Below the pieces are notes generated by a model. The model was not told where the DNA came from. It did not search any database and saw nothing but the letters and a program-made list of their open reading frames with translations. A stretch of 64,000 nt of DNA from Klebsormidium nitens. Lineage: Eukaryota; Plantae; Klebsormidiophyceae. The DNA lies in the NCBI GenBank assembly GCA_000708835.1, contig DF237091.1, forward strand, positions 62,001 to 126,000. The letters are read 5' to 3'. A program made the position numbers and the translations under genes. Within the stretch, counting starts at the first letter, position 1. Each line of letters begins with the position of its first letter. Below are positions 1-64,000 of the stretch, piece after piece.

Positions 1-3000
1 CTGCCGTCCGATGTCGGCTCGCTCTCGTACCGCTTCTTCTTCTATGCGGCCAGGTGAGATGCAAACGAGTGGTATCCAGAGAACGGCAGCCTTCGAGCTG
101 AGTCTTACAAAACGTTGAAGGACGTAAAGAAAGTCAAGCATCTGTTTGTGGAAACCTTTAGAGCTGCTCGTCTTTCCAGATATAAGCACAGTCGTTCCCA
201 TTTCGGACGCTTTTGTTCGTCCAATCTGTCAGTATTCCACCTTATGATTATTCCATATGGTTCTGACTTGTATGGGAACATGATATACAGCTCAAAGGAG
301 AGCACCAGAGAGGCGTATATAGAGACAGGGGGGTCATCGATGTAATCCTTTCTGCCTCCTCGCAGGGTGGCGTACCTTCTCTTCTCCACCTGCTCCTTCA
401 CGCCTGCGGTGCTACCCCTGGACGAGCGCCGCTTCAAGATCGTCTTCAAGCCGCTCGTTTCGTCAGCCGCGGTTGCGGAACAGCTCGAGAGCGTGAGAAT
501 TTCTTCGAATTCAAAACCTGAGCTTTTGCGTATGCTGCGCAAGATGGTCAACGATGCCTTCGGTATCGTTCGCTAGAGTCTCCCAAGGTTTGTTGCCTGC
601 AATTTCCTGAAGGAACGACGACTCCTCACATTGCCTGCCAGTATTTTCTGGATTGATTCTCGACGATTCTCAACCGCATTGGCCATCACAGCAATTTGGA
701 AGTCCTGCTCAGAAGTCATTTGTCCGCATTCCGTTGCGAACAGCATTCGCCTCGTCCTTGACAAGGATGATTTGAGTGTGGATTCATTGCGAAGCCTTCT
801 ACCTTTTCCCGTAACGCTTTTCCCGGTTAATGGCCAGACCCGAAGTCTGTTTCCAGCGGGCTCGTGGGTGCATTGCTTGCGCCCCCCCGTCATCTGCACA
901 AGAAATAGTCACTTCCATAGCGATCAGACCCACTTCTTCGGCTCCAGACAAATCAACCACCGATAACTCGAAATCTGCATGATCGCTGCAGCTGGCTGCT
1001 GCATACCCTGCAAACGACCCGTGCGTCGTTCTTGATGGGGAGGGCCCCCTGGCCGCCGAAAGCGGCACGCTGCACTGCGTCATGGCGGCCCTCACGCGGA
1101 GCGTCGCCAAGCTGGACTTCATGCACAAAAAACTCAAGGTGGGTGACGTCCTATCTTAGCCTATCGTTGAGCTTCTCAAGAGCGGAGGGGGGCCTTTGTT
1201 GAGCAAAGGCGCATGGGCGCGACAAGTCGTAATACCGCCCCTTTCGGGCAAGTTCTGATCGTTGTGGAGGAACTCGACTACTGCTTACCAAAAATGAAGT
1301 ATTGGTATCCTATCCTCTGACGGGTCCGTCTCACCCAGGAACATGTAAAAGCCGGAAACGAGGCCTCACCTGTAAATAGCCGCTTTGTCAGCAACGCCGC
1401 TGACGTCCTCACGAAATGCCCCCTTCAATTGATTCTGTTCAGCTTGCTTTTAATCAGTCTCGTTATGGTCGTCTTTGCAGGACAACCCTCCCAAGGAGTC
1501 CCTTGCCTTCTGGCGCCAGCAAGATTTCCACATCATGGCCCTCTCGGAACCGAGCACGGCCGCGGCCATTGCCAAGTACTTTGGTACGACCACCACTTTC
1601 TTCGACTTCTGGACCAAAAAAGCTCACCTTTGGCGCCTGAATTCAAGATTCGAAGGCCTATCGTTTGGAAAGTAGGAATCCACGGACTCGCTTCTTCCAT
1701 TTCAAGGATGCGAAACTTTCTACTAATCCAGACTTTGCGCAAAATAACTTCTGAAAGCATGCGGGAAGACGGAATAACCCTCTTGGTGCCTTTCAGCATT
1801 TTTTCGCCTCAAATCACTTGGTGGCCTCTTCCGCAATCTAATTTTCGAGACGCCAACAGTTGTTACGGCCCTCCCGACAACCGACCTGTTCTCTCGCAGG
1901 CCTGTTCGACCTTCTCAAGTTCGACATTGATGTCGAGATTCGGGTGCTTAAGAGCGAGACCGAGGCCCCAGACCCAGCCACGGGCATCAGCCCTTACACC
2001 CTGGGACTCTGGATGAAAAGGTGGAGACAGGCGTCCAATCCTGTGATGGTCATCTTCCGCAAGGCGTCAACCCTAGAAATTGCCATAGACGTCGCAATCG
2101 GTGTTCCTCTTCGAGAACAGAAAGGACTCCGGGTTCCTCGTGAACCTTGATTCAATATCGCGCAAACATAAATAATCTGAAACTGTTTCCTGAGCAACTT
2201 GCCGCCGACAAGAAAGCGTCTCAGCAATCGTGTCGGTTCTTGACTCTCAGGAAAGACGCCGGAGGAGAGCATGCTCCGCTTCACAGCTTCTTTCAGCAGA
2301 ACCCAGACAAGAAGGAGCAGGTGGGTCACTCTCGAGCGGTGTTCTCTCCTTTCTCCCCCACGCCATCTTCTGTATCGCTCTGCCCAGAGAGGCTCGCGCT
2401 GAGGGGGAAAAGATAAAACTCTTCTCTTCTTCTTGAGATTCTCCAAGTGCGAATTGAAATCAAGTTACTGGAAGACGAGAGAACCAAATCTGTGCCTAAT
2501 AGTTTCAAATCCAAACTCTCTCCATTCCGTTGCCCAGGTGCTGAAGTTCCTATCGAGCCTGGCACCATACTTGGAGGGCATCGAGAAGCTGCTGATGCAG
2601 GCGAGCATCCCGCTGCGCGGATCCACCTTCGAGACGTTCATTATCGACACCGCGTTGCTGCTGGCCAACCTGGGTATCTCGGTTGCCCTACCCCGGGAGC
2701 TCAAAAAGGTGAACCTCTTTTCCAGAACTCCAGGGAATTTGGGAATTGGGCAGTTGGAGGGGTGTGGGAGTCTGTGCTGAAGTCGCTTGGACTTGCCGCA
2801 CTCTGGCCCGGAGGTTGCATCCGAGCAAGGTTGCAGGTCGTCTTTCTGATTCAGAGTTTGGAAGGCCGTTCAAAACTCACGAGGACGTCAAACGGATACA
2901 TGTGAATAGAGAGCCCCCAATTGCTGAATGGATCTAGAAAAAGCAAGATATTTCTAGTTTCTCCGACCGCCTCACGCTTGTTCAATCTAAGAAACTGATG

Positions 3001-6000
3001 AGAAGCGCGTCCAGTCATGCACCAGGTTTAAAGATGGCGAAACCCAAAAAACCGGATGAAGTGGACTGGGTCACTGCTGTTACCAAATTATGCTGACGAG
3101 CTCTTTGCTTTCGCCCCAAACTTGGACGCAAATAGTCGACTCAAGCTTTGTTATACTCCTAGAATATGAAAAGGACTAGAATATGAAAAGGACAAATACA
3201 CAATAAGTTTACTGGGGACCAAAGTGAGATCGTACTGGCTTTTCCGTTCTGCAGATCATCCGGCCCCGCGCTGTCGTTCGAGCAAGCGGCCGGGACGGCG
3301 ACGCGAGCAACAAGTCGCACCAGTCCTACCTCATGCTGCCGCAGCTGCTGACGTATGACTGGCAGGCAAGCAGACTCAATCTTGTCCTTTTCCGTATCGC
3401 TCGCTTTTCCTGCCAACTTCCCGCAACGTTTCACAGGCTGATTACCATTGCTGGACTCTGAATTGCTATTCTGCAGTTCGCATAATCTGCTGATCTTGGT
3501 TTCCGAGTGCGAAACGAGCATACTAAATCCCTACCTCGCAACTTATGAGGTATCAGTGCAGTAATGTGCTTGGTCTATAATTCTGGCCCATTTTTACGGG
3601 TTGTTCCAATCATGTCCAGCCAAGCAACCTGAGCAAGAATTCAGAGTCGAGTAACTCAGAGTGACCGCGTTTGTCCTTGAACTTGCAGATCGCAGTTGGG
3701 GACGTGGTCATCACCGTCGCGGACTTCAAGCAAATGGTCAGGGAGGGGCGCAAGATCATCCGCTACAAGGACGAGTAAGTTAAGCACGGATGTCGTAATG
3801 CTTTCAACTCGCAAATTTCGATCTCCGACTTCCTTGGCCCCACAGCTTTGGGTACAGTTTAGTGCTTCTCCTTGGCCCCACAGCTTTGGGTACAGTTTAG
3901 TGCTTCTCTTTCAGCAGCCGTTGTGCGATCGGCCCGGGACGTTATTTTCTTCCGACACAAGAAAGACACTTGGCCGGTTTTCCTTCCGTCCAACCGATGC
4001 TCCTTTAGCTTGGAAAGAAACCCGGTGCTTGAAACGGCGAGTCAGACACAGGAAGTCACTGCTGAAGTGGTCGGGGGATCCAACACGCAAACCTCTCTAC
4101 ACCCCTGTTTATGCGCACTCCACACCGCCCGCAAAGTTCATGAATGCTCACAGAGAAAACCAGAACGGAGTGGGAGGATTTCTGGTTGATTTCCATAATC
4201 CAAGTCAACCCTGACCATCCTCTTTATAACTCAGGTACGTAGCGCTGTCGTCGGAAGAGATCAAGGCGATGCTGGAGCAGGTCGCCAAGCCGGTGCCCCG
4301 CCTGTCCAGCTCCGACCTCCTGAAGGCGTCCCTTTCCGGCGACCGCGCCGTCTGGCTGGACGCTGATGTGACACAGCTCCTGGCGGGAATGACCCGGAGC
4401 AAGGAATTCCCGCTGCCGCAGGGACTGCAGGTTGGTCATGCTCACCCAACCAATTTGAAAGGAGTTCTTTCAGAATTGTCGCGGACCTGTATGTACCAGG
4501 TTCTTCCAAACGAGAAGTATGAGACTGTTGAGATATGTAGTGGCAATAGGAGTCTATCAAGGTCATGCAAGCCAGCAAATATAGATTGAATGGCAGCCTC
4601 TTCTGCACAGCAGTAATCGAGAGGTGAGATGTTGGAACTGTTCAGAACCTTCCTTCCTTAGTAGAAAGCGACCGTCAATCGAACACCCCGTAGCTCACTT
4701 GTAATTGCGTTGCAATTCTTATGGCGACCTGAAAGAATGCATTCTGACTGGCTGAGCAGGCACAACTGCGCGAGTACCAACAGAAAGGCTTCTGCTGGCT
4801 GACGTCCATTCTGAGCCACGGCTTTGGGGGCATCTTGGCGGACGACATGGTGAGACTTCACGCCCTTCTCTTTGCGGTGTGCTTACGGCTCATCTCGATG
4901 TTCGTTTGCAACTCGTCTTGATTCCATCCGACCAGGAGATTTCAACGACCGAGTGACCTGGCAAAGCACTGGCGAGTGGAAAGCCGCCCGGAACCGTCAA
5001 CATTAGAAGAGTAGTACTACAACGACGAGAAAGGGTGCGGTCATGCGAAAAGCTTCTGAGAGTCCGAAGAACGACGATTCAGCCGACTTCGTTGGTTGAG
5101 CGTTGGATTCTTGGACAGGCATATCTGCTTCATTCGCCTCTTCACAATAGGAAAGCGCGCTGCTTTCTTGTTAAATTGAGAATATTATAGGCGACAACAC
5201 CGAATGGCGCGCTCTGCGCACATGTCTGTAGGCATCTGCGCGCCTCTTTTAAGGCCTCCAGTCCTTATCACAGGGTCTCGGCAAAACCATCCAAACGATC
5301 ACCGTCCTGCTCCACCTGAAAGAACGCGGCCAGCTGACGTCACCGGCTCTGTTGGTTGTGCCCACTTCGCTCATCAGGTGAGAATGTATTCCCTGGCTGC
5401 TCCTTTCTATCTACTCTCTCCGGGAGCAACAGCAGCTTCGACGTTTACACTCATTTTTGGAAACGAAAAGATGCTGTGAAGGTGCATTCGACGCGATCGA
5501 TCTTGTGCATGGTATAGTGACATCTTGTGCATGGAACATAGTCTCAGCACTTCCGCCTCGCTTACGAGCAGCCCACAGAGCTTGGTCCTTCGCTCTTCCC
5601 TACATACATAGCTAAAACCTTCCGGGCAATGTCAGATTGATCGCGCGTCCCAAAAGCTTACGTCAGCAAGGCAGCGCTCAACCTTTTAAGTTGCGCTTTT
5701 CGCCGTCTGACTGCATGTGACCACCTTCTACCGCCACAATCGGGAGCCCCTTGAACATCGACCAACGCTGGTTTTGGCTGAACCTGTCTGACACCCAAAA
5801 CTCTTTTCTGCTCGCAGCAACTGGGAGAAGGAGATTGCGCGCTTCGCTCCCTCGCTCCGCGTGACCACCTTCTACGGCGGCAACAGGAAGCTTCAGAGTG
5901 TCGACGCCAACACCGGCGCCGTTCAGGCGGCGCGCGCCGCGGGGCCAGACAGCACCAAGAAGGCGCGTGTGGAGGCCGCCGCTGACGTCATCCTGACAAG

Positions 6001-9000
6001 CTATCAGGTGAGCTCTAGAATCGGGTCGGTGCGTTGGTAGTGCGGGCGAGGCCAAACCGGCCCGCTGCAGTTGGTAGTGCATCCGGGAATGCTTGGTCGA
6101 TCCTGAATTGTGAGGTGCTTGAAGACGTTACACTACTGGTTAGGGGGAAATGGAAAGGTTTTAAAAAACGACTTCTCGGCGAGAAGTCAAGGGGCGAATC
6201 ACAGCAGCGGTCATAGCCGCTGTTGCTTCAAGAGCCAAACTGCTGTGTGGCGCGCTCGCTTGAGTTGTCTAGCGCTCGACGACCCGGAGTAGAACCGCGG
6301 CCGCTGTTCATCAAGCGGCTGTGTATTGAACTGTTTTGTCGTCGAGATACGGACTTCAAAAAGTGCTAGAAAGCGTTACATCAGAGCACTATGATGCCTG
6401 ACCGGATCTTCTTTTGATTGTTTCAGTGCATGCGCATCGACGTGGAGGCGCTGCGGAAGCAGCGGCTGTCGTGCCTGGTGATCGACGAGGCGCAGAACAT
6501 CAAGAACAACAAGGCGGCCACGACCAAGGCGCTCAAGAGCATCAAGGTGGGCCCACCGAGGGCCGTTGCCTTGGCTCGTTGCTCCCGCATATTTTGTCGT
6601 ATGTTCCAGCTGTGAGTTGGATGCTGAGCTAGCTCCGATCGTGCTAAAAGCCGAAAGTTGGATCTGAGGAGACAGAGGGTGCGCTGATGATCCAAGTGAA
6701 ACTGTTCCGCAATGAAGACCTCAGCCGAAGGTTTTGTTTGCAGGCCGGCTTTCGGATTGCGCTGTCGGGAACTCCAGGTGAGACTTCAATCACTTCAGTT
6801 GATTTTGCCTGGTCGAGGCACTTCGAATCCTCCCTGGCTTGGAGCCGCTTTCTGAGGGACCGAACATCTTGCGTTTGGCTTGTCAAGTACGTTTCCCTGA
6901 TCGTTCAGAATATCGCAGAAAACGCTGAGCTTGGCCTTTACGGAGAAGAGAATCCATCGTTCGCCTGATTAAGTAGCAATGCGAAGCTGAAAGTCTCGTT
7001 GCTCAGTTGCGCGTCTGTGACCGCGGAAGGTAACTTCTAGATAAAGGCGGTTTGTTCCAGGATCAGAGTGGGTTGGATTGCTGGCCCAGCGAATTGGCCG
7101 ATAGCTCCTTATTATACGGCTAGAATTGCTCGCTAGAAGAGCACTTTGCTCACTGAAAGCATTTCGATCTGCTGGAAGCCTCCGCGAGACTCACTTTCAC
7201 CCCACAGGCGAGACCTCTTAATCAAGTCTACCCTCTGAACCACACTGCAACCCGCACTTTCAACCTCTATCTTTGCCGCAGTTGAGAACAACCTGAGCGA
7301 GCTGCACTCCATCTTCGACTTCGTGATGCCGGGCTACCTGGGCACGCTCAAGGACTTTGCCACCGACTTTTCGAAGGACATCGAAGTCAGGTGGGCCGCC
7401 TGAGGCGTTCTATGCGAAGAAGCCGGCAACTTCGCTGTGGTGGTCTCGGGTGGCTTCTGATTCAAGGGGAGGGCGCAAGCTTGGTTCTCTCAAAGTCAGC
7501 GAGGAGGACCTAGTCGAAAGTCAACACCTTCGCTGAAAGCTGGCACCGTAGCGGAACGAGCTTGTAGTGGGAGTCCTGGAACTTCCAGGATCAGTTGATC
7601 TGCTGACGCCCGTGCTTCTTGATGCGCTCTGTGACCTCTCCGTCCGCTTATCGGCTGTGACTCCGGCAGAGCGGGTTAAATCCCGATTGAACGGGACCCC
7701 TTGAGGATTGCTCCTCAATGCTCTCAACCTCTCAAGCTGAACGAACATGACGCTGATCAAACGCCTTGAAGGACGCACTTGATGACGTCGGCTTCATGTA
7801 AAAGCAGAATTTGCCCCAAGTCCGAGTCGGTTTATGTGATGTTGTGCCACAATTTACGTCCAGGCGCGACGAAGAGAAGCTGGCGAAGCTGAAGGCGGTT
7901 ACGGCGCCTTTCATGCTGCGCCGGCTAAAGACCGACCGCAGCATCATCAAGGACCTTCCAGACAAGGTCCGAAACCCGCTTAGCTTAAGGGTCAAGGGAA
8001 TCTCAGGTTGCTTCCTGCAGTCACGTGGCTGTGTGCGTCCGCTCTTCCAAAGTAAATACCTTCTTAAACGAAAGTCCCCGCCCTGCACCTTGTTGGAGGC
8101 GTCCTATTAGTCAAGGGATGTTGCGTACATTTGGGTGCCGGGGGCGGCGGAGATTTGAATAGCGTCGTTCGAGAAAAAATCTCCCACTTTTGCTGGCTTT
8201 AAATGATCTTTTCTCTCTATCCACTTTCAGGAATTGAGATAAACCAAGTGAACAGAGATGAGTCAGCACATCAGGGTCGAATTGTCGGAGAATGTCGTCG
8301 TTGCTGCTCGCTAATCCTCTTAACTTTTTCTCGACTCCTAAACAGGAGCAGGATTTTAATTTTGGAATCCGAGGTAGGACTTTCACCTCTTTCCCATCAA
8401 CGTCTTCATTTAGAATCCAATAGTTACCCTCACTTTCCTGCTTCCCCTTCCACCAGATCGTATCGGACACGTTTGCGACGCTGAGCAAGACACAGGCCGC
8501 GTTGTACGAAGGCGTGGTCCAGGAAAACCTCGAGAAAATGGCGACCATGGAGCCCGCAGCACGGCGAGGGTGGGCGCCTAACACATCTAGACTCCCCTTG
8601 TGTTCATAATCTTAAGGAGGACCGTTTTCTGAACGATTCCTCCCTGTGTCCAAACACAGAATGGTCTGTCTTCCCTTGGGCTATGGCTTGATCTAATAAA
8701 ATTAGTTCTTATGGTTTTTACATCGCCTTCTTTTCTTAGTCTTTCCCTTTACTAAAAGAGAAATCAGCAGGAAAACCGTCAAGTGTGTCGTGCTGCGAAA
8801 GACGTGGGCTTGCATTTGACACAGGAGTTGGGGTGCCCAGATCCAATACTTGAACACCACAATCACAAGACCTGGCAGTGCTGGCGGTCACTCTTTCAGA
8901 TGTTAGTTTTTCTCCCGAAGACGGCACTCCGTGCAACCTTTTGAAGAAATCAAAGACAAACTAGTATGATGAATCTGCTGGACGACCCCCCGCTTGGCAC

Positions 9001-12000
9001 CAGATTAGACCACGTGCGCACTCGCTTTGTCCGAGCAATTGTCAGCGCATCAGACGGTACTGTCGTGTATCACCGCAGGCTCATCTTCAAGCTGCTGACG
9101 GCGCTGAAGCAGATCTGCAACCACCCCGCGAACTACAACGCCTCTGCAGCGATGGTTCCGGATGACGTAAGCAACTATCTGCCTTATCAGAAAAGCTGCT
9201 TCGAATGGATGTGCGAGAAGGTCTGCGTCTCTTCTTACGCCATCCGTTTGATATCGAGAAGCGAGCTGCCACTAATTCCAGCCGAGATAAGGCCCAGGAA
9301 AGGTGCCTCTAAAAGAACGTCTTTCGAACACTCAGAGCGGTACGAAACTGTGACGAGGTTGACATGGACGTAACCAGATTAGGGCAAGCATGCAACCAAA
9401 CACTCTACCTTACCGACTGGACAAAAGACTTCTTCCTTCTACGACAGAGCGGAAAGGCGACCCTGCTGAACACGTTGCTGGAGACGATCATTGAAAAAGG
9501 AGAGAAGGTCCTCATCTTCACACAGGTGGGCAGCCCCTGTCTCCTTTCCAAATTCGCACCGCGGTTATCGAGGATCTTATGTGCATATCGTGGGCGTCAA
9601 TTTGCTTGCTGCGACGCAAAGACTCTTAAGATATGGTTTCGGATGAGAATTGTCGGACAGTTCGAGAAGGAGAGCCGGTACCTCAACGTCCTGGATAAAA
9701 ATGCATCTCTGGTAAAGAATCTCCTTCAATTGGGGTAAGATACCAAGTTTGCTGTACGGAAACATGCAGAGACAGATACGAGGCTCTGAGGCGACAGAAT
9801 GACAATTTCTTGGGCACGGTTAAGCAACCGCTTAACCGCTTAACCGCTTAACCGCTTAACCGTAGTCACAGTGAATGATAAACGTCCCGCCCTCGTATCC
9901 GATTTCGTCCGCGTCGTCCTGTCGCTTTGCGCCGCCGCACTGAAGCATACTGTTCGGACATTGCAGTACGTCCGCATGGCCCACCTACTGTCCGCCATGA
10001 TCAAGAAGACCCACCTGGTGCAGCCGCTACTACTAGAGGTAAGGAGTCATGATATCGGGTTCACGGACCTTAACGTTGGGTAATCAGGGTTTACCATGTC
10101 TGTGGAAGGCGGTGATCGGGGGTTATATCGTCTGGGCTCAGGAGCTACGTTTGGTAGGATTTGATCAAGCGTAAGCGGTTTGCCCAGCTCTAGATTGATG
10201 GATCTTGGACTTTTGTACCGCCTGAGTGCTGATTGGCAGTCTTACTTCAATGCCTACACCCCGCCGAACTCTCCAGTGTCGCCCAGAAACCGCACTCCTC
10301 GGTCGCATCTCGTGAACCTTCCCGGCGCCCACATCATAGCCAAAGCCTTATGCTAATGTTTTGTAAAGGGTCTGGGTTAGATAACGGTCTGTAGGATTGT
10401 TTTACGGATTCAGGATAAATCAAAGATCGCGCTTGAACCTGGCCGGCACGCAGCAAAGCGAAGCTGACCGCCCGCGCTTTGCTCCTCGCAGGGGTCCATG
10501 TCCAAAGCCGACCGCGACAAAGGCGTGCACAAGTTCCAGACGGACCCCTCAGCGCACGTCTTCATTCTGTCCCTCAAAGGCGGGCGGCGTTGGGTTGAAC
10601 CTGACCGCGGGCAACCACGTCGTCCACTACGACCTCTGGTGAGTAACGCACCGTCCTTCGAGCATCTCTTCACCGGCCTACTGGTTTTTAACAACGGTGA
10701 AGCGAGGGAAATGGAAATGCTGCGTTGCATTTCCGTTCGTTTGTGTGCTTGTTCTTGTCCAACCATTCGACTCACGCTGTGAAACAGAATCCTCAAGCTT
10801 CCGCCGTCTGCGCCGTAAGTCATTTCCCCGTAAACATTTAAAAAGCAGACTTTTCCGGAAGCAGCCAGTTGAGGTTTGTCCTCGGTACGCCTTGGCCGCT
10901 CACCGACCAGATGCATGGTGTACGGATGCACTCCTGTTGTTCCGCATTGCTTACCTTGACAGACCGTAGAAGATCGTCAATCTCCCGTAAAATCGCTCAT
11001 GAGGATGGCATCATATGAACGACACAGATTTGCTTGGCTTCTGAGGGCGCTTGCAATCAAAAACATCCCTAAACCGAACAGGATTCGAGCAACCGTCTCA
11101 AGACATTGTCGGAAGGGTAACGTACGATGAAGCGCCAGTGAACGCCGTACGATCCCATGGTTCTGCTTTCTAGTCTGCCGTATCCCTTGAAAATAATGGC
11201 AAACAAAGTGCTCACGCTTCGTTGCAGGTGGAACCCGGCTGTTGAGGCCCAGGCGACGGACCGTGCCTTCCGCATCGGGCAGCAGAAGAACGTCTTCGTG
11301 TACCGCTTCATCACGACCGGTACTTTTGAGGTAGGCCGCGCCGCCAGGCTGGCTAAACTTCAAGGTTCTGCTTTCCTAACCCAGATTTCCGTTCTTCATG
11401 ACACTTACCGAAGGACAATACCTTCGACCCTAAGCAGTAATTCTTCGTAACAGGCGGCGTCTTCTCTAATTCTTCTACCACTTTCGGGAAGCCGAGAAGC
11501 TCGACCATGTTAGATTCGTCAATGAAAGCGGCATGATTCCGCGGCCCACAGATCCAATCGAAGAGTGGAAGGCGCTTACGGTCATGCGAGATGTTTCAAA
11601 CCTTAAATGGAAAAAGGCGCTGTGCAAAGTCTGTTCAAGGATGCTTTTCACAGTCACCTTTTTCGGAGAAGCACGTGGGTGTTGACTTCACGAGATTCAT
11701 CTCTACCTTCCATAGAAGGTCCGGAATTCCCTGCTACCCTGCACGCGAGTATCTGTAAAGAAACTCAAAGCTAGTCATTTCACGTCTGCCGCGGGTCTTG
11801 CCCAACCCCGTGGTCGGGGAACTTCAGTACGAAGATCCAAAGCGCCTCAATTGAGTTACTAAAGTCCGCAAACTTGCTTTCGACGACGCCAGATCGAGCT
11901 GACGGCACCAAGTCGACGGTCAAGACACAAACGTCACCATCTGAGAGTTGGGCAACCGGCAACCACTTCGCTTATGCAGGAAAAGATCAACGAGATGATG

Positions 12001-12105
12001 TCCAAGAAGAAGGAGCTGTCGGACCTCAGCATGAGCACCGGAGAGAGCTGGATCGCAGACATGTCGGACGAGGAGTTGCGCCAGCTCTTTGCACGCCATG
12101 AGTAG
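1..12105 (+). CDS. Swi2/Snf2-family helicase/translocase of bacterial-archaeal (SSO1653 / SWIM-SNF2-like) type; 5' end lies upstream of the window; 24 exons visible, ~874 aa
   Basis: Phase-consistent exons: 1-53, 366-492, 992-1138, 1481-1583, 1900-2020, 2287-2320, 2538-2708, 3255-3365, 3689-3774, 4235-4430, 4760-4849, 5274-5377, 5818-6007, 6427-6546, 6744-6777, 7282-7390, 7864-7966, 8457-8569, 9079-9166, 9448-9525, 9967-10038, 10492-10638 (one base too long), 11228-11330, 11980-12105 (TAG). The translation shows [20 protein letters not shown] (motif I), VVPTSLISNWEKE (Ia), DEAQNIKN (II), [20 protein letters not shown] (III), [20 protein letters not shown] (IV), [13 protein letters not shown] (V), [21 protein letters not shown] (VI) and C-terminal [17 protein letters not shown]. 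Confidence 0.93.
3159..3192. repeat. perfect 17-bp tandem duplication (CTAGAATATGAAAAGGA x2) in a helicase intron
   Basis: Read directly from the sequence. Confidence 0.9.
3366..3688 (+). other. non-canonical GC-AG intron in the SNF2 gene
   Basis: CAG|GCAAGC donor after ...LLTYDWQ. The exon 3255-3365 is exactly 37 codons and joins in frame to IAVGDVV after TTGCAG at 3688. Confidence 0.75.
3831..3906. repeat. perfect 38-bp tandem duplication in a helicase intron
   Basis: TCCTTGGCCCCACAGCTTTGGGTACAGTTTAGTGCTTC occurs at 3831-3868 and 3869-3906. Confidence 0.95.
9817..9862. repeat. (AACCGCTT)4.6 microsatellite preceded by an inverted copy (CGGTTAAGC)
   Basis: Read directly from the sequence. 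Confidence 0.9.
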
Positions 12106-14209
12106 GGCCCGCGTGTCAACAGTTGTTCCGCTTGACGAGGGTCTGATTGCGCGCACGCGGCCGCGGTTAGACCTAGCATATAGTGGCTCAGCTCTCTCTG
12201 TATCCACCACTCGCGCCAGGATTGCTTCAGAGCCACTCGCGCCGGAATTGCTTAGATAGCTGACACGTGTGCAACGGTTGACCTCACCGTCATTATCACC
12301 AGAATTGGACTTATAGCTCAGTGACATTTGCGTCGGACTTGACTCAGCTGAGTAGTGCCTTTGACTCGTAGCTCATCACTTTTCAAGTTGCAAGTTCACC
12401 TCTGCTAGCTTCCTGGCTCAAGAATACTGGCACCCGGAACTGTGGGCTTGGGAGCTGACATTAGCGGACAAGCATTGGACAAGTGTGGAGGGCAACCTCG
12501 ATTGTAAGTCCGATGAGCTGCCAGGGGACTGGCCTGCTTTGTCTTCCATCCACGGGTGGTGACCGAAGTGACTCAAGTCCAGGCATGGCAACGTACGTGG
12601 TGTGTGCTTGTAATTGCCTCTGTCGTGGCACATATGGCTATCCCTTTGCATAGCACTGAGTCAATTGTGGACCATTGAATGGCATGGTCAATCAAAGTAC
12701 ATGGATGGCCCCAAGAGTAAGCGGGGCGGGTAGAGTTCAAAATTATTTGTTGCGACGTCATGTCGAACTCGGAAAGCCATGGATAAGCGCCGGAGCCATC
12801 ATAGGCCGGGCTTTAGCCGGGCTTATAGGCCAAGCATGCGTCTAGCCGGAAACACCTGAGATCCGGCAGACGGTAGCGACGTTGCGCACGGTATCCCTGT
12901 CATGCAAGGGCGTGAGACTTGCGACGCCTTTGCGAATGTTCGCGTCATCATAAGGGCGCATCGGAAGAGGTGGAATGAATTTTGATCGCTTGACTCGGCC
13001 GCATCTGGCTCTGCCCGCACAACTTACCTTGCGAGCTCATCAGCATTGTTGTCGGCCATTGCCCAATTCGTGACCCGAAGGGATCATTATATACTGTCCC
13101 TGTAGCATTATATATAGCTGTACCGTGCATGAGCCGGCCGGTTGCCTGGGCCCTGGGGTATTCATATGCATCTTCCTTCGACTGGGGCCCCAATTAAAAG
13201 TGCACATATCTAGCTAGCTCCCGTAGCTTTATTGACTACCGTACACAGTCAATGAACTATATCAAAGGTGCAAGTTTTATACCATCTTTTTGGAGATTAA
13301 ATCTAATGGTCAACCAGCACTGGCGCACCTTTAACTCAATGGACACCAGGAACGAAGAGCCTGCCGCTGCTTGAAGGCTAATATTCACGCATGGCTATCG
13401 CCAGTGCCTACTAAGGGACTCATGCTATTTGTCAAAGAATTCACGCACTATCTTGAATTAAGTGAGGAAGCTCTGTTTCATATTTCTTGGGACCATAACA
13501 ATCTGTAAAGTTCTGAGCATTTGACTTTGATCAAGAAGCTACTTGAGCTGCTCTGAAGCTAGACCGTGAGCAAGCATGGTCAACAATGATTGGTATGACG
13601 CGTTTTGATTCCGCGTCTTATCCTTCCAACAACGCAATCTGAAGGACAAGACATGGGCGCGATTGTGCTTTCAAATCAACGGCACGACCAGAAATAAGAA
13701 AACCAGACTCGGTGTTCTGGTGATTGCGGGTAACAAGCTTCCTGCAAAGTCCTGGTCCTGTAAGATCTAGCTGTAAGTGAAGTCACAACTTGAAGTAATG
13801 GACAATTGAAAAGAGACTGAAGTTGCAGCAGGCTGTGGGCTAATAGAATCGTACCAAACACTTCATGACTCCAACGAGAACTAAGTCAAGCAGGACAAGC
13901 AGGTGGCTTACTTGTGGCTTAGCCCTTTAAGTTCTCAAAGTGGTCAGTGTGCCCTACTAAAGCAGCCCTCTAGTGTTACCGTGAGTGTGGCGTATGAATT
14001 TCTGAGCATTGGTCGCCTAAATGGGCTTCAACTGCAACTTAGACTCCTCAGGCTACCGTCTGATGCTACTATACAAGGCTCCTCGTTAAACATGACACAT
14101 GTGCCAATGACCCTATGAAATTCTGATTGTGCAACTCAACATCAGCATGTAACTCGCGGTTGCCTTGGCACTCTGACATACTTCTATACTTCCAGCAGAT
14201 AAACCATTC

Positions 14210-14827
14210 TTAGGACGAACTTTCCGTGCTCTTAAGATCCTTTGGTGAGTCACTATCATTGCCCATGCTTGGTTCTGCGCCCGTGTTCGAAGAAACTTGT
14301 GTATATTCAGGAAAGTCGTCAACTTTTGAAAGTTCAAGCTGCGGGCTAGACAATTCGCCAGACTGGATGGTGGGCTGAATGACAGGACTTGTATCATCTT
14401 TCAATCCTTCCTGCTGAGCTCCAAAATCAGAGCCTCCAATGTGATTGCCGATGCTTGGATCTGCGCCCGTGTTCGACAAATCCGGTGTATATTCAGTAAA
14501 GTCGTCATTCTTTGAAAGTTCAAGCTGCGGGCCAGACCAATCGCCAGACTGGTCGGTGGGCTGAATGACATGAGTTGCATCATCTTTCAATCCTTCCTGC
14601 TGGGTCCCAAAATCAGAGCCTCCAATTTGATCTGTTGTACCGATTTCCTTTCCTTTCCTGGTTGCGGGCTGTGGAGTCCCATTCACGTTCATGTCACAAC
14701 AAAGCCAGTCCACACACGTCATAATAAAGCCGCCTAAGCAGATGCAAGGAAGACAAACGCAGAGTCCCACGTACACACAAGAATGGAGGTCGTCAAGCAG
14801 CCTTCCGTCACCCTTGCCATTGCCCAT
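14210..14827 (-). CDS. putative orphan protein, 205 aa, with a Cys-rich hydrophobic N-terminal segment and an acidic 62-aa tandem repeat
   Basis: ATG-to-stop single-exon ORF. Segment LHSCVYVGLCVCLPCICLGGFIMTCVDWLCC is followed by two in-frame 62-aa repeats (46/62 identical). No known family recognised. Confidence 0.5.
   Translation of the reverse strand: MGNGKGDGRLLDDLHSCVYVGLCVCLPCICLGGFIMTCVDWLCCDMNVNGTPQPATRKGKEIGTTDQIGGSDFGTQQEGLKDDATHVIQPTDQSGDWSGPQLELSKNDDFTEYTPDLSNTGADPSIGNHIGGSDFGAQQEGLKDDTSPVIQPTIQSGELSSPQLELSKVDDFPEYTQVSSNTGAEPSMGNDSDSPKDLKSTESSS
14256..14627. repeat. 186-bp direct tandem repeat x2 inside the orphan ORF
   Basis: Units at ~14256-14441 and ~14442-14627; the period is a multiple of 3. 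Confidence 0.9.
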
Positions 14828-15122
14828 GCTGCACTAACTTGAGACGTCCAGACACTTCAAAAGTTGAAATTGAGCGGCCTACCACCTGTCCTGCCGCTGC
14901 ACTGATATCAATATTAAGCTATCTACATCACTGTCAACAGACTTGATGCATGATGCATCATCTTTCACAGAACGCAGCTAGAACGCCGGGCTTGCCGCTT
15001 TCGTATTATATCACGCATACGGTAATCCAGACCTTATCGCCCGTCCGGGTTTTTCGCTCAGCCATTTTGCCGGGAGCCATCAGAAATTTTTCGAAGTCGA
15101 ATCACGTGGCAGGGAGATATCG

Positions 15123-15154
15123 CTGATATACCCCGCCGCCGAGGGGTATATCAG
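15123..15154. other. perfect 12-bp stem hairpin (CTGATATACCCC / GGGGTATATCAG, 8-nt loop)
   Basis: Read directly from the sequence; lies between the divergent genes ending at 14827 and starting at 15921. Confidence 0.85.
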
Positions 15155-15920
15155 AAAACTCTAAGCAGGTTCGACGCCGATGCAGTGTTCGGACTAAGCG
15201 ATAAGCGAGTTATACCGTTCGAGCTCGTCGAAATCGAAGGTTTCTTGTCGACCTCGAGCTTGAAATCCCCCTCGGGGCTCCGCCCTCGGGTGGATATCAG
15301 CTCTCGTTCGACGCGAAACCATCGATATCGCCAAGCGATCTCATGGTATAACTACTACTTTAATCATATGCATATGTAATCCAGGATGTTCAAGATATCC
15401 AAGCTCTTGTGACGCCCGGCTTGGCGTTTCTAAGACTGGCACGTGGCAGGTTAAGCTGGGCCGTCTGATGGTCGAGGGTACTGCCGACGGTACCGTCAGT
15501 GAACTCGTCCCCCTAAGTTCGCCAAGTCGACGCCGACGATTCGATGGCCGGTATCGCAGAAAAAGGAGTACGCACCGCAGAGACTACAGTAGGTACCGTA
15601 GTTCCTTAACCAGAATTCGGGTTTAGGATACCCAAACGAAGAGCCTCCGAACTTCAAAACCATGCAGGCGCACCTGTCGCCACTGCCTGGCAGGACTCCT
15701 ACACTGCTACAGGCTACAGCACTGGGAACTAGGAACTCCTAGGCCCAGGGACTCCTACAGCGCAATATCAACGTCACTGATCAGTCTGATGCCCTGCAAC
15801 TCGCAAGAACAACCTGTGAGTGTCTGATGGAAATGCTACCTGTTGTTCAGGCTCGAGCGAGAATCTTGCAGTGCGCAGTCGCTTGAGCCTTGAAGGCCGC
15901 TTGAAGGGTTTCGCATCTGC

Positions 15921-16631
15921 ATGGTTAGAGGAGTCAGCATGGCTGCTGCTCTACCTGTCTGGGTAGTACAGAAGGGCACCTACGAGTCTGCACGCGCGCG
16001 ATTGACCGACAAGACGTTTCTTGAGAGGGAGAGGGCTTTCATGAAATTGTATGTTGTTGTTTCCGGCCTGCTGACAGCTTCCACCTATGTGGCAGTCCTG
16101 AGCCCCCTAGTCAGCATTGACAACAATGCAGCTTTGGGTCCAGACGTAGCACAGACAGGCAAGCCCCTTTCTAGCAGCGTTCAGTTGTACTATTGGATTA
16201 GGGGGCTGAATGCAATCTCTTTCCTCCTCTCTGTATCATGTATTGTAGCATCTTTTAGCTACTGGACTTTCATCACAGTAACTCTAAGAGATGTTGATAC
16301 TATTGAAAGGATAATGCCAGAAGAGCATTGCATTACAATGTCAAGTGGGAACAAGTCACTACCGCTTGAGATTGTCTTGATTGCTAGCATCCTTCGAATG
16401 GCAACTAAGCTAAGCTTGATGCTATCCTTCACTTCCACAGTCACTGCTACAATCTGCTCAGTGATAGCGTTTGTAGATAGGGTGGCAGCAATTGCAACTC
16501 TTGCAGTGTGTCTGAGTATTTGTGCACTCACGGGAGCGCTTTTCTATTTGACATACGTCGTATCTGGAAGAGTGAAGGGGGAAGTTGGCAAGTTAGAAAA
16601 ACTACAAACTCGAAAAACAAACACCAAGTGA
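15921..16631 (+). CDS. intronless multi-pass membrane protein, 236 aa, PGG-domain-like (the TM region of ACD6-type proteins) without ankyrin repeats
   Basis: ATG-to-TGA ORF with about four hydrophobic helices. KLYVVVSGLLTASTYVAVLSP ... TGKPL ... LNAISFLLSVSCIV ... LSLMLSF resembles, from memory, the PGG pattern (vvAtLiaTvtFaagf.pP ... gkpil ... NtiaFfsS). The family call is less certain than the ORF itself. Confidence 0.65.
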   Translation: MVRGVSMAAALPVWVVQKGTYESARARLTDKTFLERERAFMKLYVVVSGLLTASTYVAVLSPLVSIDNNAALGPDVAQTGKPLSSSVQLYYWIRGLNAISFLLSVSCIVASFSYWTFITVTLRDVDTIERIMPEEHCITMSSGNKSLPLEIVLIASILRMATKLSLMLSFTSTVTATICSVIAFVDRVAAIATLAVCLSICALTGALFYLTYVVSGRVKGEVGKLEKLQTRKTNTK

Positions 16632-18166
16632 TGTGAGGTTGCAGGCCATAATGTGCATTGCTATCTGCAGCTGTGGCACTGTCAACGATCGTGCTGAATG
16701 GATGGGCAATTTTTGTAGCTGAGTTGGCAGTCATAAGTAGGTATGAGTTCTGGGTTTTTGCCGCCATGCAGAGCAGGCTTCTTGTTGTTTGCCTTTGCTG
16801 CCAGGCTGCAGCTCGTCACACATGCTAACCACTTTTAGAACAAGCTCGATGATCATTTTTCCTACTTGCCATCGCCAACTCTTAAACCATATGGGCTTCA
16901 AAATTGGCGAGAAGAAGCACATGTGCCATGTGGCCAATTCAAAGTAAGAACCAAAATCGTGCAGCATGCCTGAAAAGAGTTGTGCACGCACCATCCTTGC
17001 ACTATCAAGCAACATCTCGAACGGTGTCGCTTCATTCTGTGAAACAAGCTTCTTTCTTGTTCAAACAAGCTCTATCGGAGCACCCATGGGTGTTTCCCGT
17101 TGGCTTTGACCGTTAAGCATTCCATTAGAAACCGCAAAAAAGAAGGCACGCCTATGTAGAAGGTTTGCTTCAAACCTCTGCATGAAAGACTCACAGGGTT
17201 TCTGGAACCACGTAAATTACAGGCTAGTGACATGCATTGCTAATCATCACGACTAGAAAGAAACTATCGTCTCGACGACATTTGTAAATCATGTGTTTCA
17301 GCCAAGTTGCCGGGGCACATTCCAGATCGCAAACTTGCCAAGACACCGCGTTCGCTGATCGGGTGCATGGACTGGAAGGGCACGTTCCGGCCAACATAGA
17401 TCCATGCATATCAAAGTATATTGCCATGGAAGCGGGCCGGGCCCATGGTCGAACCTATGGCCCTTCATGCAATGTCTCTATAGGATTTGTTGCATGTTAA
17501 GAACATCGCCCCGACAAGTATAGTATCGTTTCTGCGGGTACTCATGGTGTATCAATATTGGACAATCTTCACAATCCGCAAGCCAAGTGCCGTTGCCAGC
17601 TCACTAAGTCGAGTGTATAGTAGCTGAGCGCTCAGTCGACCAATTGTCCGTACGTACTGCGACACTTACGAGACTGGGTGGGCCAAAGCGTTCTGGCAAT
17701 AAGCATGCGAGCGATCAATTGCTCTTTGAGGGGACGTCCAATGACGTGACGTCATGCCCAATACTGGCAACTTCTGAGGGGACGGTACTATACGTGCAGA
17801 GGTTGGCGGCCCGAGCCGCCCAGCATTTAACCCGGGCCAGCAACCCGTTATTCAATAGGAGGCATATCTAGACCGGGCCTCGTATGAGTGGGCCTCATAT
17901 AATGTCTGCATATGCGCATAACTTGCGGCGTGAAACTTAAGAGACTGAGAGGACCATCTCAGACTTCCAATGGTCCATCCAATGTCACCATCAGTGGCTG
18001 CAGCAGGAGATCGAAAAATTGTTCATCATGCGAAGCTTGGCTATGGATCTTTATGTACATCTGATGAACCTGCTCTGCCTTCATTGACTGCATATACCTC
18101 ATGCTCATGTACATGACCTGCAAAGCCGGAAGTTAGCGTTTTTGTTGCTCAACTCGTAAACGCGAG

Positions 18167-21100
18167 CTATGACTGTCTCTTTGACGGGCCCAAGTCGAAA
18201 TCAACGGTGTAGTCGTACTCGATTGTCGGGATCACAGAAGCGATGAATTTCAGGAAGATGAACAGGTACCTGACGGGCACAGCACGAAGACTCATCAGTC
18301 ATATAAACGATCTAAAAGCGCAAAGAAAAGTAACAAGGATAGCGATCAGAAGCGTGAGGCCTTCACACTTGCATGAAACGCAAAAGTACCGTCTTTGACG
18401 ACGTACAAAAACAAAGATCGATATGGATCGATATGCTTAATCAGAAGGCGAAGTCAAGTACTTTGGAGGTGGAGAGCAGGCAAGCCGTCAATGAACGCGT
18501 TGAAAGCTCCCAGCAGCTTTCAAGGAACCGACAGCTCTCAAGGGCACACCATTACAGAAAGCAAGCAACTCCGCACGACGCACAAGGGAACATCAACAGG
18601 GATTGGGCAGCACAAGACCGATAACATACACTTCCAAGAGCAGGGGGGACAATGGAACCTCATGGCTCAGCAGATCTTCGCGACTGGTGACGCAGTGCTT
18701 GGTCGGGCGAAGCATGAGACCGGGCATTCAAAACCGTGTCGATTTGCAAACCGCAAAGCACGACAGATGACCTTTCCAAACTCTTACTAAGGTACGACAT
18801 AAGAAAAGTCTCTTAGCAAAAGCTTTTCTTCGACTGACAACAGAATCATGCAGACTAACAAATATATTGGCCTTATCGAGGGTTACAAAAACGACTGCAA
18901 CGTAGCGAGCCACTCACTGGTCCACCCTGGGGTCCGCCCCTTTGGCACAGATGACGTCAAGAATTTTCTTCATGACGAGGCTGTGCTTGCAGGGGTGCAC
19001 CGACGCGTGCTTCCCGTGCAGGTGCGGGTGGTCCTCGATCGTCACCTGCAAGATGAACCGCATCGACGTCTCAAGTTCAGAGAGGTTCGCGAAAGCTATC
19101 AGAAGTTTAAGAATCGAAGTCAAAAGGCACCTGCAAAGGTACTCACGAACTTTGGTAGTCCTTTGAAAAACAAGGGGTTGGACGACTAGAAGGGTTTAGT
19201 GACATAACGTCTAGACAGAGATTCCAGCCCCTAATAAAGTAAGGACGAAAATAGACCTCTGCAGCTCGTGGCTTGGGCAATATCATACACTTCGGCAGCT
19301 CGTATGGAAAGTCTGAATCTACGGGCTTCAGGAGTGTTATGAGCTCTTCCTATATCAGAGAAAACCCTAGATCCAGATTTAGGCAGCAGATCTGGCCGGA
19401 TACTCGAATCTCTCCAAATGGAACGGTTGACCGAAGGACTGCCGACACATTTGCGGTCCCATGCAGACTCTGCTTCAGGAAGACAACAGAGTGGGCCTCA
19501 AGAATGCTTTCGTTGCCGCTCTGAATTCTCGAGTACCTCGATCTCTGCCGTTATGGTCTTGCAACTCTGCAATTTGGAGAGTTTTGGCGACTTGCGTGTC
19601 CGTTTTGTATCAAGAGCTCCGCTGATATCCCAGAAAAGTAGGCCAGAGGATCCAGAAGCGGGGAAGCACATTTCAGACACAGTTGAGCGCAAGAGCGGAC
19701 GACGCACCGTTTTCCTGGCGTGGTCTTGACTGACGTCTTGCAACACCTGCTCCGGATGGAGCGGCCGCTTCGCCTGCACAGGTTAACCGAAACCCCGGGT
19801 TAACAATGGGGACTCTGCGGGTAACCTTAGGAGTTACAACCGCAGAGTTGATCCTAGGTGATTAGGGACTGCCCGGGAGGGTCGAACGCTGAGCCTGAGT
19901 TCTACCGCAAGAGCGACGAGAGCATAAGCTATTTGACCAGATATAACCTGGGAGGATTGTAAAGTCTAGGCCGTTTGAAGACCTGGAATCGACGATTGGA
20001 CGGTCCAAGAACTGTGCTCAATCCCGAGATCCGAAGAGAATCAGGCCGCTAGATTTGAATAGGCGGGATGTAAAGCGAGGCTGGCTGACATCAACTTCAA
20101 CCGGATCCTCTGACAGGCGCTGGGTTGCTCAGAATGTGGCGCTCGTCTAGGGCACCCAATCTGGGCTCAGCTTACAAGCAACATACATTGGTCAGGAATG
20201 AGAACAGAAAATCCTGATGTAAGTTCAAATCTGGCTGAGCTAAGGGCTCTAGATCTGGTTACTACGAAAAGAAACAGGTTTTCTGCGTCTCTCCTCACGC
20301 AGTCTTTTTCCCTCCTTCAATCATTACCGTTTAAGGCTTTCCAACTGCCGCTCAGGTATTGACGACACAATCCGGTAAGAAGACGGGACGGTCCATAAGA
20401 GCGATTGGCCTTGGGTTCTGACCTCCATTTTTGAGTTATCAGGGTGACCCTCGGTGTCGGTTTGCTTACCTCATCATATCCGTATAACCAAACCCGAGGC
20501 GTCTGATAGTACTTGTCGTACCTGCGCATAACCAAAAACGTCAAAGGCCGCACCGACAGAACGAAGCCCCCCGGTACGGATCGGCTTCGTTCCAACTTCA
20601 ACATGAAGCTTGTTAAAAGCTTTGGGGAATCATGGGGAAGGCGAAGAATTGCGTATGGAGGGTCTCATGACGACAGCAAAAACAACTCAAAACCGCCTGC
20701 GCAATCGCTCAGAACTCGGAGAAAGCGGCGCTCCGCGGTTTGACGAAAGTGCGGCACACAGAAGCTGAGCCCAAGTCCTCACGTGATGCTTAGATCGTAG
20801 GTGCGCGTCCGGAGGATGTTCTCGTCGCCCGGCTCCTCGGCTCGCAAGTACGGGATCTGAAACGTCGCCTGCATTCGAACCAATCAACAAGTCATGGTCA
20901 GTCCTCCATGGTTAAAGTATAGTAAGTGCTGCAACTCTTCTGCCACACATGCCAGTAAGATCGGCCTGCAACTGAACAGAGGTAAAAGTAAAGACGGAAG
21001 AAACCGCTTCTTGAGCGAGATTCTGAAAGGCGATCGGTTGGCGTTCTGAACGCTCGGATTCATGATTAGGCGCAGGCGCAACAGGTGTCTGGCTCGGACT

Positions 21101-23528
21101 CCGCAAAATCATTCAAAGTTTCTGGCGCAACGGACCAGATCAATCTACACGATCTCTGTAAAAAGGCCTTCGCTTCGACCTTCGATGTCAAAGCCTACGT
21201 TTTTCTTTGCTGCAATCTCCGCAATTACGACAACACTCGAACATTCCACTGCTTCATAGTTTGTCTTGCAACGGAGCAGATCAAGTTCGTCCTACAAAGG
21301 ACACATTTCAAACTGAGGAGGCCTCGCTCCGAGCTTCGGAACAGCGACATCGCGAGTTCGTTTTGCTAAAATGATCGCGGTTTGGAGGCCTTCGCATGCG
21401 CAATTGGCTTCGAAGTTCTTTTTACAACGGTCCGAAAGAAAAGCTGAGTACGAGACGGCCTTACTTTCGACCTTGGAACTCAGATAATGCAGATTTTGAG
21501 TGACCCAACAAGGCGAAGTAGACAACGATCCCTTTCACAGCTCACCGCATCATCTTCAACGAGATTGTTGTCGTCCTGAAACTCGTCCATGTCGGGGACC
21601 TCATCCTCATCGTCCGCTTCTGCAGCGCCGCGAGACGGGCCCGCCTTGGCTTCCTCCTTCGGGGCCTCGGTCGACGGCCCCTCCATCGACGGGATCTCGC
21701 CCTCGTCTTGTCTGGTTTCTGAACAAACAACCGGAACGTTTCTAGCTGAGTACAGATCCCCCTGGTCAAAGTTACGTTGTCCGTGTGGTTTCTTAGACTG
21801 TAGGTGTGCATCATGGGAAACCTTTGTTGAGGTGTGATTCATTCTCAATCACTGAAAGAGCGCACTTCTTAGACGGAGATCACAAAGACGTCATTCCTTT
21901 CAAGGTGACGTCATCGTTGATCTTCAAGACCTGATCAAATCCCAGTAAATCCCTACTTCTGCTTTCCAAAGCTTGGCCCAGGTTTTACAAGCACAACAGC
22001 TCTTGCAATCCGACCGCAGTGTTCATGGTCGGCCTTTCTACGGCTAGTTTTTAAAAATTATATGGCCCCATTTAATCTCAAGAAGAAGAGCCTATGTTTG
22101 CATTTTCAGAGATCACAAACGCACCGTGAACAAAGTCACGCTTTTGAAAAGGCTCACACTTTTGCGAAGGCTCACCCCTTCAGAATAGCTCACCTGACGC
22201 TGCGCCGTGCGTGGCTAGCCAGCCCTCCTCGCCATCCTCTCCCATCATCTGCTCCGTCTCAGTGGAAGGGTCCTCTTCCATCGTATGCACCCGCTTGAAG
22301 CATGGGACTGCACGAAACCAGTTGTCAGGCCAAAAAGTCCAGTAAATGGTCACTGGAAACGGAAACGTTTCATTTGCACAGTCAATATTGTGTTGATTTG
22401 AACTGGATAGACTGTATTGCAGACCACATGCGAGCGAAGACTGTGGTTTGGTACTTCAACTACAGCCTGCTAGACGTGACAATCCTCAGAGCACAAACTA
22501 ATGAACTGATCACTCCATCAATCGACCGCAGCCTTGCAGACGGTGTAACCCCACGGTTACAAGTCCATAACACCGGATAATAAGCTACCTAAGAATCATG
22601 TTTCCCAAATGCTCGCAACAGACCAATGTAGAGCATGAGGAGGGCAAAGTAACTCAGGATCCCCCAAGCCCCTTCTGTATTGGACACAAACAAGCAAGTA
22701 ATAGACTTCAACCCCCCCCTCCCTCAGACACCCCGCACTTCAACCAGCAGAAACATGCGGACTCGACATCAGATCCCAGTCTTACCGTTGTGTGTAATAA
22801 GGAACTGCTTGTTTGGAGGTAAGTACGGCTTGCGCTTTTCAGGCTCGCCCGCATCCCTGCTCAGACAAGAAGATAGTAATTGGGTTTGTTTGCCTGGTTG
22901 TCTGCTCGATAACATCGTAGCCCTTCCGCTGATTAAAGTTTAAAACCTCCCACCAATCCGTCATGACCCAAGATCTCAATGCCAAAAAAGTTGACTAGCG
23001 CCAAACACAGATCACAAGGACGACACTGGGGACATGTATAATCTGGTCATAAGAAACCTTCGCTTGCACCAGCTTAGGGGGCTCAGGGGGCTTACTGTCT
23101 TTGAACAAGCACACCAACTCGGAACAAAGTGCAATCCTTCTTCGACCATTGATGTTGCAAAATCATAATCCGAAAATGCCCACAGTAAAGCGAATCAGCT
23201 CACAAGCAAACCATGTCTCCTCATTATTGCTAAGTACTCTATCCTATCTTGCAGAACTTCTTACAAGTAGGGAACACATCAGAGCTACCCAGAGGATCTT
23301 TGAGACACAAAAGCTCCAGGATCATGTGATCGGTTACGCATTCCCCTGAAATAAATCAGCATCTTACCATAGCCATGTTGGGCACTTGTTCACAAGGTTG
23401 TCGCCAGCCTCTACAAACTCTTCTGGCGTCAGCACGCCCTTGCTCCTGAAAGCAGACACCGTCCTGGGAGGGGTGACCGACTCGTATACTCCCACCCAGG
23501 TATCGTGCAGCTTCTGTTTGAGAGACAT
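18167..23528 (-). CDS. ATG3: autophagy E2-like conjugating enzyme ATG3, 9 exons, 317 aa
   Basis: Exons 23528-23368, 22856-22786, 22307-22194, 21718-21546, 20868-20783, 20521-20470, 19773-19708, 19045-18918, 18269-18167, all phase-consistent. Motifs [59 protein letters not shown], catalytic ASVHPCKH and YLFIFLKFIASVIPTIEYDYT. Confidence 0.97.
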
Positions 23529-24143
23529 CTTGCGTGCCGCAACTTGTACTTTCCAATTCCTGAACGGCGTATTTCTTTGTGGGAAGATGTTTAATTTCAG
23601 GAGAAAATGTAAGTTACAGAATGACAAGGACACTCATCATCCTTTTGACAACCAAGCTGCCAGTACTCGGGCGATCGACCAATCTCAATGGCGCCCCTTC
23701 AACCTGTGCTTGCCCCTCGGGAACTTGGCAATGGAAGCTGAATCGCTGTCGAAGACGACAGTCCCTAATTGCCTTGCCTGGTCACGTGCTTCAAGTTGTT
23801 GCTCTCTTTCCCTCTAGAGCGAAACCCTGGCCCTGACCCTGGCCCTGAGACGAAAGAACCGGGAGTGCCGTAGTCGGTGTTACCGTAACTTGGTTGATAA
23901 CCCTTAGGCTTGGATCACGGGTCCTACAGTCCTTTGCAGGAGGCTTCAACTCAGCAACTAATTCCGGGTTAAGTCACTACCGTCAAGTTGCTGGTCGGGG
24001 GTACCTTTCCCGGGCTTGCCATTCCTGGAGCGCCACGCAAAAGCAGCTCTCGCAGAGCAATCTCTCCCTCTTTCAGGCTGGGCTCCTTGGCAGCCAGTCC
24101 TTGTGCAAGAGGCGCTTCTGCAGGGGGCTCTCAGGTTGCAATC
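23529..24143. promoter_or_regulatory. probable bidirectional promoter and 5' UTRs between ATG3 and RPS2
   Basis: Head-to-head start codons ~615 bp apart. A pyrimidine tract near 23800-23815 and an AAACCCT telo-box-like motif at ~23822. A likely 5'-UTR intron of RPS2 ends at CTCTCAG (~24134). Confidence 0.5.
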
Positions 24144-26384
24144 ATGGCTGACGCGCCAGCAGGCGACCGCGGGGGCTTCGGCCGGGGCTTCGGCGACCGG
24201 GGTCGCGGTGACAGAGGCCGTGGCGACAGGGGCCGCGGCGATAGGGGCCGTGGCAGGAGGGGGCCCAAGAGAGAGGAGGAGGAGAAGTGGGTGCCTGTGA
24301 CCAAGCTCGGGAGGCTGGTGAAGGAGGGAAAGATCAAGTCCCTGGAGCAGATTTACCTCTTCTCTCTCCCCGTTAAAGAGCACCAGATTGTGGAGTTCTT
24401 CCTGGGCCCTGCGCTCAAGGACGAGGTCATGAAGATCATGCCTGTGCAGAAGCAGACCCGCGCCGGGCAGCGCACGCGCTTCAAGGCCTTTGTGGTCGTT
24501 GGCGACAGCAACGGGCACGTCGGGCTTGGTGTTAAGTGCTCCAAGGAAGTTGCTACTGCCATCCGGGGCGCTATCATCCTGGCTAAGATCTCGGTCATTC
24601 CTGTGCGGCGGGGCTACTGGGGGAACATGCTCGGAAAGCCTCACACTGTACCCACCAAGGTGAACGGCAAGTGCGGGTCGGTAACGGTGCGGCTGGTGCC
24701 TGCGCCACGGGGGTCCGGGATTGTCGCTGCCCGTGTGCCCAAGAAGGTGCTGCAGTTTGCCGGTATCGACGATGTGTTCACATCGTCTCGGGGGTCCACC
24801 AAGACGCTCGGAAACTTCGTCAAGGTGGGTTGGACTGAAGCTGATTGCCTGTAGGTTCAGTTTGACAAATTTAAATTGCCGCGGCGCAATTGCATGGAAA
24901 GCTATGAGACCTCGGTAAAGGTTACCAGACTAGCTTCGATGGCGCATTGTTGCACCTTGTTGGTCTGGGAATTGCATTGGGGCATTGGGAATTGTTGCAG
25001 AGTGCATTCAAGGGTTTAATGGCTGGAGTGGTAAAGGTTTTCGTCGCAAGTTCAGAGCCCAATTTGGGAGCTTGATGAAGTGTCAGAGGGCTTTGAATGG
25101 AAAAATTGGCAATGATTGGTATAGAGACCATGCAACAGAGACCATGCAACCGTGGACTTTGTATGTTATAAAACATGGCAATCACTTTTGATACATTGCT
25201 GGAGCTGCGCTTCTTTCAACAGCCTGGATTCTTCTTTAAACCCTTTTTAGACGCGTTGACATTTCTCATAAGCTGTTGAAGCCTCCCTGTCGCTGACGGT
25301 ACAATGAACACTCGGAAACTCTCTACGTCAATCCAAGATGCAGTGTTCTTCGAGAGCACTGCACTTGTTGGACAGTCAGTGCGCCAGCTAGTCATTGGAG
25401 TTTTGAGCGCCAGATTGTTGCACGCCTAACAGTAGGGAAGACTGTGCTGCTTATGGTGCCCAAGTGTGTGTGGACAGGGCTCACGTACTGCAGCGGTGTT
25501 AGGTTAACTGAAAAGTCGCGAGCTTTCCTGTGAAAGTCACATACGTCTGAAAACAGTTAAAGAAGGCTCTTGCAAAAGTCTAGCATGGTCGTCCCGTTTT
25601 GCTGGTCTGCTGTGGATGGTTAGGTTCAGTCCGCAGTTGTCAGAGGCGTGCTCTCGCTGGGCCCAGCGGATGGGAAGCATGTTTTGCTGTTGTAGACTAG
25701 TTCTAGGAATCGGCTTCTCCTCCGGTGCATCTGGAGTGCCTGCGGTGGCTTTTACAACAGAAGGAGGATCTCGCAGACTGCAGATTAGCATTGTTGTCGT
25801 GTGGGACCGTTTTGAAACGTGCGTGGCAGTATTGGGAAGCGGTAACTCATACACTGTCCAGTTTGCTGCGGAGTCTTTTGAATGGAGAATTTCGTGACTG
25901 GTTCTGGGGTAGACAGACAATTAGCAAGAGAAGCTTGTCGAGGTGGTATTCCTTGAGATGTGCCGTTGAACCGGGCGAGGAATTCGCGAGCCATGTTCAG
26001 AGTCGGGGGTGGGCAAAGTTGACTATGAGCGATTATGTTCAGTCAAGACCAACCTGGTTCATGGTGTCTTTTCTGGAGGCGCGAGCCTTTCTCATCCTTC
26101 TTTTTCTATGCGTCCTGTTGCGGATGCGGACTTCTGTCTGCATACAAGCAATCGTGGATCAGACTTTCCATCAGTCATAGGGCAGTCGAGCTAACCTGAA
26201 GTCCGTCTCTTTTCTCCAGGCCACTTTCCAGGCCCTTCTCAAGACGTACTCCTACCTCACCCCCGACCTGTGGCGCGAGACCCGCTTCGTCAAGTCTCCT
26301 TACCAAGAGTTCACTGACTTCCTGGCCAAGCCCAACAAGATCGCAGTCATTGAGGACCTTGGTGTCGAGAAGAGCGCCTACTAG
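24144..26384 (+). CDS. RPS2: 40S ribosomal protein S2 (uS5), 2 coding exons, 281 aa
   Basis: Exons 24144-24824 and 26220-26384. RG-rich N-terminus, [36 protein letters not shown]|[15 protein letters not shown]. Confidence 0.98.
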
Positions 26385-27234
26385 GCGACACGCTGCTTTT
26401 TGTGAGCAACGCGCAAGGAGGACTGTCTGATCGTACTTCAATTGTATTGCATATAAGGTTGCAAGCTGCGTCGATCATCATAGAATGTTCCAGCATGTAT
26501 TTCGCACGAGTAGATGTGGCAGAAGTGCGGCGTGCTTCAAAGCATGCCGCCCTTAAGCGCATGCCGGGTTCATATCTGACCCAGAATGACTGCATCTATG
26601 CTTCATATGTGTGTAGGTTGTTCGAATCTGAATTAAGGAACATCCACGCCATATGCAGCAGCTTGCTCAGTGAGCGAAGTTGGTTAAACCTTCAAGTAGC
26701 TTGGTGTCCAGCATCCGACGTTTGTACGCGACGCCCAACGGTCATCAATTATATCGACCTGTGGTAGGCATGGGCAAACTCATGTGGGGGCACTGCGGCA
26801 AGTAAACTCTGAACATGATATATAATTGCATATGCAACCATGTGACTACCTCTTTCATTGGTCCAACATGCATGATCCTGCATGTAAGCATGGTTCAATG
26901 AACTACGGCAGCCATTGAATCGATCAGCTCGTGATCATGAAAGATTACCGGTTGCTGTTTGTTGGCATGAGGGCGGCCGGGTCGTGTTTAGGTACACATG
27001 TGCCATGCATGTGTGGCTCAGTTGGTCGAACTTACTTTGTAGAGCAGCTGTCAGGTTGGGCAGAGCCTGGTAAAGCCTTTGCATGATCCGTTCAATTCGT
27101 TGACCGTTGAACGAGCCAATCTTGAGGACTGGCTGAAGGCCCTAGGCTTGCATACCGACAGAAAATCGTAAATTCCATGACTGATAACGTCACTTCCCAT
27201 TCGAGCTACAGTAGCAGTACTTCCGCTGTGAGCA

Positions 27235-29274
27235 TTACATCCCTGGTCGTCTGATGACGACTCGACTTGGATCTGGTGGTCTGCTTTGCATTCTTCCGAT
27301 TCTTTGAGGGGGCCAGAGAATGTGCGACACCCGTCCTTCTAACAACGCTAGTGGCACCTGCAAGAGTGTTCCTGAGGCACGTCAGGTGCCAATATCCAAA
27401 GACGGCAATCGGAGCCCTTGTTTCATTGCGTCAAAAGCAGCATGACTGAACGGTGACTTCGCACCCACCATATCGTCTCAAAAAAGCTGTAGATGGGTCC
27501 TCAAACTGTGAGAGATATGGACGGCTGACCACCACTGCTAGCTCCATCGAACCGACTTTGAATCCAAAGCTTCGAAGCCAACCGTTCGGTCACGGTGTCG
27601 GATTGACCCTGAAAGCCAGTGAGCGATCTTTCTAAGAACCAGTCGCTCACTGACCAGGCACAATCTGGTTACGAAATCAGGCATAATTTACAGAAATCAA
27701 CATGCAACAGAAGTCCTTCTCCTTCCCAGCGGCTTCGCTTAGTAATACTGAAAGCAGACTTCATTGAACGGCTAGGGGTGTTTCGAACTTCGTTTCTATG
27801 ACCGACTTGCTGAGAACAGAAAGGAAAGACACTGGATGCTATTAACAGATTTGGAGCGGCCAATCTTTGACACGTGGCTTCTATATCCTATGGTATATGA
27901 GCAGACGAAAAAGTATCTGACAAGAAGGAACAGACGTGGCCGGATAAAACCAGCATATCAAGTTACAATCGTCACCATTCGAAAGAAGACCTGTCTGATT
28001 GAGTTGAAAGCAACTAAGCTCCTTTCATCAGTTCACATCAACAAAGCCTCAACGACCCAGGATAAGTTGAATCACAACATGCTTGTACTGCCTCTTAGCC
28101 TAGAGAAGCTCTCCGATCAAGTATGCTGACACGTTGACTGTCGAACTGATCAGATCATGGCCGACATGGACTTGCTAAGCCTCCTGAAACTCCCGAAAGA
28201 GATGGATATCACAGATATTTTTAGTACAAAGGACCAAGGGAACAAAGCACTCACCGCCCCATACTCCCTGGAGTCACTGCTGGCAGCAGCGTTGTCCCCT
28301 TCCACCCAGCACTTGCCGTCTGGGATGCGGGTCATGTCTTGGGTTTCAGGATTGCTGACCCAATCGCCCTGGAGGCCAATCAGCCGCTTCACCAGAAACT
28401 CGTTCGGCCGATCTGGCGCTCTGCAGAGGGAGAAGCCGTTCTTTGAGACGAAGATGAGGACCAAAGAAGTCAACAATAGACCTCTAAGAGTAACCAATGA
28501 TGTAAGCATCGACCCGTGCCCTCAAGTTGTACAAACTCAATCAGGGACCGCGATCTCCTTCATTTGAGAGGCTGTGGTTGTGTGGAAGCCTTCTTTCTAC
28601 AGCGTTTCGCTCGGTGACTGAAGTCGAGAATCCTACTCAGTGCCCAGCGATCTCTGGCTGTTCTTTCCAAGCGAGCCAGTGGTCGAGCAGGCTCAAGCAA
28701 GTCTTGGCCTCGGTGGCTTCTTCATCAAGCTCTGTTTCGTTTCTTCGTGGCGACAGAAAAACCCACGCCCAGCAAGGCTCCCTATGGGCGTTACAAGTGA
28801 CAGTAGCAGCGATGACCCTAGTGGCAGAATGGATGCCATTCCGAAGTCGAGAGCGTTTTGACCCGTTGAACTGCGTTCACCACTACCCATAAGGAAGAAG
28901 TGTGTGACAAGTAGATACCCGGATTGAATCTGACCACAAACAAAAAAAGTTCCAAAGGGAAGTCACCCCACCACCGCGCATCGGCGGCCGCAAAGTTGCT
29001 TCTACAGATTGAGCTCCTCCCAGAGAGCCTCCTCTTCCAGGACTCACCTCAACACAACGACGTCGCCCCTGCGATACTTGTACCCCCACACACTGAGCTT
29101 ATCCAACAAAATCCTGTCCTCAAAAGTTCGGTCGGGTGGGTTCAACGTTGGTTGCATAGACTCTCCGTGCACCGTGAGCCCCCCCGCAACAAGGTCATTG
29201 AATGTGATGATGATTGGCGTCACAATGGCGACCTGTTTCACGAATTGCCAGACAGAATCTAAGACTCTCGACAT
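27235..29274 (-). CDS. IMP2: mitochondrial inner membrane peptidase subunit 2-like (S26 peptidase), 3 exons, 171 aa
   Basis: Exons 29274-29048, 28420-28255, 27357-27235. Catalytic Ser in GESMQPTLNP and Lys in LVKRLIG; RRGDVVVLR, CWVEGDN..S.DSREYG, VPLALLEGRVSHILWPPQRIG. The ORF-track start at 29322 is a GTG; the first ATG is at 29274. Confidence 0.93.
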
Positions 29275-29747
29275 CTCCAAGCGCAGTGGCGCACCTTGGC
29301 GCCCTTTTTCTAGCCAGCTCACAGCAAGCAGGTGAAGCCTGCTCTGCAGTTCAGAAGGCGCGCATTTGCAGCTCGGTCGTTTGGCAAGAGCAAACCCTAA
29401 ATCCTAATGCACTGTTCCTTTTACCTATGGGTTTAATGTCTAGGTTATGAACACAAACCGATGAGGAACTTGGGATCTAATATATGAGCCGTACGATCTC
29501 ACAGCGAGAGTCATCCAAAGGCCCTTTAAATCAGGTTTCAAAAGACAATGTGGTTAAACAAGAGCAGCTCAGCCGTGCAATGCAGGCCAACATGTCATTG
29601 TTACGTACCTACCCACCACACAAAAGCAGACCTTTCTGCTTTTCTGCTTTTCTGCCCACATTTTGCCTTTCTCTTATCAAAAGCGCTTCAAGTTCAAGCA
29701 TAATCTAGAGGAGTCTCTGCTTCGGTCTTTAGGCGCAGGCGTTGGTG
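29275..29747. promoter_or_regulatory. probable bidirectional promoter between IMP2 and PGLP1, with a telo-box (AAACCCTAA at 29392-29400)
   Basis: Head-to-head ATGs 473 bp apart; exact plant telo-box sequence present. Confidence 0.5.
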
Positions 29748-32700
29748 ATGCAGAGCGTTGCGAAGTCAGGTGCGCTGCGCACTGGGGCAGGCGCCCTGCT
29801 TCAAGGGGCGGAGCGCTCCGACTCTTTGGCCAAGTCCACTGGGAGGCCCTTCGCTTTCCTGCGGAGTTCGTCTTATTTGCGCCAGGGTAAGTGTGCATGC
29901 TACTCGGTCCAGCTCAACACTGTTATAGATCTGCATGAGGGCTCTGTGCAACAAGCTTTCAACCTGTCAGCAGCTGCATTACAAAACATGAGTACACAAC
30001 ATTTCCCCTTCAATTCATTAGACGAAGTCCCGCCCTCTGAGATGCGAATGCCAGACAAGGAGCTTGAGACGTCGTGCTGCATTCTACTAAAACCCTTTCT
30101 AAGCTTTCAATAGACTCAATAGCTGCTTATCATCAACGTCCTCTTCAAGTCATCTAATGGCATTTAGTGAAGAAATTTGGCCAGAGAAACTCATCATCAT
30201 AACGAATGCTACACTTGTCAGCTGTTGGGAGCAAGCTTGACAACTTAGAACCATGAACTATCATGTCTAGGAAAGGACAGGAGTTAAAAACCGCACAAGG
30301 GATTCTGAGGTTCTCAGAATTGTTTGCCAGCCATCCCTGAAAAAAGGTAATCTGAGTAGCTGCTGTCTACATAGAGCAGTGCACTTTTTGCCTGCAGGTC
30401 AAGGGGGTGCTGCACAACTGCATAGGGAAGTGGCACCGCTGAAGAGCCAGCCTAGACAGGCATCTCGCGGTGCGGCTACCGCAATGGCGGCCGCCGTCTC
30501 TGCACCGGAAGGTGAGGCGGAGCTACTTTAGAGATTCCTAACGAGGAATATCCCATACAACCGTGTCTGCATAGAAAAGTTCCTGATAGACATGTTTTCT
30601 TTTAGAAAGAGGTATTTTATCAAAAAGAACCATCGAACAAAAGAGAAAAGATGTCTTTTCTGTATTTTAGGCTGATTGCAAAGTGCACACTTCTTCGATA
30701 CATTCCCAGCTGCGTCCAACAATTAGTCTTCCTACCGGGTAACATTGATTCTTTATCTTCGACGCAGCCACCGGTGCGGCCCCTTATCTCGATGATCCAG
30801 CCAGCCTCATTGACAGCGTAAAAACCTTCATCTTTGACTGCGACGGTAAGCCCAATACTTCGGCCATCGCGGCTCTCTTTGACCTGCATTTAGTGAGCTT
30901 GAGGGAAACTCTGTCTCATCTGCTCTCCTCCTGATGTGGAGTAGTAAGATGCACAAGCTTGCTTAATAAAGGAAGTCAGAAGTGCGCTTTTCTGATCAGC
31001 AGAGGAGGTATGTCTATTCTGGTTAAGTAGAGGAGTCATGCATGTCTCCTATGGCACAGTTTAAGATGCTCAAATCATGTATGAGCTGAATGACTTTTAA
31101 TCATGTATAAGCTGAATGGCCTGTCTGTCTCAGCAAGATTTCGTCCGTTTCAGCAAGAACTCTCCCAAAAGCCCTGCTCACTTTGCCTGAAAGGTATCCA
31201 GACTCCTGATATCAACTGCCTGTAAAGTGTGCTGAGACTTTTGCCGGAGCTGATGGAGAGTCCTAGATTAAAAAAGTCCCGCCAGTCAGAAAGGGTGTCT
31301 TGCTAATCATGATGCGCTCGGGCCTTCCTTGGGCCAGGCGGGGCTGATCAGCAAGATGCTATCATGTAGTGACGTACTGAAACTACGTACTTGTCACCAG
31401 GGGTCATCTGGAAGGGCGAGTCATTGATTGACGGAGTACCTGAGACGCTGGACAAGCTAAGGGCTGCAGTGAGTGTACCTCCCCGAGTTCCTTACTTGAC
31501 CGCTCCCACGTAGCTGATAACATTCGAAGATGCCTGATGCTGTGGGTGAAAAGTAGTGAGCAGAACGGCTGCGCCGCGGCGGCCAGCAGGAGCAGTTTGC
31601 AAGGCGTAGTGAGGAGAGGTCTGGAGGCAGATACTTCGAATGGACCAGCTTTAAAAGCAGTTTGCAACGCCCAAACCCATCGAGATGTGGACTATCCAAT
31701 TGCAAGGCCTTTCAAAGCAGCAAAGCTAGTCGTAATAGTCTCTCCATTCGAAGTCAAAGGGTGGCATACCTAAGTCGAGTGGGTGGAGAATGCTGAGAAT
31801 CCAACAATTTGTTGTGGTTGCAAGGCTATCCTTGCCTAAGCTTCAACTCAAATGCTGTTTTTTCTCGTCGAACACATTGAGCCCCAATATTTATTTCTGG
31901 GTAAGCTGCTGAAATTCCTAAGTTGTGCTTGATAAGTCGCCTTTCGAAGGTCCATACACTTTGATCCTAAATGGACCTATCAAGGTCCACTCTGCATGTC
32001 GAGCGGTCTGCAGTTCAATATCAAGCACGTTTCGAGCTCTTGCAAACTCTGTCTCCAATCGGTTGGTTCTTTTACGGCAACGCGCTGGGGGTCACTTCGT
32101 CAGCTGCCCAAATTTTGCGCGTAAAAGTTTGATGACGCAGGACCTACGAGTACCACAGTACGAAGCTCTGAGGCTAGCTTCTCGACTGATACTGCGTAAG
32201 ATGGATAGTATCGAGGATTTGGGAACCGTCCCATCTCACTGACTACTGCGGCCTTATTGCTCGGTGTGCAGGGCAAGAAGCTGATCTTCGTCACCAACAA
32301 CTCAACCAAAAGCAGGAAACAGTACATGAAAAAGTTCACCGACCTGGGGCTCAGCGTCACGGAGGTAAAGCAGCGTACGCTCGTTTCTCGAACCTTTCCA
32401 ACAAGGCCTGAGAGTCTGAATCAAAGCTGTGGCAGCTGGCAAGGAGGGGCCTAACGCTAAAAGAACGATGAGAAAAGGAGTAATAGCTGGGTCCGAGTCA
32501 GTTTATCTCATGATCTGCAGAATGATCACGGTGGGCCACGGCCGTGGGAAATTGCTGTTGCAGATTATGCAGCCATACGTCGAATTGCTGTTGAAATATT
32601 GATATCCTAAAGAGGGGAAGCCGCCGTTGAAAGGGCTGCTCACAGGCGGGTGCTCTTTACTGGGACCTCAACTAGGACTTACAGCTTTTGAACTGAAGCC

Positions 32701-35695
32701 CCAAAGGGTCTTCAAAGAGAGCTTCGGAGCCCGCCCTTCTAGGTCGCCTCAAAAAAGTGCCTGCCGCACTCGAAGGAAGGCTCTTGTCAGTCTAAGCACG
32801 TGGCTGAACATCAATCTGCTCCCCCCTCCCAGGAAGAGATCTTTGCATCGTCTTTCGCTGCTGCCGCTTACTTGAAGGGCATCGGGTTCAACAAGAAGGC
32901 GTATATTATTGGCGAAGTGGGCATCCAGAAGGAGATGGACATTGCGGGCATCTCCCATCTGGGTGGGCCGGTGAGTTACTGACGCAGCTTCGTTCAACCT
33001 CGTCGCCGTTGACTATGAGCACGTTCCAGGCAGTCACATGCACTCCAAGAGAAGCAACCGAGTGACTTACCTATTCCGCGATCTGAATGGGTCGTTACTA
33101 AAGAATTGAACCGTCAACTACGGTTGTAGGGGAGAGGAAAGCCCGCCGAAGCCACATCAAATGAGTCTCGCGAGAAGTGGCATTTAGCAGCGGGATCAAA
33201 ACTGGGTCTTGCACAGAGTAGCGGTTGGAGAATTGAGGGGCCCTGATGTCGAGCACACCGAAGCTAGGGTTTCTCGCTTAAGTGCTACGTTGAGAGCGGA
33301 TACCCTTTCTTGGAAGTTTGCGACCCAGAAAAGCTTTCAACTTGAACTCTCCCCTCGGATGAGGGCAGCGGTCGGACCGTGTGATGTTGTCATGAGTGAA
33401 TACATCAAGACACATCCGACTGTACACAGAGGCTTTAGGATTCAAACCTATGGATCCCCACAACCGGTCGCTCCGATAAGGATGAAACACAATCCCGACT
33501 TTGGTCTCGAGTCCCTTACGTTCTCAACTCTTAACACGTCACCCGGGCGCTTCTGCTGACGTCGGACTTCCTTAGCTCAGGAGGACGGCCAAAGCACAAT
33601 CACGATATGGGTCCTAAAACCCTAACATTGTGAAACCTACGGCCCTACACTCTCCTTTTCCTCGGTAATTTTGCTGAACGCCATACTTTTTCTGCGCAGG
33701 AGGACGGCCAAAAGACGATCGACCTGTCCCCCGGAGTAATGATGGAGCACGATCATGACGTGGGCGCCGTCGTGGTCGGCTTCGACCGTTACCTCAACTA
33801 CTACAAGCTGCAGTATGCCACGCTCTGCCTGCGCGAGAACCCGGGCTGCCTGTTCATCGCCACCAACTGCGATGCGGTCACTCACCTTACGGATGCGCAG
33901 GAGTGGGCCGGTGAGCGGGGGCCTTGCCGTTAACCGCCCTTGTTGTTTGTCGAAGTGGCCAGCCCGTTGAATTTTTGGCTTCGGTCTTGGAGCAATATCA
34001 CACCACACCTTGTGCGAACATTCGAGCTGGCTGTTCGTTGCTACCAACTGCAATGCGGTTACCCACCTCACGGATGGGCCGGTGAACAAGGGAGTCGCCA
34101 TTATCCGCTCGCTTACTTATCCGGGTCTCTCGATCCGGCCAGTTCGTTGAACAGGAGATTTGAAGCTTTTATACATCGCATCTTGTTCGTGTGTTTCGGC
34201 TGCTTCACCAACTGCGACGCAGAGACGCATCCAACCGATACGCAGGCAAGGACCGGTGACTATTGACACGAAATTGTGCCTGAGGGCTTCTTTGCCCTGG
34301 CCTCTCAGTAGACTTTGCGGTGTCTGGTGTTAGTCGCTGTTCTTATTCGAAGGGGAAAGCCCGGGCTACCTCTCCGGTGCTCCTGGTTTTACCCTCGTGG
34401 CAATGGAGGATGCGCAAGAGTGGGTCGCAATCACGACAGTATTGGCAGCCGCTTACGGAAAGTTTGAACTTTGAAAGAGTGATTTGAAAGCGACACTGTC
34501 TGCATGTTCCCATACGCAAGGCAACAAGATGGGACCCTGGCAAAAGGACACCCTACTCAAACTCCGATTCACGGCGAGTCTAGGCGCCACGCCATGCAAC
34601 CAAGAGCTGGCATTTTAGCAACAAGGGGCGTCCAAACGGTCTCTGAAAGATCAGACATTCTCTTTTGGCTGCTAGTCGAGAATTGGCTGCATTTTTTGGT
34701 TAGCAGCCACAAATTTCGGCTGCTGACCAGGCTGATTACTGGACTTGACTCTCATTGGCCAAATAGTCGGGCTTTTAACCTGGCTCCAAGGCTGGTTACC
34801 GCCCAAGTCTGGTATTAATGCTTAAGCGCTCTTTGACCAGTGCATAATCAGCCCACACCTTGGTGAAGGGTCAAGACTTTCCTGTGATCGCTTAAGCTGT
34901 CGAGCTACGTTACCGAAGATGCTCACTTTGTCTCTCGTCTTCACCATTGCAGGAGGCGGCTCGATGGTCGGGGCCATCAAGGGGTCCACTAAAAAGGAGC
35001 CATTTGTCGCTGGGAAGCCATCCACGTTCATGATGGACTGGATTGCCAAGAGGTGAGCCGGCCTTAAGACTTCTTCGAGCAGGATTTCATCTGTTTGAAT
35101 TCGGCGTTTACTGCTTAAGCAGTAGTTTACTAACGAGCAGAGAATCACTAAATTACGTCGAGGGAAGTTTTGTCGGCCGCGTTCAGACGTCTGACTTACT
35201 ATTAGAGATGACTTTGTCAGATGTTGTTTGGACAAGAAGTAAGCATTGTTCCTTTCAAGTGATTACGAGAAGGTTTCAGATGTTAGTTCAGCTTCCTGTT
35301 CAAATTCTCCTTTGGTTTTGACCGACTGCCCATTGGATCATGGAAGAATGGTCGAAGATGGACCCCAATCGAGGTTAACTCCGATTCTGCCGAGTCTTAA
35401 GAGAAATGAAGCTTTTGAGGACCAGGGAAAGGCGCAGTATGATGGATCAAAGAACCTGTTCTCCTCTTCCCGCAGCTATGGCATCGACAAGTCCGAGATC
35501 TGCATGGTGGGCGACCGTTTGGACACGGACATTCTTTTCGGACAGAACGGCGGCTGCCGGACGCTGCTGGTCCTGTCCGGGGTCACAAACCTCAAGACCC
35601 TGCAAAGCCCCGACAACCACATACAGCCCGACTTTTACGCCAACCAGATTAGTGATCTGCTTGGCGCCAAGGCGCCTGCTGGCGTGGCTGCCTAA
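29748..35695 (+). CDS. PGLP1: phosphoglycolate phosphatase (HAD IIA) with probable plastid transit peptide, 9 exons, 386 aa
   Basis: Exons 29748-29886, 30398-30511, 30768-30845, 31401-31468, 32272-32364, 32833-32970, 33700-33910, 34953-35052, 35476-35695, all phase-consistent. HAD motifs FIFDCDGVIWKG, FVTNNSTKSRKQY, VVVGFDRY, FIATNCDA, GKPS, CMVGDRLDTDILFG. The N-terminal extension is Ala/Ser/Arg-rich. Confidence 0.96.
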
Positions 35696-36574
35696 GCGCG
35701 TTTTGCTTGTGGCCTTCTGAATTACGGGGGAAGGGGACCCATGGTGTTGCCAATCGTTGAAATTGGGCTGTAAGCCCTGAGGTATTGTATCAGCATTGTG
35801 CTTTGCCGCTAGCATCTGGCTATGCTATCACCGTCCAGGTGTTTAGGTCTACTGCGCGTAGAAATGGCAGTCTGCACCGCGAGATTGACGTCTTTGGACC
35901 AGAACCTCAACTTGTCAAGTTTACTTTGGTACTGTATATCATTCTTCATTTGTCAAGGAATCTGATGCCCGCAAGTTCATGCCCAACGTATTGCACTTTC
36001 AAGCGGTTTCTTTTTGTCAAAAGACTCTGCCTCTTTACATTTCCGAGGGTCAGACGCTTTCGAGTATGTTGGACATGACAAGGAATTGATCGGGTTACAT
36101 AAGAACAACCTACATTTGTGAATGACATGCGGAGTTATGCAATTGCTGAACCGTGCATTTGGCAGCCGGAATGCCGGATATCATACAGTCGAGTCACTGG
36201 CATGCACCTAGTTACACCTGCCGCGGTCATCCACGTTGTATAGGTCACTAAAAGTATGAGGAGCATGAATGATGAGCAAGAATCTGTGATGTGATAGGAA
36301 GTATCCATGAGCAAGCTTTGAATATAAGTTTTCTTACATGCGTTAAAATATGCCGCCGCTTGCAGGCCCCATGCGCTACTCGAATCTCTCGCACCATGAG
36401 CCGCGCACACCTGGTAGGAATGTTGCATTGAACGGCAGCATTGAGTAGTGCATGGCAGGCGTGAATAATATTATTCTTAGTTACGGTATACTGTACGTCG
36501 GTATGTGCGGTTCGGTATACTTGCAGGGCTTGCATTCGCAAACAGGACTTAACCTATAAGGTCCAAAACCCTCG

Positions 36575-39450
36575 AAGCGACCAGGGCTAATCACTGGGCC
36601 CGAGTACGGGTGCTTCACAACCAGTCACGCTCGAATAATGGCAACAAATGGCTCAACTTTCGGCGCTGTTTCGGCTGGTTTCGCCCCTGGAACGCCTCAA
36701 TTCGCCCTCAATTCGCCCTCCACTTTCGGCTACGTTTCGGCTGTTTTCGGCCCCAATCCGCCGGCAATTCGCCGACAATTCGCCGACAATTTGCCTCCAG
36801 ATCGGCGGAAACCTGCTGCCGAAACCCCGAAAACCGGTACCGAATCTTGCAAGTTTGGGTTGCGAATCGGTCCCACTCGGCTGGACAACCGCGCAGAAAC
36901 CTGTGAATAAAGGCCGGCGGATCTTAAGCCCCCGCGTCGCGCTTCGGCTGGAGTGCCGCCCACAAAGCAGCGGAGGAACGGCAGATAATGGACACAGATA
37001 GGCCGCCGAACTGCGGCAATAATGGCCGCACAAGCGCCGAAAGTGCCCCCGAAGGCCTGGAAAGTTGGTGTCAGGACCGCGGCCATCTGTTCGAACCTGG
37101 CGCGGTCGGCGGGTCTGTTCCTGCGTCAATGTGCAAACACTTCGAAACGATATGTACAAAAAACGTCACATAACCCTCTGAACCGCGTCGCGATCTGGGT
37201 CGAACACCTCCCCCGGCTGTGGTACGAATGCGCTGCAAATCTGCAAACACTCCGCTGCAACTCTGCAAACACTCCGGCCCACATTGGTTGCAGATTGCTT
37301 CACAACCGCTGCCAATTGGCGGACTTCTGCCGCATTTCAGGCGGATTTCAGGTGGACATCAGGGTGTAAAACCGTACCCGGCCGGACGCAACCAGGTCAC
37401 AGCCGGACACGACAGGGGACAAAACTCCTTGGCCCGCTTGCTGGTGCGGGACAAAACGGGAATTCCCGCAATCGCCCGAAAGTCGCTCTGAACCGTGGTA
37501 TGGGCCCCTCCAAGCTTCACCAATTCCGGTCCACTGACGGGTCGACTTTGTCTCAAAACACCTGCGATTCCGCGCCGATTCTGGTAACCCAGACGCATCC
37601 AGAAGCGTCAAGTTGAGGCCCACCGTGCTATTGGATAGGCAGATACTGGACCCGACTGGCCTTCCTCGGGCCCCCCCACTCAGCGTGCGGGACAAACGGT
37701 CTCTCAATCAGTCGCCCGTCTTGAGGGCCTACGTCTCAGTTTCGCCGCTGGCGAAATCCTGAACTGTCTCATTTTCGCCGCTGGCAAATTAGTGGCGAAA
37801 TGTCCAACTTTCGCGGCGAAATGCCCGAGTTTGTGCTGGACCCTGTCCTCGATCCAACCCAGACGTTGCCAAAGTTCCTTCGAAACACGGTGGCATTCCG
37901 TCCCCTTTCGGCCCACAATGGCGTCCCAGATCGGTCCCAAAGCGCCGAGCAAACGGCGCACGATCGGGGCACATTCCGGCCATATGCTTCTTAACAGACC
38001 AGCGAAACGCTCCGGAAACTCCCCAAAACCACTGCCAGTTGTGCGCCGATCTGCCACAAGTTGCTGCCGGGGTCACCTGACTCTGGGCCAAACACGGCCG
38101 CATTCTGCTGCAATCAGCCTCCAATTCGCCGCCGTTCTGCCCCCACTCACCGCTTTTTAGCCTCCGTTCAGCTTTGCCTCAGCTTCGATTCAGCCTCTGC
38201 TCCGTCTCGATTCGTCGCATGTCCGGGCGAACCAGCGCAAACATTTGTCTCTGAAAATGGCCCACAATCTGGCAAAATCGGCCTGAAACCCGTTGTGAGG
38301 GCGCACATCATCGATGCAAATGCACACGCCATCACCGTAACACCGGTCCGGCAACCCAACTCCACACTCTCAGCAGATCGGCAAGAATGGCGAGGAGATT
38401 GCCCCAAACCGGATCAAGGTTGGGCCTCCGCAGGTGCACCAAGGTGAGAGAAGTGAGAGGACCTTTGCCTCGGATCAGGGGGAAGATCAGGGGGAGAATT
38501 CGGGAGACCAGGGGGAACATCAGGTGGGGACCTTGGTCGAAACGGTGGACAAGTTCAGGCGGACATCAGGCACCGTCGGCTCTGACTTCAGGCGGACATC
38601 AGGCGGTGATTGCTCAGGGTTCAGGCGGACTTCAGCTGTGCCGCTGGACCCACTTCTGATCCAAAGCGGTGCCCACATGGGCTCCATGGCAAGCGCAACC
38701 AACTCTTCCAAGTGTGTCACTAATGCGCCCCTGAGGGTGCACATGTGCCCAGGAAGCGGCTCCAAACGGCCACCAAACGCCAGAAATTCGTTTGGCAAGC
38801 AGCCGGGGACTGCGCGGCGGCTAGTGTTGAACAGTGGAAAAACGCGGACCAAATGCGGTGGAAAACAGCCACCAGCAGGTTCTAAGTCAGGCTCCAAATG
38901 CTCGAGAATTCTGCAAGAAAGCTGGGCAGATTGGGAGTCGGATGGGCAGAAGAAACCCGGAAAACTGGTGCCCGACGTGCTACAAAACGCGGAAAACAGG
39001 CTGCCAGATTCTGGATCAAACCCGCCCTTTCCCCGTCATACACGTCGGCTGCTTCAACTTTCTGCTGGCCTGCTTCAACTTTCGGCTATCCTACTTCAAC
39101 TTCTCCTCGGCCTCAACCCAGAATTTGCCTCCGAAGCGGGGCACAAAATCGGCGGCACAGGGCCGGAATCTCCTTCGGTTCTTTGAAGCGATGGACCCAA
39201 GCACTCGGGGCCCCTAACAGGACGGAGATTCGGTACGCCGGTCCCCTATTAACAGGACGGAACGATTACGGGGGCCAAATGTGCGACGATTAACTCCGCA
39301 GGAACGCAGTTTTTCCCCAGAAACATCGACTCCAAACAGCAGCGAAAGGCAGAACTTGGGCAGCCAAATGGACAACGATCTTGCTGCAAAACCGTGCGGC
39401 AAAAAGTCCGGAAAATCCTTTGAAAATTGCAGAAAATGAGGCTCCAAGGA
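36575..39450. mobile_element. non-coding dispersed repeat element, copy 1 (probable non-autonomous transposon; boundaries approximate)
   Basis: Collinear similarity to ~49.2-52.3 kb, e.g. CCTCCAGATCGGC..AAACCTGCTGCC.AAACCCCG, TTTGTGCTGGACCC, GGATCAGGGGGA, TTCAGGCGGACATCAGGCGG, CCCACATGGGCTCCA, GAACAGTGGAAAA. Internal short tandem motifs; no recognisable transposase. Confidence 0.55.
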
Positions 39451-40599
39451 TTTGAGGCTGAGGCTTGAACGGCTGCCAGCAGTATTGGGCGTCACCATAC
39501 TCGGCGCCTTTCATAATACGAGTGAATGGTTAAACTGCGTGATTACCGCGCAAGCTCATGGTGGCTCATGGGGTCTCATGGATGCTTTTGGGAATCGAGG
39601 GAAAACATGTTGCAACCATGTCAACGCTTAAATCGTGTGTCGGACAATGTCGGAAGCTCCGAGGAAAGCTTGGCGAGTGCGCATCATACAGAATTCCATA
39701 TAGACGGACTCACAACCGACCTTTAGCATTTTCACCACGTCCAAGCAATGTGGGGCCGGACAAGTTGGTCGGAATTCCAACATGATTTGCAGCGGCCGGC
39801 CCCACCGGATGCTCGACACAGCGCGTCAGTCGTCGACTCATGTCGTGCTTCAGAATTATAGCTACGGATGCATGGCATGCATATCATTGCAATGTGCATG
39901 CACCGGGAGTCGATCATACATGCAGCTGCGCCGCAAGCGGAAGATATATATATGGCCTCGTACGTGGGGCACATATATGCATGGTACACCCGTGCTCGCC
40001 AATCCTGCGCCGGAGCGTTGAAGCATTCAGAATCGGATTGCATCGATCTTTCAGCTTTCGATATCGGCATTCGGGTAGCTATACTCCGGCCTAGCTTTGT
40101 AATAGATTTTCATATCCCGTCATGCAATTCCAACCTGGATGCACCATGCATGGCCTCTCAATACTCGGGTTGCACTTGCATGTATGTGGTTGGCAGATCT
40201 CAAGCTGCAAATGCTGGCGCGTAGAGTTGACGAAGTCGGAAGAACGCAGTCATGCGATTGTATCTAAACCAGATCAGAAATTGATAGTGATCAGCTGTAC
40301 ATAAGTACAGTCGGATGCAATTGGCCCACAGATACTTAAGGATAGAGGGCGACGTGATCGGGTCGAATCGATCATTGTCAGTGCCCTGAGCAAAGCATTA
40401 AGAATTTCAAGTCAGACATACCGCGACAAACATTCTGTGGCGAGTTTTCAGGGTTTTCAGGGTTTTCGCGACTCCCGCTAACCTCTTGATTGAAAACCCC
40501 GGAGTATTTGAATCTTTCCAAATCTTCTACCTTGTCGTTCCTGCTTCCGCCTTGTTGCGTCCTCTTCCGGTCGGTATGTGCAGAATCATTTGTCGCCTC

Positions 40600-43500
40600 T
40601 CACACCAAAGCAATAACGGCCGGGCTGGCAAAGTAATGCTTAACGACGCGTCCCTTCGTGACTCTCTCTGAGGGGCCACGTGGCACGTCGAAGCTGGGCC
40701 TTGCTGTTGCAACCGTTGATCTGATAGCTCGGACGCTCAGGTGGCCGTCCGATACCAAGGAGTCGAGAAAGTCGCGGCCGCTTTGCGGCGTCAGGACCTC
40801 GACTTGGGGCAGCAGCAGCTCCTGTAAGACGAACTTGTGAATCAAGTCAAATGGCGTCAATGATTGCTAGAGAACGGTACGCAATGTCTGATATCAGCAA
40901 GTCTCACAGATTGAGTTGAGCCAGGTTGAGATGCAAATTTCGAACCGGGAGGACGCACCAAAGTAAAACCCTAGATACAAACTTGCCCGCTTCGTGCCCA
41001 CCTTAACCACCAACCTAATCCCACCCGTTTCCCGGACGCTGACCTATCTCAATCTAGCTAAATCTCAACCTAAAATCGACACTAGTCTATTGGGCAAATC
41101 ATAGATTGCAAGCGGAGGGCACGCAAAGAGAGGCCTGAAGCGGGCTTGGACGCTTAATCACAGCCATCCCAAAGAAGGCTGAAATTTCTATCATAGTTTG
41201 TTGCATTCTCAAGTGCGGGGCTGCTAGATTGTGAGAGAAGACCACCTCTTCCATTCAGAAACCTGTTCTTCGGCCAGCCTTGTGTAACAGGTCCCTTCTA
41301 CATAGTGGCAAGGCGAGAAGGACGATCTGCTCTGCTTCGCTTATCGTTAATCATCTCGCCACGGACTTCCGACGCATTCGTCGGGAGTGAAGTACTCCTT
41401 CCACGACCTACCTCGTAACTGATCTAAGACTTGTTCTAAGCGAACTCCAGAATTGTTGCGGGGATGTCTTCGCTCGCAAGGGTTTCGATAAAAGTAGGAA
41501 TTTGACCATGAAACGGCTCTCACAGTTCCCAGATCGGCTGTTCCCACGCTGCACGAATCGGAAGATACGCCGCTTCGGCTCACCTCAGGGATGCCCGGGT
41601 TAGCCATCACCAGGCTCACAATCCTCCTCCTAAGCAGCGCACAAAACGCCCGGTTCATTCCGCCCCGGGGGGTCAGCCAGGGCTGAATTCCAACCCCCTG
41701 GGGCGGCCCCTTTCCGCCGCTCGGTCCTGGTGTGGGCTCCGCCACTTGCAACGGATCTCCGGAACCGCCACGTGGCAGCTGCTGATTGACGCCGTCCGAA
41801 GGGACTGGAAGGAGGTGCCGTTCCGAGAATGGTGCGGACATTATTCGGACGGAATCCACCGAGTTGATCTGCACAAGCAGCGGTGGGCGTGAGGCTTCGT
41901 TAACCCGACTTTCTTTTGTTGAAGCTTGCTTCATCTTTTTCAGAGCTGAACAGATTCTCGACTTTGATCATAATTTAAACCTGGGGTGATGTCATCAGAT
42001 CCTGGATTATAAAACACAAGTGTCCAGGTAGTATTTTGTTCGCATTGATTGCATTGCTTCGGACACGTGGCGAACCCAGCAGTGCTTTGGAAACGGGCCA
42101 ACTCTCAGGACGAAGTCCGCTCGTCCGCCAGTTCCTCAAAGGATTCAGTGAGTCTACCAGTATCATAATCAACGATACTCAGAGAAGACTGCGCCGATTT
42201 GAAGCGTTCGATTCCATACATTGACCCTCTCATCAACGCGATTCAACTGTCTCCCTTCACTTCCTGTTTCTCGAAGGGTACAGAAGCCTGTAGCCTTTCG
42301 CCTGCTTTTGTCTCTGGTGAAGACCTCTAAGAAAATCCGCGCCGGTCGGTCTGGCTCGCCTGAAGCCTCGTCCGGGCCCTGAACCCTCAGCCCGTGACCC
42401 TAACACTCGAACTTCCTCTCAACGAAAGATGGTCAAAGCCCATCAACGTCAGCTTTCTTTGAAAAGCTTTCTCAAACACAAATATGCAAAGTCCTTACCC
42501 GCTGCACCAAGTCAAACATCTCCAGTGCCTCCACGTAATCCGCCGCCCCTGCCCGGTGCCCATTCCCACCGCTTTGCTGCCCCGACACTTCCCGGGGGAG
42601 AACACCCGCCCCCTCCTGCCCCGCCAGGATCTCGCTGACGTCATCGAACGTCAGCCCCTCGTCCCCTGCTGCTCTCGCCGCCTCGAACACCCACCACAGG
42701 GCGCGCCGATCCAGGCACGGCCGTCCTGATGTCACGGTGACGTCATCGGAACACCAGAGGCCGCAGCACAGCTCGAACGCGGCCTCGACCTCCGCCCCGG
42801 CATGGGGCCCCGCATAGGACTGGGGGATCTTCAGGAGATTGCTGACGTCCGCAGCCGGAACGCTCACGTCAGCACCGCCTCCTGCAGCATCGAGTCCACC
42901 GTTCCCTTCCGCAGGCCCTGTTTCTGGGGCCGGTACTGGGTTGTCAGTCTGGGGCGCGACAGCCCCCAGAGTCGCTTCCTCGAAACGGGGCCCCGTGTCG
43001 ACGGCTGGCAAAGGCCCTGGTATCGCCTCAGGTTCATGGGTCGCAGAAGGCCCTGTTTCTGTTCCCGCAAACAGTGTTGTCGCTGCAGATAGCCCCGTCT
43101 CGGTCGACGGCCGCTCAACACGGGGCCTCTTGCCACGACTTCCCCCATGCTCGTCTTCCTCCATCCGCCTCTTCCCCTTCGCATCAGTCGACTTTTCGAG
43201 TCCACTTTCCAATGTACCCGGCCCCCCTTCCTGCATTTCCGGTGCTCCCCCCTGGTCCGCTCCTTCCTTCCGCTCCCGTGATTCCGCCGGACGGCTCACT
43301 TCAGCCGCTTCCGGGGCCTTCCCGTCTCGCCGTCCCCTCCTCCGAGTTCTCGGCCCGCTTCCCGCGGCCTGCTCCGAAGATTCCGCTAGCGCTTCCTCTG
43401 ACGGCCCCTTCTGTTTCTGGGGCGCTTCTACAGCTTTCCCGGCCGAGTATGACGCTTGCGCATCAGAAGCTCCCCCCTTCTCTTGAACTCCTGCCAAACC

Positions 43501-46500
43501 GTGGTCCAAACCGGCTGGCAAACCACCCTCCAAACCTTCCGAACCCTTCGTTAACGCTTCCACTCCGTCCGACCCCCTTATCCGAATGCCCAGCTTCCAC
43601 TCCGGCGGCCCCCGCTCTCTGGGGGGACCGTTTTCCAGGCTTTCTGACCCCCACGGAGCGAAACCCGGCTCGAAAGGCTCAATCTCCGCTTTGCCTTCGA
43701 CGACCATCGCGAGAGTTTGTGCGAGTTGGCCTTCCGAGGGGAGGCTTGGCAGCGAGATCCACTTTCCGGCGGATTCCGCTTTCAGAGCGGACTGGAAGTC
43801 ACGAGCGGATTTGCCGATGCCCAGCGGAAAAGGAGAGCTCGCGAGGTGCTGGTTGAATTTCTCGGCCATGCGGAAGGGGCGCGTCGGCTTGCTCTGGACC
43901 TGTAAGCAATTGTTCGGGAAAAAGATTGAAGTGCAATTGTTCGGGGAAAAAGATTGAAGTGCAATTGTTCGGGGAAAAAGATATTAAAAATAGTCAATAA
44001 AGTGGCAAAGTAAGAAGAAGCACTTGGAAGGCGCGACCCCTAGTGGACCCCAGCAATCATCGCCCAGATCAAGCTCAAATTAAGATCAGTACATTGCCTC
44101 AATTCAGCAGAGAGCTCAGGTCCTTAAATGGAAGGAGAGCTGCAAACTTTACTGGTTGAGCAATGGCTAGCTAGCTTCGAAACTGCTAGCTTTCTAGCTT
44201 GCTTAAAATGACACGACTTGAAGCAACACGACCATATCGGTTCGTTTGAAGCTAGACTGGTATTGTCAAGGCCAGTCAGGAGACTAGCACAGAGCTTTTT
44301 ACCAGAATTCCAAAGGCTCCGATCACGGATCCAGGCGTCAAGCCTTTCCAGCACTCTTTTCAGATGTCAGTTCTGCTTTTGGGGCATCATCTTCATCCTA
44401 TAATCTATTACTCAGGTAAATGCAACAACGTGAACCTGCATTCACCGACTGAACAACGTGTGCATCATAGCATCAGATAAGAGCACAGATCGTGATCTGA
44501 CGCATTCCGGAGGTACCAACCTGGAACACGCTAGACCCCAGCATTAACTAACTAACTAACTGACTAACTAGCAAGAATTTAGCTAACTAAGTAATTGACA
44601 AACTCACCACGAACTTGCGCGCCTGTAGATGCTGCATCGCGCACGCCACGTCACCCTCCCCGCACCGCTTCAGCGCACGTGCCACCGTCTCCGAGATCGC
44701 GCCGTTCGGACGTGCGTGCAGCAACCCGATCTCGATCAGTCCAAGAGCGGACGCCACTCCCGGCCGGTCCTCCAACCTCTCAGTCTCTTCGACCGCGATG
44801 ACGTCACCAACAGGCTGCCGAGCGATCCCTCTCGCTGGCCCCTCCTCGGTTCCCGGTCCGTGGGGGGCCGCTTCGACTGGCGGGGGCACCCCCCCGGAGC
44901 TCATCTGCGCCGCTTTCACCGCCTCGAAACACCGGGCGACTTCGTCCAGAGCGCGCGCGAGCTCCGGCTCGGTGACGTCATCCCAGGCAAACTCCGCGCC
45001 GCCACCTGGCCCAAGGTTGCTGGGGGGGAGAAGCACTCGGTCCATCGCTCGGTGCTCCGCTGTGCTTCTCTTCCCCTTCACTTTCGGTTCTTTACTGAAC
45101 CCCCGATCCCTTTGCTTCTCATTCTCTAGCATGAGACTCAGTTCTCGAACGATGTGTTCCGACTCGCTCGGTTGCTCTTCTTCCGGGGGCGTATTCACAG
45201 CCTTCTCCTCTGACTGCGCACCCCCCTCTTGGGGAGGTTCCGCTGCCAGAGCCGCGGCGCGCCGATCAGCGACCAGCACGACCACATACGCTATGGCCTC
45301 CAGCGTCGCCTTATCGTTTCGAAGCTTCGTCATCTGGCGCTTGCAGCAGGGGACTGGGGCGGGGAGACCAGGGACCGCATCCCATTCGGTGGGCATACGC
45401 TTACCGTGGATGGAGTGCCATATGGCATAAGCGGCGATCAGTTGCCTGGAAGTAGAGAACAGGACGGTTGGTCAAACCGTGCGTAACGAAGTCAGCGGTA
45501 ATGAGATTAAAACAGAAGGGTTAGTCGAACCGTATTTACGAAGTTAATTGTGGCGGATTTGAAGGTGAGAACAACTCTTAGTGATGTTGTTGAGAGCAGA
45601 AGTTCCAGGCGCATTGCCTTAGAAGTGTCTGATTGAAAGGGGCTGAATGTTGATTACGTTCACGAGCTTGTTGAGGCGTTTCAATTCATGAGACGAACAG
45701 GCGTTTTCAGTTGCTTGGACCTTGTCGATCGAAAAAGGATTCGAACATTTGTGCTCTCTTTGACGATGCATCGTTGAAAACAAGCTATTTTCTACAACGG
45801 CACAAGTAGGCCAGAACCACAATAAGGGACCGCAATGAGAGCTCAGCATAGCAATTAGCCAAGGAACCTCCGCGGAAAAAGGATGTACCCAGCTCATACA
45901 CCTGTTTCAACGCAAGCACGCGCGAGACATCCGGCAGAGTCTGCATAACGGTCAGAAGTGAGTACAATTTTTCAGGGTTCTTGTACTAAACCTTGTCTTG
46001 TACTTGCACCAGATCTTGATAGGATCAGACAAACCAACGAAGAACGTTGTATTTGGAAAAACAATGAAGTTCTCACTTGGTATCCTCCGCCGTCCAGTGG
46101 AACCGCTTCCTCCGCTTCGCAAACGGCTTCTTCCTCATCCGCCCGTCCCGCAGCGGCGGCCCTGCAAACCCCCCCAACTCCTCGCCCTCGCTTTCAAACC
46201 CCTCGGCGCGAACCGCCGCTTTCGCTCGCGAGCGCTTTCTTCGCACCCGGGAGGGCACGACCAGCCTGCCATCAGCGTCGAGTCTCTCCTCTCTAGTTGG
46301 CGCCGCGAACCGGGAACGCTTCGCCGGGGACCGCTTCCCCGCTCCTCGCCGGGCGCCGTCAGCCCGACCGTCGGTGACACCAGCCCGCCCGAGGGTGACG
46401 TCAGCGAACCCGGTCCTGGTGTCGTCAGCAACGAGCGCGGTGACGTCGGCGGGAGACGCGCGGCTGACATCGACGTGTTCGACGTTCTCGCGGGCCCAGG

Positions 46501-49500
46501 CGAGGTAGGGGGAGTCCTTGGCGTGGGGCCCGGGGATCCCCCGCTTGCCGAGCAAGGGGGGAGGGGGCTCGGCGTCGGCGAGCGCTTGTTTCCGCTTGAA
46601 CGCGCGGACGTGGCTCCGTTCGGTGGTGAGCGTTTTGCGCGCGCGAGCGCGCTGCACCTCGGCGGACTCCGGCTCGGGGGCCTGCTTCGGGGGCTCTGCA
46701 GGAGAGAGGCAGTCTTCGTTGTTAGAAGCAGGTCCAAGATTTGACGATGAGAGAGGGGCTTGCTTCGGGGGCTCTGCGGAAGAGAAGAGGCAGGGTTTCG
46801 TTGTTGGTCAAAGCAGGCTAAGTTTACACTCAACGACCAGCAGAAGGAGCGGCCAAAGAGCCTCCTACGATCAGGTGATGATCAGTTAAGGTATGACAGG
46901 TAGGATACGTACTTTCTTGACGATGAAAAGAAAGCTCCTGAAATGTCAGATTGAGGGCCCGAGAATTGCTGGAAAGGAAGGACAAGGCGAGAAAACCTGC
47001 AGAGATCACAAGTTCGGAACCCTGCATCTCGAGAAGGTCTTTGCGACTACTTGGCTCTGGGAAGCCCGTTTCAACCGGTCTCAATGATAAGCGTCCGGGA
47101 CAATCACTGGCTGACAAGCCAGTACCTACAAGTTTCACCCGGACTTCATTAGAGTCTGGATTTCTAGACTCGTCGTTGAACTCTACTGCTTGGCTGGGCA
47201 GCATACGTCAGGGGAAGTATGACGTCTTGCCACCTCAGCTTAGTTTCGATCCAAGGTTGCAATCGAAACAACTTCTACAGGACACCGTGATGAGATCACA
47301 GCCAAACGCTTCATTATGCAGGCGTGCGGATCAGACGCCGTGAAGTCTGAGGCGTCTGCAAAGGGACAAGCAGGTCGACGAGATGCGAAGCTGGGGAACG
47401 AAAGCGAAGGCAGAAGCACTATGCTCACGAATCAAGCACTATGCTAACAACCCATAAAGGACACATAGGACGGGTCCCTGCCTTCATATAGCACGTGCAA
47501 ACAAGCAATACAGCGGAGGCATCAATCGCATATTCAAATGTCCAGAGGTTTCACGGCAGACACTGAGCATAGCGGGTATATCTGAATGCCTTGTTTCTGC
47601 ATGTCAGGATAGAATCCAGCAAGCTCGGAAGAAAGCACTTGTAGGGAACGCTTCTCGCTGGGCAAACGATGTTGCTACTTTTCTTGTTGAAGAGGCGAAC
47701 TATTTATGCTCTTTCGAATTAATTGCCTTTGACTTGCAGCTCGTGAAAGAATTGCAACCTCTTGATACTGAACGCTGTCACTTCTTCTTAATAGACACAT
47801 AGAGATTATGGTGATCATCGAAGATTGTCTGAAAGATCTGGTTTCAGGGCCAAGAACTGGAGACATCTTTGGACACATCCCGGAACCAGCCCTTTAGAGT
47901 TGTTTGCACATCAGAAGTGGCATGCGACAAGTGTCCAACAGCCAAGAGCTCCGACCTTTGCATACCAAGTTAGTTCTGAGTTGGGAGAAGACTTAGGTAT
48001 CAGAAGGTGGGTGGATACACAATGTTTATGGAGCTGCAGACTGAAGCGACCTGCTAAATCAGAACCAAATTGGAATGCTACTAAGCTGATGCGTGGAGCA
48101 TCTGCTAACTGTCGACCTTGCAAAGAGGCCCTGCAACTTGAAAATTTAAAGTCCAGCGCTTAAGAAAAACATCATGTGTACGTAAGTTAGGTGCCAACCC
48201 TTCTGAGATTGCTATAAAGCAGGTGAAATAAACCAGGACAACATGGTCGGATGCTGTTTTAGCAAGCTCTTTATACATCCTCTTCCGAGTTTGTAAGTCG
48301 AATTGGTGGTCTTTCTCACCTTGCGACGACTTTTTGGAGTCATTGAGCGCCTTCTTCTTGCGCAAGGCGGTCAAGACCTCCGTTTGAGATAAACCCAAGG
48401 ACAGGAGCTTGCTTAAACGCGTCCGCCGAGTTCGCTCGTAGTACACTTTGTAAACCTGCAAAGTGAAAGACAAGCACTTCAGATGCGCATCCGCCTAGAC
48501 TGATCTGCCTGTAGCTACAATCATGTGTTGAAAGCTCTTGTGCAAGCAACCTGAAAGACTTCGAGCTTCCACTGACCAGGTAATACTAGGATATTGAAGG
48601 AAGCATCATTGCAAAGAGAGTGAAACCACAGTTATGGTTGCTTTGACAAGAAGCAAGCCTCCTGATGCGCAACCTCTCACTTCAGTGTCTTTGGTGTCAC
48701 TAATCAACAATTTTGCTTACACGCTTGTGACAAGCTCCTCAGCGCACCTTTACAAAGGAACAGAATTTCTGGCTCACAGCCACCAACCATCAATCATTAG
48801 ATAGAGAGCGAGTTGCTCGAGCTGAAGCATCAGTGAGCAAGTGCAATCTACCAGCCAAAGTCACCTCCAGAACCTTGTGCATCAGGTCCAAGGATTAAAA
48901 CTGTATCTCGGAGACTGTCTAGATTGCGGTTGTGAAGTCTGCGCCATCATTTGTGATGGTGTACTGGAGTTTGCGAAGAGAATGTTCTGCTCATGAAGGA
49001 ATTCGGGCACCTCTGCACACTGTCCAACATATATAAGTAACCTGGTAATAGCCAGGCTCTGGACGACTCAATTGCCCCTGCTGAATATTTGCAGCGGTGT
49101 AGGTACTCGATAGACTCGGTGCTGAAGGCTCAGTAGGGCTCAAATCAGCAAGAGTGCATGGCAGGTCTCCCGAGCAGACCCGCCCTTCGAGGCCGCAAAG
49201 TGCTCAAGAAGTGGCAACGCTTGGCCCAAGTTTCGGCTGTTTTTCGGCTGTTTTCGGCCCCCAACCAACCACATCCCGACCACATCCCGACCACATCCCG
49301 ACCGCATCCCGACCGCAATTCGGCCTCCAGATCGGCAAAAACCTGCTGCCAAAACCCCGGGTTTCGGTAACAAATCTCTCAATTTTGGGCTGCAAATCGG
49401 TCCCAATCGGCCGGAAATTTGCGCAGAAACCAGCCACCAATTGCCAGCAGATCGCTCCTGAGTTTCACCTGACGCTTCGCCCCTCCCCTCACACAGAGCT

Positions 49501-52500
49501 GAACACCTTCACGCCACGGCCCCAATTTGAGGCGAGCAATGTTCGACAGATTGGCAGAGAAATGCTGCCAAACAGTGGCAATCATGGCCGCAAAAGCGCC
49601 GAAAACTGCCACCAAAACCCTCAGCCCAGCCACAAACAAATCCTATCCCCGTGAAACTCCCGTGAAACTTGCAAACAATGGCCTCCGCACTCTGTTGCTT
49701 GCCTGGTCAAAACGGCCCCAAAAGGCTGCGATTCTGCTCTGAGGCGGCTGACATTGGGTGCAAGATCGAGCAAACAAACGTCGCAGATCAGCGAAAGTCT
49801 GCTGCAATGTAGGGCACAAAAGCTCGCCTGACCGGACGCTTCCGGGTCTTAGCCGGGCACAAAGTCTGCTCCAAGGGAGCATGAATTATGGAGCAAGAAT
49901 TCTGTCCACAGGTGACCTCAAACCGCGTCAAAGTGGTCTGATACAGCTGCACTTCAGCCTCAATTCAGCCTCGCTTCAGCCCCAGAAGACGGAAAACTTG
50001 TTCACAAATGATTCGCAAAACGTCTCAGGTTGTCAGGACTGGCCTCACTTTCGCTCCCACACGGGCTCCCCCTTTCCGGGTGCGGGACAAAGTGGTCCCT
50101 CAAATTGCCGCCTGTTCCGCCGGCCATTATCTTATTGCGCCGGTGGCAAAACCCTCACAATGTCTGCCAACTTGTCGGCGAAATGTGAAAAGGTTTGTGC
50201 TGGACCCGTCCCAAATTCAGCTCACAAGACGCCAAAGGGCTCCGAAATACAGAAACAATCTGCTCAGCCTTCAGCCCCAATTGCGCCCCAATCGCTTCAA
50301 AAGCACTGGAAATCGGGGCGCTTTCTGGACCCAACCAGGACTCGGAAGGCCTGCTCGTACCAGGGCGAAATTACGCAGAAAACGCTACCGTTTGCGCGCG
50401 CTTCAGCCAGCACTTGGCCACCAGATTGCCCCGGAGTTCAGTGCAAGATCAGCGTCATATTGGTCGTTGTTCAACCAAATTTGTTGCAGTCCCGCCTAGG
50501 ATCGGCGCAGGCTCAGCCTGGGTTCAGATGCATTTCAGACGCAAGTCAGACGCACTTCAGACCGCGGGTTGAGATACAACGGGCTAAAATGCCCTGGATT
50601 TGGCCAGCAATCGGTGAGAAATTTGGTCTGCAACCAAACATTATCGGGGCACATGCACGCGCCATTACCGGAAAACCGGCCTCCCGATCCGGCCCATCCA
50701 CGCGCAAAGCCCGACACAGTTTGGGTCCAAAAGAGGTGGGCGGGAGTCAGGAGCGCCCAAATGCAGGCGGCGTTCGTGCAGTGGAGACTCGAATTTCGTC
50801 TATGGATCAGGGGGAGATCAGGGGGAAACGTTCAGGGACCTGGGCAAAAATCAGGCAAAAGTAAGGGGGAAATCAGGAGGACCAGGGCGGAGTTCAGGGG
50901 GAGTTCAGGTGGACATCAGGCGGCGTTGTCTCCAACTTCAGGCGGACATCAGGCGGCGTTCTTGCAACTTTCAGGCGGAGATCAGGCGGACTTTAGGCGG
51001 ACTTCCGGCCCGCACTCTGCCTCAAAACGGCCCCCACATGGGCTCCACTTCAACTGCGAATGTCACGTCCAAAGCGTCCCTGCCTAGAAAGCTTGCACCA
51101 AGATGGTCGTCCCTGAAAACGCATTTGAGAGGTCTCGACTCTCATGGAGCCTGGAAGGGCGGGGAACAGCGGCTGATGCCACCCAGAAGGCCGGGGAACC
51201 AGTAAGCCAAAGCTCCAAAAGGCCGGGGAATAAGGGCGGGGACCGGGAAGCGATAGCTCCAAAAAGCCGGGGAACAAGGCCGGGGAACATGAGCCAAAGC
51301 TCAAAAGGCCGGGGAACAAGGCCGGGGAACAGTAAGCCAACGCTTTAGAAGGCCAGGGAACAAGACCGGAAACCAGTAAGCCAAAGCTTTAGAAGGCCGG
51401 GGAACAAGCCGGGGAACAGTGAGCAAACACTCCAAAAGGCCGGGGAACAAGGTCGGGGAACCAGTAAACCATAGCCTCAAAAGCCCGGGGAACAAGGCCA
51501 GAGAACGGTAGGCCAAAGCGCAAAAAGGCCGGGGAGCGAGGCCGGGGAATAGTAAGTCAAGGCCGCGGAACAGCAAGCCAATAACGCCAAAAGGCCGGGG
51601 AACGAGGGAAGACAGAGGAAATTTGTTGCCCAGAAGGGCCGGAGAATGGCGGAAAAATGTAGACCGCGGGCCCGGCAGATGGAGTAGAACAGTGGAAAAG
51701 TGCGGACAAGATGAGCAACAGAACTGCAACATCACGGCAAAATTTTGCCTCCTAAAAATTTTGCCTTCAAATGGTCATGGAAGTGTGCAAACGAGCGGAG
51801 CAGAAACGGCCGTTAAATGGGCGAAAGCAATGCTGGAAACTTTGTCGCCAACGTGCAAGAAGAGAAGGAAACCCCCGAATCATCGGCTACCAGAACTAGA
51901 AACCAGCCCGAGTTTTCCCTCTGGGCATGGTTAGATTCTTCCCCGAAAGCAGAAAGGGAACAACCGTCAGACCCCCTGGTTCCTTCCGGATTGTCCAAAA
52001 TTTCACCTCAAAACCACCGGGCCATGTCCCCAGATGGGCCAAAAAGCAGCCGTCAAACCCCGTGAACTCCTGCCCTATCCGCCCTGGATTTCCACCAGAA
52101 TCCACCGCCAATGTCCGCCATTTCCCCTGACATCCACCAGGAATGTCCGCAATTCCCCGGCCAGATGCAGAAGAAAACAGCGGTTAGAACCCGTGGATCC
52201 TGTCCAATTCTGCCTTAGGATCTCCCCCTGAAGCCACCGGCAATGCCCAACATCCATCCCAAGATGCAGAACAAAACAGCCGTGAAAGCATCCTTTCTCT
52301 GAGGCCTTGCAAGGGCGAAAGTGCTGATTGACATTGATACAAACACTAAGACAAACATGCAACGAAACCACAGACTTCAGCAACCGAACGAAGGCCGAAC
52401 TGACTTGAAAGAATCTGCAGCATATCGGCGCTGGCCACGCAACCGTGGGAAACTGGTGTCCTCGAACAATGGACAAAACCCGGAAAGTGCCGAGCTTTCT

Positions 52501-55500
52501 GCTAGAATAGGCATAATCGTCACTGACAGTCAGAATGTGCTAAGTGGAACCAGATGGAGGCGAACAAAGTCAGAATAAAGGCGGTCGTCAACAGGCAGGG
52601 TTAGGCGCACGGGTCAGCATCAAAACGCTCTGGCCAAATCGTTGCAGACCGACTTGGAGAGATGTGGATGCACAAAAAACTTGGCGTGGCCGAGAAACGA
52701 ACCTTGGATCAACAAAGCTCAAAAAGGTCTGTGGTTGAATCCTCTGTTCTCAGCAATCAAATTTCGTTTTATTCGAAAGACAAGCTGCTTTGTTCTAGAA
52801 CCGCTGCAGCATTCAGCAACGTAGAGTGCACAGCAAGGCGCGGGACTGCCAAAGGCGGGACTTCAAGGTAAGTAATGCATACGACAGATCGCCTACATAT
52901 TAAGGACACCGAAATTGGGTTCTCGTGTATCCACAGCTACCTAACTCCGAGCTTGTACATGTCAAAAGCACAAGCCAAGCATGCCGGAATCAGACTTTCT
53001 ATGTATGCTTTGCACCAGAAGGATTTGTAGGGCGATGCCATCAACTGATTGAACACACCATTCACACAAACACTCAGAAAAGCAGAGAAGACGTCTTTAA
53101 AACGAACTCCCGCTCCGAATTTGTTACCGGCGCAGATCCGTCACAAACGCAAGTAGAAGCAAGCAATAACACGTCAGCTCTTGGTTCCGCTAGAATCAGC
53201 CAGTCCACCTGCTTGTAGATTTTCCGTTTCCTTGAAGCACCGGACAGTTCGACCCCAGAACTGACCCACGGCTCGGTAGATAACAGCGGTTTGCGCGGAA
53301 TCTGTCACGGAGTTTGCGAGCGGAGCACTTTCTGTGCACTATAAACCGGTGCGACACCCGTGCACGATTTAGTGACGTCACCAGCAAAACGTTAGTTCTC
53401 AGCCCGTCGAATCCCGATGAACCGAAGTTGATGGTTCCGATCGGCGCTACCGGCGCTTATGACGTCACTGATCGTGCAAGACAAGGCTGCTCCGATACCG
53501 TGCACACCAATTCGATCATCAGCGACTCCGTGACACGTTTCACGTACATGGCCGTATCCCGTCTCCTGGAAGCACCGGAACACTAAACCCCCGGGGCTAC
53601 CAGAGAACTGACCCACCTGCTCGGTAGATTTTCCCGTCTCTGGAAGCACCCAGGATTTCGACTTAGAGAATCGACCCACCTGCTCGGTAGCAATCCCCGT
53701 GTCCTTGGCAATCTTCTCCACCTCTTCCGCGCTCAGCTCTTTTTCCGCCGGAATCCGCCGCCCGAGCTCGATCCGCTGCCCCGGGGTCAGCTCGTGCCGC
53801 GTCGCCCAAACCCGTCCGACGATTTCGGACGCTACAACTCCAGGGAACGCGGCCCGGGCGTCCTCTTTTCTCAGCCCGCTGAAGCAGGCTTCGAGGCGAT
53901 CCCAGTAAGACAGGACGTCGGACTCGTCGGATGTATTGAAGGAGTGGACAACCGGGCCGCCGTCTGCGGGGAAGAAGTGGTCGGGGCAGCGTTTCAGCAG
54001 TATGACGTGTTGTATATGAGGATTTAGACAGCACTTTCTCGAAGAGAGGAGCAGGGGCAAAAGTGGCTGGGAGTGGTTTTGCACTAAACGTTGATCGAGA
54101 TGCTACTGATCACATGTGTAACCCGCAGGTTTGGAGCCCTCCTAAACATCGGGTGCCCGACTCCTCACGCTAAAACGTCTTTTAGCAGACAGGAAAGCCC
54201 TCGCTAGAGAGATGAGGTAGAGAACTTTTCTTCAGAAAACAAAATGAAGACTATATCGGGAAATTGACCAACCATCAGATGCTTCTGGAAGTATTGCAAG
54301 AAGGGAATTGTCTATCCTTGTTTTGAAGAAGCAGAGACTAGGAACAAAAGTCGTCAACAGATGAAGCAAGAAGACGTGCAGACTGAGTAAGCGGTTATGA
54401 TTTCACAGCCGAAATCGAAGGCAACAGGAAGTGGAACCCCACAAAGCCCATCGTCAGATCCTGACCTTTTTCTGAATACTCAAGCTACGCTCGAAATCTT
54501 GTAAGACATTGTCCCGAGTCAGGTTTCCATGCAGGATCCGAACACAGATTTCGAGCCCAGTTGTCAGGTTTGAGTCATCATCACTCGTTCCAAGAAGGGT
54601 TGTTTCACCTACGGACTAAGCACGAACTCAAGTTTGGTGTAAAAGCGAGACAACCCCCTATGTGCAACCGATGTTTATGAAGCGCACTTGCCAGTTTTAT
54701 TAAAAACGATTTTATGAACACGCTTGAACTTCTAATTTGATCTAACTGCTTCCACCCTATTTTCCGTCTTCTTACCTGCAATACAAGCGTTTCTTCTGAT
54801 CTGCCGCAATAGTTCGTGCGAGTGCCCCTAACCGTGGATGCCTATCTGGCTTCCTCAATGAATTCGAATCCCCACTTTGAGACTGGGTCCGAGACTGAGC
54901 TGTGGGCTTGCAGATTAGGCAAGGTCTGAAAGCGAAGATAAAGTCCGAAAAAACAAACCTGCGGGCTCCTCAAAGTAGATGGTGTCATTCAGCTTGTACA
55001 GAGCCCCCAGCTTCTTCAGCCCAAGAGACGGACCGCCGTTTCCGACTTCACTGGTTTCGAGAGTCTTAGGGGTCACCAACTGTAAAGAAAGGGAGTTGGA
55101 GAATCAAAAAAGCTGCAATCAGGTATTAAATGGTATGTTTTGCTTCTTTTTGAAAGATATAGGTGTGAACCTGAGAACTTGAGAAGGCCACTGGTAGGGC
55201 CCAGGTTCACAACAAACGTCTGTGGAATTCGAACGTTCAGAAAGGCCCTTACTAATACGGTGAAGAGTACAGTCAACCCAGAGGATGAAAGCCAGTAAGA
55301 AAGCCAGGAAGAAGGATAAATAGAAGGCACACAAGTATAATCTGAAGGACCATTTGACCATAGAGAACAACGAAGAGCCAGATAACGAACCCTGCCCTTT
55401 TCCCGCCACTCACGGTGCCACTTTCCGGAGGCAAGCAAACCTTCAAACCTTCTTGGTTTCTTCGGATGCACATCTGCCTTCTCCTTCCACGTACTCACAA

Positions 55501-58500
55501 ACCAGCCTTTCTCCCAAGCACTGTTCTTCCGGCTCTCCTCGGAGTTAAGCACTCCCCCCAATCCCTCTTATCCAATCACATCCGAGCAGTCTGCCCCTCC
55601 CCCGGGCACTCTGCCCTCTTCCCCCGGGCACTCCACCACTTCCCCCGCGCACTCAACCACTTCCCCCGAGCACTCAACCACTTCCCCTAGTCACTCACAT
55701 CCATTCTGCGCAATCTCTGCCCCTTCCCCTGAGCATCTCATGGGTCACTAAATCACTCATAATAAGCTGAACTTACAATGAGCTCAAGTTCTAGTCTTGG
55801 AACGGGTAGGATTAGAAAGGGAGTTTAAGGTGGGCGGAGCAGGTAAGGCCAGCAAGTGGCCGGAAATGGCCGGAAATGGCCGGAAATGGCCGACCCTTCT
55901 TCAAAAGAGCTCAAAGGGGGGAGAGAGGCTAATGTTAGGGTTCGGTCTTAGCTTCGTTCATACTATCAATTAAGCTTATGACGATTGTCCCAAAGAGATT
56001 TTGAGCACTCCGCCACTTTGCCCAAGCACTCACATCCATCCTGCGCATCATGTCGACCGTGTTGGCCAGGCGCGTCATCGCCTGCGGACCCAGGATCTCC
56101 GTCCGCAGCTCGTCCGGCGTGCAGTCCCTAACCCGGGCGCCGTTTTGGGTTAGCTCGTTAACCCGCTCCAAAGGCAGCGCGGAACCCACGATCTTGATGT
56201 AAAGTTCGACGGGCATGTCCCGCATGATCTCCAAAATGTTGATCCACTGGTCACCCTACAAACAAGCAAATTATTTGTTTGGAAACCGAAAATTTGGATT
56301 CAACAAGAAAAGTGTTGTAAGGATAAAAAGTGGGCGGATCGGACTTCTCCTGTCAGCCTCTTGGTCTCAGAATCTTCTTCGCGCTTCACAAAAGAAGATC
56401 CTAATCCATAAAGCCTAAAAAAAAGTGGTCAGAAGAAATTAGTCGCGTCAGGTCTCTCGTATTCCTGCAAGAATTGTCACGACGGATCGTGAAATGTCAC
56501 GACCAACGTTATTCTGCGGTGTGCTTCTAAGTTCGTTCACTCACAACTGAACTCCTTCCGTTCTCCCGGCACCTACATCAACTACCCAACCTCGTCACGT
56601 GGACTGAGTATGCACCTGCCAGAGGCAGAGAATTGGACTTTCGCATCGCTTTGGACTCTACATGTGGCGACGTTTTGGAACCGCAAGAATATTGAACCAG
56701 CTTTGAAGGAAGATCGACTTACTCGGTTTCCGTTGTCCCCCGCCACCATTGGGTTTGAGTTCTCATCCCGTTGCACGCGTTCGACTGCCGCCGCAACCGC
56801 TCCTTTCAGAAGAGCCTCCCCCGCAGAAGCAGCCCTAAGGGCCTGTAAGAATGAAGTGACGGTTGGGTTCTTGAGTGACACAGCCATTTGGCTGACGTCA
56901 GAGCTAACATCAAGCTGAAGCAGCGCGGCAAGCAGTTGAATAGGTTCAGTGAGGTTAGGATTGAAGCACGATTGACACGAACTTGGCGACTCGGAAGCAA
57001 CGTCTATTTAAGAACGTCGGAAGAAAACCTCAGAAAAATCACGCATAAAGTCTCTTGTTGAACGATCGAACGGCCATTTTGTACCGAAGCCTAAAAGAGA
57101 ATCCAAGACAGAAGAGGACGGGATGTTGGATCCCTTGAAGCGAAGATTGACACAAGTTTCAACGGAACCGAGGATTTCCAAGCTCAATAGCCAAGAAAAG
57201 AGAATTCCAAACAGTACGCAATTTTGGCACGAGACTACCAAGAACACTCGATACCGCAAAGTAAAGCATTACCAGCCTCGCAACAGCAAGCAAGCTCAGT
57301 CTTTCCCGCAAGGCTTGACAATCAACTTCCACGCGGAACCGAACACTTACCGCCGCGCCGGATGCCCCCCCGGCAACCACCTTGAACCGCAGGTACTTTT
57401 CCAGCGCCGACTCCTGCTCCGCCTTCGCGCCTTCCACCAGTTTCTTAACCCTCTCCACAACTTCTTGCGCCGCCCCTAAACCTTCGCCAAAAGCCGCACG
57501 GGGATCCTTAACCGAGGGCCTCATTCCCCGAACCTTCCCGGCCCACACTCCTGAGCTGCTCGGAGGAACGACATTTGAAGGTCCCGGTTTAGAGGATTTT
57601 CCTGCCCGGCCCCCAGGGCGTTCCCCCGACCCGCTGACGTCATCCAATTCCGAAACGCCTCCTTCCGCGACTCGGGCCCGTGAGTCGCCGCCAATCTCAG
57701 GACCCGCTGCCGCTCCCAAAGCGTCGCCACCTTGACCAAGGAGGTCCGGAAACATGCCGACGTCAGCATCTACGTCTGCCACGTCAGCCGGGGCTGGCTG
57801 CCCCTGACGAGGGCCTGTTGCTCCGGCCGCAAATTCTAGAGCTGGCGCATCTCCGCCGAAAACGGCGCCTCCGATGCTGACGTTACCGCCCAGTGCGGCC
57901 CGCGCCAGGCTCTCCCGGATGCTCTGCAGCGTCTCGTACACGTCCGGGCGGCAGATCCGCCCCACCGGCCGATCGAAGTCACGTGCCCGCTTGGTGACGT
58001 CAGCAGCGCCTTGGGATTGCCGTTGCTCAGTGCCCGGAACTTCGCTGGCAGTCTCTCGATCCTCCGCTGGGGTCCCTGCCTCTCCTTCGACTGCCGGTTC
58101 GTTTGCTTCCCCGTCACTAATGGGCTCCGTTCCCGTTTCCAAACCGACGGCTCTTCCATCGGCCACCGCTTCGGTCTTGTTCGCAGCAGGATCCATTGCG
58201 GCCGTCACTGGAGAACCGAAAACGTGTTGCCAAAGATACAAGTGCAGCGCGCGCGCCCGGAGCGCTTTCGAGTACAAGTACCCGTTGTGCTTCATCGCGT
58301 TCTGCATGTCCAGGTTCTTCTCCGCCGCCTCTCGTTTCCGCTGATGCAGCGCCTTGTAGTTTTCCAGACGCTCCACCGTCACCGTTGCCGGGGCCGTTAC
58401 CGCCTTCTTCGTCTGGAACCCGGTTTGGCGGCTGATGCGCTCGACTCCCCGGGCTGTCTTACCAATAAAATCGGCGAATTCTTGGTCGGGCTCGAAGTCC

Positions 58501-61500
58501 CCGGGGATAACGACCTCTACCGGTCTGCTTTTCGAGGGATCCCCCGCGTCTGGGACGGTTATCAGGACGCCCTTGACGAGGCCCTCGGTTTGGAGGTCGG
58601 TTAGCGTGCGGGTTACGAGCTTGAAATCGAGCGGCTTGTCGCGCCCCATCTCGAGGGCGAGCCACCGGCTGAGGGTGCTGCGGATGATGAACTTGTCCTT
58701 CTGCGGTTGAGAAAAGAGGAGATGATGATGCGGTTTTCAAAAAAGGACTCGATTGGAATGATCAGCGTGTTGGCAGAATCTGAAATTGCGTAGCAGTTTC
58801 AAGCCATCCCGAATCCTTTGCCGTTTCGGCGAAATCGGACAACATTGAACGCCTGTAGCTTGGCAATAGCAAGGGTTTCGACACTGAAGGCAACGTTATG
58901 GAAGAAAGTGGTGAAGACATCGTCCACATGGCATATTGCGTTTGAGGACTCAGAACCAGCTTCCGTTCATCATCTGGCCCTTGGAAAGAGAGCGGCAAGC
59001 CATCTACTCAGGTCAGAAGAACCGTCACACCTTAGACTGCCATACTGGTCGTAATCGCTGTACTCTGTTTTTTTATAATTGCAGGCGACTTGAATCGAAG
59101 CGAGACGTGCTCGACAAAAAGGGTGCAATCTGCACAAACCCAACGCCGAACTCTGTGCCAGCTATGAACCTCCAAATGCTTGTGGCAAAGTGACCCCCTC
59201 GCTGTAGCTGTTGCTCATTCCTTGCAGACAGAGTGCGCCAGCAGCACTGTGGGGAGCACTGGAAGCTTCGTTTTTACCAACGGATCAGAGCAGACAAACA
59301 CGAAATCGGAAAGGCTCTCCGTTCGTCACCTCAAGCTTCTTCATAATCAGCTCCTGCCGCACGCGCGCGTCGCTGGTCACCATTTTGGACGTCCGCCGGA
59401 AGCGGCTCACGTGCGGGCCCTGTCCGAGCCCCTCCTGCTCCGCGCCCTGGTAAACAACCAGCGCCGTATCGCGAGCTCCTTCACTCACAGGGCCTTTCGC
59501 CGAGCTTTCCCCCTGGCCGCCACGTGTCCCCTCCTCTTGCTCGCCACGCGTTTGCTCCTCCGTTCTCCCAACTTCGGCTCCCTCCATCTTCTCATCGTCC
59601 ATCCCCCTCGTTTCCGCTTCCGGGGGCGTCTCCGCCCGCGTCTCTCTACCCCCCCGCACGCTCTTCTCCGCTTCAGGGGGCTCCTGCGTCTGCTTCTCCG
59701 GCGCCCCCGGAAAGTTCCCTGCCGTCCACAGACGATAAAGCACCGCTTTTTTGAGCGTCTCCGCGTGCTGGACGATGCTTCCGCTCTCGATCAGAGTGGT
59801 CGACCATTGCGTGTTGTTCTTCCGGTTGAGGTGCAATCGTTTCCATAAGTGGTTGGAGCGAATGCCCTCCCGCCCAGCATCGCGTACGCACTCGTAAATC
59901 TGTTGGTCGACCGGCACGTCGAGGACGACGCCCTCGGGGCCCTCTTCTTCTTCCATCTCGTCCTGCAAGAGGAGTATTCATAGTCCTTAATCTTTCTAAG
60001 ATGGCCCCAATTGAAAAATATAAATCAACTAGAATCACGAGAACTCTGGAAAGTATGCTCAATCGACCGGCACGTCGAGGACGACGCTCTCGAGGCCCTC
60101 CTCGTCTTCCATCTCGACCTGCAAGACAATTTTCTGTATAGCTTTTGAGTTCTCGACCCGCAATTTTGCTCGCTGTCTGTATTGTGGAGTATTAAAACTG
60201 ATGGCATAACGAACGCCCTGTGACACCGTTTCGACCGGCACGTCGAGGACGACGCCTTTGGGGCCCTCCTCTTCTTCCATCTCATCCTGCATGAGGAAAT
60301 CTCCATTAGACTTAAGTTTCTCCGAACTCACTATCTTTTCTACGGACCTACATCGACTTGAATGACGGACACACTGGTAGAGCTTGTGTCGACCGACACG
60401 TCGAGGACGACGCCCTCCTTTTCCTCTTCTTGTCCTGCAAGCATATGATGCAAGTTCGTAAATCTGAAATCACCCGCAAGCTCAGACTGCTGTTGGGATA
60501 GAAGGGTCCTGAATCGACGGCGGCCGCGCTCGTAGCTGTGATGGTCGATGAGTGAGTCGAGAACGACGCCTTTGGGACTCTGCTGCTTTTCCACTTCATC
60601 CTGCAAGAGGCGCTCTAGTGTGCATCCATTTTCTGAACGGTCAAGATTGTAAACGGGAAGCAATCCGCGGTCTGCAACGAGAGGCTTTGTCACAACGCCC
60701 TCCTCTTCCATCTCGCCTCGCAACTGTTCCCAGTGCCCTACGATGTTGACAGAAGGGGCGACAGCAGATCCGGTGGCAACAATCAAGGCCACATTCTAAA
60801 CAAGAAAAGGGAGGGGCGAAGCGGTATATTTAAAGCATGACAAAATGAGAGAGCGTTTAGACCCATTGTTGGTGTTTCAACCCGTCGCAGACCCCTGATA
60901 TACGTCTCGAGCATGCGGAAGTGCGAACAACACAGCGAACGATTAGCGCGCACAAACCGAGACTTTCGTCCGGCGGCTTCAGGAACCCCGACTCTACGAT
61001 GTCCACATACTAAAGTAAAATTCCAATAACGAGCTGTAGTTTCAGTTGGCCAACCTCCGCTTGGGGCTCAAACATCACCCAAAGGAGGAATCAGGAACTT
61101 TAAGAGGCCTATTTTTATTTTTTCATGAAAAACCGTCCTTTCAAGTTTCAACCTTTAAGACACCGGCCGGCACGGGTGTGGCGAGAGCTTGACTCAGCGT
61201 ATTGCAGAGTAGCAAAGCAGTGTAGTTCACAGCTGACCTAAGCATGCAAAAACCCATCCGATTCGAAACCAGCTTGCCATGATCCCCCAGTCAACAAGAT
61301 CCTCACAATCGTTGTACGAAGTCCTCTGTGACAGATGCGAAGCTAGCTGACTTTGTGGCTCACAAGTCCTTCAAACTTATATTTCTGATTCAACCCTAAA
61401 CGCTCACCTCCGGCTGCGGCTCGGCAGCCTCGTGGAAGCCCCTCTTGAGCTGCAGGCACGCCTTGGCGCGCCCGTTCACCTCCGCCTGGAACTGCCGCAC

Positions 61501-63290
61501 GAGGCCCTCCGCCTCCAGCCGCCGCACGAGCGCGCGCCACTCGCGCTTGTTTGTGTACCCCATGCTCGCGCGCAGCTCCGGCTCTACGAGAACGCCGCCC
61601 CGCGCGGCGCCGAGGACCCCGCAGATGTCCTCCAGCTGGCGTGTCAGGTCGACGAACTCGAACTCGTGTTCGGACGGTCCGGGACCATCTTCAGACGCTC
61701 CTGCGCCGGCTTTGGACGCCCCAGCTGCTTGGTTGAGGTGTTCGGACGGCCCTTCTCGCGGTTCGGACGGCCCTGCGCCTGATTCGGACGGTCTCCCGGG
61801 GGCTGACGCTTCCCCTGGGTACGTCAGCTGCTTCTGGCCCCGTTTCGTGTCGCTTGGGCCCGTCCGAAAGTGCGTCCGGTGGTCGATGTTCACAGACCGT
61901 CCGAAGCGCATGAGGTGGACCAGGTTTGTAGGTGCAGGGAAGCTGCCTGCGGCAGCGTGGAAAAGGACTTGGCGCCGCGTGATGAGGCCACGTGTCTCCA
62001 GCTGGCGTAGGTGGTAAAAGTAGTTGGTCGGCGCGATGCCGAAGCTGCGGGCGAGGTCGGTCTGGAGAGCGCCTCGCTCCCTGGAACGGACAGGTTTGCA
62101 ACCGTGGAGTTATTCCTCAGTATGGTAGCGAAGACCGCCGTATCGAAGCGAAGACCCTCAGGGTGTTCGGACGTTTGAAAAGCTGGGACGCTAGTTTCTC
62201 GAACGGTCTTCACACAGAGCGAAAAGGTGAGATGGGAGTTTGTTGAAGAGCTTGACAACATATCTGGTCAAGAAAGATCCGCCACTGGGACTGGATCGGC
62301 TCAAGGGGATTAGAAGCCATTTGAAGAGGGCATGACTTTTGAAGCAAGAGCCTCCTAATTCGTCGTTGGCAGCCTTCAGTATCTTTAGTTGTCTGGGTCA
62401 GCCGGCCTGACTGCAGAGCGAGATTAAGAGGGACCATGATCAGATCTCAAAGTCAACTCAAGACAGTCACGGCGGAATTGATCAGATTTATCTTCTGATG
62501 ACGACTCTATATAGTGGTCAGAGCATTTGATGTCAAGAGAGTGAATTGTTTGTCCTCACCTCGACTGCCCAATCCTGACGAGCGACTCATACTGCACCGC
62601 ACTGAGTTCGTACCCAGAGAGCACCCTCTCATACAGCCCCAACGCACTCTCCCGCAGCCTCAGCGACGCCTGCACGCGCACTGAGCCCCCCCCCAGCGCA
62701 GCCGCTTCTTCCCAAATCTGCAAACTTGGCTGCGCCTTCTCCAGAAAGTACCTCGCTGGAACTTTTTGTCCTGTGACCGGGGGGGCAGCTTCTCCGGTAG
62801 CAGGTTTTGAAACATGGGGGGGTCTCCTGGGAGCTTCTCCTGTGCTGCTGAGAGTGCTTTTGTCCAGGGGGTGGGGAGAAAACAGGTGGATTTCGGAGGT
62901 GTCGAGGAGATAGTTCCAGATGAATGCGCAGAGGGGGGGGTCGAGTGAGAAGCCTGCAGTTTGAAGGGGCTCCTGAAGGATTGTCCACAGTGTGGGGATA
63001 GAGCAGCCTGCAGAGTGAAAGATGTGAGAGTCATGAGAGCCTGGGGAGGGGGCAAGCTACGACGCTTTCGCGTGTAAACTAAGAACTACTGTAGATCTCA
63101 TTCATTGGGGCGTGCTTTGGTTTACTGAGGGGCGGTTGCGCATGGAAAAATCCAGTAAAGGCCAATTTGAATCTCTCACCAGCTCGCCTAGGGGCCGGGG
63201 CTACGTAAGTCACACACAATATCAGACAGACTTACCTTCCGGCCCTTCCAATGCAATCTGCTCCACTGCGATGGAAGTCACATCATCCAT
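40600..63290 (-). CDS. GTF3C1: RNA polymerase III transcription factor IIIC B-box-binding subunit (tau138/TFIIIC220), 15 exons, ~2,470-2,495 aa
   Basis: Phase-consistent exons 63290-63236, 63007-62560, 62080-61408, 59962-59330, 58700-57351, 56842-56723, 56255-56034, 55079-54959, 53963-53680, 48455-48320, 46773(or 46695)-46077, 45445-44608, 43899-42499, 41868-41584, 40821-40600. Motifs matching plant GTF3C1: MDDVTSIAVEQIALEGPEG; B-block region RERGALQTDLARSFGIAPTNYFYHLRQLETRGLI; NGYLYSKALRARALHLYLW; MPVELYIKIVG; YWDRLE..AFPG..W; IAKDTGIATEQVYKVY; RFHWTAED; W..VPGLPAP..CKR; SSPFP; NPGIPE..LTPQS. Confidence 0.92.
43906..43982. repeat. ~28-bp tandem repeat x2.8 abutting a GTF3C1 3' splice site
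   Basis: GCAATTGTTCGGGGAAAAAGATTGAAGT units; the acceptor AG is at 43900-43902 on the minus strand. Confidence 0.9.
49150..52330. mobile_element. non-coding dispersed repeat element, copy 2, inside the 5.2-kb GTF3C1 intron (boundaries approximate)
   Basis: Collinear with 36.6-39.4 kb in the same orientation. Contains (CCACATCCCGA)n at 49269-49317 and a minisatellite at 51154-51603; weak inverted similarity between the two ends. Confidence 0.55.
51154..51603. repeat. higher-order minisatellite: ~20 copies of AAGGCCGGGGAAC, mostly as doublets plus a ~17-nt linker (~43-bp unit)
   Basis: Counted by eye; linker consensus AGTAAGCCAAAGCTCCA. Confidence 0.9.
55598..55740. repeat. 21-bp minisatellite (TCCCCCGRGCACTCAACCACT) x~5-6 in a GTF3C1 intron
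   Basis: Read directly; the outer copies are degenerate. Confidence 0.85.
55857..55892. repeat. (TGGCCGGAAA)3.6 tandem repeat
   Basis: Read directly from the sequence. Confidence 0.9.
59907..60724 (-). repeat. degenerate ~156-168-bp tandem array of a GTF3C1 3' splice site plus exon start (true copy + 5 echoes)
   Basis: TCGACCGGCACGTCGAGGACGACG-like cores at 59907, 60063, 60231, 60389 and 60545, with a partial copy at ~60691. The first five are each followed by CTGCA (minus-strand TGCAG acceptor). Confidence 0.9.
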
Positions 63291-64000
63291 TGTGCCTGTG
63301 GCGCTCCGCTTTTCTCGGGCCTTGCTTTTTACCCTTGTATGATATCTTAATAATGACTTCGTGGTGAATTTATACAAAATCTTAATGAGCTGGTATTCTG
63401 TATGCTGCCAGATGGTACTCCCCTAGTTGTTGCTCAGTACCTCAATCTATTTTTCACCTTCAAGTCATTGCACAACCTTGGCTTACGCCGAGCATGATGG
63501 TTGCTGTATGCTGCTGCCTCACAATTCATCGTAATCGAGGACAATGCTGACAAACATCGATCTCAAACAAGGAAATAAGAGGGGCCTGTCGCCAGAGCCT
63601 TCTAGCAATCAAGAGGCTTCCATACGCAAGGCTGGCATGATTTGTCTGCTCCTTCATTGCTTGGGGGCCTCTTGGTCATTGTGAGAGCAGGTTATCCCAG
63701 CTGATAAAGTGCTGAAGGGAAACTGTCACAGTCTCAGATCTCAATTTCCATCTCCTCCTGGCTGGCTCGTCTTCAGCCTTCACTTTTGACATCCGACAAG
63801 TTTGCCAGGTTTTGGCGCCCGGACAGTCCTATAGCCAGAGAGGGTTCCCTCGGACCTTGTTCTCGCACTCCTAGTTTCAACCCTGAGCGACTGCATGGTT
63901 TTCCAGCGTTGGATGGAGTACCCAAGATCCACCCGGACGGTTCGGAAGCGTCTTGGTCAATCTGACGGTTGGGAAAAGTTTGCCATCCACTGATCCAGCT

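Follow-up and report, generated by a model that had tools for sequence, protein, structure and literature searches.

A bacterial-type SWIM-DUF3670-Snf2 ATPase gene in a streptophyte green alga, probably acquired by horizontal transfer and frameshifted in the sequenced strain

Snf2 motors in bacteria and plants

Bacterial Swi2/Snf2 translocases include Escherichia coli RapA/HepA and Bacillus subtilis YwqA, which carries a SWIM finger. An interaction with RNA polymerase has been reported for a list of enzymes that includes YwqA, which is called poorly characterised (PMC7385302). The closest counterparts of the algal gene are SWIM-DUF3670-Snf2 proteins of ~1175 residues from a Bacteroidota-dominated clade, e.g. 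those of Aquimarina, Saccharicrinis and Plebeiibacterium, which are annotated as “SNF2-related protein” or “DEAD/DEAH box helicase”. The domain order in these bacterial relatives is SWIM, DUF3670, SNF2-rel_dom and Helicase_C. Thousands of bacterial proteins belong to this family, to which no function has been assigned, and our literature search found no paper on the function of the bacterial family or on the algal gene. Among solved structures, the bacterial relatives match Sulfolobus solfataricus SSO1653 (PDB 1z63/1z6a) best, whose core is a double-stranded-DNA-binding translocase (PMC1616948). The solved SSO1653 fragment comprises the motor only, and no solved counterpart of the N-terminal DUF3670/SWIM module was found. 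On the eukaryotic side, the “SSO1653-like” group of Snf2 subfamilies, as set out by Flaus and colleagues in 2006, is said to include ERCC6 and Mot1.

Surveys of plant Snf2 genes place essentially all of them in eukaryotic subfamilies (PMC3842944, PMC10589754), and the SSO1653 type is reported in a single plant by one Snf2 database (PMC10589754). Bacterial gene transfers into streptophyte algae are already on record (e.g. PMC9667741), and the locus described here is thus not a new kind of system. As far as our literature search showed, this particular transfer is undescribed so far.

Gene structure, transcription and nuclear context

The window, i.e. the whole stretch of 64,000 nucleotides that was analysed, very probably contains at positions 1-12105 of its plus strand the 3' portion of a gene from the nuclear genome of a streptophyte green alga. 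We placed 18 exons between 2490 and 12105 (+), with the coding end at the stop codon of the last exon (Table 1). Eleven of the 17 junctions are backed by RNA: spliced contigs from two studies show ten joints of the GT..AG type in the interval 6546-11980, and the junction 6007/6427 was set by the loose ends of RNA contigs. The basis for the other six junctions, between 2708 and 5818, is homology together with AG/GT signals (one donor is GC). Two of these six also find support in a genomic contig of a relative (L001), in which exons are better conserved (91-94% identical) than introns (57-67%). The transcript was shown to be a spliced mRNA of ~4.5 kb; one RNA contig measures 4501 nt and extends 3172 nt upstream of 7279, and continuing RNA contigs carry the 3' UTR past 12250. 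This mRNA length fits a protein similar in size to the bacterial ones.

Snf2 motifs I, II, III, IV, V and VI occur in this order across exons E-Q, with motif V interrupted by a frameshift, and matches to Pfam SNF2-rel_dom are colinear across exons E-K. Motif I reads ADDM | GLGKT, and the intron at 4850-5273 cuts between both halves; motif II (DEAQ) lies in exon H, motif III (LSGTP) in exon I, motif V in exon P and motif VI in exon Q. The encoded part corresponds to family positions ~330-1178 of a protein of ~1200 residues. SWIM is located at residues ~125-170 of the bacterial relatives, and the window starts near family position ~330; the finger is absent from view because the corresponding region lies upstream of the window. 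An identity look-up with the window's open reading frame at 4269-4586 returned no recorded sequence. The initial annotation had described a Snf2 core split over 24 phase-consistent exons, and all peptides that it quoted are found in the window's translations. The core and 18 of the exons stand, whereas for the ~six exons upstream of 2490 we obtained just two weak profile matches. Phase consistency breaks down at exon P, which has one base too many and needs two frames.

The best matches of the gene are bacterial, as would be expected from bacterial contamination or a chimeric assembly. However, the gene has at least 17 spliceosomal introns bounded by GT/GC-AG, whose removal is seen in RNA contigs, an identical exon-intron structure is present in a relative, and ordinary plant-lineage nuclear genes flank the locus on the same window: uS5/RPS2 at 23973-24851, with best named matches in Chara, land plants, Closterium and Mesostigma, and a TFIIIC gene at 57-62 kb. 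Contamination or chimerism is refuted by these observations and retains next to no probability; spliced RNA contigs together with uS5 and TFIIIC on the same window place the gene within the host genome.

Table 1. Features of the algal gene in window coordinates, with the evidence for each.
Feature	Position	Strand	Basis
Putative upstream exon	370..507	+	Clade HMM 336-381; weak colinear match, E 0.56
Putative upstream exon	1508..1582	+	Clade HMM 438-462; weak colinear match, E 6
Exon A, start of DUF3670 region	2503..2708	+	Clade HMM 506-582, E 8.6e-7; Pfam DUF3670 9-39 weak; tblastn with bacterial proteins; acceptor ambiguous, 2503 or 2538; donor GT at 2709
Exon B, DUF3670 region	3255..3365	+	GC donor 3366; clade HMM 581-617, E 5e-4
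Exon C, DUF3670 core (IAVGDVV..RYKDE)	3689..3774	+	PF12419 68-102, E 1.8e-4; clade HMM 611-644, E 1.7e-6; 91% identical in L001
Exon D, end of DUF3670 and linker to ATPase	4235..4430	+	Clade HMM 644-711, E 1.8e-6; 94% identical in L001, flanking introns 57-67%
Exon E, start of Snf2 domain, first half of motif I	4760..4849	+	Pfam SNF2-rel_dom 1-26; NCBIfam bacterial Snf2 models, E 8e-9
Exon F, motif I/Ia (GLGKT..)	5274..5377	+	Pfam SNF2-rel_dom 27-63, E 3e-7
Decayed “ghost” of exon G start and acceptor copy	5689..5775	+	Within intron F-G; alignment
Exon G	5818..6007	+	Pfam SNF2-rel_dom 64-116; junction 6007/6427 from loose ends of RNA contigs
Exon H, motif II	6427..6546	+	RNA joint 6546/6744; Pfam
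Exon I, motif III (LSGTP)	6744..6777	+	RNA joints
Exon J	7282..7390	+	RNA joints; Pfam 164-198
Exon K (PFMLRRLK)	7864..7966	+	RNA joints
Exon L	8457..8569	+	RNA joints
Exon M (LKQICNHP)	9079..9166	+	RNA joints
Exon N, motif IV region (KVLIFTQ)	9448..9525	+	RNA joints
Exon O	9967..10038	+	RNA joints
Exon P, motif V, bears the frameshift	10492..10638	+	RNA joints; needs two reading frames
One extra base, AAAG within CTCAAAGGCGGG	10576..10579	+	Sequence itself; RNA and DNA contigs agree
Exon Q, motif VI	11228..11330	+	RNA joints; translation
Exon R, last exon, stop 12103-12105	11980..12105	+	RNA joint 11330/11980; NCBIfam SCO1167-family model 888-929 of 932

Affinity to bacterial SWIM-DUF3670-Snf2 proteins

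We joined exons B-R into a model of 623 residues, with X at the frameshift, and compared it with collected sequences by BLAST, HMM and phylogeny. Against the ~1175-residue Bacteroidota proteins, the model aligns from residue 1-3 to residue 618-620 with 44-47.5% identity and at most 566 bits, and it is 45-49% identical to 120 further family members. The latter are the nearest to a bacterial relative (L002) among at least 8000 family members in a word search, which cannot expose eukaryotic orthologues; all 120 listed matches are of Bacteroidota type, and the one closest to the alga reaches 49%. An ESM Atlas look-up of L002 returned bacterial clusters only. The likeness to the ~1175-residue proteins is colinear from DUF3670 to the last residues (45-49% over ~620 residues) and extends to all Snf2 motifs. 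The algal gene differs from them in being nuclear with at least 17 introns, in an insertion of ~25 residues in exon G, and in a frame that is broken in motif V in the sequenced strain. DUF3670 is located directly upstream of the Snf2 domain in the alga, exons A-D being colinear with positions 506-711 of the clade HMM (E ~1e-6 each); single-exon matches to PF12419 score under the Pfam gathering cut-off. Judged by sequence, the product appears to be a bacterial-type SWIM-DUF3670-Snf2 ATPase of the SSO1653 kind and not a plant remodeler. The initial annotation had proposed a prokaryotic SWIM-SNF2/SSO1653-like protein with a resemblance to Bacteroidetes proteins, and both agree with the 45-49% end-to-end identity and with the position of the gene inside a Bacteroidota-dominated clade.

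The motor type is common to the algal product and to eukaryotic ERCC6/CSB and Mot1, and the best solved-structure matches of exon J are ERCC6/Rad26 and Mot1. One could thus consider a vertically inherited member of a eukaryotic Snf2 subfamily (ERCC6, Mot1, SMARCAL1 etc.) that looks bacterial through convergence or conservation of the motor, the more so as the Bargsten paper lists an “SSO1653-like” group among its six Snf2 groups. We disfavour this reading and consider it highly improbable: no similarity to ERCC6/CSB or Mot1 is found outside the motor, whereas similarity to the bacterial family covers ~200 residues upstream of it (DUF3670, exons A-D) as well as the C-terminal tail. No accessory domain of a eukaryotic subfamily is seen among the Pfam matches. 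L002 is the nearest bacterial relative, and its ATPase core reaches 443 bits with SSO1653 (1z63) but no more than 249 bits with any eukaryotic remodeler. Among solved structures, 1z63 is the best match of exon Q and the only match of exon K. Exon H has no match among solved structures, and a tblastn search of plasmids with this exon gave no match.

In a tree of 73 rows, none of which is a eukaryotic Snf2 sequence, the alga is nested in a prokaryotic clade of 34 rows with an SH-aLRT of 100. This clade includes 26 Bacteroidota, 4 Methanobacteriota and one each of Babeliales, Fidelibacterota and Pseudomonadota, in a bacterial sample that was chosen via one conserved exon and is biased. Since the tree holds no eukaryotic Snf2 sequence, exclusion of the eukaryotic subfamilies rests on DUF3670, the end-to-end colinearity and the transitive comparison through L002. 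The alga has a long branch (1.21), and the branching around it within the clade is not resolved, which leaves the donor unnamed. There is no conserved gene neighbour across the bacterial clade, and hence no operon-based hint to function.

DUF3670-Snf2 proteins also occur in Cyanobacteria (L070), and the NCBIfam sll1366-family model matches exon E, both of which would be in keeping with endosymbiotic transfer from the cyanobacterial plastid ancestor. However, identity to the cyanobacterial members is 38-40% versus 45-49% to the Bacteroidota-type clade, and both clades are separated with an SH-aLRT of 100. When the alga is constrained to group with Cyanobacteria, the log-likelihood drops by 194 units (p-AU 5e-52; this grouping was chosen once the tree had been seen). 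Cyanobacterial origin was rejected on this ground for the sampled Cyanobacteria, and we regard it as extremely unlikely.

Because we are dealing with a true intron-bearing nuclear gene of bacterial kind, horizontal acquisition is the best reading. The initial annotation had arrived at an acquired and intronised gene, a view that the spliced RNA and the prokaryotic clade (SH-aLRT 100) bear out. As an explanation of the whole, we are fairly confident in a genuine transfer from a bacterium to the alga, followed by breakage of the gene in the sequenced strain.

Age of the probable acquisition and loss of the reading frame

The exon-intron structure is common to the alga and a close relative, and since the introns are present in both, the acquisition is older than their split. 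A more distant relative is without the gene at the syntenic locus: on its 101-kb metagenome contig, the flanking EFL1-like gene and downstream genes are retained, and no Snf2 exon was found in the 17-kb interval. The acquisition, called old in the initial annotation, therefore predates the split from the close relative sharing the introns, but does not extend to the locus of the more distant one. We also searched the full library, including plant and charophyte proteomes, with the 65 residues of exon D, whose divergence is so high that not even the bacterial family is retrieved with it. The search returned one true relative, P0001, a 95%-identical fragment that represents a read-through ORF of a close relative; the 13 other matches were chance matches to repeat proteins.

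These results bear on the alternative that the gene has long been held and is widely shared in streptophytes, green algae or other eukaryotes, and thus represents a vertical “bacterial-like” Snf2 lineage instead of an acquisition in the Klebsormidium lineage. We judge this unlikely given the single true relative of exon D, the absence of a Snf2 exon between the same flanking genes in the more distant relative, and the presence of the SSO1653 type in only one plant in the plant Snf2 database cited above (PMC10589754). On the other side, intron density equals that of native genes, intron positions are common to the relative, and the alga is about equidistant (45-49%) from all sampled bacteria on its long branch, all of which a long vertical history would accommodate.

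Under horizontal acquisition, the ancestor of the algal gene would be a bacterial SWIM-DUF3670-Snf2 ATPase gene with an SSO1653-type motor. We infer both direction and donor, the latter most likely belonging to, or being related to, the Bacteroidota-dominated clade. A large gene for a bacterial DNA motor (~3.6 kb coding) would have entered a streptophyte alga and gained a normal load of spliceosomal introns, at least 17 and probably more than 23. Every intron would be younger than the transfer, so that the intron gains are dated by necessity. In the sequenced strain, a single-base insertion in the motif V exon shifts the frame.

The first reading frame of exon P ends with FILSLK (10576-10578), and from 10580 onwards the next frame takes over with AGGVGLNLT. 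The extra base is kept in all covering contigs of two RNA studies (X5, X9) and one DNA run (X3) of the same organism, all of which may derive from a single strain. Since RNA and DNA contigs match the window at this position, the extra base is a real frameshift and not an assembly slip. Two ~90%-identical contigs of a related organism (organism B) are one base shorter at 10576, with the frame intact. In the unshifted frame of the alga, 25 wrong residues are followed by a stop at 11243-11245 in exon Q, 85 nt ahead of the last junction; the sequenced strain has no intact open reading frame, and the product as encoded is without motif V, motif VI and the C-terminal tail. As the frame is lost inside motif V, the copy in the sequenced strain is most likely a recently inactivated allele, from which we infer loss of function. 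The notion of a domesticated gene that may now act is not supported for this strain, whose DNA and mRNA both carry the broken frame.

Relative to organism B, 35 differences were listed in the coding sequence. Of these, 29 are synonymous and 6 non-synonymous, and 30 affect third codon positions when counted in the corrected frame, before as well as after the break. At the sequence level, this pattern shows that the gene evolved under purifying selection, which suggests that the intact protein is functional in the lineage. Selection is also indicated by the higher identity of exons (91-94%) than of introns (57-67%) in L001. The dominance of synonymous differences on both sides of the break points to a recent lesion.

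A full-length protein might be made despite the extra base through a +1 ribosomal slip at CUC-AAA-G, in which Lys-tRNA would re-pair from AAA to AAG. A shift exactly at AAA|G would restore the family motif V, and the mRNA is found in several RNA data sets in spite of the premature stop. Nevertheless, AAA is followed by GGC and not by a stop or rare codon at which the ribosome would pause. The relative has a plain in-frame sequence, which makes the extra base look like a new mutation and not a conserved recoding site. We therefore consider ribosomal slippage very unlikely. The contigs discard rare variants, and a minority of frame-correct transcripts could thus exist beside the frameshifted ones.

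By analogy with the family, the intact protein would be a translocase that uses ATP to move along double-stranded DNA and remodels complexes of DNA and protein, with the N-terminal SWIM/DUF3670 module guiding it. The intact form might act in an algal organelle, e.g. on the bacterial-type plastid RNA polymerase or the nucleoid, which would parallel reports that bacterial Snf2 enzymes such as RapA and YwqA interact with RNA polymerase or act on it. This role is doubtful; if it were true, the reference strain would be a natural knock-out, and the role could be tested against relatives with an intact gene. More generally, a gene that was retained under selection and whose copy in the reference strain was apparently disabled only recently would provide a natural null allele for probing the role of bacterial SWIM-DUF3670-Snf2 enzymes.

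A minor observation concerns the introns. Among candidate “ghost” exon copies, only that of exon G is solid at the DNA level, where a direct repeat (5691-5747 / 5835-5891) is 72% identical. We rejected it as a footprint of intron creation because the copy includes the acceptor site; it looks like a tandem duplication across a pre-existing intron-exon boundary.

Exon structure and the frame break

Three-frame translation of window positions 1-13000 yielded a series of short plus-strand coding pieces that carry the Snf2 motifs in order, and every peptide quoted in the initial annotation was recovered among them. Single exons match Pfam colinearly, with DUF3670 (PF12419, "SNF2 helicase protein") at 3665-3775 and SNF2-rel_dom positions 1 to 240 spread over six pieces from 4748 to 8107. 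In NCBIfam, whose families are bacterial and archaeal only, the exons match bacterial Snf2 models right up to the protein's last residues. We aligned contigs from four public runs to 6300-12250 (5951 letters). Two runs of the window's organism from different studies, X5 and X9, whose nature as RNA was guessed, gave one long contig each (2500 and 4501 nt), and these skip ten intervals with GT..AG ends. The junction 6007/6427 was set by a loose contig end, and the exons upstream of 6007 were placed from homology and splice signals. Since the 4501-nt contig holds 3172 nt upstream of 7279 and runs about 240 nt past 12250, the mRNA is about 4.5 kb long, consistent with a product of roughly 1200 residues. 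In a profile of the bacterial clade, exons A-D occupy family positions 506-711; together with two weak upstream matches, these placements indicate that the window begins at about family position 330. In the bacterial relatives the SWIM finger lies at about 125-170, so that of the alga must be upstream of the window. The intron after exon B opens with GC at 3366 (CAG/GCAAGC), the sole non-GT donor among the 17 placed introns, outside the read-covered stretch.

Features of the Snf2 gene and of two housekeeping genes in the window
Feature	Position	Strand	Basis
Weak colinear match, family positions 336-381	370-507	+	bacterial-clade profile
Weak colinear match, family positions 438-462	1508-1582	+	bacterial-clade profile
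Exon A	2503 or 2538 to 2708	+	homology and splice signals
Exon B, GC donor	3255-3365	+	homology and splice signals
Exon C	3689-3774	+	homology and splice signals
Exon D	4235-4430	+	homology and splice signals
Exon E	4760-4849	+	homology and splice signals
Exon F	5274-5377	+	homology and splice signals
Exon G	5818-6007	+	homology and splice signals
Exon	6744-6777	+	RNA contig joints
Exon	7282-7390	+	RNA contig joints
Exon	7864-7966	+	RNA contig joints
Exon	8457-8569	+	RNA contig joints
Exon	9079-9166	+	RNA contig joints
Exon	9448-9525	+	RNA contig joints
Exon	9967-10038	+	RNA contig joints
Exon P	10492-10638	+	RNA contig joints
Exon Q	11228-11330	+	RNA contig joints
Exon R	11980 onward	+	RNA contig joint
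Cytosolic ribosomal protein uS5/S2, Ribosomal_S5 N and C domains in one exon	23973-24851	+	
TFIIIC large-subunit gene (B-block_TFIIIC, eWH_GTF3C1, DUF7599, DUF7646)	57162-62109	-	

The exons had been described as phase-consistent, which fails at exon P alone, where there is one base too many. No single frame reads through this exon in translation: the first ends at 10578, the second starts at 10580, and only the second joins correctly to exon Q. The surplus base lies within CTCAAAGGCGGG. At this site the RNA contigs from X5 and X9, as well as a DNA run of the window's organism, all show coverage and no deletion, and this agreement with the window shows that the surplus base is real in both DNA and mRNA. 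Read uncorrected, the mRNA encodes 25 wrong residues and then a stop (11243-11245) 85 nt ahead of the last exon junction, dropping motif V, motif VI and the C-terminal tail.

Bacterial affinity of the protein

Scanning a single genome from each prokaryotic species with the ORF piece containing exon Q gave 80 loci, and the best relatives combine SWIM, DUF3670, SNF2-rel_dom and Helicase_C domains. We joined exons B-R into a 623-residue model with an X at the break. This model aligns from first to last residue with Bacteroidota proteins of ~1175 aa (Flavobacteriaceae, Marinilabiliaceae, Lewinellaceae and others) at 44-47.5% identity and up to 566 bits; identity is 38-40% to cyanobacterial and Methylococcaceae members and 37-40% to Bacillota members. 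A maximum-likelihood tree of 73 rows, all prokaryotic apart from the alga, places it inside a 34-row clade (SH-aLRT 100) with 26 Bacteroidota, 4 Methanobacteriota and one each of Babeliales, Fidelibacterota and Pseudomonadota; its branch is long and its place within the clade has no resolution. The proposal that the helicase is of prokaryotic type is thus borne out by the end-to-end alignment and by this nesting. Grouping the alga with the 14 cyanobacterial rows, a test group chosen after the tree was seen, was rejected (log-likelihood lower by 194, p-AU 5e-52). A word search with a bacterial family member, L002, showed that the family comprises at least 8000 clusters; the 120 clusters listed, those nearest to L002, all showed 45-49% identity to the alga, leaving no close donor in sight.

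Could the gene instead belong to a eukaryotic Snf2 subfamily? The motor of L002 scored 443 bits against the archaeal SSO1653 structure and at most 249 bits against ISW1, ERCC6, INO80 and other eukaryotic remodelers, making the SSO1653 core, a dsDNA-binding translocase (PMC1616948), its closest solved motor. When single algal exons were searched against solved structures, 1z63 (SSO1653) was the best match of exon Q and the sole match of exon K, ERCC6/Rad26 was the best match of exon J, and exon H had no match. The motor on its own is insufficient to exclude a eukaryotic subfamily. This alternative is ruled out mainly by the similarity to bacteria of ~200 residues of DUF3670 and linker and of the common C-terminal tail. 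In summary, the Snf2 gene of this streptophyte alga is a real bacterial-type gene that has acquired introns and is expressed, and horizontal transfer from a bacterium belonging or close to the Bacteroidota-type clade explains it best. Selection kept the gene in the lineage, and a one-base insertion has most likely disabled it in the sequenced strain.

B. subtilis YwqA is a SWIM-Snf2 protein. It has been called poorly characterised and is listed with translocases for which an interaction with RNA polymerase has been reported (PMC7385302). From the SSO1653 and YwqA facts, we infer that the algal product may be a dsDNA translocase displacing or remodelling DNA-bound proteins. Our literature search found no assigned role for the bacterial SWIM-DUF3670-Snf2 family and no paper describing the Snf2 gene of this alga, and the bacterial genes have no conserved neighbours.

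Selection, age and distribution

Run X10, filed under a different organism label and guessed to be DNA, is in fact RNA, since its contigs are spliced. They are of two kinds: the first is at least 99% like the window, surplus base included, and in the second, about 90% identical, the absence of one base at 10576 brings the reading frame back, and the joints differ slightly (e.g., 9162/9448 with 4 other letters between). The two versions could reflect a mixed sample, cross-contamination or two gene copies. Between the window and the about-90% contigs, 29 of the 35 listed coding differences are synonymous and 30 fall at codon position 3, counts that are valid only with the frame corrected at the break. 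Within exon P, the six differences beyond the break are all synonymous in the second frame, evidence that the frame break in the window's strain is recent. In L001, a genomic contig of a close algal relative, exons C, D and E are 91-94% identical to the window and the introns between them 57-67%. Together, the two comparisons show that the intron-bearing gene predates the split of these algae and was under purifying selection along its whole length.

When the full library was searched with linker exon D, a single real relative came up (95% identity); because this search was also blind to bacterial homologues, the exclusion extends only to fairly close orthologues. In two plant-wide surveys, the Snf2 genes of plants fall into eukaryotic subfamilies (PMC3842944, PMC10589754), and one of the surveys reports the SSO1653 type in a single plant (PMC10589754). 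Among the matches of the uS5 piece was a more distant environmental relative, represented by a 101-kb metagenome contig (JGI metagenome 3300060284, contig Ga0590114_0001155, record 16272-61656, L082-L085), of which 45 kb were walked; exon DNA identity is 77-90%. Its gene order matches the window from 18134 on (compared over 18134-24829), and upstream it carries a multi-exon GTP_EFTU gene for an EFL1-like GTPase on the minus strand. The 17 kb between this gene and the common block have no counterpart in the window, and both the Snf2 gene and window 12.1-18.1 kb are missing from them: tblastn with the model found no Snf2 exon, and the bacterial-clade profile gave 0 matches, versus 20 in the window's first 13 kb. 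The Snf2 gene is therefore absent at this locus in the distant relative, which can mean gain in the window's lineage, loss or relocation.

Host context and intronic repeats

The uS5/S2 and TFIIIC genes are ordinary nuclear housekeeping genes. The best named relatives of the uS5 piece are in Chara braunii, land plants, Closterium and Mesostigma, which supports the window being part of a green-plant-lineage nuclear genome. A 503-codon stop-free stretch lies within the window's most G+C-rich part (0.59), at 42475-43983 on the minus strand; Pfam gave no match to it, and the opposite strand has long stop-free stretches that overlap it.

The start of exon G (5833-5920) has a ~70% identical copy 144 nt upstream in intron F-G (5689-5775), with the GCAG acceptor copied ahead of it as well; apparently an old tandem duplication spanned the boundary between intron and exon, and its upstream copy then decayed. 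In intron A-B, an ORF piece at 3071-3130 weakly resembles the peptide across the F/G exon junction of the same gene (tblastn E about 0.5-1; clade HMM E 1.2), a match too weak for a claim; if real, it would be a decayed copy derived from spliced or intron-less sequence. Intron C-D holds a perfect 38-nt tandem duplication at 3831-3906, two identical copies head to tail.
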